Origin: an uncultured Actinomycetes bacterium
GTDB lineage: Bacteria > Actinomycetota > Acidimicrobiia > Spongiisociales > DATADW01
Assembly (NCBI GenBank): GCA_963824995.1
Contig: CAWGRK010000013.1
Coordinates: forward strand, 1 to 64,000
DNA: 64,000 nt
Direction: 5' to 3'
Both the position numbers and the translations under genes were made by a program. Below the pieces are notes generated by a model. That model was not told where the DNA came from, did no database searches, and saw nothing but the letters and a program-made list of their open reading frames with translations. Of this stretch, positions 1 to 64,000 are shown one piece after another. Positions within the stretch are counted from its first letter, which is position 1. Each line of letters starts with the position of its first letter.

Positions 1-47
1 CCACTCCGCGTTCGGTGCGTCCGTGAACCGCCGGATAGCCTGCGCCG

Positions 48-812
48 GTGCCTTGGGACCCGACTCGCTATCTCAGATACGGCGGTCCTCGCACCCGCCC
101 TGCCATCGACCTCCTCGAGCGGGTTGCCGCAGCGGAACCCGAGTTGGTGTACGACCTTGGATGTGGACCGGGCAACAGCACGGCCCTTCTCACCGAGCGG
201 TGGCCGGCGGCCGACGTGGTGGGTGTCGATCGTTCCGAGGCGATGCTCGTCGAGGCGCGCCGCGAGGTACCGGGGGCGTACTTCGTGCAGGGCGACCTGG
301 CGACGTGGGTACCGGACCGCCCGGGTGATGTCGTGTTCAGCAACGCCACTATGCAGTGGCTCGACGAACACGAGCGGCTCTTCCCCCGCACCCTCTCCTG
401 GGTGTCGCCGGGCGGCATTCTGGCGGTCCAGATGCCGCGGAACTATCACTCACGGTCGCACCTGGCGGTGGGCGAGGTCGCATCCTCGCCACGCTGGTCG
501 GCGTCGCTCGAGGGTGTCATGCGCCCGGACCCCGTGGCCGAGCCAGAGATGTACCTCGATCTGGTCGGGCCGCTGGTCGAGTCGATCGATATTTGGGAGA
601 CCAAGTACTTCCACGTGCTCGACGGCGACGACCCAGTGCTCAACTGGCTGCGGGGAACGCTCCTCGTCCCACTCCTCGACGCGTTGGGACCGGACCGCCA
701 GGACGAGTTCCTCGCCGAAGTGGGTGAACGCTTGCGCCGGGTCCACCCCAGCAGACCCGATGGAACGACGCTGTACCCCTTCCGCCGGCTGTTTCTTGTG
801 GCTACGAAGTGA
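48..812 (+). CDS. tam: trans-aconitate 2-methyltransferase
   Basis: WDPTRYLRY...RTRPAIDLL N-terminus, SAM motif DLGCGPGNST, C-terminal YPFRRLF. Confidence 0.9.
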   Translation: MPWDPTRYLRYGGPRTRPAIDLLERVAAAEPELVYDLGCGPGNSTALLTERWPAADVVGVDRSEAMLVEARREVPGAYFVQGDLATWVPDRPGDVVFSNATMQWLDEHERLFPRTLSWVSPGGILAVQMPRNYHSRSHLAVGEVASSPRWSASLEGVMRPDPVAEPEMYLDLVGPLVESIDIWETKYFHVLDGDDPVLNWLRGTLLVPLLDALGPDRQDEFLAEVGERLRRVHPSRPDGTTLYPFRRLFLVATK

Positions 813-821
813 AGAGTCTCT

Positions 822-960
822 CCCCGGCTTGCCTCCCTCGGTGAGGGGGAGGCGAGCGAAGCGAGCGGAGGGGTGACTCCAGCGGGCGGCGCCAATCACC
901 CTCCCCCCAGCCCCCTCCTCACCGGTGAGGGGAGCCGATCACCGAGCGGATCGAGCCGAG
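822..960. repeat. REP-like palindromic intergenic element
   Basis: GC-rich hairpins gcctccctcggtgagggggaggc and ccccctcctcaccggtgaggggag with spacer gcgagcgaagcgagc. Confidence 0.55.
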
Positions 961-971
961 GGAAAGAAACT

Positions 972-997
972 GCCGTCCGCGTCGCCGTCCGCCGTCT
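972..997. repeat. degenerate heptamer tandem array (GCCGTCC-like)
   Basis: gccgtccgcgtcgccgtccgccgtct upstream of leuS. Confidence 0.6.
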
Positions 998-1086
998 GAG
1001 GTCGCGCCCGTCAAGGCTGAATTCTCGAACGGCGCTCCACTGACCTGGCATTACCCTGTCCGGCTCCGAGGCCAGGAGCGCAGTAG

Positions 1087-3522
1087 GTGCCGGCGTACGA
1101 CGTCACCACCGTTGAGAAGAAGTGGCAGGACCGCTGGGAGTCGGAGCGGACGTTCTACGTCACCGAGGACCCGGATCGGGCCAAGTACTACAACGTCCAG
1201 ATGTACCCGTACCCGTCGGGCGACCTGCACATGGGGCACCTGCGCAACTACGGGTACCTCGATCTGCTCACGCGGTATCGCCGGATGCAGGGTTTCAACG
1301 TCCTGGCGCCGATGGGTTGGGACTCATTCGGCCTGCCCGCCGAGAACGCTGCCATCCAGACCGGTATCCATCCCCGCGTCTTCACCGAGGAGCAGATCGC
1401 ACGGATGAAGGTGCAACTGCGCCGTCTCGGCGCCGTCTACGACTGGGACCGCGAGCTGGCCAGCCACACCCCGGAGTACTACCGCTGGGACCAGTGGCTG
1501 TTCCTGCGCCTCTTCGAGCGCGGGCTCGCATACAAGAAGAAGTCACCGGTCAACTGGTGCCCAAACGACCAGACCGTTCTGGCCAACGAACAGGTCGTCG
1601 ACGGGCGATGCGAGCGGTGTGGTCATGAGGTGGAGAAACGTGATCTCGAGCAGTGGTTTTTCCGCATCACCGAATATGCCGATCGGCTGCTGAACGACCT
1701 CGACCAGTTGGACGCGTGGCCCGACCGGGTCAGGACCATGCAGGAAAACTGGATCGGCCGGTCCGAGGGGCTGACCTTCACCATGACCGTGGCCGGGACC
1801 GAGCACAGCTTCGAGGTGTTCACCACGAGGCCGGACACCGCCTTCGGGATTACATTCGCCGTGCTCGCTCCCGAGCACCCGCTGGTCGATCAGTTGGTAG
1901 CGGGGACCGAGTACGAGGAGGAGGTGAAGCGGTACGCCGCCGCAGCGCGCAAGGCGAGCGAGATCGAGCGGTTGGCCGAAGGCGGCAAGACCGGTGTCTT
2001 CATCGGCCGCCATGCGGTCAACCCGGTCAACGGGCGCGAGGTGCCGATCTTCGTGGCCGAGTACGTCCTGATGACATACGGGACGGGGGCGATCATGGCG
2101 GTCCCCGGCCAGGATCAGCGCGACTGGCAATTCGCCGAGGATCACGGGCTGGAGATCATCCGTACGGTCCAGCCGCCAGACGACTGGGAAGGTGACGCCT
2201 ACCTGGGCGACGGGCCGGCGATCAACTCGGAGTTCCTCGACGGGCTATGGATGGCGGATGCCAAGAAGCGAGTCATCGCCTGGTTCGAGGATGCAGGTTC
2301 GGGCTACGCCACGGTGCAGTACCGGCTGCGCGACTGGCTGATAAGCAGGCAGCGCTACTGGGGCTGCCCGATACCGATTGTCACTTGCCCGGCCTGCGGC
2401 TTGGTTCCTGTTCCGGACGAGGACCTGCCGGTCGTGCTTCCCGATGTCGAGGACTACACCCCGAAGGGGCGGTCCCCGCTGGCGGCGGTGGCGAGCTTCG
2501 TCGAGGTGGATTGTCCCAAGTGCGGGGGGCCGGCGCAGCGGGAGACCGACACGATGGACACCTTCGTCGACTCTTCGTGGTACTTCCTGCGATACACCGA
2601 CCCTGTCAACACCGAGACGATCTTCTCGCCCGACCGGGCTGCCTATTGGATGCCGGTGGACCAATACATCGGGGGAGTGGAGCACGCCGTCCTCCACCTG
2701 CTCTACGCCAGGTTCATCACCAAGGTCCTCCACGACGACGGCTTGGTGGCGGTCGAGGAGCCGTTCGCCCGGCTCTTCACGCAGGGGATGCTGACTCTCG
2801 GCGGGCGGGCGATGTCGAAATCCAAGGGGAACGTGGTCGCCCCCGACTCCTTCTACCTGCGGTACGGAGCGGACGCCATCCGTCTCTACGAGTACTTCAT
2901 AGGGCCGCCCACCGACGACGCCGAATGGAACGAGTCTGGGATCGACGGGACCAGCCGTTTTCTCGACCGGGTCTGGAGGATGGCGTCGGGAGATGTCGGG
3001 GAATTGGTGGATCGGTCCCCCGACGATGCCGACCGGGAGTTGCTCGCCGAGGCGCACCGCACCGTTCGCAAGGTGACCGAGGACATCGACCGGTTCAGCT
3101 TCAACACTGCGGTGGCGGCTCTGATGGAGTTGTCCAATGCGATCAGCGCCAGGCTGCGCTCAGGGGATGGTCTGGCCCGGGGGACCTTCGACACCGTGTT
3201 CGACATGTTGATTCGGATGCTGGCGCCGATGGCACCGCACGTATCGCACGAGATGTGGGAGCGACGAGGGCATGACACGATGCTGGCGCTAGAGCCTTGG
3301 CCGGGATGGGACGAGGCACTGGCTGCGGAGACCTCGGTCACCCTGGTTGTCCAGGTCAACGGCAAGGTGCGGCACCGCATCGCCGTGCCCCCGAGCGTGT
3401 CTGCGGCCGAGGTGGAGCGGATGGCGCGTGAGTCTCCGCAGGTTGCACGCTGGCTCGACAACGCGACTGAACGTACGGTGGTGGTCCGGCCACCGAACCT
3501 GATCAACTTCGTGGTGGACTGA
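1087..3522 (+). CDS. leuS: leucine--tRNA ligase
   Basis: [11 protein letters not shown] (HIGH), FTTRPDT editing domain, [17 protein letters not shown] (KMSKS variant), VQVNGKVR. Confidence 0.98.
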
Positions 3523-3543
3523 GACCGACAAGACTGGCGGGCG

Positions 3544-3972
3544 ATGGCGTTCAGACAGGAACGGCTGGGTGGCAAGGCGAGAACACGGACTGCTGGCTCG
3601 CTGTTCCGAGATGCCGGTGTCGACATCGCCGAGGTCCGGAGACGGCTTCCCGGAGTGGAGCCCTACGGGGTTGCGGTGAGGCCGGCGCCGGCAGCGGTGC
3701 ACGCCGTATGGGGGCGGTCCACCGCGGCGATGGCGATGGCCGGCGTGGTGTGGGTCCGCCCCGACCTGCTGGCCCCCGGGCGGCTCCCACCAGGTCTTCT
3801 CCTCCACGAGTTGGTCCACATCCGGCAATGGCGCCGCATGGGCCGGATCGGATTCCTCCGGCGCTACCTCGGTGCGTATGCATCTGGCAGGCTCCGCGGT
3901 CTTTCACACCAGGAGGCTTACCTGTCGATACCGCAGGAGGACGAGGCCCGCAGGCTTGGCAACTGGGACTGA
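3544..3972 (+). CDS. DUF4157-like HExxH protein
   Basis: LLLHELVHIRQW motif and downstream ExEAR. Confidence 0.6.
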   Translation: MAFRQERLGGKARTRTAGSLFRDAGVDIAEVRRRLPGVEPYGVAVRPAPAAVHAVWGRSTAAMAMAGVVWVRPDLLAPGRLPPGLLLHELVHIRQWRRMGRIGFLRRYLGAYASGRLRGLSHQEAYLSIPQEDEARRLGNWD

Positions 3973-3974
3973 CC

Positions 3975-4376
3975 TCAGGCGGTCTCGATCAACTCCAGCA
4001 GCGCAGCGGCGTAGGCGTCCGCCGCCTCCGCCGAATCGAAGTGCCTCGTTCCGGACCCGACACTCACCGTGCACCGGTACCCATCGGGCGTCCGCACCAG
4101 CGCCACCAGGTTGGCGCCCACCCGCTCCCGCAATTGGGCCTCGGACGGCATCCAGACCACGTCCTCACTGAGGATCCAGTCGAGTGACCACTCGACGACG
4201 CCGTTGAAGGTGATGGTGCGGAGCCCGGCGATCTCTGCTATCTCGGTGGAGAGGTCGGCGACCACGAAGAGGCGGTCATCGAGATCGCGGTCGGGAATGG
4301 CGAACACGTCGTGTGGTTGCGGTGCCCACTCCAACCCGGCATCGCGCAGCCTTATGGCGAGCGAGCGTGAGATCAC
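3975..4376 (-). CDS. conserved actinobacterial hypothetical protein
   Basis: LAxRLRDAGLEWxP, FNGVVEWSLD, WMPSEAQLR motifs; TACCGT -10 7 nt upstream. Confidence 0.7.
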   Translation of the reverse strand: MISRSLAIRLRDAGLEWAPQPHDVFAIPDRDLDDRLFVVADLSTEIAEIAGLRTITFNGVVEWSLDWILSEDVVWMPSEAQLRERVGANLVALVRTPDGYRCTVSVGSGTRHFDSAEAADAYAAALLELIETA

Positions 4377-4398
4377 CGGGTCAACGGTACCGGCGAGG

Positions 4399-5199
4399 TC
4401 ACTCTACGACGACGCCCGTGAGGTCCTCAGTGGGTTCGGGATATGACATCCCGAACCCGTCGAGCGTCTCCACGATGACCGATGCCAGCAGATTGTCCCG
4501 GTACCAGCGGTGGTTGGTTGGCAACACGTACCACGGTGCCCACTCTGTGCTGGTGGCACTGATCGCCTCGCTGTATGCCGTCATGTAGTCGTCCCATCGG
4601 GCACGTTCTGCAAGGTCGCCGGGGTTGAACTTCCACCACTTCGTAGGGTCGTCGATCCGCTCTTGTAGCTGCTTTCGCTGCTCGTCTTTCGTGATGTGGA
4701 GGAAGAACTTGAGGATGGTGGTGCCCTCCTCGGCGAGCATCTTCTCGAAGGCGTTGATCTGCTCGTAGCGCCGGCGCCACACCGATTCGGGGACGAGTTG
4801 CTTGACCCTCACCACTCCGACGTCCTCGTAGTGGCTCCTGTTGAAGATGGCGATCTCGCCATTGCCAGGCACGTGGCGATGGATCCGCCAGAGATAGTCG
4901 TGCGCCAGTTCCTCCGCGGTTGGCGCCTTGAACGAGATCACTTTCACCCCGACGGGGTTGACACCCGAGAAGACATGGCGGACCGCGCTGTCTTTGCCCG
5001 ATGCATCCATGCCCTGGAGAACGAGCAGCAGCCGGTGCTTGTGCTCGGCCCAGAGGAGTTCCTGGAGGACTTGAAGCCGCTCGGTGAGCTGGTCGGTCGC
5101 CTCCTCGGCTTCCGACTTCGTCTCGAACCTCCCGGTGTCTTGTGCCATCCGGTCGTCGAGGATGACATCGGCGCCTTGTGTGACGCGGTACTTGTCCAT
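4399..5199 (-). CDS. ppk2: polyphosphate kinase 2 family protein
   Basis: QGMDASGKD Walker A, FNRSHYEDV, KWWKFNPGDL. Confidence 0.95.
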   Translation of the reverse strand: MDKYRVTQGADVILDDRMAQDTGRFETKSEAEEATDQLTERLQVLQELLWAEHKHRLLLVLQGMDASGKDSAVRHVFSGVNPVGVKVISFKAPTAEELAHDYLWRIHRHVPGNGEIAIFNRSHYEDVGVVRVKQLVPESVWRRRYEQINAFEKMLAEEGTTILKFFLHITKDEQRKQLQERIDDPTKWWKFNPGDLAERARWDDYMTAYSEAISATSTEWAPWYVLPTNHRWYRDNLLASVIVETLDGFGMSYPEPTEDLTGVVVE

Positions 5200-5212
5200 G
5201 AGCCTGGAACCT

Positions 5213-5233
5213 AGACGGCAGACGGCAGACGGC
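5213..5233. repeat. heptamer tandem array (AGACGGC)x3
   Basis: three exact units abutting the ppk2 -10 hexamer. Confidence 0.85.
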
Positions 5234-5319
5234 AGAGCAAGCGAACACCCTTCTATTTGTCAGTGCCCGGTGGTACCTATCGACTGGCGGTGGGGTGCGG
5301 GCCTGACGACTGGAAGGTG

Positions 5320-5922
5320 ATGGCCGTGGCGCGGTGGAGATTGGTGGTTGCGAGCATCGTGGCGGCGGCTGCCGCTGCGGGTGTCTGGTGGTGGGGCCGG
5401 CCTCCTCCGCAGCCAGACCTGAGCGCCGAAGAGGTGACGGCATCCGGCGATCCGCCCGCTCGCCCCAACGAGGAACAGCAGGCCGCGGCAGGTCAACTGG
5501 TCGTCCACGTATCGGGTCCCGTGGCACGCCCCGGCCTCGTCGTCCTCCCGGCGGACAGCCGGGTCGCCGATGCCTTGGCGTCGGCCGGAGGTGCTCTGCG
5601 GTCCGCCGACCTCGAACTGCTCAACCTGGCGGCGCCGGTGGTGGATGGTCAGCAGGTGATCGTGCCCCGGGCGGGAGGCATGGCGGCCCAGCCCGGGACC
5701 CAGCCGGTGGCAGGCGACTCGAGTGGCGCCCCGATCGACCTCAACCTGGCCGACGCGACCGACCTCGAGGACCTGCCGGGTGTCGGTCCGGTGCTCGCCG
5801 AGAGGATCGTTGCCCACCGGGAGGCAAACGGCCCTTTCGGCTCGGTCGAGGACCTGCTCGACGTCTCCGGAATCGGCGAAGGGCGGCTGGCCACGCTTCG
5901 TGACGCCGCCGTCGTCCCCTGA
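5320..5922 (+). CDS. comEA: ComEA competence DNA-binding protein
   Basis: N-terminal TM, SLBB (VHVSGPVARPG), HhH (LPGVGPVLAERI); start approximate. Confidence 0.93.
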   Translation: MAVARWRLVVASIVAAAAAAGVWWWGRPPPQPDLSAEEVTASGDPPARPNEEQQAAAGQLVVHVSGPVARPGLVVLPADSRVADALASAGGALRSADLELLNLAAPVVDGQQVIVPRAGGMAAQPGTQPVAGDSSGAPIDLNLADATDLEDLPGVGPVLAERIVAHREANGPFGSVEDLLDVSGIGEGRLATLRDAAVVP

Positions 5923-8071
5923 ACCTCTCCGCCGCTTCGTTGCACCCGACCCGGCGGCCCGTTGGGCTCTGGCGGCTGCGGCCCTCGTCTGGGCGGGAAC
6001 GGTTGCCGGGCTGGCTGGCGGCGGAAGAGCCGTGGCGGGAGCCATTGCCATCGGCGTGGTGGCGGCAATTCTGCGCGCCCAGTTGTCCACTGTCGCACTC
6101 GCCGCCGCGCTGATCCTCGGGGCCGCGGCCGGCGCGGCTCACGAACGCTCGGTAGAGGAGGGCCTGGTCTCCTCTGTCGAGGCCGGCCCGGTGAGGCTGC
6201 TGGTGAGTGCCTCGACCGACACGGTGGCCGGGTTTCACGGTGACTGGTTATTGGCTAGCCCCGAGCAGCGCTGGTCGGAAGACGGCTGGGTGCCATCGGG
6301 GAAGTCGTCCTTGCTCATTCAAGCGGACGACCTCCCCGAACTTGCCGTGGGGGAGATCGCCCTGGTGGTCGGGGAACTCGTCGACAGTCCCGGCACGGCT
6401 CGGGGTCTTTCGTACGCGGCCCGCGTCCGGGCACATCGAGTGGAGTGGCTGGCCAAGGCCAGGAACCCACTGCTGCGCGCCGGCAACTCAGTTCGGGAGC
6501 GGGTCTCGGACCGACTCGACGAAGTCGATGATCCAGCCGCGGCGCTTCTCAGCGGGTTCCTGATAGGTGACACCAGCCAGATGGCCGAATCGGATGTCGA
6601 AGCGCTGCGAGCTGCCGGTCTGTCCCACTTCGTAGCGGTCTCGGGGAGCAACGTCGCCCTGTTTCTGGCGGTGTGGTGGGTGGTGGTTGCCCCTCTTTCG
6701 CTCGGCCGCGGTACGCGGCTCGCCGCCGGCCTGATGGGGCTGGCACTCTTCGTCACGGTCACCCGTTGGGAGCCATCGGTGCTGCGTGCAGTGGGGATGG
6801 CGGCGGTGATGCTGGTCGGGCGGGCGGCCGGTCTTGCCATCAGCGGTTGGACGGCCCTCGCTGTGGCGGTGTTCGGTGCACTCCTCGTCTCACCGGGTCT
6901 GGGAATCGAGCTCGGGTTTCAGCTCTCGGTGGCGGCAACGGTGGGGATCCTCGGCGGGTCGGGCATGTTTTCCCGTGTCCGGCCCGCTTGGGTGGGCTCC
7001 GCCCTCGGGGTGACGGTCGCCGCCCAGTTGGCGGTGACGCCGATTCTGCTGGCTGCGGTCGGGCATGTTCCGCTGGTCAGCCCCTTGACAAACCTGGTTG
7101 CGGCCCCCCTGGTCGCAGTTGCCACCGTGATTGGCGGTGTCGCTGTCCTCACCGGCATCGGGATCCTCCTGCCACCTGCGTTGGCGGCGGCATCGGGCGT
7201 TCTCGCGGTGGCTCATGGTGCCGCCGAGTTACCCCAGCTCGACCTGGCGGGCGTTGCCGTCGCCGTAATCCTCGGGCTGGTGGCTCTCCGCCGCGGTTGG
7301 CGACCGCTGGTGGCGCTGGCCGGAGCCATGGCACTGGCCGTGGCGATCGGTATCCCCTCGGAAGGCCCGGACCCACCAGCCGCGGTGTTCCTCGATGTCG
7401 GCCAGGGAGATTCAATCGTCCTCCTCGGCGCTTCTGGCGGCGTGGTGCTGGTCGATGGCGGTCCCGACGGCGCCGTTGTCCTGGCCGGGCTCTCCGAGCA
7501 CGGCATAAGGAGAATCGACCTCATGGTCGTCTCGCACCCCCACGAGGACCACGTCGCCGGTCTGGTTGCGGTGATGGAGCGGATCCCTGTGGGGGAGTTG
7601 TGGCACCCCGGGTTCCCCGATGGCGGGGCCACCTTCGACCTGCTTCTCGAGATGGCAGCTGACCGAGGGATTGAGGTGGCGGTTCCCATTGTGGGGCAAG
7701 AGGTCGATGTCGGCGGGGTCGAGCTAGAGGTGATGGGACCGTTACGCCGCTACGCCTCGCCCAACGACCACTCGCTGGTGATCGACGCTCGGCTGGGTGA
7801 TCTCGACCTGCTGCTCGCCGGGGACGTCGAAGAGACCGCCCAGCACGAGTTGGGACCGATACGAGCCGAGGTGCTCAAGGTCGCCCACCATGGAGCCGCT
7901 ACCTCGGATGTCGAATGGCTCACCGGTACGGGTGCCACCTTGGCGGTGATCAGCGTCGGCCCCAACGACTTCGGTCATCCGTCCCCGGAGATCATTGCCG
8001 CCATCGAGGCCTCCGGTGCCCGCGTCGTCCGCACCGACCAAGCCGGCGACATCCTGGTTCGCCCGCCCTGA
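5900..8071 (+). CDS. comEC: ComEC/Rec2 DNA uptake protein with metallo-beta-lactamase domain
   Basis: GLSHFVAVSGSNV, PSVLRA, GFQLS, FLDVGQGD, SHPHEDHVAG, KVAHHG; start approximate. Confidence 0.93.
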   Translation: MTPPSSPEPLRRFVAPDPAARWALAAAALVWAGTVAGLAGGGRAVAGAIAIGVVAAILRAQLSTVALAAALILGAAAGAAHERSVEEGLVSSVEAGPVRLLVSASTDTVAGFHGDWLLASPEQRWSEDGWVPSGKSSLLIQADDLPELAVGEIALVVGELVDSPGTARGLSYAARVRAHRVEWLAKARNPLLRAGNSVRERVSDRLDEVDDPAAALLSGFLIGDTSQMAESDVEALRAAGLSHFVAVSGSNVALFLAVWWVVVAPLSLGRGTRLAAGLMGLALFVTVTRWEPSVLRAVGMAAVMLVGRAAGLAISGWTALAVAVFGALLVSPGLGIELGFQLSVAATVGILGGSGMFSRVRPAWVGSALGVTVAAQLAVTPILLAAVGHVPLVSPLTNLVAAPLVAVATVIGGVAVLTGIGILLPPALAAASGVLAVAHGAAELPQLDLAGVAVAVILGLVALRRGWRPLVALAGAMALAVAIGIPSEGPDPPAAVFLDVGQGDSIVLLGASGGVVLVDGGPDGAVVLAGLSEHGIRRIDLMVVSHPHEDHVAGLVAVMERIPVGELWHPGFPDGGATFDLLLEMAADRGIEVAVPIVGQEVDVGGVELEVMGPLRRYASPNDHSLVIDARLGDLDLLLAGDVEETAQHELGPIRAEVLKVAHHGAATSDVEWLTGTGATLAVISVGPNDFGHPSPEIIAAIEASGARVVRTDQAGDILVRPP

Positions 8072-8098
8072 GTGTGACGACCTGGCACACTCCGGATC

Positions 8099-8932
8099 GT
8101 GGCCACTGAGGACGCGCAGGCACCGGTGGCGCTGGTCGTAGGCGACATAACCCTCGAGTTCGACGGGACCATGACCGCGGTGATGGGGGTGATAAACGTC
8201 TCCCCCGAGTCGCGCAACCGCCAGACCATCGCCTCCACACCGGCTGAGGCTCGTGACATGGCCGAGAGATATGCCGACGCCGGCGCAGACCTGATCGACT
8301 TGGGAGCCCAGTCGTCGCACTATGAGGAGGAAACGCTCCACCCTGAGGAGGAATGGTCCCGGCTGGCACCGGCTCTGGACCAGGTCCTCTCGGTCGGGTT
8401 GCCCGTGTCGGTCGATACCTGGAAGCCCGAGGTTGCGAGGCACGCTGTCGCCGAGGGTGCGGGCCTGGTCAATGACACGGGAGGACTGCGCGACCCACGC
8501 ATGGTCAAGCTGCTTGCCGACACGGGGTCGGCGGGGGTGGCGATGCGGATCGATGGGACCGACCCCCACCGGGTGCGAACCCTCGACACGAGCGGGGATC
8601 TTCCCGGCAGGATATTCGGCGAACTGGAGCGTCTCCTCGACGGATTGGAGAACGCCGGCGTGACGAACCTGATGGTTGACCCCGGGATCGCCATCAACTA
8701 CCCGGGCGACTACGCCGCATACACGAGGCTCCAGCTGGAGGTGATCCGCCGGATCTCCGAGTTGCGCCGGCTGGGGCGGCCGGTGTTGGTGCCGATTCCC
8801 CGAAAGCAGACCCTGGCGGCGACCATGGGGTACGTGACGTTGTCGCTCGAACACGGCGCCGACATGATCCGGGTTCACGACGTCGCCGATGCGATGACGC
8901 TCGTCGAGCTAATGGGGAGGAGGATGGGTTGA
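8099..8932 (+). CDS. folP: dihydropteroate synthase-like protein (divergent)
   Basis: VMGVINVSPES, GADLIDLG, SVDTWKPEVA, VDPGI, IRVHDV. Confidence 0.8.
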   Translation: MATEDAQAPVALVVGDITLEFDGTMTAVMGVINVSPESRNRQTIASTPAEARDMAERYADAGADLIDLGAQSSHYEEETLHPEEEWSRLAPALDQVLSVGLPVSVDTWKPEVARHAVAEGAGLVNDTGGLRDPRMVKLLADTGSAGVAMRIDGTDPHRVRTLDTSGDLPGRIFGELERLLDGLENAGVTNLMVDPGIAINYPGDYAAYTRLQLEVIRRISELRRLGRPVLVPIPRKQTLAATMGYVTLSLEHGADMIRVHDVADAMTLVELMGRRMG

Positions 8933-9920
8933 GCCCGCTGCTTCATGTGAAGGGACCCGCAGACGCCGGCGCCGGAGAGCGCCAGGAGATGCTCGAGCGG
9001 GCCAAGGCCTTCTTCGGCGAGCACTCGGTCGAGGACGTGGTACGCGTCGACGTCCCGGGTAGAGGTGGAAGCGAGGGGACGATCGAGGGGGCATCGCTCC
9101 GTCACGAGCTCGAGCCCCTCATCCCGGCCCTCCAGTCGACCTCGCTCTTCGGGACCGCTTCAGGCCTGCAGGTGGTTGACGCCCAGAACCTCCTGGCAGG
9201 GGAAGCGGTCACGGTTGCACAGTTGTTGGAGCGCCTTGATCCCAGGGGTCAGGTCGTCGCCGTCCTGCTGTCGGCCGGGGCGATCCCGGCGGCGGTGGCA
9301 AAGGTCGTTCGCTCGGCGGGGACGTCGATCACGGTCAAGAAGATGCGCGAGCGGGACGCCGTCGGGTGGCTCCAGAGGGCAGCTTCGGAGAGGGGGGTCG
9401 AGATCGAGGGACCGGCCGCCGCCGCTCTTGTCCAGCGCTTTGGATCGGACGTGGCCGCGCTCGGCCAGGCGCTCGACCAATTGGTCTCGTCGGGGAACCG
9501 GATAACCCGCCAGGAAGTGCTCGACCGTTTTCGCAACAGGCCGGACGAGCCCATGTGGCACTACTCGGATGCGGTCGCCGCCGGGAAGACCGGTGAAGCG
9601 CTGCGGAGACTCGCCGATTTCCTCACGCATGGCCACCCACTGCAACTTCTCGGCTTTCTCGAGGCCGACCTCCGTCGACGCGCTATCGCCGGCGCTGCCC
9701 CCGACCAGGTCACGCTTGCCGAAGCGCTCGGTGCGAGCGCCGACGACTATCGGGTGACGCGGGCCTGGCGCGAAGGCGCGCCACCTCGGACACCGACCTG
9801 CAGAAAGCGCTCTCCGCCCTCCACCGAGCTGATCGCATCCTCAAGACCGAACCCGAGGACATCCACCGCATCACCATGGAGCGCCTCACCGTCGCCCTGA
9901 GCAGGTGGTATAGGAAATAG
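8929..9920 (+). CDS. holA: DNA polymerase III delta subunit (frameshift ~9780)
   Basis: LQSTSLFG motif; position comEC..holA..rpsT; C-terminus continues in another frame (RADRILKTEPED...) to TAG 9918-9920. Confidence 0.85.
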
Positions 9921-9940
9921 GACGGCGGACGGCGGACGGC
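9920..9940. repeat. heptamer tandem array (GGACGGC)x3
   Basis: directly follows holA stop. Confidence 0.85.
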
Positions 9941-10075
9941 AGCCAATCCTGGACCCCTCTCACGGGGAACGAACCAGCAGTGGGTGCTTTCTGGGAGGGG
10001 GTGCCCGAGGGGGAGAGGCTCCTGCCGGCCCCTCGGTCTGGTTGGGCCGGCGTGTACGGCCCAACCAGCAAGAGT

Positions 10076-10128
10076 GAGCGCGGCCGAAGGCCGCTCGATC
10101 TTGGGATGCCCGGCGGCCTGCCGCCGGG
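10076..10128 (-). terminator. hairpins downstream of rpsT (possible terminator)
   Basis: cccggcggcctgccgccggg and gagcgcggccgaaggccgctc inverted repeats; no clear U-tract. Confidence 0.4.
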
Positions 10129-10395
10129 CTACTCGAGTGAGGACTGCACCTGGCGGGAGAGGCGGGACTTGCGGCGGGCAGCGGTGTTCTTGTGGAGCAC
10201 GCCCTTGGCGACTGCCGTGTCGATCCTCTGTTGAGCGAGGCGGAGTGCCTCGGCGGCCTGGTCGGCGTCGCCCGAAGCGGCAATCTGGAGTGCGTTCTTC
10301 GACCGGGTCTTCAGCTCGGATCGAATCGACTTGTTCCGCACCTGGCGCTTCTCGTTCTGCCGGTTGCGCTTGATCTGTGACTTGATGTTGGCCAT
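10129..10395 (-). CDS. rpsT: 30S ribosomal protein S20
   Basis: MANIKSQIKRNRQ...KGVLHKNTAARRKSRL. Confidence 0.99.
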   Translation of the reverse strand: MANIKSQIKRNRQNEKRQVRNKSIRSELKTRSKNALQIAASGDADQAAEALRLAQQRIDTAVAKGVLHKNTAARRKSRLSRQVQSSLE

Positions 10396-10514
10396 TTGAT
10401 GGTCTCGCGTTCGAACTGGACCGTCTGCGTCAAGGGTTCGGCGCCCGAACGGGTGCCGGGGCGGGATGTTAGCAGCGTCGAGGCCCGGTCGGTCCGCCGT
10501 CTACCGTCCCCGGA

Positions 10515-12317
10515 GTGAGCGACGTCACTCGCATCCGCAATTTCTGCATCATCGCCCACATAGACCACGGCAAGTCCACCCTGGCAGACCGTTTGCTCGA
10601 AAGGACCGGGGCGATCAGCCCACGTGAGATGCGGGAGCAGGTCCTCGACACCATGGACCTGGAGCGCGAGCGCGGCATCACCATCAAGGCCCAGGCGGTG
10701 CGGCTTCGATACACCGCCCCCGACCGCACCGACTACACGCTCAACCTGATCGACACGCCCGGCCATGTCGACTTCTCCTACGAGGTATCGCGCTCGCTGG
10801 CGGCGTGTGAGGGTGCGCTTCTGGTGGTCGATGCCGCCCAGGGAGTGGAGGCGCAGACCCTGGCCAACGCATATCTGGCAGTCGAGGCTGGACTCGAGGT
10901 GATCTCGGTCGTCAACAAGATCGATCTGCCGGCTGCGGAGCCCGACCGGGCCGCTGCCGAGTTGGTCGGGGTCCTCGGTGGCTCGCCTGACGACGTGATC
11001 CGAGTGTCCGCCAAGACCGGCGAGGGGATCGAGCAACTCCTCGATCGGATCGTCAGTCAGATCCCCCCACCGAGAGGCAAGCCCGACGACCCGCTCCGTG
11101 CCCTGGTTTTCGACTCCTATTACGACATCTACCGCGGCGTCGTGTGCTACCTGCGGGTGGTGGATGGGCGCCTCGGGAGCGGTGAGCCGATCCGGTTCCA
11201 CGCCACCGGGGAGCAGCACTCGGCCGCCGAGGTCGGAGTGCTCACACCTCGAGCGCTGCCCCTAGCCGAGCTCACCACAGGGGAGGTCGGATACCTCATC
11301 ACCGGCGTCAAGGAGATCGACCTGATCAGGGTGGGGGACACGGTCACATCGGCCTCGCAGCGCGCCACCGAGCCGCTTCCCGGGTATGCCGAGCCCCACC
11401 CGATGGTGTACTCGGGCCTATTTCCCACCGATGGTGACGAATTCGAGCGTTTGCGCGACGCCCTCGAGAAGCTGAGGCTCAACGACACCGCCCTGGTCTA
11501 CGAGCCCGAGACGTCACGCGCCCTCGGGTTCGGCTTTCGTTGCGGCTTTCTCGGCTTGCTCCATATGGAGATCGTGCGCGAGCGGCTGGAGCGGGAATAC
11601 GACCTCGACCTGGTGGCAACAGCCCCGTCCGTCGCCTACCGGGTGACCACCACCGATGGCGCCGTCCACGAGATCCGATCACCGCAGGACCTGCCAGAGC
11701 CCAACAAGCAGCAAGCCCTGGAGGAGCCCTATGTCCGGGCGATGATCATCGCCCCTGCTGAGTACACCGGCGCCATCATGGAATTGGTCCAGTCGCGCCG
11801 TGGCGAACTCGATCATCTCCATTACCTGAGCCCCGAGCGTGTGGAACTCGTCTACCAATTGCCACTCGCCGACGTCGTCTTCGACTTCTTCGACGCGGTC
11901 AAATCGCGCACGTGTGGGTACGCCTCGCTCGACTACGAGCCCTCTGACTACCGGCCGTCGGACCTGGTCAGGGTGGACATCCTCCTTAACGAGCAACCGG
12001 TGGATGCCTTCTCGACGATCACGCACCGTGACAAGGCCGCGGCGTATGGGAGAAGGATGGTGGAGCGGCTGCGCGAGCTCATACCCCGCCAGCTGTTCGA
12101 TGTACCGATCCAGGCGGCCAGCGGTGGCCGGATCATCGCCCGCGAGACGATCAAGGCGCGCCGCAAGGACGTGACCGCGAAATGCTATGGCGGTGACATC
12201 ACCCGGAAGCGGAAGCTGTTGGAGCGCCAGAAGGAAGGGAAGAAGCGGATGAAGATGGTGGGATCGGTCGAGGTCCCCCAAGAGGCCTTCATCGCGGCGC
12301 TCAAGGTGGAGTCATGA
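10515..12317 (+). CDS. lepA: elongation factor 4
   Basis: [46 protein letters not shown]. Confidence 0.99.
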
Positions 12318-13475
12318 CCACGGCCGGTGTGCTCTCGCAGGTTTCTCCAGACTCTCCGGTCCTGTCCGATGAGGCGGCTGCCTGGAGGAGCGCATACATC
12401 CATATCCCGTTTTGCGCCCGGGTGTGCCCCTACTGCGACTTCGCGGTCGTGGTCGGGGAAGACGGGTCCGCCGAGCGGTATGTGTCGGCTCTGCTGGCTG
12501 AGCTGGAGGGAATGCCTAGCTGGGACCCGCTCGACGCCGTTGCCTTTGGGGGCGGTACTCCCTCGCGCCTCGCACCCCAATCGCTCGGGCGTGTGGTGGA
12601 GGCGTTGCGCGCCCACAGCGGCCTGGCCCCCGGGTGCGAGGTGTCGATCGAAGTCAACCCCGAGGATGTCACTTCGGAACTGGCACACGGGCTCGCTTCC
12701 ATCGGGATCAACCGGGTCTCGATCGGGGCCCAGTCCTTCGAACCCGCCGTGCTCGACGCATTGGGGCGGCGCCACGTTCCCGCGGACATCGAGCGTGCCG
12801 TGACAATGATGCGCTCGGCCGGGATCACGCAGCTCAACATCGATCTCATATTCGGGACGCCCGGAGAGACGGCGGGCATGTGGATGGCCAGCGTCGAGCG
12901 GGCCCTGGCGGTCGATCCGGACCACATCTCGACATACGCCCTCACCGTAGAGCGGGGCACGGTCCTGGGCCGGGCGGTGGCCGGTGGCGCCCCGGCGCCT
13001 GACCCCGACACCCAGGCGGACTTCTGGGAGGCGGCATCGAGGGTCATCGGCGAATCCGGGCTGGTTCGGTATGAGGTCTCCAACCATGCCCACCCTGGTG
13101 CGGTGGCCCGCTACAACCTCTCGGTCTGGTCGGGCGGGGAGTACATCGGCCTGGGCATGGGAGCCCACAGCCACCGCAAGGGCGTCCGCTCGTGGAACGC
13201 GGCGCCGCCTCGACACCTACCTGAGGAGGGTGGAGGAGGGCGTCTCCCCGCAACAGGGCGAGGAGCGAGTGATGGATAGCGAGCTCGACCGCCTGTTCGT
13301 CGGTCTGCGGCTGGCCTCCGGGGTCCGCCCGGGGAAGCTGGGCCTCACCCTGCTCGCCTCCCCATGGGGCGAGCGGTTGCGCCAAGCCGGCGTGTTGACG
13401 ATGCGAGATGGCAGATTGGTGGTCACCCGCCCCCTCCTCACCGACGAGGTGCAGAGAGCACTCTTGGCGGTGTGA
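12314..13475 (+). CDS. hemW: radical SAM heme chaperone HemW (frameshift ~13200)
   Basis: [28 protein letters not shown]-terminus in second frame; lepA-hemW-hrcA-dnaJ synteny. Confidence 0.92.
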
Positions 13476-13561
13476 GGTTCTGAGCATTGGGTTCTGAGCA
13501 TTGGGTTACGCACTACCCGAGTACCCACTACCCACCGCCCAGTACCCACTACCCACTACCC
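13476..13561. repeat. bipartite repeat: (GGTTCTGAGCATTG)x2 followed by ~7 ACTACCC-like heptamers
   Basis: fills the hemW-hrcA spacer. Confidence 0.85.
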
Positions 13562-13568
13562 TTTACCC

Positions 13569-14567
13569 ATGCTGGACGAGCGGCGCGGTGAGGTGCTTCG
13601 CGGGCTGGTGCAGGAGCACATCCGCACCGGTGAACCGGTGAGCTCGCGGGCGATTCTCGACGCCACCGCCCTCCCTGTGTCCACAGCAACGGTGCGGAAC
13701 GATCTGGCGGCTCTCGACCGTGATGGGTATTGCGTGCAGCCGCACACATCTGCGGGGCGGGTGCCCACCTCGAAGGCTTACCGCTACTACGTGGATCATC
13801 TGACCGCGTCACCTTTGCGCGCCCCGACCAGGGTCCGGATCCACTCCTTCTTCTCTTCGGTGCACGTCGAGTTGGGCAGGCTGCTCAAGGCAACCTCGGA
13901 TCTGCTTGCCGAGTTGACGCGTTATCCGGCGGTGGTCGTCGGGCCGGGGTTGGAGGGCGGCATCGTCTGGGCCGCCCATCTGGTGCAACTCGGCCCACAG
14001 GTCCTCCTTCTGGTGCTGGTGGCTGAGGGAGGCCGGGTGAGCCAAGAGGTGGTGCGCACGCCGCACCCCGTGGACCCGGAGACCGTCGAGGCCGCCGAGG
14101 AAATACTCACCCGGGTGTTCGCCCGCCGCTCGGTCGAGGTCGCCGCGCCTGCCGCAGCGGAACTGGTCGGCGACCTGGCTGCGCCGGTCGCCGAGGTGGT
14201 GCAGGCGGCGATGGACGCCGCCTCGAGACTCGACAGCCAGAGCGCCGACGTCTACATCGGTGGAACCGGTCAGATGGCGACTGTCTTCGACGACATCACG
14301 ACGGTCCGGCAGATGCTCGAGTTCTTGGAGCGTGAGGCGCTGCTGTTGGGAATGATGTCCGGCTCGGAGGGGACCAGCATCCATATCGGCGAGGAGCTCC
14401 CTGGTGGCCGCGACGTGGACATCGCAATGGTCTCCACCAACTACGAGGTGGCCGGACGGGGGAGCGGCCGGGTGGGGGTTATCGGCCCTATGAGGATGGA
14501 TTACCGTCGTACCATCTCGGTGGTCGAGGAGGTCGGAGACGGCCTCGCGGAGAGCCTGGGCTCCTGA
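13569..14567 (+). CDS. hrcA: heat-inducible transcription repressor
   Basis: GEPVSSR, STATVRND, QPHTSAGRVPT, GVIGPMRMDY. Confidence 0.96.
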   Translation: MLDERRGEVLRGLVQEHIRTGEPVSSRAILDATALPVSTATVRNDLAALDRDGYCVQPHTSAGRVPTSKAYRYYVDHLTASPLRAPTRVRIHSFFSSVHVELGRLLKATSDLLAELTRYPAVVVGPGLEGGIVWAAHLVQLGPQVLLLVLVAEGGRVSQEVVRTPHPVDPETVEAAEEILTRVFARRSVEVAAPAAAELVGDLAAPVAEVVQAAMDAASRLDSQSADVYIGGTGQMATVFDDITTVRQMLEFLEREALLLGMMSGSEGTSIHIGEELPGGRDVDIAMVSTNYEVAGRGSGRVGVIGPMRMDYRRTISVVEEVGDGLAESLGS

Positions 14568-14597
14568 GACAGACCAATCCGCCGATCCGATAGGACC

Positions 14598-15692
14598 ATG
14601 GCCGACGATTACTACGCAGTCCTGGGCGTCCCGCGAGACGCCGATACCGACGAGATAAAGCGGGCCTTCCGCCGACTGGCTCGCGAGTCGCATCCCGATG
14701 CCAATCCCGGGGACCCCCAGGCTGAAGCTCGGTTTCGCCGTGCTGCCGAGGCCTACGAAGTGCTGTCCGACCCGGCGCGCCGCCGGCGCTACGACCGGGG
14801 CGACACCATCGAGTTGGGCGACATCCTTGGCGGCTTCGGGGGCTTCGAAGACCTGCTGCGCGGAGTGTTCGGAGACGGCGGATTGTTCGGGGCCGCACCG
14901 CCACGGCAGGGTCCCCAGCGAGGCAGCGACATCCTGGCGGTGGCGTCGATCGATCTGGCCGCGGCCGTTTTCGGCACCGAGACCGAAGTCGACTTCAGTG
15001 CCGACGGCTTGTGCGACCTCTGCGGCGGTAATGGCGCACAGCCGGGCACGTACCCAGAGACCTGCCCCACCTGTCGCGGGTCGGGGTCGGTCAGGGTGGC
15101 CCGCCGGAGTGTTCTCGGCTCGATGATGTCGGTCACCACGTGCTCGACATGCCGGGGCGCAGGGCAGATCATCGCCGATCCCTGCGAGCGCTGTTGGGGC
15201 AACGGAGTGGTCGAGACGGCGCGCTCGGTTACCGTCGAGGTGCCACCCGGCGTGACCAGCGGCACCCGCCTCCGGCTGACCGGGCGCGGTGCCGCCGGGC
15301 TTCGTGGTGGGCCGTCCGGCGACCTATATGTCGAGATCGTGGTGAGCCCCCATCCCGACTTCGTCCGCGATGGTGACGACCTGTTTCACCCCCTTCCGCT
15401 CGACATGGTGGAGGCCGCCCTTGGCACGGAGGTGAAAGTGCCCCTCATCGACGGTGGGGAGGAGCTTCTCGCGGTTCCCCGGGGAACCCAGACCGGTTCC
15501 ACGCTCCGCATCGGGGGCAAGGGAGCGTCGCGTCTCGGACGCCGCGGCCGTGGCGACCTCATAGTCAGGGTGGAGGTTGGCATTCCCACCGAACTCTCCG
15601 AGCAGGAGGAGGAGGCATTGCGCGCCTACGCCGCAGCGAGGGGACGTCATGTATCGGTCCCAAAGCGCGGTTTCCGCCGGCGCCGGACCTGA
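14598..15692 (+). CDS. dnaJ: chaperone DnaJ
   Basis: J-domain HPD, CxxCxGxG repeats. Confidence 0.97.
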   Translation: MADDYYAVLGVPRDADTDEIKRAFRRLARESHPDANPGDPQAEARFRRAAEAYEVLSDPARRRRYDRGDTIELGDILGGFGGFEDLLRGVFGDGGLFGAAPPRQGPQRGSDILAVASIDLAAAVFGTETEVDFSADGLCDLCGGNGAQPGTYPETCPTCRGSGSVRVARRSVLGSMMSVTTCSTCRGAGQIIADPCERCWGNGVVETARSVTVEVPPGVTSGTRLRLTGRGAAGLRGGPSGDLYVEIVVSPHPDFVRDGDDLFHPLPLDMVEAALGTEVKVPLIDGGEELLAVPRGTQTGSTLRIGGKGASRLGRRGRGDLIVRVEVGIPTELSEQEEEALRAYAAARGRHVSVPKRGFRRRRT

Positions 15693-15707
15693 CTTCGGGG
15701 ATTTCGC

Positions 15708-15718
15708 CACTCTGAGTG
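15708..15718. promoter_or_regulatory. palindrome CACTCTGAGTG, BldD-box-like
   Basis: matches the ACnC(A/T)GnGT core of the BldD box, 40 bp upstream of the bldD-like gene; outer T/A positions do not match. Confidence 0.5.
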
Positions 15719-15757
15719 TCGTAGTCGCGCGGAGCGCGTCCGTAGTAGCGTGACGGG

Positions 15758-16270
15758 ATGGCGGAAGCGATGACGGCGCTCGACGAGGGCCAGACCGAGT
15801 TGTACAACCAGTCGATCGGTCGGAGGCTGCGCGCCATCCGCAAGCAGAAGGGCATGTCGCTCCAGGATGTCGAGGCGAAGAGCGACCTCGAGTTCAAGGC
15901 CTCGGTGCTGGGAGCGTACGAGCGGGGGGAGCGCAGTCTCTCGTTGCCCCGGCTGCAGCGGCTCGCCGGGTTCTACGGGGTTCCCGTCGATCAGTTGCTT
16001 CCCCCCGGCGACAGGTCTGCGGTCGGTGCCTCACCCCAGTCCGCCGGCGAAGGGATCACCATCGATCTCTCCCGGCTAGAGGAGTCGGGGGCACCCTCCG
16101 AGCTCATCGGGCGGTTCGTCAAGACCATCCAGATCATGAGGCAGGACTTCAACGGCAGGGTCCTCACCATCCGCCGCGGCGACCTCCAGATCATCTCGGG
16201 CCTCATGGCGGAGAGCGAGGAGCAGGTTTCGGAGATGCTCGCCGACTCGGGGCTGATCGTCCCCAGCTGA
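15758..16270 (+). CDS. bldD: BldD-family transcriptional regulator (XRE HTH plus c-di-GMP-binding C-terminal domain)
   Basis: GRRLRAIRKQKGMSLQDVE...FKASVLGAYERGER N-terminus; RQD-FNGRVLTI-RRGD = RxD-x8-RxxD. Confidence 0.85.
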   Translation: MAEAMTALDEGQTELYNQSIGRRLRAIRKQKGMSLQDVEAKSDLEFKASVLGAYERGERSLSLPRLQRLAGFYGVPVDQLLPPGDRSAVGASPQSAGEGITIDLSRLEESGAPSELIGRFVKTIQIMRQDFNGRVLTIRRGDLQIISGLMAESEEQVSEMLADSGLIVPS

Positions 16271-16316
16271 GCAGGCTCTGCTGGCAGCCACAGCCGGAGC
16301 CACTAGGTTGCCCGGC

Positions 16317-16718
16317 GTGCCCAGCGTTTTCACCCGCATCATCTCGGGAGAGCTACCCGGTCATCTCGTCCATCGCGACGAGCGGTGTGCCGCATTCCTT
16401 TCGATCGCCCCACTCCAGCCGGGTCACACCCTCGTCGTTCCCCTCGAGGAGGTGGACGACTGGACCGATGCAGACCCGTCACTGTTGGGACATCTGATGA
16501 CGACGGCCCGGACTGTCGGAAGGGCGCAACAGCGGGTCTACCGCCCGGTCAAGGTCGGTTTGATGATCGCCGGACTAGAGGTGCCGCACCTCCACATCCA
16601 TGTCGTGCCGATCACCACCGTGACCGACCTCGACTTCTCGAATGCCGACTCGTCGGCCACCGCCGAGCAACTCGCTGCGGAAGCCGAAAAGCTGCGCGCC
16701 GCCCTCGCCGATTCGTGA
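16317..16718 (+). CDS. HIT family hydrolase
   Basis: SVFTRII, GHTLVVP, VPHLHIH triad. Confidence 0.93.
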   Translation: MPSVFTRIISGELPGHLVHRDERCAAFLSIAPLQPGHTLVVPLEEVDDWTDADPSLLGHLMTTARTVGRAQQRVYRPVKVGLMIAGLEVPHLHIHVVPITTVTDLDFSNADSSATAEQLAAEAEKLRAALADS

Positions 16719-16842
16719 GGGTTGCCGTCTCGGATGGGCCCGAGGCGGGGAACCCGGGTCATGATCGGCTCGTTGTGGAGTGATGAGGGTGGGCACCGGT
16801 ATACTCCCGGGGTCCGAATGGGCTCCCCTTCACGAGGCTTCG

Positions 16843-17820
16843 TTGCTTCCCACGTCCACCGAAACTGAGGAGCACTGGCGCGTTCCGAGCAACCATCTCA
16901 TGCTGGAGTTGCTCGGCGAGCGCGATGCTCACCTGAGGACCGTCGAATCCCTCTTCCCCGGTGTCCGGGTGGTGGCGCGCGGAAACGAGTTCACCCTCAC
17001 CGGCTCCGGCGAGGAAGTAGACCAGATGCGAACCGTCCTCGAGGAGTTGCTCCTTCTCCTCGAGGAAGGTGAAGGTCTCGACGAGGACCGGGTGCAGCGC
17101 GTCGTCCAGATGGTGCGCGAGGAAGTCCCATCTCCAGCCGGCGTCCTCACCGACGGGATCCCGGTTGGCCGGGGGCGGGTGGTGCGGCCCAAGACCCTGG
17201 GACAGCGCCAGTACATCCAGGCGATCCGCGACAACACGGTGGTCTTCGGGGTCGGCCCTGCGGGCACCGGCAAGACATACCTGGCGATGGCTGCCGCGGT
17301 CGAGTTGCTCCAGACTGGAGCGGTGCGGCGCATCGTCCTCACCAGGCCGGCGGTGGAGGCGGGGGAGCGGCTCGGTTTCCTCCCAGGGGACCTGAGCGCA
17401 AAGATCGATCCCTATCTTCGACCGCTCTATGACGCCCTCTGGGACATGCTCGGCCCGGACGAGACGGCTCGGCTCACCGAGCGCGGGACCATCGAGATCG
17501 CCCCGCTCGCCTACATGCGGGGGCGCACGCTGAACGACTCCTGCATCATCCTCGACGAGGCACAGAACACGTCACCGGAGCAGATGAAGATGTTCCTCAC
17601 CCGCCTCGGGTTCAACTCGAAAATGGTGATCACCGGCGACATCACCCAGGTGGATCTGCCGGCCAATACCGGATCGGGGCTGAGGGTGGTCCGCTCCATC
17701 GTCCACGACATAGCTGGGGTCGAGTTCGTCGAGCTCACTTCGAAGGACGTGGTTCGTCACCGCATCGTCCAGGCGATCGTCGATGCCTACGCCCGCTACG
17801 ACGAGAGTGTTTCCTCATGA
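16843..17820 (+). CDS. phoH: PhoH family ATPase
   Basis: GPAGTGKT, RPAVEAGERLGFLPG, YMRGRTL, DEAQN; TTG start inferred from GAGG RBS. Confidence 0.95.
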   Translation: MLPTSTETEEHWRVPSNHLMLELLGERDAHLRTVESLFPGVRVVARGNEFTLTGSGEEVDQMRTVLEELLLLLEEGEGLDEDRVQRVVQMVREEVPSPAGVLTDGIPVGRGRVVRPKTLGQRQYIQAIRDNTVVFGVGPAGTGKTYLAMAAAVELLQTGAVRRIVLTRPAVEAGERLGFLPGDLSAKIDPYLRPLYDALWDMLGPDETARLTERGTIEIAPLAYMRGRTLNDSCIILDEAQNTSPEQMKMFLTRLGFNSKMVITGDITQVDLPANTGSGLRVVRSIVHDIAGVEFVELTSKDVVRHRIVQAIVDAYARYDESVSS

Positions 17821-20399
17821 TCTGGCTCCGCCGCCATCGCACCGCCGCCAGGATCGCGGTCGTCGCCGTCACCGTGTTGCTCTGTTGGGCAGTGCTGGTG
17901 ATCGGCACCGGGGACCGGTTCGGCAGGCTTGCCATCGGCACGCCGTCGCCCAGCGATTTCGACGCCACGGCGCGGGTGACCGTCGTTGATCAGGACACCA
18001 CCGAGGAGCGCATCCAGGCGGCGCAACGAGATGTGGGCAACGTGTACGAGATCATCCCCGGGGTCGACTCCGAGGTCACTGATGGGATCACGGCTCTCTT
18101 CGAAGCAGCCCGCGAGCGGATTGGCGCAGGCGTGGTTTCACCGTCGACAACCACCACGCTGGCCCCGTCGACAACGGCGACGACCGTTCCGGAGACGACG
18201 GCTACCACGGGGCGGCGTCAGGGCACCGGCACATCGGCTCCGAGGGCGACGACCACCACCGCATCCTCCACCGTCGAGTTGAGCGGGACGCTCTTCCTCG
18301 ACCTGGACGGGGACGGTGTGCACGAAGGTGGCGACGAGCCGCTCGCCGCGGTCGGGGTGGTGGTTACCGGTGGCGACGGCGGGTCCCAAACGGTCGAGTC
18401 GGATCTCGACGGCAACTTCGCCCTCAGCTCGGTGGCCGGCGGCGACATCGTGGTCAGAGTCAACGATGCTGACCCCGACTTCCCCCGGTTCTTCGCCCCG
18501 TCGCAGGGGAGCACCAACACCGAGATGACGGTGGATTCCGGCCCGGTCGTTCTGGATCCGATCGGCTTCGCTCCGGCGACGGCTTCCATCATCGACCAGG
18601 TGGATGGGCTGGCCGAGGTTGCCCCTCAACTCGAGGCGGCGACCCTAGAGACGATCGCCGGGCTGGCCACGGGCGACATTGTGAGGATGGCGCTCAACCA
18701 GGAGCCCTGGCTCGACGAGTTGGAGCGGCTATCCAAGGAGCGGGCACTGGCCGTGCTCGAGGAGGGCCTGGTCGAGGAGGACCGCCAGGAAGTCGCCGCC
18801 GAGTTGGTGGAGACCTCGTCGGCCATCCTGCTCGGAGGTCAGGCCGACCAGGCGGCGGGAAGGGCCATGGCCGACGTGGCCGGCGCCTTCCTCGAGCCGA
18901 ACCGGATCATCGACCTCGAGGCGACACAGGCGGTGCGCGACGAGGCCGAAGCCGGCGTTGTTCCTGTCGAGCGGACATATCAGGCGCGGGAGAACATCGT
19001 CCGACAGGGTGACACCCTGCGCGCCGTGCACCTGGCGGCCATCGCCGAGTTGGGGCTGGCCGACGTGACCGGCCCGTCCTACTGGCCGGTGCTCGCCGTC
19101 GTGGCCGTTCTCGTCATCGTCGAGGCCTTTTACCTGCAGAGGTTTCGACCGGAGATCTGGAACCAGGTGCGTCGGGTGGCGTTGTTCGGCGTGTTGCTGG
19201 TCCTCGGTGCCGGCTCCGCCCGGCTCGCCGCGATCGCCGGCGAGGCGACAAGCCCGTACGTGATACCGGTAGCCGCCTTCGGTTTGATGGCAGCCATCCT
19301 CTTCGATGGGCGCATCGCGGTGCTCATGTCGATCGCCATGGGGGTGTTCGCCGCGGTCGCTGTCGGCGACCCTGGTGTCACCACATACGCCATCGTCGCC
19401 GGGCTGGCCCCAATCCCCTTCGTCTCCTCGATCTCGACCAGGGCCGACCTCCGCCGAGCCGTCGCCTTCACCTCGTTGACGGTCGGCGTGATCGCCGCCG
19501 CCACGTCGTGGCTGTTCACGCCCGGGTTCTCCGAGGCCGCCGATGTCTGGGGCTTCGTGTGGCGTTCGGCATCCTGGGCGGCTGCGAGCAGTGCTATCAC
19601 CAGCCTGGTCGGTCTCTCGGCTCTCGGCTTCCTAGAGGTGCTCTTCGACGTGACCACGACGCCCCGGCTCCTCGATGTCACCGACCGCAACCACCCGGCT
19701 CTCGTCCTGCTCCAGGACCGGGCATGGGGGACGTTCAACCACTCGCTCATGGTGGGGACGCTGGCCTCCGCGGCGGCGAAGGCGATCGGCGCCGACAACC
19801 TGCTCGCTCTCGCCGCCGCCTACTACCACGACCTGGGAAAGACGGAGAACTCGCTCTACTTCATCGAGAACCAGTTCGGGATCTCCAACCCGCACGACGA
19901 CCTGAAACCAGAGGAATCGGTGGCGATCATCCGTCAGCACGTGTTCGACGGCGTCCGGCTGGCCAAGACATACCGCATCCCTGCAGAGGTCAGCGAGGGG
20001 ATAGTCACCCACCACGGCGACGGCGTGATGCACTACTTCTACGAGAAGGCAAAGGAGCTCTACGGAGCCGATCTGGTTGACATCGTCGACTACCGCCACG
20101 CCGGTCGCAAACCACGATCACGTGAGATGGCCATCCTCATGATGGCCGACTCGACCGAGGCGGCGTGCCGTGCCGCGCTGCAAACCGAGGACCCATCGGT
20201 GGACGGCATCACCAAGGTCGTCGAGCGGGTGATTGGTGAGAAGGTGGACGATGGCCAGCTCGGCGAGTGCTCGCTCACCCTGGGTGACCTCACCAACGTC
20301 AAGCAGGCTTTCGTCGATGCGCTGGTCGGTCACTACCACCCGCGCATCCCGTATCCGAACTTCCCGGGCGGCGACCTCGGCTCCCCGCAGCGTTCCTGA
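17817..20399 (+). CDS. 7TM-HD phosphohydrolase (PgpH-like cyclic-di-AMP phosphodiesterase)
   Basis: N-terminal TM, large extracellular domain, ~7 TM helices, GTFNHS...YYHDLGK...YFIENQ...HHG...MADSTEAA; phoH-HD-ybeY synteny. Confidence 0.88.
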   Translation: MIWLRRHRTAARIAVVAVTVLLCWAVLVIGTGDRFGRLAIGTPSPSDFDATARVTVVDQDTTEERIQAAQRDVGNVYEIIPGVDSEVTDGITALFEAARERIGAGVVSPSTTTTLAPSTTATTVPETTATTGRRQGTGTSAPRATTTTASSTVELSGTLFLDLDGDGVHEGGDEPLAAVGVVVTGGDGGSQTVESDLDGNFALSSVAGGDIVVRVNDADPDFPRFFAPSQGSTNTEMTVDSGPVVLDPIGFAPATASIIDQVDGLAEVAPQLEAATLETIAGLATGDIVRMALNQEPWLDELERLSKERALAVLEEGLVEEDRQEVAAELVETSSAILLGGQADQAAGRAMADVAGAFLEPNRIIDLEATQAVRDEAEAGVVPVERTYQARENIVRQGDTLRAVHLAAIAELGLADVTGPSYWPVLAVVAVLVIVEAFYLQRFRPEIWNQVRRVALFGVLLVLGAGSARLAAIAGEATSPYVIPVAAFGLMAAILFDGRIAVLMSIAMGVFAAVAVGDPGVTTYAIVAGLAPIPFVSSISTRADLRRAVAFTSLTVGVIAAATSWLFTPGFSEAADVWGFVWRSASWAAASSAITSLVGLSALGFLEVLFDVTTTPRLLDVTDRNHPALVLLQDRAWGTFNHSLMVGTLASAAAKAIGADNLLALAAAYYHDLGKTENSLYFIENQFGISNPHDDLKPEESVAIIRQHVFDGVRLAKTYRIPAEVSEGIVTHHGDGVMHYFYEKAKELYGADLVDIVDYRHAGRKPRSREMAILMMADSTEAACRAALQTEDPSVDGITKVVERVIGEKVDDGQLGECSLTLGDLTNVKQAFVDALVGHYHPRIPYPNFPGGDLGSPQRS

Positions 20400-20406
20400 A
20401 GTCCAA

Positions 20407-20874
20407 GTGCCCATCTTCGTTGCAGACGAGCAGGACGACGTCGACGTCGACACCGAACATCTCGGATCGATCGCGCGCCACGTGCTCTCCTCGGAGGGCT
20501 ACCCCGAGTCCGCCGAGCTGAGCATCCTCCTCGTGTCTGCAGCGGAGATAGCCGGATACAACTCCCGGTTCATGGGACGTGAGGGGCCCACCGACGTTCT
20601 CGCTTTCCCGCTCGAACAGTTCGCCCCAGGGAGGGTGCCGCCCGCCGCTCAGAATGGGCCGCCGCTCACGCTGGGAGACGTCGTGATCTCCCCTGAAGAG
20701 ATCGAGCGTCAAGCCGCCGACCTCGGGGTAGCCTTCGAGGACGAGCTTGCCCTCATGGTCGTGCACGGCATCCTCCATCTTCTCGGCTGGGATCACCAGA
20801 ACGACGCCGAGGCCGATGCGATGGAGCAACGCGAAGCCGGTCTCCTCGGCGCGCTGGGTGTGACGCGCCGATGA
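20407..20874 (+). CDS. ybeY: rRNA maturation endoribonuclease YbeY
   Basis: GPTDVLAFP, LGDVVI, HGILHLLGWDH. Confidence 0.96.
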   Translation: MPIFVADEQDDVDVDTEHLGSIARHVLSSEGYPESAELSILLVSAAEIAGYNSRFMGREGPTDVLAFPLEQFAPGRVPPAAQNGPPLTLGDVVISPEEIERQAADLGVAFEDELALMVVHGILHLLGWDHQNDAEADAMEQREAGLLGALGVTRR

Positions 20875-20908
20875 CGCCCTACCAACGGCCGCCCTCCGGG
20901 GCCATCCG

Positions 20909-22117
20909 ATGACCGGCGCCAGTTTCCTGGCAGCAGCGGTGATCCTCGTGATCGCCGGCCTGATCCGCGCAGGGGCCGCAGGCCTGGCACGGCTGCCCCG
21001 CGCCGAGGCTCTCCACGCCGCCGCCGATGGGGTCTCGGGTGCCGCCACCGCGGCCGCGCTACTCGAGCGGGCTGATCGGGTCCGATCGGCCGTGGGCATT
21101 GTGCAGACAGTCCTCCTCGTACTGGCCACCGGCTTCGCCGCCGTCGCCCTCGCCGGGATCGCCTCGGGCCTGCTGCTCGTTCTCGGGTTGCTCGCAGTGG
21201 TCGCCCTGGTCGTTCTGATCGGACTGGTGTTGCCCGGGCTAGCTGGAGCACGCTGGCCAGAGTGGTTCGCCTATCGGTTGGCGGCCCTTCTCCGGATCGC
21301 CGCCGTGATGGGGCGGCCGGTGGTCACCGTGCCGGCTTCGGTCCCCGAGAACGGCACCAGCGAGGAAGAGGACGAGGCCGACACCGTGGAGCAGGAGTTG
21401 GATCTGATCACCTCGGTCATCGCGTTCGGAGACGCCGTTGTACGCGAAGTCATGGTGCCCCGGGCCGACATGGTTGTGATCGGTCGTGATGCCACCACCG
21501 ACGACCTCATGGATCTCCTGGTGGAGCACGGGTTCTCGCGGGTACCGGTGATCGGTGACGACCCCGATGATGTTGTCGGCATCTGCTACGCCAAGGACCT
21601 GTTGGCGATGATCGACCGCGGAGAAACGCCGGTACCTGTCTCCGCCGTCATGAGGTCGGCCGACTTCGTACCCGAGAACAAGCGAATCGCCGAGTTGCTC
21701 AAGGACATGCAGGCGACCAAGTCGCACATGTCGGTCGTCGTCGATGAATTCGGTGGCACCTCGGGTCTGGTGACCCTGGAGGACCTCTTGGAGGAGCTGG
21801 TTGGCGAGATCGTCGATGAGTACGACGTCGAGGTGCCGCTCGTCGAGGCGGAGGAGGACGGTGGGTGGCGGGTGGACGGCCGGCTGCCCGTGGCCGACCT
21901 CAGCGATCTGGTCGGTGTCCACTTCCCCGACGACGAGTGGGACACCGTCGGCGGCCTTGTACTGGGGTTGGCAGGAAGGGTGCCCGAGGAAGGCGAGACG
22001 CTCATCTCGGCAGGGGCGAGCTTTACCCCGCTTCGTGTTCAGGGACGCCGGGTTGCACAGGTTCGGGTACAGCGGCTCGACGGCGGAGAACGTCGGGCAC
22101 CTGATATGGCTTCGTGA
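20909..22117 (+). CDS. hemolysin-family CNNM/CBS/CorC protein
   Basis: TM N-terminus, VREVMVPR, FSRVPV, VDEFGGTSGLVTLEDLLEELVGEI. Confidence 0.92.
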   Translation: MTGASFLAAAVILVIAGLIRAGAAGLARLPRAEALHAAADGVSGAATAAALLERADRVRSAVGIVQTVLLVLATGFAAVALAGIASGLLLVLGLLAVVALVVLIGLVLPGLAGARWPEWFAYRLAALLRIAAVMGRPVVTVPASVPENGTSEEEDEADTVEQELDLITSVIAFGDAVVREVMVPRADMVVIGRDATTDDLMDLLVEHGFSRVPVIGDDPDDVVGICYAKDLLAMIDRGETPVPVSAVMRSADFVPENKRIAELLKDMQATKSHMSVVVDEFGGTSGLVTLEDLLEELVGEIVDEYDVEVPLVEAEEDGGWRVDGRLPVADLSDLVGVHFPDDEWDTVGGLVLGLAGRVPEEGETLISAGASFTPLRVQGRRVAQVRVQRLDGGERRAPDMAS

Positions 22118-23007
22118 GGTCGGGCTTCGTCGCCGTCGTCGGCCGGCCCAATGTGGGCAAGTCGACCCTGGTCAATGCCTTGGTGGGAGAGAAGGTGGCG
22201 ATCACCTCGACCCGGCCGGGGACGACGCGGTCGCGCATCCGCGGGATCATCACCGAACCCGCTGAGCCTGCCGTCCCCGAAGCCCAGGCGGTGCTGGTGG
22301 ACACCCCCGGGTTGCATCGCCCCCGGACCGTCCTTGGCGAGCGCCTCAACTCGATCGCCACCAAAGCGCTCGGGGAAGCCGATACCGTCCTCATGGTGGT
22401 CGACGCCACCGCTCCCGTCGGCCCGGGTGACCGTCTTGTAGCGGCAAGGGTCGGGGAAGCAGCGCGTCCCACCGTGGTGGCGGTAACCAAGACCGACGTC
22501 GCCCGACCGGCCCAGATCGCCGAGCGTCTCGGGGAAGCGGCCGAATGGGACCTCGATGCCTACGTGCCGGTGAGCGCGCTTCGTGGCGATGGGGTGGAAG
22601 CCCTGCGGGCGGAGGTCCTGAGCCGTCTCCCCGAGGGGCCCATGTTCTTCCCTAGAGAAATGACCACAGACCAGGCGGAGCACATACTCGTGGCCGAGGT
22701 CGTCCGGGAGAAGTTCCTCGACAGGCTCCGGGAGGAACTGCCTCACGCCCTCGTCGTGATCACAAGGAGCATCGAGGAGAGGTCGGACACTCTGGTCGTC
22801 ATCGAAGCCGATGTCGTGGTTGAGCGCGACTCGCAAAAAGGGATCGTGATCGGGGCGGGCGGGTCGATGCTCCGCATCGCCGGCGAGGAGGCCCGCGCCG
22901 AACTCGAGGCGCGTTTCGGGAGGCAGGTGCACCTGGCTCTCCGAGTCCGGGTGGAGCGGGACTGGCAACGCCATCCGACTCTTCTCGATCGGCTCGGATT
23001 CGAGTAG
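22114..23007 (+). CDS. era: GTPase Era
   Basis: GRPNVGKSTL, DTPG, REELPH, SQKGIVIG KH domain. Confidence 0.97.
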   Translation: MRSGFVAVVGRPNVGKSTLVNALVGEKVAITSTRPGTTRSRIRGIITEPAEPAVPEAQAVLVDTPGLHRPRTVLGERLNSIATKALGEADTVLMVVDATAPVGPGDRLVAARVGEAARPTVVAVTKTDVARPAQIAERLGEAAEWDLDAYVPVSALRGDGVEALRAEVLSRLPEGPMFFPREMTTDQAEHILVAEVVREKFLDRLREELPHALVVITRSIEERSDTLVVIEADVVVERDSQKGIVIGAGGSMLRIAGEEARAELEARFGRQVHLALRVRVERDWQRHPTLLDRLGFE

Positions 23008-23038
23008 ACGGGGCCCCGAGCCGGGTACCGTGCTGTCG

Positions 23039-23776
23039 GTGCCGCCCATCCAGCTAATGGTCACCTGCCTGATCGACGCCTTGGTCCCAGAGGTGGGTGA
23101 GGCCGTGGTCGAGGTACTGGAGCGGCGCGGCTTAGAGGTCGAGTTTCCCGAAGCCCAGACTTGTTGCGGCCAGCCGGCATTCAACGCCGGGCTGTCGGCT
23201 GAGGCGGCACGGATGGCAGCTCACACCGTCAAGGTATTCGATGCCACCGCGGGGCCGATCGTGGCGCCGTCGGGCTCCTGTACCGCCTTCCTCATCCACC
23301 ACGCACCCTCGCTGCTCGCCGGCGAGGAGGAAGCGGATGCGGCGCACCGGGTGGCTGCCCGGGTGCGCGAGCTATCCGTGTTCCTAGACGAGGATCGGGC
23401 TGTTGAAGATCGCAGCGATGCTCCCGAACCGGTTCGGGTTGCCTGGCACCCGTCGTGCCACGGGTTACGCGAGCTGGGGATCACCGATCAGCCCATGCGT
23501 CTACTGGACGGCGTATCTGGTGTCGAGCGGGTGGAAATACCCGGCGCTGATGAGTGCTGCGGCTTCGGAGGGCTTTTCTCCGTGGAGATGCCCGAAGTCT
23601 CCGCAGCGATCCTCAAAGCGAAGCTGGACTCCATCGAGGCGTCGGGGGCTGATGTGGTAGCCGGCGGAGACGTCAGCTGCCTGCTCCACATCGGCGGGGG
23701 GCTGCGGAAGCGGGGGAGCGAGATCCGCGTGTGCCATCTCGCCGAGTTGTTGGCGGGGAGAACCGGCGGGTGGTGA
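23039..23776 (+). CDS. lutA: lactate utilization protein A (CCG domains)
   Basis: QTCCGQPAFNAG, HPSCH, ECCGFGG. Confidence 0.92.
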   Translation: MPPIQLMVTCLIDALVPEVGEAVVEVLERRGLEVEFPEAQTCCGQPAFNAGLSAEAARMAAHTVKVFDATAGPIVAPSGSCTAFLIHHAPSLLAGEEEADAAHRVAARVRELSVFLDEDRAVEDRSDAPEPVRVAWHPSCHGLRELGITDQPMRLLDGVSGVERVEIPGADECCGFGGLFSVEMPEVSAAILKAKLDSIEASGADVVAGGDVSCLLHIGGGLRKRGSEIRVCHLAELLAGRTGGW

Positions 23777-25233
23777 CCGAACCCCGTTTTGGCGTCACTG
23801 AACGCGCTCATACCGCTCTCGGTGACGCCCAAGCCATTCCGGTGACCTTCCTGGGGCGGGCGAAGCGGGATCTGGGCACCGCCAAGGTGGCGGCGGTGGA
23901 GGACGGTGCCCGCCGTCTCTACCGTCACCGGGCCGAGGCAGTGGCCGGATACCCGGCGATGGAGGAGATGAGGGCGCGTGCCCGGGCCGGGCGTATGAAC
24001 GCCCTCCGAAATCTGGACACCCTGCTGGGCCGGTTCGCCGATCAGGTGGAGGTTGCGGGCGGCAAGGTCTGGTGGGCGGCGGACGCCGCCGAGGCGAATG
24101 CCATCGTGACCCGGATCGCGGCCGATGCCGGCGCCGGGCTGGTGGCCAAATCCAAGTCGATGGTCACCGAGGAGACCGAGCTGAACCACGCACTCGAGGC
24201 CGCCGGAATCGAAGTAGTCGAGACCGATCTGGGCGAGTTCATCGTCCAGTTGGGAAACGACCGGCCGTCGCACCTCATCGCACCCATTCTCCACACCACC
24301 CGGTACGACGTCGCCCGGCTGTTCACCGAGAAGCTCGGAGTGGCTTACACGGACGTTCCGGAGGAGCTCAACGACATCGCCCGGCAGCATCTGCGCCGCG
24401 TCTTCCTCAGCGCCGACGTCGGGGTCAGCGGTGTCAACATCGGCATCGCTGACACCGGCACGGTGGTCCTGGTCACCAACGAGGGCAACGGGCGCTTTGT
24501 CACCAGCGCGCCCCGTGTCCACATCGCCATGATGGGGATGGAGCGGTTGGTGGAGACCGTGGACGAGGCGGCTGCGGTGCTCGAGGTGCTCGCCCGGTCT
24601 GGAACGGGTCAAAGGCTGTCGGTGTACACCACGATGCTCACCGGGCCCCGACGGCCGGGCGATCCGGACGGGCCCGATGAGCTCCATGTCGTGATCCTGG
24701 ACAACGGCAGGTCACGGGTCCTGGGGTCGAACGTCGCCGAGGTTCTCGCCTGCATCCGCTGCGGGGCCTGTCTCAATGTCTGTCCCGTCTATCGGCGGGT
24801 GGGCGGCCACTCTTACGGGAGCGTCTACGCCGGGCCGGTCGGTGCCGTACTCACTCCAGCACTGGAAGGGCCTGAGGGGTGGGCCGACCTCCCCTATGCG
24901 TCGACGCTCTGTGGGGCGTGCCGGGAGGTGTGCCCCGTGGGAATAGACCTGCCCGGCCTGCTGCTCGTCTCGCGGGCAACCACGGCGATCCGCGGTGGGC
25001 TCGAACCCGGGCTGCGCCGCACGGTGCGCGCCTATGCCGCAGTAGCGACCCGCCCTCGGGCGTGGGGTTTCGCACTTGCCGCTGCCGGTCAATCGGCTCG
25101 CCTCGTCCCGGGCAAGGGCTGGATCAAGTCACTCCCCTGGTACGGCGCCGCTTGGACCGAGAGCCGGGACCTGCCCCGTCCGGCCACCCACAGCTTTCGA
25201 CACCGATGGAAGGAACGCCGGCATGGAGCGTGA
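23773..25233 (+). CDS. lutB: lactate utilization protein B (Fe-S)
   Basis: KSKSMVTEE, ETDLGE, TNEGNGR, CIRCGACLNVCPVY. Confidence 0.95.
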   Translation: MTEPRFGVTERAHTALGDAQAIPVTFLGRAKRDLGTAKVAAVEDGARRLYRHRAEAVAGYPAMEEMRARARAGRMNALRNLDTLLGRFADQVEVAGGKVWWAADAAEANAIVTRIAADAGAGLVAKSKSMVTEETELNHALEAAGIEVVETDLGEFIVQLGNDRPSHLIAPILHTTRYDVARLFTEKLGVAYTDVPEELNDIARQHLRRVFLSADVGVSGVNIGIADTGTVVLVTNEGNGRFVTSAPRVHIAMMGMERLVETVDEAAAVLEVLARSGTGQRLSVYTTMLTGPRRPGDPDGPDELHVVILDNGRSRVLGSNVAEVLACIRCGACLNVCPVYRRVGGHSYGSVYAGPVGAVLTPALEGPEGWADLPYASTLCGACREVCPVGIDLPGLLLVSRATTAIRGGLEPGLRRTVRAYAAVATRPRAWGFALAAAGQSARLVPGKGWIKSLPWYGAAWTESRDLPRPATHSFRHRWKERRHGA

Positions 25234-25887
25234 GCGCTTCCTAGCCTCGGTAAGGGCAAACGCAGCCATCGGGATACTTCCCACCGCCCCCCAGACCACA
25301 ACCGGGCCACCCAACTTGCCCGACGTCGATCTCGTGGAGACCTTCTGTGCCCGTCTCGGAATCATCGGTGGTCACGCCCACCGGTGCACTGTCGAGGAGA
25401 CGCCCAGTCAGGTCCTCGACCTCCTCGGCGAGTACGAGGCCACCGCACTGATCGCCTGGGACGACCTCCCGGTGTCGGGGCTGCGCGGTCTGCTCGAACG
25501 AGGCAGGAGTCGAAATCCTGACCTCTGTCCCTCCCAGCTGATCGGGCGGACCGTGCCCATCACCTCGGCGGCTACCTCGGACTTGCGGCGGGACTGACCG
25601 GCGCCGATGCCGGGCTCGCCGAGTCCGGGTCGGTGGTGCTCTCTCACGGCCCGGGCCGCCCTCGGCTCGCCTCGCTGGCTCCCGAGGTCCACATCGCCCT
25701 TCTCCCGGCGAGCCGAGTCGTGCGCTCCTTCGCCCACCTCCTGTCCGAAGAGCCGGATCTGATCACCGGGACAGCCAACCTCGTGGTCATCACCGGGCCA
25801 AGTCGCACCGCCGACATCGAGCAACGGCTCACAATCGGGGTGCACGGCCCGAGACATATCCACGTCATAGTGCTCGAGGATGCGTGA
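25223..25887 (+). CDS. lutC: lactate utilization protein C (frameshifted)
   Basis: C-terminal ITGPSRTADIE...GVHGP; N-terminus in another frame. Confidence 0.88.
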
Positions 25888-26076
25888 GCACGCCCGTCGG
25901 CTGAGGCTATGGCGGGTCGGGGCCCCGTGGTGTATTGTGTCCGAGGGGACTGGTTCAGGGCCGAAAGTTGCATACATGCCGCCACGAAAGTGCGACCGAC
26001 TGCGCCCATACCCTCCGACGGTCGTCGAGCTCCGTACTCGCTCACTCAGCTCGCCGGGCTGCTGGACTAACACGCT

Positions 26077-26610
26077 GTGAGTGAGGCCCGATTGATTCTC
26101 ACCTGCGGGTTGCCCGGAGCGGGCAAGACCGCACTCGCAACGCAACTGGCCGCGGACCGGAGTGCCGTGCGCCTCACGAAAGATGAATGGCTGTGGGCCC
26201 TTGGCTCAAGTCCATGGGACAGAGCCACTGGAGAGAAGATCGAACAGGAACTCTGGCGCTTGGCCCAAGAGATCCTGAGGCTCGGCCTGAGCGTCGTCCT
26301 CGATTTTGGGCTTTGGGCGCGGATCGAACGTGACGAGATGCGATCCGTGGCTCGTGGCCTTGATGTCGGCGTCGAACTGCACTACCTCGAAGTGCCTACC
26401 GACGAGCTCTGGCGGCGCATCGAGGTACGGAACTCGGCGCCACCGTGGGACAACGAACCCATCAGTCGCGCCCAGCTCGACGAGTGGCTGGACGCGTTCC
26501 AGGCCCCCGATGCTGCAGAGCTGGCGCTGTTCGATCCCCCGCCAGATTCACAGCGGGCGGCCCACCAAGGAGCGGTTCCTCCTTCCGCGGTGCCGCGGGC
26601 CGATGCTTGA
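26077..26610 (+). CDS. P-loop kinase-like (AAA_33 type) protein
   Basis: CGLPGAGKT, VVLDFGLW. Confidence 0.85.
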   Translation: MSEARLILTCGLPGAGKTALATQLAADRSAVRLTKDEWLWALGSSPWDRATGEKIEQELWRLAQEILRLGLSVVLDFGLWARIERDEMRSVARGLDVGVELHYLEVPTDELWRRIEVRNSAPPWDNEPISRAQLDEWLDAFQAPDAAELALFDPPPDSQRAAHQGAVPPSAVPRADA

Positions 26611-26729
26611 TCGTCGGTCCTACGATGGCTTCGCAGAACGGTGGGGCGTTCCCCCGGATTTCCCCCACTCGGCGGACAATTCACCCGGCCACTCGACGTC
26701 GTCACGGCTCGCTCACGTTCAGTAGTCGC

Positions 26730-26975
26730 TCATCGCCCTCCCACCGTGCAAACCCCGCAGAACCCGATGGTCCGGTCGAACCCAAGCGTCAACGCCTGCT
26801 CAAACTTGGCTCGCACGAATTCCGGAGTCACCCCGACCCAGCGGATGTCCGGATCCTTTGAGGCCAATCCGCAGGACTCCGTATGCACCATGTCAAACCC
26901 GCTGGGCGAAACGGAAAGCACGAAAGTCCGCTGGTCGAGGTCGTCCCTCAGTCTCCAGTCGTTTATGTCATCCAT
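26730..26975 (-). CDS. hypothetical protein
   Basis: 81-aa ORF with AAAGGTGG RBS-like sequence; no recognised family. Confidence 0.4.
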   Translation of the reverse strand: MDDINDWRLRDDLDQRTFVLSVSPSGFDMVHTESCGLASKDPDIRWVGVTPEFVRAKFEQALTLGFDRTIGFCGVCTVGGR

Positions 26976-27457
26976 CGTCGTTCCACCTTTCCCCCGGGCG
27001 AGCGGGTCCGCGTCGGCGCTCCAGTTAGCTTCGCAGTCGTCGCCGCCGGTTGTCTTGCCGTGGCAGCGACGGCCTGTACCGAATCCTCGCCCACGTAAAG
27101 GGATATGTGTATTCGTTGCCGTGGTTACCTCTACCCCGAATGGGTATCACTCGGCCAAGCCTGCGTCGGCGTGGCTGGTCTCATAGGTGTGCCGAGCCGG
27201 CGGGTCACCTTCCGAGCCGGCAGCACCGGGAGCATCCTCGAACTGGTACGCCACCGATCCGCCGGGCGAAGAACATGCCACCACGTAAAGAGCCAACATC
27301 GCCAGAAGGGACCTTCTCACCCTTGCAAGCGAACGTATCACTCGACGTTGTTCACCGCTTCGGAGCCGTATGTCGAGTTTTCCCCCGGAGTCAGGCTGTG
27401 CGTCCAAACTCGACTTCCGCGACCATTCTGAGAAATACCCATAAGGAGGAGGCGATC

Positions 27458-27736
27458 GTGGCGCTGCTGTCGTCGAGCGAGCGTGAGACCCTGACCAATG
27501 ATCACCCTGACTGGGATGTAGCCGGGGAGGAGGTCAGCCGCCAGTTCGAGTTCTCCGACTTCAACGAGGCGATGGGCTTCGTGACGAGGGTGGCTCTCGC
27601 CGCTGAGAAGGCCGATCACCATCCCGATGTCGACATCCGTTGGAACAAGGTGAAACTGGTGCTCTCGACGCATAGTGAGGGAGGGCTGACCGGAAACGAT
27701 GCAGAGATGGTCGCAACCATCGACGACTTGATCTGA
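27458..27736 (+). CDS. phhB: pterin-4-alpha-carbinolamine dehydratase
   Basis: AEKADHHPDVDIRW, LSTHSEGGLT; AAGGAGG RBS before GTG. Confidence 0.93.
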   Translation: MALLSSSERETLTNDHPDWDVAGEEVSRQFEFSDFNEAMGFVTRVALAAEKADHHPDVDIRWNKVKLVLSTHSEGGLTGNDAEMVATIDDLI

Positions 27737-27769
27737 TCCACCACTGGCCCCGGTCTAACGTCGGGCACC

Positions 27770-28483
27770 ATGGGTCTCCGCCACGACCAGGGCATCGTCC
27801 TTCGCGCCTACCCATTCGGCGAGGCAGACCGGGTGGTGGTGTTGATCAGCCCCAACACGGGGCGGTTGGGGGTCGTCGCCAAAGGAATCAGGAAGACCAA
27901 GAGCAGGTTCGGTGGGAGACTCGAGCCATTCACCCACGTGGATCTGGTTCTCTACGAGGGCCGGAGCCTGGCCACGGTGACCCAGGTGGAGGTGATCGAG
28001 GCGCACCCGGTGCTCCGTCGCCATCTCGACCGCGTCGTGACCGCCGGGGCGATGGTCGAGGCCGTGGATGCCGTCGCCCAGGAGGCGGAGCCTTCCGCCC
28101 GATTGTTTCTGCTCCTCCAGCGAGGGCTGCGGGCGCTCGAGACAACCGGCAGTTCTCCCGACCTGCTGACCGCCTACCTGCTCAAACTGGCAGCGGCCAT
28201 CGGGATGGCGCCCTCGTTCGACCGTTGTGCCGGGTGCGGCGGATCGGGACCACTGCGTTTCAGCTTTGACGCCGGGGGGGCGGTGTGCCAGCGGTGTCGG
28301 CCGGAAGGGACCGTCCGGCTCAGGCCCGGTGTGGCCGAACGGCTTGCCGTCCTCGCCATCGCCGATCTGGGCGAACTCCCCTCGGACGATGATGCCCTGG
28401 CCGGCGAGGCATTCGGTGTCACCCGGAGATTTGTCGAGCATCATCTCGATCGTCGCCTGACCGCGGCGACGGTCGAGTGGTGA
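27770..28483 (+). CDS. recO: DNA repair protein RecO
   Basis: GEADRVV, KGIRKTKSRFGGRLEPF, C4 zinc finger. Confidence 0.96.
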   Translation: MGLRHDQGIVLRAYPFGEADRVVVLISPNTGRLGVVAKGIRKTKSRFGGRLEPFTHVDLVLYEGRSLATVTQVEVIEAHPVLRRHLDRVVTAGAMVEAVDAVAQEAEPSARLFLLLQRGLRALETTGSSPDLLTAYLLKLAAAIGMAPSFDRCAGCGGSGPLRFSFDAGGAVCQRCRPEGTVRLRPGVAERLAVLAIADLGELPSDDDALAGEAFGVTRRFVEHHLDRRLTAATVEW

Positions 28484-28489
28484 CCAGCA

Positions 28490-29242
28490 GTGAACGATCT
28501 CGATCTGTCAGCGCTCGATAAGGAGCGGATCCCGCGCCATGTAGGGCTGATCCTCGATGGAAACGGTCGTTGGGCTCAGGCCAGGGGAATGCCGCGTACC
28601 GCCGGGCATCTCGCCGGCGAGACCGCGCTGTTCGACACCGTGGAGGGTGCCCTTCAGATCGGGATCGGGTGGCTCACCGCATTCACCTTCTCCACCGAGA
28701 ATTGGCGGCGGTCCGATGATGAGGTCGAATTCCTCATGTGGTTCAACGAGGACCTCTTGGTGCGCAGGCGTGATGACCTCCACCGCGACGGGGTGCGGAT
28801 GCGATTCGCCGGTGACTTGAGCGATCCACGGATCCCCGACCGGAACCGCCAGCACATGTCGGATGCCGAAGAGAAGACGGCGGGAAACGACAGGCTCACC
28901 CTGGTGTTCGCCTTCAACTATGGGAGCAGGAGGGAGCTGACCGAGGCAGGGCGTCGGCTGGCGGCCGCGGCAGTTGCCGGAGAGATCGATCCCGATGACA
29001 TCGATGAGGAGATGTTCTCCACCAACCTGTACCTGGCCGACATGCCAGACCTCGACCTGGTGGTGCGCTCATCCGGCGAGCACCGCATCTCGAACTTCCT
29101 GCTGTGGCAGGCGGCCTACGCCGAGTTGGTCTTCCCAGGGATCCTCTGGCCCGACTTCGATCGAGTTTCCCTCCTCGATTGCGTCCTCGAATACCAGCAA
29201 CGGCAACGGCGATTCGGAGGGGCCGAAGGATTGGCAACCTGA
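28490..29242 (+). CDS. uppS: isoprenyl transferase (undecaprenyl diphosphate synthase family)
   Basis: LDGNGRWA, FSTENWRR, RSSGEHRISNFLLWQ. Confidence 0.96.
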   Translation: MNDLDLSALDKERIPRHVGLILDGNGRWAQARGMPRTAGHLAGETALFDTVEGALQIGIGWLTAFTFSTENWRRSDDEVEFLMWFNEDLLVRRRDDLHRDGVRMRFAGDLSDPRIPDRNRQHMSDAEEKTAGNDRLTLVFAFNYGSRRELTEAGRRLAAAAVAGEIDPDDIDEEMFSTNLYLADMPDLDLVVRSSGEHRISNFLLWQAAYAELVFPGILWPDFDRVSLLDCVLEYQQRQRRFGGAEGLAT

Positions 29243-29344
29243 AGCTGACGGCAGGAGCCCTACGCGTGGAGACCCCACGCGGGTCGTCGGTACTCTCTGC
29301 TCCATGAGTGTGCGAAGTGCCCGCACCGGGTAGATGGACGGCCG

Positions 29345-30055
29345 ATGAACACTCCCGACGTCCCGTCTGTTCCCGCCGCCCAGGGCCCGGAGGGCGATAC
29401 ATCGGCGTCTGACCGGAGCGGCATTCTCGCTGCGGCGGGCGGGGTGGTCCAGGCGGTCACCGGGTCGCTGGCCAAGGGAGGTCAGGCGTCCGCCTCAGCC
29501 GTTGCGCGCTCCGCGGACGGCGCGGCGACAGTCCTCACCAGGAGGGTCATCAGAGCTGCACTCGCCCAGCCCCGCGCTGTCGAGGAAACCGCTTCGCTCG
29601 CCAGGGCTTTGGTGACCCGCCCGACGGGGTCGGCATTTGCAGGCCCGGTCGCTGCCATGGCAGCCAGTGTCGCCCGAAAGGTCGGTGCCCTCAGTTTTCT
29701 CACCCGTCGCACACCGATGTGGCTCCTGGCCACCGCGGTTCCCGCCCTCTGGGCGGCGGTGGCGCGAGGGACGAATGAGTTGAGCGCTCTCGCCTCGTAT
29801 CTGGCCCTGCGTGCCAGATCCGAAGGGATCGAACCCGATCCGGACCGTCTGGAAAGAGCTGTTGTGCAACTCGCCATGGGCCAACCGGTGGATCCGAATT
29901 CGGAGGTCAGACACGGTCCGCTCGTTCTGCGTTGGCTCGGCTCCGGGGCCTGGGGGATCGTGGCGATGGGCAACCGAGGTCGCTCCGACCCAAGGCGCCT
30001 GGCCGCCGCCGCCGCCGCCGTCCCACCTTGGATACTCAGAGATCCGAGTACTTAG
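29345..30055 (+). CDS. hypothetical protein
   Basis: 236-aa Ala-rich ORF fitting between uppS and glyQS. Confidence 0.6.
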   Translation: MNTPDVPSVPAAQGPEGDTSASDRSGILAAAGGVVQAVTGSLAKGGQASASAVARSADGAATVLTRRVIRAALAQPRAVEETASLARALVTRPTGSAFAGPVAAMAASVARKVGALSFLTRRTPMWLLATAVPALWAAVARGTNELSALASYLALRARSEGIEPDPDRLERAVVQLAMGQPVDPNSEVRHGPLVLRWLGSGAWGIVAMGNRGRSDPRRLAAAAAAVPPWILRDPST

Positions 30056-30067
30056 TACTTAGTACTC
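30047..30067. repeat. heptamer array (AGTACTT)x2 + AGTACTC
   Basis: overlaps and follows the stop of the hypothetical gene. Confidence 0.8.
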
Positions 30068-30135
30068 AGACAGGTCCTCCGGAGGACGGGGAGAGGATAT
30101 GGCGGGTCCTTGCACCCGGCGTGGGATTGATGATT

Positions 30136-30170
30136 CGTCCGCCGTCCGCCGTCCGCCGTCCGCCGTCCGC
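30136..30170. repeat. heptamer array (CGTCCGC)x5
   Basis: five exact units just downstream of glyQS stop. Confidence 0.9.
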
Positions 30171-30174
30171 CGTG

Positions 30175-31482
30175 CTATCTACCCAGCGAGGTTTCGAGGT
30201 GCTCGCTGAGGCGGTCGATCGAGACCCGGACCTGCTCCATGGTGTCGCGGTCGCGCACCGTGACGGCGCGGTCGTCGAGCGAGTCGAAGTCGAAGGTGAC
30301 ACACAGGGGCGTCCCAATTTCGTCCTGGCGTCGGTACCTCCGCCCTATCGATTGGGTGTCGTCGTACTCGACCATGAACTTGGGACGGAGCAGGTCGGAG
30401 AGCTTTTCGGCCTCGGCGGTGAGCTCCGGTTTACGGGACAGTGGGAGGACGGCGACCTCGTACGGTGCGAGACGTGGGTCGAGACGAAGCACGACCCGGC
30501 GCTCGCCGCGCACTTCTTCTTCGTGATAGGCATCGATCAAGAAGGCGAAGGTGGTACGCGTCGCTCCGGCGGCAGGCTCGACCACATGGGGGAAGAAGCG
30601 CTCACCACTTGCCTCGTCGAAGTAGCTCAGGTCAACCCCGGACCGCTCAGTGTGCGCCTTCAGGTCGAAGTCGGTCCGGTTGGCGACACCCTCGAGCTCA
30701 TCCCACCCCCAGGGAAAGGCGTACTCGATATCCGATGTTCCAGCCGAGTAATGCGAAAGCTCGTCGGCGTCGTGTGGCCTGATCCTGAGACGGTCCTTGT
30801 TCATCCCGAGTTCGGTGTACCAACGGAAGCGCTCCTCCACCCAGTACTCGAACCACGTGGCCGACTCCTCGGGCCGGCAGAAGAACTCCATCTCCATCTG
30901 TTCGAACTCACGGGTGCGGAAGACGAATTGGCCCGGGGTGATCTCGTTTCGGAAGGACTTGCCCAACTGGGCTATACCGAAGGGGAGCTTGAGCCGGGCG
31001 GCGCGACGCACATTCTCGTAGTTGATGAAGATCCCCTGGGCTGTCTCAGGTCGTAGATAGACCACCGCGGCTTCGTCCTCGACCGGCCCCATGAAGGTCT
31101 TGAACATGAGGTTGAACTGGCGCGCCTCTCCGAATGTCCCGCGTTGCCCGCAGTGGGGGCACAGATCGGGATCGTCCAGCTTGTCGAGCCGCCAGCGTGT
31201 GTTGCAGTTGGAGCACTCCACAAGGGGGTCGGTGAAGGAGGCGAGGTGACCTGACGCGGCCCATACCTCAGGTGACTGGAGGATGGCCGAGTCGATCCCC
31301 ACGATGTCGGAGCGCAACTGGACCATGGACCGCCACCATTCGCTCTTCACGTTGCGCAGCAGTTCGACGCCAAGAGGCCCGTAGTCGTAGGCGGAGCGGA
31401 GCCCGCCGTATATCTCCGAGGCCTGGAAGACAAATCCGCGGCGCTTGGCCAGGTTGGCGATGGTGTCGAGGGTGATGGTCAT
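30175..31482 (-). CDS. glyQS: glycine--tRNA ligase (alpha2 type)
   Basis: [39 protein letters not shown]. Confidence 0.98.
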
Positions 31483-31537
31483 TGGTCGGGAGGCGATCGT
31501 ACAGCGGGTTCGAGCCCACACCGGCGTGCAGATACCG

Positions 31538-31580
31538 TTGACACCCCCAGCCCTCCTGTTTACCGTGGAAGCGGTTCCAC
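31538..31580 (+). promoter_or_regulatory. sigma-70 promoter (TTGACA-N17-TACCGT) overlapped by LacI-type operator GTGGAAGCGGTTCCAC
   Basis: -35 at 31538-31543, -10 at 31561-31566, near-perfect palindrome at 31565-31580. Confidence 0.8.
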
Positions 31581-31598
31581 CGCAATTGGGGGGTCCCC

Positions 31599-32561
31599 GT
31601 GGCCACGATCCTCGATGTAGCGGCCCGCGCCGGGGTCGGAGTGGGGACTGTCTCGCGAGTCCTCAACGACTCGCCCACGGTCGACGCGGCGACCCGTCAA
31701 TCGGTACTGGCCGCGATCGAAGATCTCGGTTATCAACCCAGTTCGCTCGCCCGCAACCTGTCGCTAGGTCGGAGCAGTTCCGTCTTTGTGGTGCTTCCGG
31801 ACGTGAACGGGACCACGGTGGGCACTCGGTTGCGCGGCGTCCTCGACTCGCTCTCGCTCACCGGGCTCGATCCCGTGCTGCTCGAGGTGCCCGACGAGGA
31901 CCAGGGCCGTGACCGGTTCCGTCGCATCGCCGAGAGGGGAAGATCCGAGGGGGCGGTGGTCATCGACCTCCGGCCGTCGCCGGCCGAGAACGCCATGCTG
32001 CGACGCGCCGGCGCCAGGTGCGTCTTCGTCGGTAGGGATGTGGAGGGATGGCCGGCGGCCTGGGCGGACGAGGCCAGGGGCACCCGGGTCGCCACCGAGC
32101 ACCTGCTCGGTCTTGGGCACCGCGAGATCGCCTACCTGGGTGAGTCGGGGACTTCCGGAGGCTCCACCCGGCGGCTGCGCGGCTTCACCTCCGCAATGAC
32201 CGCAGCTGGGATGTCGCCGAACCGGCAGGCGCTGATCGACGAAGCAGCGTCCGCCGCTGCCATTCTCGACACGGCACCCACCCCCACCACGGTGGTGGCC
32301 GGATCCGATTGGCTGGGCGTGTCGGTGCTCGCCGAGGCTCGGCGCCGTGGCATGCGTGTTCCCGGGGACCTGTCGGTGGTCGGATTCGACGGATCGGATC
32401 TGGCCCGCCACGTGGGTCTCACCACCGTCGGCCAGCAGTTGGCCGAGAGCGGGCGCTGGGCGGTGGAGAACCTCTTGGCGCTCATCGCCGGCTCGGAGGC
32501 CGTGCCTCGTCACCGGCTGCGGATCGAATTGGTCGAGGGTGACTCGACCGGCCCGATCTGA
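31599..32561 (+). CDS. LacI-family transcriptional regulator
   Basis: [35 protein letters not shown]. Confidence 0.95.
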
Positions 32562-32571
32562 AGCAGTCAAC

Positions 32572-33460
32572 TCACTCTGCGGCTATCGCGGCACGGTGCG
32601 ACCGTCGCTCTGCCAAGGCCGCAACGACGACAGGTCGGAGTCGGACACCCACGACCACGATCACCAGAACCAGGATCTGAGCGAAGACGGTGGGAATGAC
32701 GAACTGCAGCAGCGCCAGCGATCCCCCGAGCACCACCGCCGCCACCACCAAACCTGTCAACGATCCGGGTCCACCAAGGATGGTGACCAGAAAGGCGTTG
32801 ACCATGAAGAGCAACCCGTACTGCGGGTCGAGAGTAGACACCGGTGCCAGGACACCACCGGCGAGACCGGCGAGAGCGGCGCCGATGGTGAACAGCCCGG
32901 CGCGCATCGCCCCGACATCGAGGCCCACGCTCTCCGCAAGGTCAGGGTTGGCGACCACGAGCGCGGGCCTTGAGCCCGAAACGGGTGCGCCCCAGCAGCC
33001 ACCAGGTCCCGATGACGAGGAGAACCGCCAGCAGCGCCAGCACCAGCCGCCAGCGGGGGATGTTGATCCCGAGAATCGTCCACGAGCCTCTCAGCAGGTC
33101 GGGGACGTTCCGCGGGCTCGAGGTGTAGATGAGCTGAACGGCCTGCCGGATGATCACCGCCAACCCGAAGGTGGCGAGCAATGAGTCCAGCGGACGTTGA
33201 TAGAGGAAGCGAAGCACGCCCCGCTCCATCGCCAGCCCGACCAGTCCCGCCACCACCGGCGCCGCCAGCATCCCAACAAACACGCTCCCGGTGAGGCCGG
33301 CCACGGCGTAGGTGGCATACCCACCGATCAACAGGAGTTCGCCGTGGACCAGGTTGACCAATCCGAGCATCCCGAACGTGAAGTGGAGCCCGAGCGAAAT
33401 GAGGACGAATACGGCGATGAGGCTGATGGCGTTGAAGGCGTCGACGAACGGCGAGCTCAC
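32572..33460 (-). CDS. branched-chain amino acid/amide ABC permease (UrtB/LivH-like; frameshift ~32950)
   Basis: GLVNLVHGE, LLATFGL, ILGGPGSL. Confidence 0.88.
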
Positions 33461-34155
33461 AACGTCAACCGCCGGTGCAGCTCGCCGCTGTCGTGCAGCT
33501 CGGCGAGCGGTCCGACAGCAACGATCCTGCCCTCTTCGAGGACGTGGGCGGTGCCTCCCAAAGCGAGGGCGGTGTCGATGTTCTGCTCCACCAGCAGGAC
33601 CGAGCGGCCATCGGTGGCGTCGGCCAGCACCTCGAGCAGTTGCTCGACCACCTGCGGTGCCACCCCCTCGGTGGGCTCGTCCAGCAGCAGCAGCCGGGGG
33701 TCGGTCACCAGCGCTTGGGCTACTCCGAGCATCTTCCGCTCGCCACCCGAGAGCGTCTGGGCTTGTTGATGCCGTCTCTCTGCGAGGATGGGAAACCAGC
33801 CCGCTGCTCGACCCACCACCGCATCGGCGTCGTCACTCCCGGTAGCCAGCGCGAGGTGCTCCTCGACGGTGAGTCCGGAGAAGACGCCGTCATCCTGGGG
33901 AACCCACACCACTCCGGACCGGTAGACCCTGTGCCCGGTCCATCCGGTCATGTTCTCACCCAGGGCACGGACGGTTCCCGCCTCGGGTTTGACCAGGCCC
34001 ATCACCGTCTTGAGCAGGGTGGTCTTGCCTGCCCCGTTGCGTCCGAGGAGGCAGCCCACTTCCCCGGCACCGACGCGCAGTGTCACCTCCCAGAGCACCC
34101 GTGCTGTCCCGTAGCCGGCGCTGACCGAGGAAAGCTCGAGGGCTGGCTCGCTCAC
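33457..34155 (-). CDS. ABC ATP-binding protein (UrtE/LivF-like)
   Basis: GRNGAGKT, LSGGE, LLDEPTEG. Confidence 0.92.
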   Translation of the reverse strand: MSEPALELSSVSAGYGTARVLWEVTLRVGAGEVGCLLGRNGAGKTTLLKTVMGLVKPEAGTVRALGENMTGWTGHRVYRSGVVWVPQDDGVFSGLTVEEHLALATGSDDADAVVGRAAGWFPILAERRHQQAQTLSGGERKMLGVAQALVTDPRLLLLDEPTEGVAPQVVEQLLEVLADATDGRSVLLVEQNIDTALALGGTAHVLEEGRIVAVGPLAELHDSGELHRRLTL

Positions 34156-34883
34156 TCCAACCGACCGAGATAGGCGTCGCGCACCGCCGGGTCCGCCTGC
34201 ACCTCATCGACCCCGCCGGATGCGAGCACCCGGCCGCGGTGGAGCACCGTGACCCGGTCGCTGACCAGGCGGATGAAATCGATGTCGTGTTCAACCACGA
34301 CCATTGCCCGCACCCGGCCCGAGCGCTGCAGGCGTTCGATCAGCTCGGCGGTGCGGTGGCTCTCTCCCAGCGTCATCCCTGAGGTTGGCTCGTCGAGCAG
34401 CAGCAACTTGGGACCGGTGAGCAGGACCATCCCGATCTCGAGCCACTGACGCTCGCCGTGACCCAGTTCGGCGGCCAGCGTGGCCTTCTTACCCCCGAGT
34501 CCGATCAGGTCCAACACCTCGCCGACGAGATCCAGGTTCCCCTTTGCGCCTCGCCGCTTCGATTGGGCGCCGAGCCTCATGTTCTCCTCGACGCTGAGCC
34601 GCTCGAACACGCTGCTCACCTGGAACTTGAGTGCTATCCCCAGTTGGGCGCGCCGCCAACCTGGCACGGTGCCTATCTCGGAGCCGAGGAACTCCACCGA
34701 TCCTGTCTCGGGCTCGACCCGGCCCACCACCACATTGAGCAGGGTGGACTTGCCGGCGCCGTTGGACCCGATGAGACCGCGCACCTCTCCCGGATCGACG
34801 ATGAAGTCCACCCGATCGAGGGCGCGGTAGCCGCCGAGGAGGGTGGATATCCCCCGCAGCGCCAGAACCGGAGTGGCGGTCAC
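34152..34883 (-). CDS. ABC ATP-binding protein (UrtD/LivG-like)
   Basis: GSNGAGKS, LGHGERQWLEIGM, VEHD. Confidence 0.92.
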   Translation of the reverse strand: MTATPVLALRGISTLLGGYRALDRVDFIVDPGEVRGLIGSNGAGKSTLLNVVVGRVEPETGSVEFLGSEIGTVPGWRRAQLGIALKFQVSSVFERLSVEENMRLGAQSKRRGAKGNLDLVGEVLDLIGLGGKKATLAAELGHGERQWLEIGMVLLTGPKLLLLDEPTSGMTLGESHRTAELIERLQRSGRVRAMVVVEHDIDFIRLVSDRVTVLHRGRVLASGGVDEVQADPAVRDAYLGRLE

Positions 34884-35893
34884 CGTCGCCCCTCCGGTCC
34901 GGAGAGGAACCCGAACAACCCGCTCGGGAAGAAAAGGATCACTGCCACCAGCACCACTCCCACCACGACGAGCCACGTACCGAGCAGTGTCCCCGAGAGG
35001 CTGGCGGTGAGCATGTTGAGGAGGACCGCTCCGACCACAGGGCCGATCAAGGTCCCCCGCCCGCCGAGCACGACCCACAACAGCACAAGGGTCGAGGCAT
35101 CCACCCCTACGGCGGCGGGGGAGACGATCCCCTCGTGGACGTAATAGAGCGCCCCACAGAGACCGGCCAGCGACGCCGACGACACGAGGACACTCCGCTT
35201 GACTGCGGGCACCTCGTAACCGAGCAGAGCCACCCGGTCCTCGTTCTCGCGGATGCCGAGGTTGACCAGACCGGTCCTCCCTTTGACGAAGGTACGCAAC
35301 CCCGTGTAGGCAGCGACGAGGAGCGCGGCGGCGAGAAGGTAGAAGGGGAGGCGCCGCTGCAGATCTAGCGGTCCGATCTCGATGCGCACATCGAACAGGA
35401 TCCCGTTCTGCCCGCCGGTCACCGACCCGCCGGCGTTCATGAGCCGCTCCAACAGGAAGGAGACGGCAAGCGTCACCACGGCGAACTCCACCCCGCGGAG
35501 AGCGAACCTGCCCGAGAAGGTGAAGGTGCCGATCGCCCATGCCAGGGCCGCAGCCGCCGCCACCCCGATCGCCACGGCCGGCCACAGGGTCAAAGGGAGT
35601 ATCGAGTACTCCTGGGTGGTGAGGATTGCGACGACGTACGCCGCCCCGCCGAAGAAGGCGGCGTGACCGAAGGTGAACATGCCGCCGTATCCCCAGACCA
35701 TGTCGACCGTCATGGCGAAGACGGCAAGCAGCAAGTACCGGCCGAGACGATCGATGGCGAAACTGTCACCCAGGGCGATCGGCGCCACCACGAGCAGGCC
35801 GAGACCGACCAACTCGACAGCGCGTCGCGACGGCGGCCAGCGCGTCCGCTTGGGCGGTGCGTCCGGCGTCAGGATGGGCTGCTCAGTCGCCAT
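34880..35893 (-). CDS. ABC permease (UrtC/LivM-like)
   Basis: WGYGGMFTFGHAAFFG, IRENEDR, GGRGTLIGPV. Confidence 0.92.
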   Translation of the reverse strand: MATEQPILTPDAPPKRTRWPPSRRAVELVGLGLLVVAPIALGDSFAIDRLGRYLLLAVFAMTVDMVWGYGGMFTFGHAAFFGGAAYVVAILTTQEYSILPLTLWPAVAIGVAAAAALAWAIGTFTFSGRFALRGVEFAVVTLAVSFLLERLMNAGGSVTGGQNGILFDVRIEIGPLDLQRRLPFYLLAAALLVAAYTGLRTFVKGRTGLVNLGIRENEDRVALLGYEVPAVKRSVLVSSASLAGLCGALYYVHEGIVSPAAVGVDASTLVLLWVVLGGRGTLIGPVVGAVLLNMLTASLSGTLLGTWLVVVGVVLVAVILFFPSGLFGFLSGPEGRR

Positions 35894-35911
35894 CGCCGAC
35901 GCCGGGAAGGT

Positions 35912-37072
35912 TCACAATTCGCAGGCCTCCTCCGGGTCCTGGTCAGCAAAGGCGTCTACCAGGACATAGCCGTCGCCCTCCGCTCGGACCAGGTGGATGG
36001 TCTGCTTGAGGTGGTGCGAGGGCATCACCTCGACCGTGCCCGTCGGCCCGTCGAACGTCTGGCCCACCATGGCCTCGGCGACCGCTTCGGCCTCGGTCGT
36101 CCCTGCCTGCTCGACGGCCTGCTTGTAGAGGTAAACGGCATCGTATGCACCCACACCCTCGCCACCCGAAGGGATGGCATCCTCGCCGAACTCGGCCTGG
36201 AAGGCCTCGAGGAACTCCGTGGCCTCCGGTGTGTCGATGGCGGTGAAGTAGGGGAGCGTGGTGTACATCCCCTGAGCGAGATCGATGACACCGGGCAGAT
36301 CGGGGTCTCCGACGAAGATGTTGCCCTGGCCGAGACCCTCGAGCAGCCCGGCATCGTCGAGCGCCTGGAGGGCCGGAGCAAAAGCTGCCGGGTAGAGAGA
36401 GAACATGTAATCGGGCTGCGTGTCCCGCACCGCGCTGACCAATTCGGTGAAATCTTCGGCGACCAGTGGCAGGTAGACCTCGCCCACCACCTCGCCTTGG
36501 TTCTCCTCGATGATCGGCTTGGCGATTTCGAAGCTGCGGCGCGGCCATACGTAGTCGGCCCCGAATAGCAGGACTCGGGGACCGAACTCCTCCTGGAGCA
36601 CCGGGATGAAGGGGCGGATCTGCTGGGCGGGCACGGCGCCGAACGAGAAATAAGTGGGGAGGCACTTCCCGCCCTCGTAGGTCTCGGTGTAGAAGAGGAG
36701 CGCCCCGTTGTCCTCGACGACCGCCTGGGCGGCGGCGTCGTTGGCATCGGACCCGATCGGGCCCATCACCAGATCCACCTCGTCGCTCTCGACGAGCTGG
36801 CGGGCCTTGTCCACCGTGGCAGCCACGTCGGTCTGGATGTCCTCGGTGGTCACCTCCACCTGCCGCCCGTCGATGCCACCAGCATCGTTGATTTCTTGGA
36901 TCGCAAGGCGGGCGCTGCGATCTAGCGAGGTCCCATAGGTGGTGAATGGCCCGGTGAGGTCGGCGATGATCCCGATGGAGATCGGATCTGTCTCCTCGGC
37001 GGCGCCGCCCCCGCAAGCCGCCAACGCCACCGCCACCGCCATGACCAAAGTGACCAACCGCCGTGTTCGCAT
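35912..37072 (-). CDS. ABC substrate-binding lipoprotein (UrtA/AmiC-like amide binder)
   Basis: lipobox LAAC, YEGG, GADYVWPR. Confidence 0.9.
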   Translation of the reverse strand: MRTRRLVTLVMAVAVALAACGGGAAEETDPISIGIIADLTGPFTTYGTSLDRSARLAIQEINDAGGIDGRQVEVTTEDIQTDVAATVDKARQLVESDEVDLVMGPIGSDANDAAAQAVVEDNGALLFYTETYEGGKCLPTYFSFGAVPAQQIRPFIPVLQEEFGPRVLLFGADYVWPRRSFEIAKPIIEENQGEVVGEVYLPLVAEDFTELVSAVRDTQPDYMFSLYPAAFAPALQALDDAGLLEGLGQGNIFVGDPDLPGVIDLAQGMYTTLPYFTAIDTPEATEFLEAFQAEFGEDAIPSGGEGVGAYDAVYLYKQAVEQAGTTEAEAVAEAMVGQTFDGPTGTVEVMPSHHLKQTIHLVRAEGDGYVLVDAFADQDPEEACEL

Positions 37073-37133
37073 ACCACCGCCTCCTTCTCGTTTCGGCACC
37101 GATGCTCGTCGAACCGTCCTCGATCCTTGGTGA

Positions 37134-38626
37134 TCACCTGTCCCCGAACGCGGGATCCACCGCAGCACGACGCCCGGTCTCGCCGTACCAGGTGGTCACC
37201 ACGACCTTCTTGTCGGTGTAGAAGTCCACTGCGTCGTTGGCGCGTCCGCGGTGGGAGCCGAAGAGGGATGTCTTGCGCCCACCAACCGGGTAAAAGGCGA
37301 TCGGTGCCGGGGTCCCCACGTTGATCCCAACCTGGCCGACCTGGGCCCGCTGCCGGAACTCACGGGCGACCCCGCCGTGCTCGGTGTACACCACCGCCGT
37401 GTGGCCGTATGTGCTGGCATTGACGATCTCCAGCGCGTCCTCGAGGCCCTGTACCCGGCGGAGGCAACGCACCGGGCCGAACAACTCGCGGTCGAACACG
37501 TCCATCCCCGGTTCGGCGAGAAGCATGGTCGGGCCGAGCCAGAACCCACCGGGATATCTCTCGACGGTGGCTCCTCTCCCGTCGAGGACCAGATCAGCTC
37601 CCTGTTCTACCGCGGTCTCGACCGATTCCTCCAGCATTCGGAGGGCCCGCTCCGAGATCACCGGGCCCATCGTCGTCGAGGGGTCCATCCCGTGACCCAG
37701 CCGAAGGCCACGCACCTCGTCCAGCAGGCGGGGCACCACATCGTCCCAGACCTCGTCGTAGACCAACAGGTTGGAGCCTGCGAAGCAGCGCTGCGAGGCG
37801 TTGCCCAGCATCGAGGAGACGATGTTGGGGAGGCATCGCTCGACCACCGCGCTGTTGGTGACGACGAGGTGGTTCTTCGAGCCTCCTTGGCTCTGGCACC
37901 GCTTCCCGGCGGCGGTGGTCATCGTGTATACCCGGCGGGCGATCTCGGATGAGCCCACAAACGAGATGCCGGCGACCAGGGGGTGAGACGCCAGCGCGCT
38001 GACCACATCTGCGCCACCCAGTACGAGGTTCACCACGCCGGCAGGGAAACCCGCCTCGCCCGCAAGCTCGGCCAGCCTCACTGCGGTCAGCGGGCAGTGC
38101 TCCGAGGGCTTGATCACCACCGTGTTGCCACAGGCGACCGCCCAGGTGAAGTAGAGCGGGATCATCGCCGGGAAGTTGAAGGGAGCGACGATGCCGAAGA
38201 CACCGAGCGGCTCCCGGATGTATTCGGTGTCCACCCCGGTGCCGATCTCTTCCGAGGCGGACCCCTTGATCAGCTCGGGTATGGCGCAGGCGTGCTCGAT
38301 GTACTGCAGGCCCCGAACCAACTCGCCTTTGGCCTCGGCCAGCGTCTTGCCGTTCTCGGCAACGGTGAGCTCGGAGAGCTCGTCGATCGCGCCGCTCACC
38401 AACTCGCGGTAGCGGAACAATGCCGCCGCCCGCTGCGGCACCGGAGTCATCCTCCATTCCCAGAAGGAGTCGTTCGCAGCGGCAACCACCGCGTCCACAT
38501 CGGCGGCGGTGGAGCCCGCTGACGTGCGATGACCTCGCCCGACGCCGGGTCGATGACATCGACATCACCGCCGCCTGGCTCGAACCATTCGCCGCCGGCG
38601 AGGTTGCGGAGGGAGCGGACGCTCAA
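37134..38626 (-). CDS. CoA-acylating (methyl)malonate-semialdehyde dehydrogenase family (frameshift ~38520)
   Basis: PFNFPAMIP, KPSE, FVGSS, GGSKNH, QRC, ELFGP. Confidence 0.88.
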
Positions 38627-39800
38627 TGCCCACCTCCAGCGGACATCCAGGGGATCGAGATGGTGCGAACCGGTGGCGGGGTATTGCGGGACTTGACGAA
38701 GCGGACGACGCCATCGGTCACCGATGCGTAGACCGCCGGCGTGTCTCCGATAGCCAATGACCCGAGGGCATCCCCAGCCTGCGACCCGAGCGGGGCGTCG
38801 GCGATGATCAGGTCGGCCTCCATGCCCTCGGCGACGACTCCCCGGTTCAGTCCGTGGACCCGAGCGGTGTTCCCGGTGGCAAAGGACACCGCCACCTCCG
38901 GTGGGACCCCACCGAAGGCCGCCGCCCAGGAGATGGTGCGGAGCACTCCCAGGGGCACCACACCGGTCCCCGCAGGGGAGTCGGTCCCGACGATCACCCG
39001 GTCGAGAGCGCCCCGCTGGGCGGCGAGAGCGACCACCTCGCCGCATGCCTTGACGTTGCCGTTGTGGACGACCTCGATGGCGGCATCGGACTCGTCGATG
39101 ATCCGGGCGACGTCTTCCAGCGGAGGCGCAGTGGGACCACCGTTGACGTGCGCTGCCACGTCGGGCCGGACGGCAAGGACGAAATCGGCGCCGATGACAC
39201 CACTCCCCGGGATCGAGGCCCCGCCGGTGTGGACGACGACCTTCATTCCGTGAGTTGAGCCCAGCGGACCATGGGCTCGGCCTCCGCCGGGTCCTTCACA
39301 CCCGAGATTCCGATCTCGCCGACGAGACGCACCCCGGCAGCCGCCATTTCTGCGAAGTCCGTCTCGGTGAGCCCGGCTTCGAGCAGCACTGCCCCGGCGA
39401 TCACCTTGGCCCCGCCCGGACGCAGCGACTGAAATGATCGGGCGGCGAGTATGGCGAGCGCCTTGACCCCGGCCGGGTCGGTGGGCCGGCCCGGGGTGTG
39501 GGGCTCGCCTGCGGAGATCATGGTGGTGACCCCGCCGTGTGCATAGCTCTCGAGGAAGTCGAGGATCCGCTGCCTCGGGGAGAAGTCACCTATGACCGGG
39601 TGGATATGCGAGTCGATCAACCCGGGCATGAGTGTGGCGCCGCCGCAGTCGATCACCTTGTCGATGTCGCCCGGGTCGAGGCCACGGCCCACCTCGGCGA
39701 TCAGGCCATCGCGGACCACGACGCTGTCGGCGTCGGCGATCGGAGTGTTTACGTCGCCACTGACCACGGTGGAAGCGTTGACTATGGCGAGGTCGGCCAT
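38623..39800 (-). CDS. enamidase-like amidohydrolase (frameshift ~39250)
   Basis: VSGD...PGLIDSHIH..GDFSPRQ..HGGVTTMISAG.PH.PGRP, HTGGASIPGS, HVNGGPTA, KSRNTPP; colinear with Eubacterium barkeri enamidase as recalled. Confidence 0.85.
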
Positions 39801-39823
39801 CACCGGCCGCCGTTCGCCGGTCG

Positions 39824-40403
39824 TCACCTGAGCCCGTCCTCGCCGACCGCCTCTGAGACGGTCAGCCCTCCGACACGGGGCAGTGGACGGCCACCGTCGG
39901 TCACCGCCACAGCGATGACCATCTCGTCGTCGGCGGGAGCATCCACGATCCGCAACTCCGCAGCGTCGAAATGGCTGCGGACGAATGCCGCGTCCTTGTA
40001 GTGGAGCGGGACATCGATGGGGGTCCCCGGTCCGCCTCGCTTCTTCGCCGACGGGATGATCGCCTTGCCGCCACCACTGGCATCGCGCAACGGGTTGCCG
40101 AACTTGGGGTGGAGCATCGCCGCCACGTGCTCCAACTCGCCGGCCATCCCCACGATCCCGGCCTTGCCGTACGAGTTCACCGGACGCCCCCGAGTTGGGC
40201 ATACCGCCCTCTCGGCGAGGAGCGTGGAGAGGGCGACGCTGGCGTCGGCCAGGTCATCGAGAGACTCCTCGTAACGACCGGCGTGTGGGTTGGTCACCAC
40301 CGCGGCGGCTATGACCCGGGTGACCGGCGGTTCGACCGGTCGTCCCATCTCGGTCCGGGTCTCGTCCACGCAGACCACCAACCTGCGGATGCTTCAGTTC
40401 CAT
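39824..40403 (-). CDS. 'amino acid synthesis' family protein (DUF1185)
   Basis: AAVVTNPHAG, SYGKAGIVG.GELEH, PLHYK...RSHFD, DAPADDE; indel near the start. Confidence 0.85.
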
Positions 40404-40416
40404 CGGTGCCGCCTCC

Positions 40417-41448
40417 CTAAGTCCCAGCGAGGAAGATCATCGATCGCCCTCAGCCAGTGTCGAGCATGGGCTCGACTATGTGGGGGTTATCAGGTCGAGT
40501 TGGCCCGGATCGTTGACCAGGGGCGTCAGGATCAGGTACTGAAGCCCGGCCGCGGCCAATTCGGCGATGGCGCCCATCATGTCATCGATCGGTCCCGGTG
40601 AGGTAGGAGGCCTGCAGGTCCTCGACAGTTCGATGGTGTCCCATCACGTCGAGGAAACGGGGGATCTGGGTACTCGAGTGCCTCCTCCCGGCTGCCCGTC
40701 TCTGTCACATGGAGGAACTGGGTGGCGGCGAATATCAGATCGTCGGGCTCGCGGCCCTGCTCCTCCAGGTGGCTGCGGACCACCTGCCAGTCGCGCTTCA
40801 CGTCGCCAGGGTCCGATCCAGAGGAGCGGGCCATCCAGCCCGACTGCTTGTGCGATCCGGTCGAGGACGCCCTTCGCCATGAACGGCTTGTCGGGGGTGT
40901 CGGGAGCATGGGTCAGCGAGCCGCCAGCCACCCAGAGCGGCGGAGGCTCGGGAATCCGGGGGTGGATGGTCACCCCCTCCACCTCCCAGTAGCGCCCGTT
41001 GAAGGTCACGTCCTCCTCGGTGAGCAGCAGCCGGACCAGGTGGATGGCCTCGTCGGTCCGCCTCCCACGCTCGCGCAAGCGAGATGCCCACAGCATCGAA
41101 TTCGGCCGGGTCCCACCCCACCGCGACTCCGAACCGATAACCGACCCCCCGACAGGAGGTGGATCGAGGCGATCTCCTTGGCCAGGATCACCGGGTGGCG
41201 CAATGGAAGGACCAGCGCAGCGGTCCCAAGTCCGACCCGCGAGGTGACCCCGGCGGCCGCCGAGAGGACGACGAGCGAGTCGAGCCAGGAGACGCCGTAG
41301 ACACCCTTCGATACCAGCAGGTGATCGATCACCCAGATGTCCTCGTAGGGCCCTTCCTCGACCTTCCTGCAGTAGTCGAGCAAACCTTCCGCCTGGTCAT
41401 AACCCATGCCGGCCACGCATATGACGGAAGTCGCAATCCGAATCTCAT
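40417..41448 (-). CDS. LLM-class (luciferase-like) flavin/F420-dependent oxidoreductase (several frameshifts)
   Basis: MRFGLRLP start, WVIDH, GLGTAALVLPLRHPVILAKEIASI..LSGGRL, RGRRTDE, PPLWVAGGS. Confidence 0.85.
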
Positions 41449-41629
41449 CGCCTTGGTGCCCCACCCAGCTCTGTGTCTCGGGATCCGGTCGCGGGAATCT
41501 AGTGATGGCTACCCGTCGATGCGGACGCGGCACACGGGGCCGATCGGGTGCCAAGATTCGGTGATGGACGTTCCGCGCCGGGACCTGGGTACAGGGTGAT
41601 GGCGGTCCACCTTGGAGGCCGTGCCGACG

Positions 41630-43981
41630 ATGAGCACATGGACGGGCGCACCGATCGCCCGGCTCGAGGACGAGCACTTTCTCACCGGTGATACCCGCTT
41701 CGTCGACGACATCTCCCGTCCTGGTCTGCTCCACGTCGCAATCGTCAGGTCGCCAGGTCGCCGCCGCCGTCTTCGCTGAGGTCGAGACCTCGGAAGCCAG
41801 CAAGGCCCCAGGGGTCTTCGCGGTGCTGACCGCCGCAGACCTCGCTCACACCAATCCGCTCCGACCGGTGCTCCACCGTCCCCAGTTCGTCCCCACCGAG
41901 ATGCCGCTGCTGGCCACGGACCGGGTCAGGTATGTCGGCGAGCCCCTGGCCTTGGTGCTGGCGAGAACTCGTGGCGCCGCCGAGGACGCAGCCGACCTGG
42001 TCTGGGTGGAGTACGACGAGACACCGGCCGTCTCGTCGATCGACGATGCCCTGGCCGACGGTGCTGAGCCGGTTCATGCTGACGCTCCCGGCAACGTGCT
42101 GCTCGACCTGCCCATGTTCCAGGACGCGGCGCTCGATGACATCCTCGCCGGTGCGGCGGTCGTGGTCGACGGTATCTTCGACTCCGGCCGGGTCACCGCG
42201 GCGCCCATGGAGGGTCGCGGTGTGGTTGCGGAATGGGATCGGCGCGACGGGCGGCTGTCGTTGCACGCCTCCACCCAGGTACCTCACATCGTGCGCACCG
42301 CCATCGCCGACACGCTGGGGCTGGCCGAGCACCTGGTGAGGGTGATCGCCCCCGACGTCGGCGGGGGCTTCGGGCAGAAGTGCGCCGTGGGCCGCGAGGA
42401 GCTGGCGGTAGCTGCTGCGGCCGCTGCTCACCCGCCGGCCGCTCAAGTGGGTCGAGGACCGCCGAGAGAACCTGCAGTCCGCCTTCCAGGGGCACGAGCA
42501 GCGTCATAGCGTCCGTGCGGGTTTCGACGCCGATGGAACTCTTCTCGGGCTCGCCACCGACATCTGGTGCGACGTCGGCGCTTACCACTGCTACCCGTTC
42601 ACCGGGGGCGTGGAGCCGCTCATGGCCGCCACAGAGATGCCCGGGCCATACCGGCTCGAGCACTACAGCGCCCACACCAGGGCAATCGCCACCAACAAGC
42701 CCCCGATGGCGCCCTATCGGGGGGTGTCACGTCCCCAGATCACCCTGGCGATGGAGAGGGTGATGGACAAGGCGGCGGCCCGTCTCGGGATGGACCCGGC
42801 TGAGATACGGCGCCGCAACCTGATCAAGCGCGACGAGTTCCCCTATCGGGGCGCAACCGGGATCCTCTACGACGAGGGGAGCTACCTCGAGGCTCTCGAG
42901 GACGTGATGACGGCGGCCGGTTACGAGTCGCTGAGGGAACGGCGCAACGAGCGAGGCTCGTCGGACGACGGGCAGCCTCTGTCGGGTGTCGGGTTGTCGG
43001 TGTTCTCCGAGCGCACCGCATACGGGACCCCGGTCTTCGGGCAACGGCTCATGGGCATCACGCCGGGGTACGAAACCACCCACGTCCGGATCGACCCGTC
43101 GGGGGGCGCCACCGTCCTCGCCGGCACCGTCTCGCACGGTCAGGGGCACGCAACGACCCTCGCCCAGATGGTCGCCGACAGGCTTGCGCTGACACCGGCC
43201 GACGTGCGCGTCGTCCAGGGGGACACCGATGCCGTTCCCTACGGCTGGGGCACGTTTGCCAGCAGGTCGGTCGTGTTGTCCGGTGACGCCGCCACCGAGG
43301 CTGCTGACCGGCTTGTGTCGAGAGGCTGACGCGGATCGCGGCCCACCTGCTCGAGGCGGCACCGGAGGACGTGGTGTTCGAGGGTGGGCGGTTCGGTGTC
43401 CGTGGGGTGCCCGAGTCGGGGATGTCGCTGCCCGACCTGGCCCGATCGGTCTACCACGCACCTCATCGGCTTCCGCCCGACGAGCGTGCCGAGTTGGAGG
43501 AGTGGGGCTCCTCCGACCCGCCGGGGACATTCTCCAACGCCGCCCACCTCGCCGTGGTCGAGATCGACCCAGCCACGTGGGAGGTGACTGATCGTCCGCT
43601 ATCTGGTGACTGAGGACTGCGGGGTGATGATCAACCCATTGATCGTCGATGGCCAGATCACCGGCGGGGTGGCACAGGGAATCGGTGCCGCGCTCTACGA
43701 GCAGTCTGGTGTTCGACCCGGCCGGTCAACCGCTGGTGACCGGTTTCATGGACTACCTGGTGCCCACCGCGGCAGAGGTGCCGTCGATCGAGATCCACCA
43801 TCTGGTCACGCCCTCCACGGTGAGCGCCACCGGTGCCAAGGGGATGGGGGAGGGGGGCACGATCGGAGCACCGGCGGCCATCCTCAACGCGGTCAACGAC
43901 GCCCTTTCCCCTCTCGGCATCGAGATCGATCGGATCCCCGTCACCCCCGACGAGATCGCCCGAGCTGTCGCCGCTCGGTGA
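41630..43981 (+). CDS. xanthine dehydrogenase-family molybdopterin-binding large subunit (several frameshifts)
   Basis: [52 protein letters not shown]. Confidence 0.9.
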
Positions 43982-43989
43982 TCGGGGCA

Positions 43990-44225
43990 GTGATCCCGCC
44001 CGACGGCGGGGAGACGGAAAACAATCCGCCGTAGGCGGCGGGGGAGGGGGAACGGTGCACTCCCATGGGTGCGATGACCGCGTGTCGAGCACCGGTGGGA
44101 ACTCGGGGTGCCCCCCTACCCGCTGCCCCGCAGCGGGTCCCTTCCCCCCTCCGGGGGGACGGAAACAAACTGGCAGCGGATGTTTCCAACGGCTTCCTCC
44201 CCGGCGGGGGAAGGGACGGTTCACT
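43990..44225. repeat. cluster of REP-like palindromes
   Basis: multiple GC hairpins; core cctacccgctgc..gcgggt..cggggggacggaaa (44115-44165) recurs at 60684-60732. Confidence 0.65.
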
Positions 44226-44254
44226 CCCAAAGACGCAACAGCCCGGGGATTTGG

Positions 44255-44289
44255 CTTCCGTCTTCCGCCTTCCGTCTTCCGTCTTCCCG
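44255..44289. repeat. heptamer array (CTTCCGT-like)x~5
   Basis: immediately downstream of amidase stop. Confidence 0.85.
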
Positions 44290-44291
44290 TT

Positions 44292-45633
44292 CTAGACAGG
44301 CGCGAACATCGGTGGGTCGAGTCGCTCCCAGAGGACCTGGCCGGCGCCGAGGAGGCGGTGGTCATCGAAGTGACGGGCGGTGAGTTGCACGCCGATAGGA
44401 AGTCCGTTCTCTAGTCCGGCTGGGACCGCCAGGGCGGGCAGTCCGGTGAGATTGGCGAAGGACGTGTTGCGGCACAGGGCATGGTCGAACTGGTCGGATG
44501 CCTTTCCCATCCACAGCATCTCGTCCCCGATCCTGGGTGCCGGGGCGGGCATGCCGGGGAGAAGGAGCAGATCCCGGCGGTGTAGCGCCTCGAGAAAGTT
44601 GGTGCGATAGGTGTCGGCACGTCGGCGATTCTCGAGGTAGTCGGCAGCAGCCGCTGGAGAACCCGGTGCCGACCCGTGGCCCGACCTCGCCGGTGTATTC
44701 GGACATGCGTCTCTCGTACCAAGGACGGTGGTAGAGCGCCGCCTCGGCGTCGATGATGTCGAAGTCGAGGTCTACGCAGCCCTCGAAGTCGCTGATTTCG
44801 ATCTCGTCCAACACGGCTCCGGCATCGGTGAGATGCTCGGAGGCTGTCTTCACCGCTTCGGCCACTCCGGCGGAGAGGGGTCCAGGATTGGTCAGCACTC
44901 CGACCCGCCATCCGCTGACATCGCCGGGGATCAGGGGTGCGGTGCCAGGCGCCCCCGCCATGATCGCCTCGAGCAACAGCGCACAGTCACGAGGGCTGCG
45001 CGCCATGGGCCCGACGTTGTCGAGACTCCAGGACAAAGGGACCACGCCGACGGTCGGTACAAGAGTTGCGGTGGGCTTGAGCCCGACGGTGCCGCAGAGA
45101 CCGGAGGGGATCCTGATCGACCCCGCGGTGTCGGTCCCGATCGCGGCCGGGGTCAAGCCGGCGGCGAGTGCAGCGGCGCTTCCCCCCGAAGACCCGCCAG
45201 GGATGTGTGATTTGTTCCACGGGTTGGTGGTTGGTGGGGTGGAGGAACCGAAGGCGAATTCGTGGGTTCGGGCCTTGCCGATGAGCACGCACCCCGCATG
45301 GCGGAGCGCGCTCCACACCGGGGCGTCCTCGAATGGCGTCCGCCCGGCGAACAGGGCGCTCCCTGCTTCGGTGACGATGCCGGCGGTGTCGATCAGGTCC
45401 TTGACCGCTACCGGAATACCGAGCAAGGGTCTGTCGTCCCCTTGTCCCAGGGCCCCTTCGGCCTCGATTGCCTGGGCGAAGGCGGTCTCGGCGGTGACGG
45501 TGGCAAATGCGTCGACCTCATTCCCGATCGACTCGATCCTCGCCAGCAGCGCTTCGACCACCTCGACAGGAGAGAACTCACGCTGGCGATACCCGTCAGC
45601 GAGTTCAGCGATTCCTAGTTGGTGAAGCTCCAT
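44292..45633 (-). CDS. amidase signature family protein (frameshifted)
   Basis: GIPVAVKD, GGSSGGS, GTDTAGSIRIPS, NLTGLPALAVP. Confidence 0.92.
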
Positions 45634-45649
45634 CGATCGACGATCCGAT

Positions 45650-45677
45650 CTTCCGTCTTCCGACTTCCGACTTCCGT
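45650..45677. repeat. heptamer array (CTTCCGW)x4
   Basis: downstream of VIT1 stop. Confidence 0.85.
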
Positions 45678-45684
45678 CTCTGTC

Positions 45685-46415
45685 TCACGCCACCCGACCG
45701 TAGAGGCTGCCCACCAGGTAGCTGACACCGGCACCCCCGGCGGCCACCGCGAAAGTTCTCCAGACCGAGCGCAGAGCGGATGGCGCGGGTCACGACCGAC
45801 TTCACCCAACCCACGGCGAACAGCCCGATACCGGCGAGGATCGCCGCCCAGATGAGCCCGGTGCGTGGCTCGGTCACGAAGAAGAACGGGATCACCGAGG
45901 GCAGCGCCCCTACCAGGAAGAGGGCACCCGATGCGATCATCGCCTTCCAGGGCGAGCGTCGCTCTTTCTCCAGCGCCCCGAACTCGAGCGCCATCATCAC
46001 CTTGAGCATCGACTCGTCGTTCTCGGCGAGTTGGGCGGTCGCCGCCTGCAGCACCTCGCCGTGGAGACCCAGGTCGGCCAGCAGCTCCTCGAGCTCGTCC
46101 ACCTCTCGTTGGCGGTGGTAGGCGAAGTGCTCTTCCTCGAGAGCCATTTCACCGCGGAAGACCTCGTCCTGGGACTTGGTGGCGAGATACTCGCCCGGCC
46201 GCCATGCTGATAGCGCCGGCCACCGCGCCGGCGATGGCGGTCAGCAGGACGTCGCTGGTGGAGAGACCACCGCCGACCACGCCGGCGACGAGGAGGAAGA
46301 TCGAGACCAGCCCGTCGTTGACCCCGAGGATGATGTCTCGCCAGTACTGCCGGGAATCACCCAGATGGGGCCGGTACGGCGGGGTCTCTCCGATCGCGGC
46401 CGAGCTCGGGTCCAC
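45685..46415 (-). CDS. VIT1/CCC1 family transporter (frameshifted)
   Basis: RDIILGVNDGLVS, AGAISMAAGEY, GALPSVIPF. Confidence 0.9.
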
Positions 46416-46488
46416 GGGCGGAGTTTACGGGCAACACCGTGCCGGGCCGCGTCCGTGAGCAGTCGCCCCCCGGCCGTACACTCGGCAG

Positions 46489-48266
46489 GTGACCTTCCGC
46501 CGCGACGACATCGAGCGGGTGCGGACCGCAATCAACCTGGTGGAACTCGTCCAGACGGTGACCACGGTGCGGCGGAGCGGCAGGAGCTACATGGCGATCT
46601 GTCCCTTCCATCAGGAGAAGACGCCGTCGCTGTCGCTCGACCCGGCCAAGGCGGTGTGGTACTGCCACGGCTGCCACCAGGGTGGGGATGTCTTCAAGTT
46701 CCTCATGGACACCAAGGGCCTCGACTTCAACGAGGCCGATCGAGGAACTCGCTTCCCAGGCTGGGATCACGCTGGAGCGGGACCCGGGCGAGACGACGAC
46801 GTCGGAGCGATCGCGACCGGCTGGTCGAGGCGATGACCGCCGCGATCGACTTCTATCACCGGCGGCTGCTCGATGGCTCCGACGCTGGAAAGGCCCGGGC
46901 TTACCTGCGGGGACGCGGATACGACGCCGATACCGTCGAGCACTATCGGATCGGCTGGTCGCCGGCGGCGCAGGGCGTCCGACTGGGACGTGCTTGCCCG
47001 CGACCTCGGCGGGCGTGGGAGTCTCGGATCGAGCGATGCTCGACACGGGGCTGGCGGCCCGGGGTAGGAACGGCCGCCTACGCGACTGGTTCCACGGCCG
47101 TGTGCTCTTCCCCATCCACGATCTGCGGGGCGACCCGGTCGGATTCGGTGGGCGGCTGCTCGAGGGCGAGGGGCCGAAGTACCTCAACACGCCCGAGACC
47201 AAGCTCTACCAGAAGGCGCGACTCCTCTACGGGCTCGATCGAGCCAAGGCTCCGATCACCCGTGTCGGTCGGTCGGTCGTGGTCGAGGGGTACACCGATG
47301 TGATCGCCTGCCATCGCAACGGCATTCCGGAGGCGGTAGCCGACGTGTGGGACCGCGTTGGGCGAGGAGCACATCGACCTGCTTCGACGATTCGCCGAGC
47401 GGGTGGTACTCGCCTTCGACGCCGACCAAGCGGGCGCCGGTGCCGCATTACGCGGCGGGCAGTTGCGGTCGCCCTTCGAGATGGGGCTCGATCTCCGTGT
47501 GGCGATGATGCCTGCCGGCAACGATCCGGCCGATCTCGCCCAGGACGGCCGGCTGGCCGAGCTACAGCAGGCCGTGGACAGTGCGGTCCCGTTGGTCCGG
47601 TTCCGCATCGATCGGATGCTGGAGAGCTTCGACCTCGACGAGCCCGAGGGCCGGGCGCGGGCGATAAAGGAAGTGGCGCCACTGCTCGCCGAGCAGGGCG
47701 ACCTCATCGCACGCCAGGAGTACATCCGCCACGTCTCCCGCCGCACCGGCACCGACCAGGCGATGGTGGAGAGAGCGGTGTTCGACGCAGCAGGTGGCTT
47801 AAGACGAGCCGCGGTGCCTTCGGCAGCGATACCACGCCGCAGCGGTCAGGCGCGGGCCGAGCGGGAGTTGCTCCGTTTGCTGGTTGCCAACCCACAGCCG
47901 ATGGCGACGATCGAAGTCTCTGCCGACTGGTTCACCTCGGATGAGCACCTCGCCGCACTCGCCCGCCTCGCCCCCGCCATGTCCGGTGGGGCCGATCCGG
48001 GCCATCCGCTCGACATGGGCTCGCTTCTCGGGGACGAGGACAGCACTGTGGCCGAGCTGCTCCGTGAGCTCGCCGTGGACGACCGTCCGCTAGACGATCC
48101 CGTCGAGGTGGTCGCCAGTCTCCGCTCCTGGGCGATGGAGCGGCGCATCGCCGATCTGCGCCGTCGGCTGGAGCGCGTCGAGTCGGTGGACGGGGAGACC
48201 CATTCCCGGCTGCTCGCCGAGTTGATAGCGTTGGAGCAGTCACGGAGGGCGTTGCGTGGGGGCTGA
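46489..48266 (+). CDS. dnaG: DNA primase (several frameshifts)
   Basis: CPFHQEKTPS zinc finger, FGGR, KYLNTPET, VEGYTDVI, FDADQAG. Confidence 0.96.
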
Positions 48267-48267
48267 A

Positions 48268-49401
48268 GTGACCGAGACAGACGAGGTCGTAGCCGATCTG
48301 ACGAGACGGGGGACTCAGAGGGGATTCCTAACCGCGTCCGAGGTCCTCCAGGCGCTCGAAGACGCCCAGCGCACCCGCCGAGTCCTTCGAGACCGTTTTC
48401 GAGACGACTCAGAGCGGCGGACATCGCGATCGCCGAAGAAGGACCCAGATGCGCTCGCCACCGGCATCACCGCCGAGGAACTGGTTTCGGTGTCCGACCC
48501 CGTCCGGATGTACCTCCAGGAGATCGGTCAGGGTGCCACTGCTCACGCCGCAGCAGGAGGTCGAGTTGGCGCTCCAGGTGGAGGCGGGGGTCAAGGCCGC
48601 GGACAAGCTCGCCGCCGGTCAGTTCTCCACCGAGGACCGGGTCATCCTGCAACGGACGGCGCGCCATCGGCCAGCAGGCCAAGGACCGCCTGGTGGAGGC
48701 AAACCTGCGACTCGTGGTTTCCATCGCCAAGAAGTACGTAGGCCGCGGGATGCCGCTGCTCGACCTGATCCAGGAGGGCAACCTCGGACTGATGCGAGCG
48801 GTCGAGAAGTTCGACTACCGCAAGGGCTTCAAGTTCTCCACTTACGCCACGTGGTGGATCCGACAGGCGGTCACCCGGGCTCTCGCCGACCAGGCGCGGA
48901 CCATCCGGGTGCCGGTTCACATGGTGGAGACGATCAACAAGTTGGCACAGGTCCAGCGCCAACTTGCTCCAAGAGCTGGGCCGCGAGCCCAACATCGCCG
49001 AGATCGCCGGCGAGATGGAGGTGGATCCCGGGCGGGTCACCGAGCTACGCCAGATCGCCCAGGACCCGGTGTCGCTGGAGACGCCGCTCGGCGAGGACGA
49101 CGAGTCGACACTGGGCGACTTCGTGGAGGATTCCGAGGCCGAGGTGCCGGTCGAGGCCGCTTCGTTCCGGCTACTCCAGGAGTACGTGGCCCACGCACTC
49201 GAGGATCTCAACGAGCGGGAACGTCAGGTGATCGTGATGAGGTTCGGGCTCGCCGACGGCCGGGTCCGCACCCTCGAGGAGGTCGGGGCTCACTTCAACG
49301 TCACTCGAGAGCGGGTTCGTCAACTGGAGACCAAGGCGCTGGCCAAGCTGCGGCACCCGGCACGGTCACGCCGGCTCCAGGGCTACCTGCGCGAGGGCTG
49401 A
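48268..49401 (+). CDS. rpoD: primary sigma factor (several frameshifts)
   Basis: [48 protein letters not shown]; follows dnaG. Confidence 0.95.
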
Positions 49402-49413
49402 GGACTCCCGGGC

Positions 49414-49704
49414 TCAGCTGCTCGAGGCGCCCACCCCGTTGGTAGGAACGGCCACCACGACCTTGTCGTCGGACGAGCTCACGGTTCTCTTGATCGTGGA
49501 CGAGGCCGTCTCCATGCCGCGTCCGGCAAGGTCGCGCAATTGTCCGGTGAGCTTGCTGCCGGCCTGGACGACTGCCTGTCCCGGTTCCGACTCGAGGGCA
49601 TTGCGCCAAGTGCGGGCGATCTGCTCGTACCGCTCCCGCCCAGCGGCTGCTCCCACTATGTAGCCGGCACCGAACCCGATGATCAAACCTGCTCTCAGTC
49701 GCAC
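49414..49704 (-). CDS. small actinobacterial membrane-anchored protein
   Basis: [20 protein letters not shown] motif; AGGAGG RBS. Confidence 0.75.
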
Positions 49705-50011
49705 GTCTTCCTCCTACTTGCCCGACGCGAGCAGCCACCCGTCTTACCGAACCGACCTTCAACGTAGCGCCGTTTGCGGATTTCCGTGATGTCCACGGGA
49801 CCCGCTTCGGTGGGATCGGTGACGTTGGCCCCCGGTGCTGAGCTGGTTAGTTTCAGCGAGATGCGATCGGTGCCTGAGTGACAGACACGCCCCCTGAGGC
49901 ATCTCCAACCCCTGAGCGCGCGGCTCTGCTGCAGTCCTCGGCGACCGGGATCGCTCGGTGGTTGGCGTCACTGATGCGGTAGGGCCGGTTGGTGACGCCA
50001 AAAGGGGTCTG

Positions 50012-50491
50012 TCAGCCGCCGTCGAGAGCAGCGGTGACCGTGATCACGAGCTGGTCGTCCTCGACCTTCACGTCGGTCACCCCCGAGTCGCTCTCGGCGT
50101 TGGCGCTCTCCTGAAATCCCTCGGTGAGCTCCTCGTTCAGGTCGGTGACGACGTCGCTGGTCAGCTCCACCCCCTCGATGTCGACCGCAGTTACCTCGAC
50201 CCGGATGCTGTTGTCCTCGGCGGTGAAGGTCATGTCGTAGCTGCCGGGCTGCCCGTCTTTGGTGCCGATGGCTTGGACGATATTCGGTTCGATGAAGTCG
50301 ATCGAGGTGACGTCGTCGAGCAAGCGGGTGTCTGATCGCTCGTCGACATTTCCGATCACGCCGTTGATGGCACTCTCGTCGAGATTGACGTCGAAGCTCG
50401 CCTGGCCGTCCTCGACGCTCAGGTTGCTGCAGGCAGCCAGTGCCGTGAAGCAGACAATCGCCAGCATTCCGAGTTTCGCCATGCGTTTCAT
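50012..50491 (-). CDS. putative lipoprotein
   Basis: signal peptide with LAAC lipobox, acidic body. Confidence 0.7.
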   Translation of the reverse strand: MKRMAKLGMLAIVCFTALAACSNLSVEDGQASFDVNLDESAINGVIGNVDERSDTRLLDDVTSIDFIEPNIVQAIGTKDGQPGSYDMTFTAEDNSIRVEVTAVDIEGVELTSDVVTDLNEELTEGFQESANAESDSGVTDVKVEDDQLVITVTAALDGG

Positions 50492-50544
50492 ATCGCCATC
50501 CCCGTGTTCTGTTCCTCCGACCATACTGAATCTAGGTGATACCC

Positions 50545-50977
50545 ATGGAATATGAAGCAGTCAAGGCAAAGGTGTTGTGGGCCTGGTCCCACGGCGACGG
50601 CGACCCATTAGTGGCCGCCGAGATGTACCACGATGACGCCCTGCGTCGAGTTCCCCCAATCGGGCGAGAGGTTCCGCGGTCGGGACAACTTCACCACTTG
50701 GCGGGCGAGCTATCCCTCCGAGGTGGAGTTCGAGCTTCGATCGCTCCGCGGCGAGGGAGATCTCGTGGGTCGGCGAGGGTTGGTCCGCTACGACGGGGGA
50801 GACCCCATGCCGTTCGTCTTCGTGCAGCAATGGCGCGACGGCCGAATCGAGCGCGAGACCATCTACGTCACAGAGCCCTTCCCGGCCGATGAATCGAGAG
50901 CTCCCTACGCAGAGGGGTCCGAACTGGAGGCGACCGCCGGCCTGCCCGTCAAAGTGGTCGCCGGGTCCGCTGGTTGA
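50545..50977 (+). CDS. SnoaL/NTF2-like protein (frameshifted)
   Basis: YHDDA..EFPQSGERFRGR, RDGRIERETIY. Confidence 0.8.
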
Positions 50978-51525
50978 GAGCTCCTCGGGCTCGCTGCTGA
51001 GCTTGATGGCTCGGTGACGCCCGGTTGACGCCCAACGCCCGGCCGTCGTCCGAAATGTGTAGCTGGCTCGACCGGGGCCTGCCAGCCGAATCATCAAAAC
51101 TGACGATGACAGCGAACGGGACCTAGCGCACGATGGCCTAAGCAATCGACGGCTCGATCAAACCCTGGCGGTCCGAAGCGAGGCCTACGATGACCACAAC
51201 CGACTTCAACATCGATCACCATGGCGATCGAGAACCGGATCGCTCTTTACGGCGGTCGTTCGCGGACCGCTCGATGGACAGGAAGTCAGACCTCGATGTC
51301 GCCAAGAGATCGGGTGGTGGAGCCGCCCGTGTAGCCCGCTGGACAAGTGTTGGCGATCTGGAATGTCGGGCTCTTCCTGACGGGTGTGGCGTTCGTCGTC
51401 GGCTTGATTTCACTGGTCGCCGGTAGCGAACAACCCTTCTGACTGCTCCGGCCCAGCGTCATCGGTGGGCCTGGCGCTGAGTGCCCATGCGCCCGAACTT
51501 CAAAGGGGCTGGCATGTGGCGTTTG

Positions 51526-51598
51526 CTCCGGGGGAGAGACTCGAACTCTCAACACATGGATTAACAGTCCACTGCTCTGCCAATTGAGCTACCCCGGA
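51526..51598 (-). tRNA. tRNA-Asn(GTT)
   Basis: tccggggtagctcaattggcagagcagtggactGTTaatcca...gttcgagtctctcccccggag cloverleaf; no encoded CCA. Confidence 0.97.
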
Positions 51599-51637
51599 AC
51601 GGGACCCGAGGATGGTAGCGGGAGGCTGGAACCGGAT

Positions 51638-51898
51638 TCAGGGCTCCAGCATGATGCACTCGCCGGGGCACTCCTCGGCGGCTTCGATGGTTATGTCCTC
51701 TGCCCGCCCGGGACTCGGGCAACGCCGTCGGCACCATCCGGGGCGTCCTTGCCATCGAAGATCTTCTTGCTCCCGAAGTTCGATGCTTCCTCTTTGACCA
51801 CCCACAAGCCCGTCGTCACGGGGTTGGAAGACGTCGGGGGCGATCTCCGAGCAGATGCCGTCCCCGGTGCACAGGTCTTGATCGATCCAAACTCTCAT
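51638..51898 (-). CDS. single-cluster ferredoxin (internal compensating indels)
   Basis: WIDQDLCTGDGICSEIAPDVF ... AAEECPGECI. Confidence 0.9.
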   Translation of the reverse strand: MRVWIDQDLCTGDGICSEIAPDVFQPRDDGLVGGQRGSIELREQEDLRWQGRPGWCRRRCPSPGRAEDITIEAAEECPGECIMLEP

Positions 51899-52028
51899 AT
51901 CCGTCGCTCCTGAATTCGGTTACCAGGGTACCCGAGGTAGCGACCCAAGAAACGAATGGTGGCCGGGACTTCACGGCCACTATGACAACATGGCATTGGC
52001 GGAAGGGGCAACGAAGAGGAGGCGAGCT

Positions 52029-52676
52029 ATGGACCTCGTCGACGGCATAGTCCGGATGCTGATCGTCGCCGGGCTCGCCGGGCTGGTGGGTCTGGAAAGA
52101 GAGGTTCGGCGCAAGGCGGCCGGCATACGCACCCACATGATGATCGGGCTGGGGGCAGCCTTGTTCGCTTACGTGGGCGTGGCCGGTTTCACAGGCCCTG
52201 GAACCGATCTCTCACGCATCGCGTCGCAGGTGGCTGCAGGGATCGGATTCATCGGTGCAGGTGTGATATTCCGGGAGGGCGTGGTAGTCAAGGGACTCAC
52301 CACGGCGGGGGGTCTGTGGGTGGTGGCTGCAATAGGTGTCGCCGCCGGCGTCGGTCAGATCGGGATTGCAGTGGCCGTCACCATCGTCTCGCTGGTCATC
52401 CTGGTCGCTCTGCCACCCTTGGAGAAGGTCATCGCGTCGGCGTTCTCGCTCAATTCGGGACGGGTCCGTGTGGTCGCCGACCCCGACCTGGACCTCCCCG
52501 GGCTGGTGACATTGGTGACCACTGTGGACAGCTCGGTGGATGTCGTCGACGTCTTATCTGGAGATGACTCCATCACGTTGGACCTCGACACCGAGGCGGA
52601 CCGAGCCCTCTCCGTCGTCGGCGTCCTATCGACCGTCGATCACGTGCGATCGGCCGACGTCATCGCTCGTTCGTGA
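52029..52676 (+). CDS. MgtC/SapB family protein
   Basis: GLERE..AGIRTH, RIASQVAAGIGFIGAG, GLTTA. Confidence 0.93.
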   Translation: MDLVDGIVRMLIVAGLAGLVGLEREVRRKAAGIRTHMMIGLGAALFAYVGVAGFTGPGTDLSRIASQVAAGIGFIGAGVIFREGVVVKGLTTAGGLWVVAAIGVAAGVGQIGIAVAVTIVSLVILVALPPLEKVIASAFSLNSGRVRVVADPDLDLPGLVTLVTTVDSSVDVVDVLSGDDSITLDLDTEADRALSVVGVLSTVDHVRSADVIARS

Positions 52677-52715
52677 TTCGAACCGAGCCCACGGAGGCCC
52701 GCCTCTCCGAGGTCG

Positions 52716-53396
52716 ATGAGGGTCGAGCCGGCCCCTTCGCGGTGGCTCTTCCCAACTCCCGAGCGAGGGCCAGGACGATCTGGTGGGGTCGGCGGAGACC
52801 TCGAGCCGGGGACGCTTCTTGCCGCCTACCGGTCGGGCTTGTTCCCGATGCCGCACGAAGGGGCCGGATCGCCTGGTTTTCCCCCGAATCCCAGGGCGAT
52901 CATCGAGGTCGATCAACTGGCGGTGAGCCGGTCATTGCGCCGTTCGACCCGCAGCTTCACCGTCACCCACGACAGGTGCTTTGAGCGAAGTCGTGGAGGC
53001 TTGTGCGAACCCCGAACGCCCCAACGGCTGGATCACGAGCGAATTCGTCGAAGCGTACGGACGGACTGCACACGATGGGCTGGGCTCACAGCATCGAGGT
53101 TTGGGACCCGCCGGCGGAACTGGCCGGTGGTCTCTACGGAGTTTCGATCGGGGGTTTGTTCGCCGGAGAGTCGATGTTCCACCGAGCACCGACGCATCCA
53201 AGGTGGCCTTGGTCGCACCTGGTCGACCTGCTCCGGACGTTGCATGACGCCGTTCTCGACGTCCAGTGGCTCACCGGGCACCTGGCTGCGCTGGGCGCGA
53301 TCGAGATCGCCGCGCAGTCAGCTATCTCGACCGGCTCGCCATCGCCTTGATCGATCACACAGACCCGTTCGCGCCCGACACGTCCGATTCGGGTGA
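52716..53396 (+). CDS. aat: leucyl/phenylalanyl-tRNA--protein transferase (frameshifted; end approximate)
   Basis: GGDLEP..LLAAYRSGLFPM, GWAHSIEVW, GGLYGV..GGLFAGESMFH, DASKVAL. Confidence 0.88.
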   Translation: MRVEPAPSRWLFPTPERGPGRSGGVGGDLEPGTLLAAYRSGLFPMPHEGAGSPGFPPNPRAIIEVDQLAVSRSLRRSTRSFTVTHDRCFERSRGGLCEPRTPQRLDHERIRRSVRTDCTRWAGLTASRFGTRRRNWPVVSTEFRSGVCSPESRCSTEHRRIQGGLGRTWSTCSGRCMTPFSTSSGSPGTWLRWARSRSPRSQLSRPARHRLDRSHRPVRARHVRFG

Positions 53397-53431
53397 CCGC
53401 CCTAGCATCGGACCAGCGGGAGGACGACGAC

Positions 53432-54266
53432 GTGCGACGGGTGCTAGCGGCATTCGACCTGACGCCGGTGAGCCGGCGGGTGGCTGAGCGGGCGCGCCTC
53501 GTTGCCGAGAAGCACGGGGCCGAACTGGTGCTGGTCCACGTCGATGAGCCGATGCGCGAGGCCTTCGTCGACCGGACGGTCGAGCAGGTCGTCCGCTCGC
53601 AGCGCCGCCGGTCCGCCGAGGATCTCGTCCGCCTGGGTGCGCCAGCGAGGCGACCTGCGAAATTGAAGTTGACCGTGCAGTCGGGCTCACCCGCCGCCGT
53701 ACTCGGTCGGTTGTCGCGTGATGCCGATCTGGTGGTCGTTGGGACGTCATCGGTCGACGCGGCCAGGGTCGGCCCGATCGCCGCCCGGATGGCCCGGACC
53801 TGTCGGGTTCCCATTGTTGGCGGTGCGGCGTCGACCGCGGACCGGCTATCGGAGGGTGGTCGTCGCCGTTGATCTGTCGCCCCACTCGGCCCGGGCAGTC
53901 GAGACCGTGATCGAGCAGGCACCCGATGCCGAAGTCACCGCGGTGTTCGCTCTGTCCTACCGCTTCGAGTGGCAGTTCGGCGAAGCGGGGATGTTCCCCG
54001 AGGAGGTCCAGCAACTCCGCAAGCAACGTCGGACGAGGGCGGAGGAGAAGCTCGACGAGTTCATCGCCCAGTGGGATGGCCGGGTACCCGCCATCCTCGA
54101 GGAGGGGCCACCTTCTGAGGTGTTGGAGGAGGTCGTCCGCCGTCGGTCGGCCGATCTGGTGGCAGTTGGCCGGCGGGGATGGGGAGGAGCACCGGCGCCG
54201 TTGCTGGGGACCGTCGCCGAGCAGGTTCTCAGCTCGGTCCCGTGCGACGTACTCATCGTACGCTGA
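53432..54266 (+). CDS. tandem universal stress protein (frameshift ~53815)
   Basis: two USP domains: RVLAAFDL, RVVVAVDLS, LLGTVAEQVL..PCDVLIV. Confidence 0.88.
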
Positions 54267-54283
54267 CCTACGATCACCCCCTG

Positions 54284-54362
54284 GGGCCTGTAGCTCAACT
54301 TCGGTCAGAGCAGCGGACTCATAATCCGTCGGTTGCAGGTTCAAATCCTGCCAGGCCCACCA
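54284..54362 (+). tRNA. tRNA with CAT anticodon, probably tRNA-Ile2 (lysidine)
   Basis: gggcctgtagctca...gcggactCATaatccgtcggttgcaggttcaaatcctgccaggcccacca; Ile2 versus Met inferred from overall pattern. Confidence 0.9.
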
Positions 54363-55049
54363 CGCGATTTCCCCAGGAATCGGCATCTGACCAGGGGAAA
54401 ACGTACGCTTCCCCTCACTTTCCGGTAATCGCGGGATTCTGTCAGCGGATGCTCTCCCACTCGTCGGCGGTGATAGCGGTCGACGTGTAAGGCGGGCAGT
54501 TCAAGGACCACCTCGTAACCCTCGCTGGCCGGCTTGAGGCGCTTCACGCTCAGTCAGCCGAGAACGTGCTCGCGCTCCGGCGGTGAGCACCGACCCAGTT
54601 GCCGCGATTGGCGCCGGCCATCACACGCCCGGATCGGCGTAGCCTTGACAGGCGTGTCCAGATCAGGGAGGGGGAATGGCGACAGTCGTGGTCAACATCT
54701 CCGATGACCTCTATCAGCTGATGGAACATTGGCGAGACGAGCTGAACGTTTCCCGCATCTGTGAGAAGGCTCTGGAGAAGGAGGTGCATCGCCTGACCCG
54801 AAAGCATAAGCGCGGGCCCGAGCCCGAACCGGAATGGCATCATCAATTTTAGGACAACCAGCCCGACCGATAATCGATCCGCCCTCGCCGACCGGCCCCG
54901 GGAGTGTGCGACACCGGTACCGGTTACCTACCGCTGAGCGGGGCACCTCTCGGCACGACCCTCTGTCTCGCGTCCGCTACGAGGGTCTTCGCCGTGCTGT
55001 GCGGATCAATGACCTATCGGTTGTAGGTTCAAATCCTGCCAGGGCCCAC
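54329..55049. mobile_element. att-flanked mini-element / integrative element remnant at tRNA 3' end
   Basis: tcggttgcaggttcaaatcctgccaggcccac (54329-54360) recurs as tcggttgtaggttcaaatcctgccagggcccac (55017-55049). Confidence 0.75.
54676..54852 (+). CDS. CcdA-like ribbon-helix-helix antitoxin/regulator (58 aa, absent from ORF track)
   Basis: MATVVVNISDDLYQLMEHWRDELNVSRICEKALEKEV...; GGAGG RBS; TTGACA at 54645. Confidence 0.65.
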   Translation: MATVVVNISDDLYQLMEHWRDELNVSRICEKALEKEVHRLTRKHKRGPEPEPEWHHQF

Positions 55050-55099
55050 GATGCTGAGACGGAGTGCGAGACATCGCTGACGCGGATCTCAGAACAAAC

Positions 55100-55947
55100 C
55101 CCGAGGCGCTACCCGACGCCGAACCACCGCGGATCGTCTCGCCTCCGGGTCAACGGAACGACCTTGTACACCGAGGTCCGCGGTTCTGGCCCGGCGGTGC
55201 TGCTGATCCACGCCGGCGCAGAGGACGCCGAGGGGTGGCGTCCCATCGCTGAGCGCCTCACAGGCTTCACGGTGGTCACTTACGACCGTCGCGGCACCCT
55301 GCGCAGCGGTGCGGACGATTGGCCAGGTGGGGGCTCGGCCCAACATGCCGATGACGCCGCTGGGCTCCTCGAGGCGTTGGGCCTGGGCGACGCTGTGGTA
55401 CTCGGGTACAGCTCGAGTGGGAACATCACGCTCCAATTGGCGCTGCGACACCCCGACCTGATCCGCCGTGCCCTCGTCTACGAACCCGGGTACCTCCGTT
55501 TGGTCCCGGAGGCTGCGGAGCTCCAACGGCGGATGCGCAAGGCCGCCGACCAGTACCTCGCTTCCAACCCCGACGACTGGTCCGGTGCCTACGCGGCGCT
55601 TTTGCGAGGCTGCCGCCCTGGCCACGGACCGGCCCCCTGACACGTCCACCGACGCGCCGCAATCGAGGTCGTGGTACGACGAGCGGGAGGAGGGCAATGC
55701 CGAGACGCTCTTGCTCGACGACATCCCGATCCTGACCCTCGAGAACGTCGATCAGGCCGCTCTGGCTTCGGCTCAGGCAGATATCCGTTTCTCCTTCGGG
55801 TCGAAAACGATCCCGGCCATGCGCGACATCTCGACCCGTCTGGCTGCGGTCCGAGGGACGGTGCCCGACGTCATCGACGAGACTGAACATTTCCTCTACT
55901 ACTACCCAGACACCGTCGCCGCCTACGTCCGAGCACAGCTCTCCTGA
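55100..55947 (+). CDS. alpha/beta hydrolase (frameshifted; start approximate)
   Basis: GSGPAVLLIH, YDRRG, GYSSSG nucleophile elbow, YEP. Confidence 0.85.
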
Positions 55948-55979
55948 CGGGCGGGGTCGGTCTGAGTTCCGATTCTTGT

Positions 55980-56425
55980 CTGAGGGTGACTACTGGGTGG
56001 CTTGTCGGATCACCGATTCGATTGGCTGTGCCGACATGATCGGAGTCGGCGTGGCGATGAACGACCTTCCAGCCGGTCTCCTCCGGGCGGAGGACCATCG
56101 TGACCCGTAACGAAAACGGCGTCACCTCCTCCAGCTCCCCGAGCCTGGCCCTCATGTGCTCGATCTGCACGACGTAAGCAAGGTCACTTGTCTGATACGT
56201 CTCGATTACTTCGAAATTCAGGGCTTCACCGTCGGTGACGTTCGACGCGACGTGCTCGATTGTCTCGGCTACGCGCTTCCAGCCGTGCACCGGGGGGCCC
56301 AATGGGTTCGCCACGGTGACATCGTCACCGTGCGACCACACAGCCTTGAGCGGTTCGGGGTCGCCCTTGACCAGCGCGTCGGTCCCTTGACGCCACCTGT
56401 CGAGTACCTGATCGAGGTCGTCCAT
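55980..56425 (-). CDS. SnoaL/NTF2-like (DUF4440-type) protein (3' end uncertain)
   Basis: WSHGDDVTVANPLG, LRVTMVLRPE..GWKVVHRHAD. Confidence 0.85.
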
Positions 56426-56534
56426 GGCCAATGAGACTATCGAGCACCCTACGCGCATGAACAGTCGACTCGGTTCGCCTAGCGTCACGGGGGATGATCG
56501 TCGTCGACGACCGAGGACGGAACGGCCTGAAGAG

Positions 56535-57204
56535 GTGTGGCGTTCACATCTGCCTGGCGTCGTGGCTGTTGTGCTTGCTGCGTGCGACGGCGGTGCCACA
56601 GACACGACTGTCCCGGGCATCGATACGACCGTCGGCGTTGCCAGCACCGCGCCAAGCACGGACGACACCGAGCCGCGCACCGATGACACGACGACCGACG
56701 ACACCGAGCCGAGAACCGAGGACACTTCCACCGATGTCACCGAGCCACGGACCGACGACACCGCGTCGACGGCCGGCACCGGTGCCGAGGGCGGGGAGAC
56801 GATCGTCGATGTCGCTGCCGGAATCGGGCGGTTCGCAACGTTGCTCAGCGCCATCGATGCTGCGGGGCTGACCGAGGAGTTGGCGGGGGCAGGTCCCTAC
56901 ACCCTCTTCGCCCCAACCGACGATGCGTTTGCCGATCTACCCGAAGGGACATTGGAGGAGATCCTCGCCGACCCGGCGCAGCTCGAGCCCTTCCTGCTGT
57001 ACCACATCGTCCCTGGTGAGTACCCGGCAGCCGATCTGGCTGCCGAGACCTCGCTCTCCACCGCCGAGGGGTCCGACCTACCGGTCACGTTCGAGGGGCG
57101 AGACCGTAATGGTCGGTGATGCCACCGTCCTCGAGAGCGACATCACTGCCGGTAACGGTGTGATCCATGTGATCGACCGTGTCCTCACCGTTCCCGACGA
57201 CTAG
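56535..57204 (+). CDS. fasciclin-domain lipoprotein (frameshift ~57095)
   Basis: LAAC lipobox, TLFAPTDDAF, LLYHIV, NGVIHVIDRVL. Confidence 0.9.
56658..56765 (+). repeat. 36-bp coding tandem repeat x3 (TDDTEPRTDDTT-like)
   Basis: three diverged 12-codon units in the fasciclin linker. Confidence 0.85.
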
Positions 57205-57423
57205 GGGATCGCTGGTCTCGTCCGGCCGGCGCCCCTGCAATACCGACACGAGTAGTCCTATCCCGATCAGCACGAGGATGGCCGGGCCCACGGCGCGCCC
57301 GATCGTGATCATCCACCCAGGCTCGACCGGGAGCCAGATGGTGAGAGCGGCCAGGACTGCGAAGAAGGCACCGAAAATGAATGACCAGACGTCGAATCGG
57401 TGGCGTTCGCTTGCACTGTTCAT
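57201..57423 (-). CDS. small membrane protein of the PspC locus (3' end uncertain)
   Basis: HRFDVWSFIFG...GPAILVLIGIGLL; overlaps upstream gene stop. Confidence 0.65.
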
Positions 57424-58644
57424 CTCCTCGGATCGAGAAACGGCGGTGAGGGTGGGATCGGTGCGATCGGCCCGAACTTCTCGCGGCCTAGCCGGACCTC
57501 AGCGGTACCCACTCCGACGGAGGCGTTGAGGTCGATCGAGCCCTCGTCGCCGACCAGCGTCACCGACCGGCTGACGTCGAGCCCGGAGGCGTGCTGCCCG
57601 AGCACGTAACGACCTCACCCGCCTGGGCGGTCACAAGCGAGTCCACCGCCACCCCCTCGGGAAGCTCCACGATGAGCTCGCCTGCACCGACCGATACCTC
57701 GACCGTCACCGATGCCCCGTCGAGGTCGAGGGCCCTCATGTCGAGGACAAGGGACCCTGAATCGGCTCGGTACTCGGGCAGCAGGTCGTCGATTTCGAGC
57801 GGGCGGATCACCTGATTCGTGTAGCTGTAGTCCCAGGTCAGCTCGGAGAAGCGGGCAACGAGCAACAGAGGGAGGAGCAGCAGCCCGGGAATCACCAGCC
57901 ACTTCGCTCGACCCCAAAAGGAGCCGACCAGCAGTCCGAGAGCGATGACTCCGAGACCGATGCCGAGATAGTGCATTGCGGTGGGGAGCGAGGACCCCGG
58001 TCACATCGAGCAGCGCAACCACCCCGATCGCGACCAGTGCGACCGCAATGGTGAGACGACCCAGGATCGACGCGGCCTTCTTGGTCTTGGAGGTGGTGGC
58101 GGAGGAGGCGGCACTGCAGGTTGTCGCTCGACGATCGCCATGCCGGTGATCCATCGGTGCCGTAGACCTCAGTTGTCCTCCGGACAGGCCGCCCGACGGC
58201 GACGAGCTGCGCCGGTAGAGGAGGATCCCGCACACCACCAACGCGGCACCGACCACCAGTTCGCCGCTGACGATCCCCATCCAACCGAGGAGGACCGCAA
58301 GGCCGAGCCCGATGAGCGCCACACCGAGGACGAGCGAGGTATCGGCCGGCGACGAAACCCCGAGGACGGACTTGTCGGTGCCGTCCTCGGGAATGAGCAG
58401 CCAGCCGGCCAGGTAGAGGAGGGCTCCGACGCCTCCCGCGAATACAAAGGGCGATGAACCCGGTACGGACCACCCAGAGGGCAACCCCGTAACGCTCGGC
58501 AATCCCTCCCGCCACCCCGGCCACGACCCGGTGCGAGCGGGAGCGGTGGAGTGATGGCGCGCGCGCTGGGCTGGGTGGTGGCGGCGGTGGCGGCGGTGGT
58601 GGCGGTGGGAGGTCGGCGGTGGTCGTGGTCGCTTCGTCGTTCAT
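57420..58644 (-). CDS. PspC-domain membrane protein with LiaF-like C-terminus (frameshifted)
   Basis: poly-Pro, LHRSRSHRVVAGVAGGIAE, LLYLAGWLLIP, GSLVLDM..VGAGEL. Confidence 0.85.
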
Positions 58645-58680
58645 GCCGCCATCCTGAGGGCGCAGCTTCCGGAGTCCATC

Positions 58681-58736
58681 GGGGATGTCCCCCAGAGTCC
58701 CCTAACCCCGCAGCCAGGTGCCGAGGGTGATCACCC
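58681..58736. promoter_or_regulatory. inverted repeats in divergent PspC/kinase promoter
   Basis: GGGGAtgTCCCC and perfect GGGTGATCACCC (58725-58736). Confidence 0.5.
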
Positions 58737-58773
58737 ATTGTCGGCGCATCGTCCGCCATGGGATCATCGGACC

Positions 58774-59969
58774 GTGGAATCCGCCACGACCACCAAATCG
58801 CGCCTCGAATTGCACCGCGACCGCCAACGTGGCGTCCTCGGTGGTGTCGCCGCCGGGCTGGGGCGCTCGCTCGGGATCGAGCCGGTCTACGTCCGGGCCG
58901 GTTTCGTCACGCTCGGGCTGGTCTATGGACTGGGACTCGTTCTCTATGTCGGTCTCTGGGCGATCCTCCCCGAGGAGCATGGCCCAGCGGCCGCACCATC
59001 GCGGCAATCGACCGGCGCCAGCGGCTCGGCCTCCTCGTGGTCTTCTTCGCGGGACCTTTTCATTCTCCGCGGAGTCGGGCTCTGGCCCGGCGACGTCGTC
59101 ATGGCTGCGGGCACTGCCATGGCCTTCGGGCTGGCTGCGTTATGGGACCGATCCGAGGGCAGCCGACGCCGGGGCGATGCCCGACTTGCTGCTCCCCGGC
59201 GACCGGGGCGAGAGATCGGTGGGTCGGCTCGTCGTGGGGGGCCTACTTCTTCTGGTCGGGCTGGGACTCCTCGCTGGGGGAATCGACGCCATCTCCGGGT
59301 TGGGCACTGTCGTGCTGGCGGCCCTGGTGACCGCCGCCGGGGTCACCCTGGTGCTGGGTCCGTGGCTGGTGGGTCTGGCACGTGATCTGGGCAGGGAGAG
59401 GACCGAGAGGATCCGCCAGGAGGAACGAGCCGAGATGACCGCCCATCTCCACGATTCGGTGCTCCAGACGCTCGCCTTGATGCAGCGCACCGACGACCCG
59501 CGACGGATGGTCACGCTGGCCAGGGCTCAGGAGCGGGAATTGCGCCGCTGGCTGTACGAGAAGGGCCCGGCGGTGGAGGGTGAGCGGCTGGTGGCGACTC
59601 TGCGCTCGGCCGCCGACAGGGTCGAGACAGATTTCGATCTACCGATCGAGGTGGTGGCGGTGGGTGATCTCCCGCTCGATGACCGCACCCGGGCGATGGT
59701 GGCTGCGGCCGGAGAGGCGATGACCAATGCGGCACGCCACTCCGGCGCCGGCTCGATCTCGGTTTACCTCGAGGTGGGGGACGGAGGCTGTCGACGTCTG
59801 GGTGACCGACCAAGGGCAAGGGGTTCGATCCACGGCGCTATCCCGCCCGACAGGCGTGGGAATCGCCGAGTCGATCGTCGCCCGGATGCGCCGGCACGGC
59901 GGGAGCGCCGAGCTGAGCAGCGAACCTGGGGAGGGCACCGAGGTGCATCTCCGGTTGGAGCGCGGATGA
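58774..59969 (+). CDS. PspC-domain sensor histidine kinase (frameshifted)
   Basis: GVLGGVAAGL PspC domain; AHLHDSVLQTL H-box; EAMTNAARHSG; GEGTEV. Confidence 0.9.
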
Positions 59970-60597
59970 TCAAGCTGTTCCTGGTGGACGACCACGAGTT
60001 GTTCCTCGCCGGCGTGCGATCCGAGTTGGGCGAGCACTTCGAGATCGTCGGATCGTCGGGCGACGTGGACGAGGCGGTCAACGCCATCCGGGCGGCCCAA
60101 CCCGAAGTGGTGCTTGATCGACGTCCACATGCCGGGGGGTGGCGGGATCGCCGTGGTGCGCAGCCTGGCCGACGCCCATCCCGAGGTGCGCTTCCTGGCG
60201 CTGTCGGTGTCCGACGAGCCCGAGGACGTCATCGCCATGATCCGCGCCGGGGCGCGCGGCTATGTGACCAAGTCGATCGCTCCCAGCCGACCTGGTCGAG
60301 GCGATCCGACGGGTGGACGATGGAGATGCCGTCTTCTCGCCGCGGCTCGCCGGTTTCGTGCTCGATGCCTTCGCCGGGTCGGTCCCAGCCGCCGATCCCG
60401 AGCTGGACCAGCTGACCCCGAGGGAGCGGGAGGTGCTTCGCCTCATCGCCCGTGGCTTCGCCTACAAGCAGGTCGCCCGCCGTCTCGAGATCTCGGTGAA
60501 GACGGTCGAGTCGCATGTCTCGGCGGTGCTTCGCAAGCTGCAGCTCTCCAGCCGTCACGAATTGGCACGGTGGGCCACCGACCGGAGGATCGTCTAG
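59966..60597 (+). CDS. NarL/LuxR response regulator (frameshifted)
   Basis: LVDDH, DVHMPGGGG, LTPREREVL..KTVESH. Confidence 0.92.
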
Positions 60598-60683
60598 GCG
60601 GCACCCGTGGGGAGTTCGGGGAGCTGGTTCACTCCCAAGAGGGCGATAGCCGCGGTCGAGCGCCGTTGGGAGTTCGGGATTCT

Positions 60684-60780
60684 CCTACCCGCTGCTGGCG
60701 CTGCGGGTGACTCCGCTTCGGGGGGACGGAAATGAAGAGCGGACGAGGTCGGATCGGCCGCCGTCCGCCGTCCGCCGTCC
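60684..60780. repeat. REP-like palindrome plus (GCCGTCC)x3 heptamer array
   Basis: second copy of the 44115-44165 core; array at 60760-60780 next to the convergent gene stop. Confidence 0.75.
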
Positions 60781-60782
60781 TC

Positions 60783-62459
60783 TTACCCACCGACGGCGTA
60801 GAAGAATCCGTTGCGGGAACCGACGTAGAGGGTGCCGTCCCAGACGATCGGGGTGGACTCGAGTCTCGCCGCTCTCGGGTAGCTCGACTGTCCAGAGGCG
60901 CTCGGGATGTCGGGATCGGCCAGGGAGTAGCCACGGATTCCAGAGGCGAAGGTGGCCTGGATGAGTTGATCGCCGACGATCACCGGAGACGACCACGTCT
61001 TGGGACCGACCGAATCGCGCCACACCACCTCACCGTTGGCGGCGCTGACGGCGAGCAGTTCGCCAGTGTGGGTTGGGACGTAGACCAGCCCTTCGTAGAG
61101 CACCGGACTCGCCCATATCCCTGCGTTCTCGCCACCGGCGGTGAGGTCGACACCCCAGAGTCTCGGGTCGACCTTCGGAGTATGGGTCGAGCTTGACCAG
61201 TTGACCGACCTCACGCTGGTGGGCGGCCTCGGCCGCTGACATCGGGGGCTTCCCCGCCTTGTCGTTGGGCTCGAATTCGATGGGAACGATCAACCGGCCC
61301 TTGGGGTCCACGGCCATGGTCCCGTCGATGTCACCGCCCGACCAATAGTCGAAGACGATCGGGAGCGCGACCCTTCCCGGATGTCACTGATGTCGAAGCC
61401 GAGGATCCGACCCGCCGAGTTGGCGATGTACACCCTGTTGCGGAAGAACACCGGGCTGTTCTCGACGCTGATCTCGACGTCGTAGTCGAGATCTGACCCG
61501 CTGCCATCGCGGGGCAGTTCGTCGACGGGCGGCATCGGCTTGCCCTCGTTGAGCATGTCGAGGAACTCGTCGTCGTAGGTCGGCACCGAGAACAGGATCT
61601 CGGGGCGGACACGCACCCGGCCCTGCTCGCCGTAGCTGCGGTTCAACTCGATGGCGTAGAACCAGCCGTTCTCGCCGCCAACGTAGAGGATGCCGTCGAT
61701 GATGGCCGGGCTCGAGTCCCAGTCGTCGTTCCACAGACCATCGACATCGAAGGCGTCCATCGACCAGATCTGACCCACCGGTTCCCGGTCGAGTGCGACG
61801 ATCCGGAACTTGTTGTCCCGTGAGCCGAAGTAGAGCAGGGGGTAGCCGTCTGGGTCGATCGCACCGAAACCCTTGATGAGGTCGTCGGTGGCGAACGGCT
61901 CTCTGGTCGGTTGGCCGGTTGCGGCGTCGAGGAAGTGGACCGCACCGTCGTAGCCGCCGAATACGACCTCGGTTGTTCCCTCGAGATTGGTCCAGACCAG
62001 CGGTTGCCCGGTCCAGCCGCTTCCGCACCACTCGGACTCCTCCCCGAGATCGACCGAGACCGAACACATCTCTCCCTCGGGGTAACTCCACTCGATCTGC
62101 GGTTCGGCGTCGAGCGTCCCCTGCCCGAACCAGGACCGGGTCGGATTGCCCCGGAACATGGTGACCCCCTCAGTCGTACCCCAGGGGGCACCGAGGCTGT
62201 CGGGCGGGACCGCCATCGGCTGAGGCGGGACGGTGGTGGTGGTCGCCAACGTCGATTCGGCAGCGGACCCCGGGGACGGAGCTCGGCGATCCGGCACCGC
62301 CGACGTCGCCGGAGAAAACGTCGAGGAGCAGCCAGATGGCGACCCGGCCGCCACCACCAGCAAGACGACTGTGACCAGCCTCGCCTGACGGCGCGCCTGG
62401 TTCTCGCTGCGATGACGCGGGGGATCGGGTGGGGCGGATCGGGTCTGCTGCTCGGTCAC
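60783..62459 (-). CDS. PQQ-like beta-propeller membrane-anchored protein (frameshifted)
   Basis: MFRGNPTR, GWTGQPLV, DWDSSPAI, WASPV, LESTP..LYVGSRNG. Confidence 0.8.
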
Positions 62460-63784
62460 GCTGGCTCCTCGACCGGGCAGTTCTGGCAACCCGGAAGGCG
62501 GTCAGGGTCGGCCGATGGTACTGCGACCCGTGACGATCACCGGTTGTCTGCGGCGGCCTGGAGCGGCGGCCGGTGCCGCAGCGGGCCGGATCGTCGACAC
62601 CGAGCCGATCGGCGGCTTCGTGCGAAGACAGCCTGACCAGGCTCACCATGGCTGCCCTGACCCTCTCCGGATCGGCCACCTGCGAGCTTCTGCTCGACTC
62701 GCCCGTAGTCGGGTGCGGTGATCGGAACGGTGAGCACCTGGCGGGGGGAGAGGGTGGGGAGCATGTCGACCATGTCGGGGACGAGGTCGAGCGGGATGTC
62801 GCTGGTGACACTGTTCGCCAAGTGCGCCGACCATCGAGGGGATCGACGACACCAGTCCCGCAGGTCGAAGCGAGCGGACCACGCCTGCCGCCGGCGCAGC
62901 GCTTGCCTGTGCGGGGTGTCGACGAAGTCCGTCTCGTCGAGATTGCTCGAATCGAACACCACGGCGTGGTGCACCGGGATACCGAGCAGCGTCTGCACGC
63001 CATCCTTGACCATGGCGGCGCCGGGGTCGGCAGACCCTGGATAGAGACGGCGGTGACGGGTTGCCGAACCGGTAGAGGTCGGTCAGCGAACCATCGCCGG
63101 GGGAGTCGGTCCGTGGCTCTGGAAGGCGCGGGATCCCGGTGAGATTTGCGGGAAGGGCTACTGCGGCGACACGGTCATCCCCCGGGAAGACGGTGATGAC
63201 CATTGCGTCACTCGGACCTCGGCTGGCGCCACTGGGTTCCGCTCCGCCCCGAGGAAGAGCACGGTGAGACGCTCGCCCGGCCGCCATCTCGCTGTGGCCA
63301 TGGTGGCCCGTTACTTGCCGCCGGGTTGTTGGAAGACGGTGGTGACCACTTGGTGAGCCTGCGCTGCCTGAGCGCCGATCGAAGGATGCGGCAATACGAC
63401 CATTGCCATCACCACCACACCGGCGAGTGCGAAGCCCGGGTGCCGATCCCCCGTCCACCTTGGTAGGCGTCGGCAGCAGCCCAGGCTCGGACCGCCAAGA
63501 AGACTCCGTTGACCACGAAGATCGTGGCGAGCGCTCCCGGACGCATCGCCACTTCGAGGATGTAGACGGGTCCCCGCCGATTGAGGAACCAGATGGCGCC
63601 GATCGTGGCCAACAAGGCAACTGCGGAGACGATCAGCAACGGCGCGGCCTGCCTCCTCCGGCCCTGGAACCATTGACCGGCACCGGGGATCACGGCAGAG
63701 GCTGCGAGCGGCCAGGGCGGGTCGGTGCTTCAGAGACGTTCCGAACGGGACAGGATCTGGCGTCGGGAGACGACTCTCAGACAT
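62456..63784 (-). CDS. probable LCP (LytR-CpsA-Psr) family membrane protein (heavily frameshifted)
   Basis: IPGAGQW TM N-terminus, SDAMVI..AAVALP, VQTLLGIPVHH, RRRQ, VTSDIP. Confidence 0.55.
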
Positions 63785-64000
63785 GGCGCCGAGCTCCTCG
63801 CGGGCATGGTCGGGTGCGTTGTCGTGCTCTCGACGCGCCCGTCCGCCCGGTCGCCGATGCCGTCGGGAAGTCAACCACCCCGAAAGACGACGGTGGTTCG
63901 AGCTGGATCCGGTCCTGCATGCGGCCTACGACTCCGGAGTGCTCACGGTGACGATGCCGCTCCCGTCGGCTCTTGGCCCGCAGACCGCGCCGTATCCCTG

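Follow-up and report, generated by a model that had tools for sequence, protein, structure and literature searches.

The window analysed here is a 64-kb stretch of DNA from an uncultured Acidimicrobiia-like actinobacterium. At 31.6–45.6 kb it contains a gene cluster, in which Pfam and NCBIfam searches together with coordinate mapping located every gene that a preliminary description of this DNA had listed. Nine of these genes, from a luciferase-like (LLM) oxidoreductase to a UrtB-like permease, run in one orientation with short gaps. The LLM gene (~40453–41508, reverse strand) belongs to the TIGR03619 F420-type family; its Bac_luciferase fragments lie in at least three frames and were mapped with the intact ortholog of the relative L004, which scores 177.9 with TIGR03619 (cut-off 166.9) and matches F420 families in four of its top five NCBIfam hits. 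It is followed on the same strand by a DUF1185/AA_synth protein (39824–40393; PF06684, 221.7 bits; PDB 2QTP, E 5.6e-62) with a fold like that of Bacillus chorismate mutase, and by an enamidase of the 6-oxo-1,4,5,6-tetrahydronicotinate hydrolase family (38623–39800, reverse strand, one frame change at ~39253). The enamidase aligns over its full length with the Eubacterium barkeri enamidase 2VUN_A (residues 4–184, E 1.5e-57; residues 184–383, E 1.4e-61) including the HxH motif, so that the amidohydrolase falls inside the enamidase family, as had been proposed. Its relatives carry the JGI name enamidase, and it is 63–72% identical, i.e. orthologous, to enamidases encoded beside nicotinate dehydrogenase and 6-hydroxynicotinate reductase (Hnr).

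Only 62 bp after the enamidase gene follows a CoA-acylating aldehyde dehydrogenase of the MMSDH family (37134–38564, reverse strand; TIGR01722 458.6, cut-off 448.5). Its matches to MMSDHs of known structure begin at E 4e-111, and it shows the Arg-Cys motif, with GGSKNH replacing the ELGGK glutamate, i.e. the catalytic motif pattern of the family. The remainder of the run encodes a Urt-like ABC transporter (32611–37168, reverse strand): an UrtA/amide-type periplasmic binding protein (35912–37168; Peripla_BP_6, 255.8 bits; TIGR03407 215.4, cut-off 492.75), an UrtC-like permease (34880–35893; BPD_transp_2; TIGR03408 181.2, cut-off 296.2), the UrtD-like (34158–34895; ABC_tran and BCA_ABC_TP_C; TIGR03411 245.1, cut-off 304.1) and UrtE-like (33460–34140; ABC_tran; TIGR03410 193.8, cut-off 285.8) ATPases, and the UrtB-like permease (32611–33460), whose BPD_transp_2 domain is split in two pieces by a single frame change near 32945–32976 (TIGR03409 138.1 and 77.8, cut-off 250.3). 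All five components score below the NCBIfam urea equivalog cut-offs, and the binding protein is a probable nicotinate or nicotinamide binding protein. Tail to tail with the transporter end of the operon lies a LacI-family regulator (31587–32561, forward strand; Pfam LacI and Peripla_BP_3), which is 75% identical to its L002 ortholog over 327 aa and conserved only in the relatives L001–L004.

On the other side, divergent from the LLM operon, a Mo-hydroxylase large subunit (41663–43948, forward strand) is found in at least four pieces (Ald_Xan_dh_C, MoCoBD_1, MoCoBD_2). It stands as an orphan in the window, belongs to the quinoline 2-oxidoreductase/CoxL type rather than to the nicotinate dehydrogenase type, and shares only ~30% identity with the nicotinate dehydrogenase found in other loci. 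Its L007 ortholog matches 1T3Q_B (E 1.8e-182) and has FeS and FAD subunits in cis, whereas no such subunit was found anywhere in the 64-kb window, including by tblastn; the partners of the window copy must be encoded elsewhere. Beyond it lies an amidase-signature amidase (44301–45636, reverse strand; PF01425 in two pieces, frame change near 44640–44656), a candidate hydrolase of nicotinamide or a related amide, which is 48–53% identical to the intact L007 amidase and has orthologs in L001–L005 and L007.

Distribution across enamidase loci

We compared the window with 80 other enamidase loci (81 in total). The arrangement is collinear in four related MAGs (L001–L004), and L005 and L007 retain the run of LLM, DUF1185, enamidase, MMSDH and transporter, with an enamidase identity of 67–71%. 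Thus the arrangement is not due to chance, and the association of LLM, DUF1185, enamidase and MMSDH pointed out earlier is conserved in relatives. DUF1185 accompanies the enamidase in 73 of the 81 loci and is, judged by gene content, its core partner; the transporter, at an identity of at least 55%, follows MMSDH or enamidase in 19. MMSDH lies directly after the enamidase in 22 loci (gaps of 62–763 bp), which include loci with LLM, with Hnr and with neither.

A three-domain Mo hydroxylase stands beside the orthologous enamidase in 31 of 81 loci and matches the chains of E. barkeri nicotinate dehydrogenase (3HRD_A, E 1e-82; 3HRD_B, E 5e-64); the same 31 loci hold a 473-aa protein that bears the NCBI/JGI name 6-hydroxynicotinate reductase. 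Hnr, an iron-sulfur flavoprotein, thus occurs in 31 loci, always within ~6 kb of the enamidase, and LLM (55–100% identical) in 15. No locus contains both, a pattern expected if LLM replaces Hnr, although it is phylogenetically clumped (about three state changes on the enamidase tree, giving 2–3 independent contrasts; sign test p=0.5). A UPF0280/ApbE-like gene is present in all 31 Hnr loci and in none of the 15 LLM loci. Within the 64-kb window, neither domain searches nor tblastn (no match even at E≤1) revealed Hnr, UPF0280 or genes of the 2-hydroxymethylglutarate branch; for this window, the previously noted absence of Hnr and of that branch stands. Three gene orders place LLM next to DUF1185 and enamidase, and this adjacency spans two phyla (L062 belongs to the Chloroflexia); the mean column identity of the LLM alignment is 76%, which indicates constraint.

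The remaining 35 loci have neither reductase. Nine of them (L041, L044, L052, L054, L061, L063, L064, L068 and L072) have flanks of 8 kb or more on either side, and for L017 9.7 kb upstream are present; the reductase can thus be unlinked from the enamidase. Several LLM-type sister loci (L008, L026, L056 and others) retain nicotinate dehydrogenase at 70% identity. PncA-like nicotinamidases occur in four LLM-type sister loci (63–68% identical to the probe; the L008 protein scores 136.6 bits, below the cut-off of 174), and L026 encodes a nicotinate phosphoribosyltransferase (NAPRTase).

A possible variant of the reductive nicotinate pathway

Taking gene identities, synteny and presence or absence across loci together, we hold with about even confidence that the cluster encodes an Acidimicrobiia variant of the reductive nicotinate/nicotinamide pathway via 6-oxo-1,4,5,6-tetrahydronicotinate (THON), with a probably F420-dependent LLM enzyme in place of Hnr and with MMSDH leading to glutaryl-CoA. 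What each enzyme acts on, which cofactor LLM uses and what DUF1185, amidase and Mo subunit do is inferred from these data. The Urt-like transporter would import the pyridine in amide or acid form, the amidase would hydrolyse it if it is an amide, and the Mo hydroxylase would hydroxylate it beside the ring nitrogen. The luciferase-like hydride transferase, instead of Hnr, would then reduce the C4=C5 bond of 6-hydroxynicotinate to THON, probably with F420H2 as the hydride donor, and the enamidase would open the ring to 2-formylglutarate and ammonia. DUF1185 may work together with the enamidase or, alternatively, act on the aldehyde or enamine that this enzyme produces. Finally, the MMSDH-type enzyme would convert 2-formylglutarate, CoA and NAD+ by oxidation and decarboxylation to glutaryl-CoA and CO2. 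The LLM chemistry has parallels, as F420H2-dependent luciferase-like hydride transferases are described as adding hydride to the picrate ring and as reducing dehydroalanine, i.e. an enamide C=C (PMC8498797). F420 biosynthesis genes were not found in the 64-kb window. If confirmed, LLM would be a new enzyme for the ring-reducing step.

The preliminary description did not recognise this pathway architecture as described. However, a reductive nicotinate route via THON to glutarate and glutaryl-CoA is reported for Azorhizobium caulinodans (PMC3511419), and proteobacterial clusters with Hnr for the reductive route have been published (PMC3511419, PMC9304392); relative to these accounts, only the exchange of Hnr for LLM and the MMSDH shortcut appear to be undescribed.

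Alternative roles of LLM and MMSDH

LLM oxygenases are known to attack rings directly, e.g. trigonelline in the case of TgnB, pyridine in that of PyrA and uracil in that of RutA. The LLM protein might likewise be a two-component FMNH2-dependent oxygenase acting on the pyridine ring or an intermediate, in a cluster that degrades another N-heterocycle. Indeed, the predicted LLM model (pLDDT 75) matched FMN monooxygenases (SfnG, SsuD, RutA) and F420 enzymes equally well in a fold search (TM 0.60–0.69), the window Mo subunit is quinoline-oxidoreductase-like rather than of the nicotinate dehydrogenase type, and enamidase homologs occur in other contexts in L052, L068 and L072. DUF1185 and the aldehyde dehydrogenase would then act like TgnF and TgnE, TgnF being a DUF1185 homolog described as stimulating the aldehyde dehydrogenase step when trigonelline is degraded (PMC7913881). 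We nevertheless consider an oxygenase unlikely: no flavin reductase domain was found among ORFs of 110 aa or more between 27 and 51 kb, the intact ortholog passes the F420-LLM family cut-off, the enamidase is orthologous to those adjoining nicotinate dehydrogenase and Hnr, and sister LLM loci keep authentic nicotinate dehydrogenase, PncA and NAPRTase. It would also leave the mutual exclusion with Hnr unexplained.

That exclusion bears equally on a second possibility, to which we assign the same low probability, namely that the Hnr gene lies in another part of the genome and that LLM acts at another step, e.g. as an F420-dependent enzyme that reduces or oxidises 2-formylglutarate, glutarate semialdehyde or a by-product. 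F420 LLMs do include alcohol/aldehyde-type dehydrogenases (Adf, Fgd, hydroxymycolate dehydrogenase), the Hnr search in this genome covered 64 kb, and the nine fully flanked loci and L017 have no linked reductase. However, an enzyme of a downstream step should be found together with Hnr in at least some loci, but LLM is absent within 10 kb in all 31 Hnr loci, no LLM locus has Hnr or UPF0280, and Hnr, where present, is never far from the enamidase. Replacement of Hnr by LLM is our preferred reading.

MMSDH is a common enzyme of valine catabolism. Somewhat less probable still is that MMSDH adjoins the pathway genes but takes no part in the pathway, and that the same may hold for the amidase and the Mo subunit. 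In Azorhizobium, other enzymes decarboxylate 2-formylglutarate and oxidise it to glutarate, as might then happen here, whereas we propose that MMSDH leads straight to glutaryl-CoA. MMSDH is missing in 59 of the 81 loci, most Hnr loci among them, and the MMSDH gene of L049 precedes a 3-hydroxyisobutyrate-dehydrogenase-like gene (an mmsA/mmsB-like pair) and a thiolase. L025 and L033 have instead a CoA-transferase with succinate–glutarate CoA-transferase as best hit, which is consistent with glutarate/glutaryl-CoA as the end point, as in Azorhizobium. Against a bystander, all 22 loci with MMSDH have it directly behind the enamidase, in several gene orders and three architectures, and 2-formylglutarate is chemically a 2-substituted malonate semialdehyde, the substrate class of the family.

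Frame changes in the window copy

Frame changes split six of the 12 cluster genes in the window copy. We rejected a cluster-specific origin: dnaG and a sigA-like sigma factor, both intact in L004, each extend over three frames, and 162–184 of the 170–191 alignment gaps to relatives across 28–50 kb are not multiples of three. The LLM region alone contains 32 indel events in 2 kb relative to L004, yet its nucleotide identity is 91–98%. If real, the frameshifts would leave the cluster dead in this copy; a decaying pseudogene array, as the split genes might suggest, is highly improbable given that essential genes are split alike, that indels are scattered across 29–50 kb and that the LLM region remains so similar to intact orthologs. 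Most likely the frameshifts are assembly or sequencing errors, because not only are dnaG and sigA split too, but an intact 392-aa enamidase also exists in the protein database (P0001), with 99% identity across both window pieces.

Gene content and quality of the cluster sequence

A Pfam scan of 138 six-frame ORFs of at least 110 aa between 27 and 51 kb of the window, an NCBIfam scan of 19 relevant pieces and the mapping of coordinates with intact orthologs all agree with the gene inventory of the preliminary description. The gene for a LacI regulator on the forward strand (31587-32561) is followed on the reverse strand by those for a UrtB-like permease (32611-33460; 138.1 against a cut-off of 250.3), a UrtE-like ATPase (33460-34140; 193.8 against 285.8), a UrtD-like ATPase (34158-34895; 245.1 against 304.1), a UrtC-like permease (34880-35893; 181.2 against 296.2) and a UrtA-like binding protein (35912-37168; 215.4 against 492.75). 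Since all five scores lie under the urea equivalog cut-offs, a urea transporter UrtABCDE is rejected by curated criteria and the system is related only. The reverse strand continues with an aldehyde dehydrogenase matching the CoA-acylating methylmalonate/malonate semialdehyde dehydrogenase (MMSDH) model TIGR01722 (37134-38564), the amidohydrolase (38623-39800; match to 2VUN), a DUF1185/AA_synth protein (39824-40393; PF06684, 221.7 bits against a cut-off of 27) and the luciferase-like oxidoreductase (LLM; about 40453-41508). The large subunit of a Mo hydroxylase of the quinoline 2-oxidoreductase/CoxL type is encoded on the forward strand (41663-43948) and an amidase-signature enzyme on the reverse strand (44301-45636). 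The GC content of the window is 66%.

Six of the 12 cluster genes span two or more reading frames. The neighbouring dnaG and sigA-like sigma factor genes (46459-49442) are likewise frameshifted, in three pieces each, and both are intact in L004, one of four related MAG loci (L001-L004) that are collinear with window positions 28.6-49.7 kb. When 28-50 kb is aligned with three related MAG loci, 170-191 gaps arise, of which 162-184 have lengths not divisible by three. The LLM region, despite a nucleotide identity of 91-98% to L004, holds 32 indel events in 2 kb. An intact enamidase of 392 aa in the protein database (P0001) is 98.9% and 99.5% identical to the two enamidase pieces of the window. 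Because dnaG and sigA are split alike, because of the gap statistics and because an intact, near-identical enamidase exists, we read the frameshifts as probable sequence errors. Real pseudogenisation of the cluster is rejected, given the same splitting of dnaG and sigA and the intact, 99%-identical P0001. The relatives are long-read-style MAGs with some split genes of their own. Elsewhere in the window, leuS, lepA, dnaJ, era and others (1-27 kb) are whole ORFs, and past 50 kb just short ORFs with few Pfam matches were called; sequence quality seems to fall along the window. Lactate-utilisation genes, coding for a LutA-like CCG protein, a LutB with 4Fe-4S and a LutC/LUD protein (the LutC portion called as two pieces), lie at 23012-25884, upstream of recO, uppS and glyS. 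Between 41000 and 43000, from the LLM to the Mo subunit, nucleotide identity to L004 and L001 is 96-98%, compared with 85-90% in the flanks; either a recent exchange between lineages or conservation of unusual strength may be the cause.

The amidohydrolase had been proposed to be an enamidase, and both of its pieces align with the Eubacterium barkeri enamidase 2VUN_A (residues 4-184, E 1.5e-57; residues 184-383, E 1.4e-61), together covering its full length; the next-best solved amidohydrolase is a hydantoinase (E 6e-08). Its HxH motif is aligned with that of 2VUN ('dshihp' versus 'DTHVHV'), and H65, H67, H191, H218 and D274 are invariant across 15 relatives, the later His and Asp residues presumably being metal ligands, as in the amidohydrolase superfamily. 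At E ≤ 1e-10 the C-terminal part has over 5,700 matches in the protein database, many of them named enamidase by JGI, and the closest named matches come from Acidimicrobiia and Actinomycetota MAGs. Judged by this homology the protein is an enamidase, for which hydrolysis of 6-oxo-1,4,5,6-tetrahydronicotinate (THON) to 2-formylglutarate and NH3 is predicted.

Ring reductases in enamidase neighbourhoods

Genome contigs were scanned with the profile of an enamidase alignment (A1), yielding 590 encoding stretches; the best 80 of these were taken with flanks of up to 10 kb, which together with the window makes 81 loci. The E. barkeri locus is not among the 80. All loci were scored by tblastn with the cluster proteins and the proteins of the commonest architecture, and other genes were assigned via Pfam and NCBIfam. 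Genes were called with a simple codon-log-odds caller in place of GC3 gene picking and single-linkage clustering of six-frame ORFs, where long antisense ORFs in the high-GC DNA chained families together. Some of its calls are wrong (the N-terminal piece of the Mo gene and a portion of the binding protein were overlooked in L004).

The commonest architecture has the order Mo hydroxylase, 6-hydroxynicotinate reductase (Hnr), UPF0280/ApbE-like protein, DUF1185, enamidase and small cupin. Its Mo hydroxylase comprises three domains (FAD, 2Fe-2S and Moco) and matches the E. barkeri nicotinate dehydrogenase (3HRD_A, E 1e-82; 3HRD_B, E 5e-64); its Hnr has 473 aa, carries no Pfam domain and is named 6-hydroxynicotinate reductase by NCBI/JGI; its UPF0280/ApbE-like protein scores 383 bits on NF003322 (cut-off 290). 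The cupin, of about 130 aa, follows the enamidase in 15 loci (e.g. L019:11169-11564) and is not found in the window; its best NCBIfam match, (R)-mandelonitrile lyase, stays under the cut-off (107 bits against 140). Most cupin loci lack MMSDH, and all are Hnr-type except L023, which is truncated and shows neither reductase.

The preliminary description had pointed to the absence of Hnr, and indeed tblastn with the Hnr homolog of L016 gives no match in the 64-kb window at E ≤ 1. Nor does this probe match any of the other 14 LLM loci at E ≤ 1e-8. Hnr occurs in 31 of the 81 loci and a cluster-type LLM (55-100% identity) in 15, window included; no locus contains both and 35 contain neither. Distant LLM paralogs (25-37% identical), found in four loci of which three are Hnr loci, were excluded from this count. 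UPF0280 is present in 33 of the 81 loci, namely all 31 Hnr loci and two truncated at the edge, and in none of the 15 LLM loci; in the window, tblastn at E ≤ 1 found no UPF0280, FAD/FeS subunit or CoA-transferase match. The UPF0280/ApbE-like gene, named 'hypothetical protein', adjoins Hnr (L016:8596-9423, L019:8572-9423; NF003322). The bound flavin of Hnr is covalent, and the ApbE-like protein, which may serve Hnr as a flavin-transfer or maturation factor, is plausibly needed for this flavin.

In seven of the LLM loci (L008, L026, L056 and four others) the LLM adjoins a Mo hydroxylase 70% identical to that of the Hnr loci. Four of the seven also encode PncA-like nicotinamidases (63-68% identical to the probe), although the one in L008 scores 136.6 bits against a cut-off of 174, and L026 carries a nicotinate phosphoribosyltransferase. 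By gene content, LLM-type loci would thus still appear to be nicotinate clusters. Because Hnr and LLM never occur together, UPF0280 tracks Hnr and the LLM loci look nicotinate-type, the simplest reading is that the LLM takes over the function of Hnr, whose ApbE-like partner would have been lost along with it. The LLM would then reduce C4=C5 of the 2-pyridone by adding a hydride and a proton.

The LLM is well conserved (mean column identity 76% in an alignment of 12 rows), and in L062, a Chloroflexia locus, the gene order is enamidase-LLM-DUF1185. On TIGR03619 the intact ortholog (L004:8308-9360) scores 177.9 against a cut-off of 166.9, and the frameshifted pieces of the window score 72.1 and 42.3. 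Four of the five best NCBIfam matches of the L004 protein are F420 families. In a Foldseek search of the PDB, the AF2 model of the LLM (pLDDT 75) resembles FMN monooxygenases and F420 enzymes alike (TM 0.60-0.69); the closest solved relative, 2B81 (E 3e-14), is not close. The 64-kb window contains no F420 biosynthesis gene, and the accessible part of PMC8518648 yielded no sequence rule separating F420 from FMN LLMs. Luciferase-like F420 hydride transferases are described as reducing the ring of picrate and, in dehydroalanine, the enamide C=C (excerpt of PMC8498797).

Two observations temper the substitution of Hnr by the LLM. On a quick IQ-TREE enamidase tree of 78 rows, Hnr and LLM are separated by just three changes (two to three independent contrasts; sign test p=0.5), so that the absence of overlap among the 46 Hnr and LLM loci does not amount to 46 independent observations. 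In addition, neither reductase is present in nine loci that extend for at least 8 kb to each side, nor within 9.7 kb upstream in L017, and a sub-architecture in L041, L044, L045 and others combines DUF1185-enamidase-MMSDH-transporter and a downstream dehydrogenase with no reductase in range. Because of these loci, an unlinked reductase must be regarded as common among enamidase loci, and the absence of Hnr here concerns 64 kb only. The preferred reading remains that the LLM stands in for Hnr.

A further sub-clade without Hnr or LLM in range contains an ORF of 550-594 aa (L025:5625-7409, reverse strand; L033:6413-8158, reverse strand) with no Pfam or NCBIfam match, possibly a third solution for the reduction step, or unrelated. 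It lies inside the cluster, as does a 313-aa ORF (L025:1609-2547, reverse strand) that likewise has no Pfam or NCBIfam match; genes for an ankyrin-repeat protein, an MST/DinB protein and a succinate--glutarate CoA-transferase-like protein accompany both. In a more distant enamidase clade (45-46% identical; L068 7508-13042, L072 5786-15533) the DUF1185-enamidase pair is kept and accompanied by a FAD_binding_3 aromatic hydroxylase and an NMT1 binding protein, in L072 also by a CoxSML-type Mo hydroxylase, a CoA-transferase and a citrate-synthase-like gene. This clade probably represents a pathway for a different heterocycle.

No three-component nicotinate dehydrogenase was found in the window, which has just the QorL/CoxL-type large subunit, about 30% identical to the dehydrogenase of the Hnr loci; the sister LLM loci L008, L026 and L056 do contain one. 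FAD and FeS small subunits of the Mo hydroxylase are absent from the window and from L001-L005. The ortholog in L007, which matches 1T3Q_B (quinoline 2-oxidoreductase type) at E 1.8e-182, has its own FAD and FeS subunits on its flanks, along with an isochorismatase and the amidase. In many loci a second hydrolase of the isochorismatase family directly adjoins DUF1185 or the enamidase (L008:8099-8728, L041:8721-9332, L044:8661-9329). This hydrolase is RutB/biuret-amidohydrolase-like and differs from the PncA-like one; it is absent from the window, which has the amidase-signature enzyme.

The steps after ring opening

The MMSDH of the window exceeds the TIGR01722 cut-off by a small margin (458.6, cut-off 448.5). 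Its alignment with solved MMSDHs (family of PDB 1T90 and 9Q0D; E 4e-111 to 1e-94) runs from end to end, and in the alignment with 9Q0D 'qRCfa' corresponds to 'eRCma', 'iRePLGV' to 'mRqPLGV' and 'qGGsKNH' to 'lGGaKNH'. The enzyme thus carries the Arg-Cys motif, a second Arg and GGSKNH in place of the ELGGK general-base Glu; we take the Cys after the Arg to be catalytic, the second Arg to bind the substrate carboxylate and the Glu of ELGGK to be a general base. MMSDH is present in 22 of the 81 loci (10 of the 15 LLM loci, five Hnr loci and seven loci with neither reductase), and in all 22 its start lies 62-763 bp past the end of the enamidase. This conserved position may point to a larger 2-substituted substrate. 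Since 2-formylglutarate is a 2-substituted malonate semialdehyde, MMSDH with CoA would convert it by oxidative decarboxylation to glutaryl-CoA. L025 and L033 lack MMSDH and encode a family-III CoA-transferase whose best match is succinate--glutarate CoA-transferase (404 bits, under the cut-off of 750). This fits the order of steps reportedly described for Azorhizobium by Kitts in 1992, in which decarboxylation is followed by oxidation to glutarate and then by CoA transfer.

DUF1185 occurs in 73 of the 81 loci, and of the eight loci without it six extend no more than 3.3 kb upstream, just two (L052 and L054) being fully flanked. The protein of the window matches 2QTP (SPO0826; E 5.6e-62) and 3BYQ (E 4e-29). 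In the trigonelline pathway, too, an aldehyde arises from enamide hydrolysis via a 2-formyl-dicarboxylate. The DUF1185 homolog TgnF is reported to stimulate the succinate semialdehyde dehydrogenase of that pathway (partial text of PMC7913881), and because the aldehyde has this origin, a role of DUF1185 on the enamidase product is plausible. The structure paper on 2QTP is reported to mention just ABC-transporter neighbours for DUF1185 (excerpt of PMC2954203). A predicted complex of enamidase and DUF1185 scored 0.00 (mark 0.32) and was counted neither way.

Relation to described pathways

The upper nicotinate pathway of E. barkeri (structures 3HRD and 2VUN) and the proposed pathway would share the same logic, judged from the encoded proteins. 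In E. barkeri, hydroxylation, reduction to THON and hydrolytic ring opening lead to 2-formylglutarate (as excerpted from PMC7356986 and PMC9304392). In contrast, the window lacks Hnr and UPF0280, and its Mo enzyme is of another subtype and without small subunits. In the Pfam/ORF scan of the window no genes of the 2-hydroxymethylglutarate branch were seen, as the preliminary description had stated.

Its interpretation fared unevenly: the LLM in place of Hnr recurs as a pattern across loci, whereas the route to glutarate and glutaryl-CoA was already known. Kitts et al. (1992) reportedly described an aerobic nicotinate pathway of Azorhizobium via THON to glutarate and glutaryl-CoA. The likeness to Azorhizobium caulinodans and Bradyrhizobiaceae lies in a reductive THON route that operates in an aerobe and ends at glutarate/glutaryl-CoA. 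However, Azorhizobium-type clusters carry an Hnr homolog and the window carries the LLM instead, and the Azorhizobium sequence of decarboxylation, oxidation and CoA transfer contrasts with the one-step formation of glutaryl-CoA suggested by MMSDH. Genes for the lower steps of the Azorhizobium route are not known to have been assigned. The route has been described in biochemical terms and is cited as 'via glutarate' in PMC3511419, the available part of which assigns only its first three steps to cluster genes. Published proteobacterial clusters contain Hnr, an ABC transporter and two conserved unknown proteins (partial texts of PMC3511419 and PMC9304392); the conserved extras in our Burkholderiaceae and Acidobacteriaceae loci are DUF1185 and UPF0280.

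F420H2-dependent hydride transferases (the picrate reductase Fht/Npd, the dehydroalanine reductase LxmJ and Mer) appear to share the TIM-barrel fold with the modelled LLM and set a precedent for hydride transfer onto an aromatic ring and an enamide C=C (PMC8498797, in part). Here, 6-hydroxynicotinate would be a new substrate, and the cofactor of the LLM is putative. In the tgn cluster, ring opening is said by Perchat et al. (2018) to be oxidative, with neither Mo hydroxylase nor enamidase. This cluster of Acinetobacter baylyi ADP1 also serves pyridine-carboxylate catabolism with DUF1185 (TgnF) and an aldehyde dehydrogenase (PMC7913881, in part), and has a flavin-dependent ring-attacking enzyme TgnA/TgnB (PMC13236597, in part) and a hydrolase acting on an enamide. 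The window, in contrast, has an enamidase ortholog and a Mo hydroxylase, and the scan of 138 ORFs between 27 and 51 kb showed no flavin-reductase domain, although a fragment under its length limit of 110 aa could be missed. With MmsA/IolA the window enzyme shares end-to-end alignment, the Arg-Cys motif and the lack of the general-base Glu. Already known are the reductive pathway and enamidase (E. barkeri), the aerobic glutarate/glutaryl-CoA version (Azorhizobium) and Hnr-bearing proteobacterial clusters; our literature search found no description of an LLM in place of Hnr or of an MMSDH-type enzyme after an enamidase, and no stated link of DUF1185 and UPF0280 to the nicotinate pathway.

A bolder reading joins three proposals. 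The LLM would be a second type of 6-hydroxynicotinate reductase, a luciferase-like hydride transferase dependent on F420H2 and unrelated to Hnr, that displaced the iron-sulfur flavoprotein Hnr and its ApbE-like partner across several lineages of Acidimicrobiia and one or more of Chloroflexia. DUF1185 would be the missing universal component of THON-type pathways, handling the enamine or 2-formyl-dicarboxylate from enamide hydrolysis as decarboxylase, deaminase or dehydrogenase helper, and a dedicated MMSDH subfamily would turn 2-formylglutarate directly into glutaryl-CoA. Taken as one claim we regard this as possible, and lean somewhat against it. In reductive nicotinate catabolism the chemically demanding step is pyridone-ring reduction, and the ferredoxin-dependent Hnr is, to our knowledge, the sole enzyme type known for it. 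If this step were carried out by an unrelated hydride transferase that tolerates oxygen and consists of a single subunit, non-orthologous displacement would be clearly exemplified. The large, mostly uncharacterised actinobacterial LLM/F420 family would gain a physiological substrate, the use of vitamin B3 as carbon and nitrogen source by abundant uncultured Acidimicrobiia would be easier to explain, and a simple biocatalyst for partial pyridone reduction would be at hand. The survey also puts forward genes for the lower steps of the glutarate route of Azorhizobium and gives testable roles for DUF1185 and UPF0280, families with solved structures or curated models for which we know of no function.

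One locus (L052, 9267-16179) comes from a cultured actinomycete, Nocardioides soli DSM 105498. Here the gene for an enamidase homolog of 55% identity stands behind an IclR gene, an NMT1-type ABC transporter and two distant LLMs are also encoded, and DUF1185, Hnr and a Mo hydroxylase are absent nearby; this organism could serve as a test of the pairing of LLM and enamidase.
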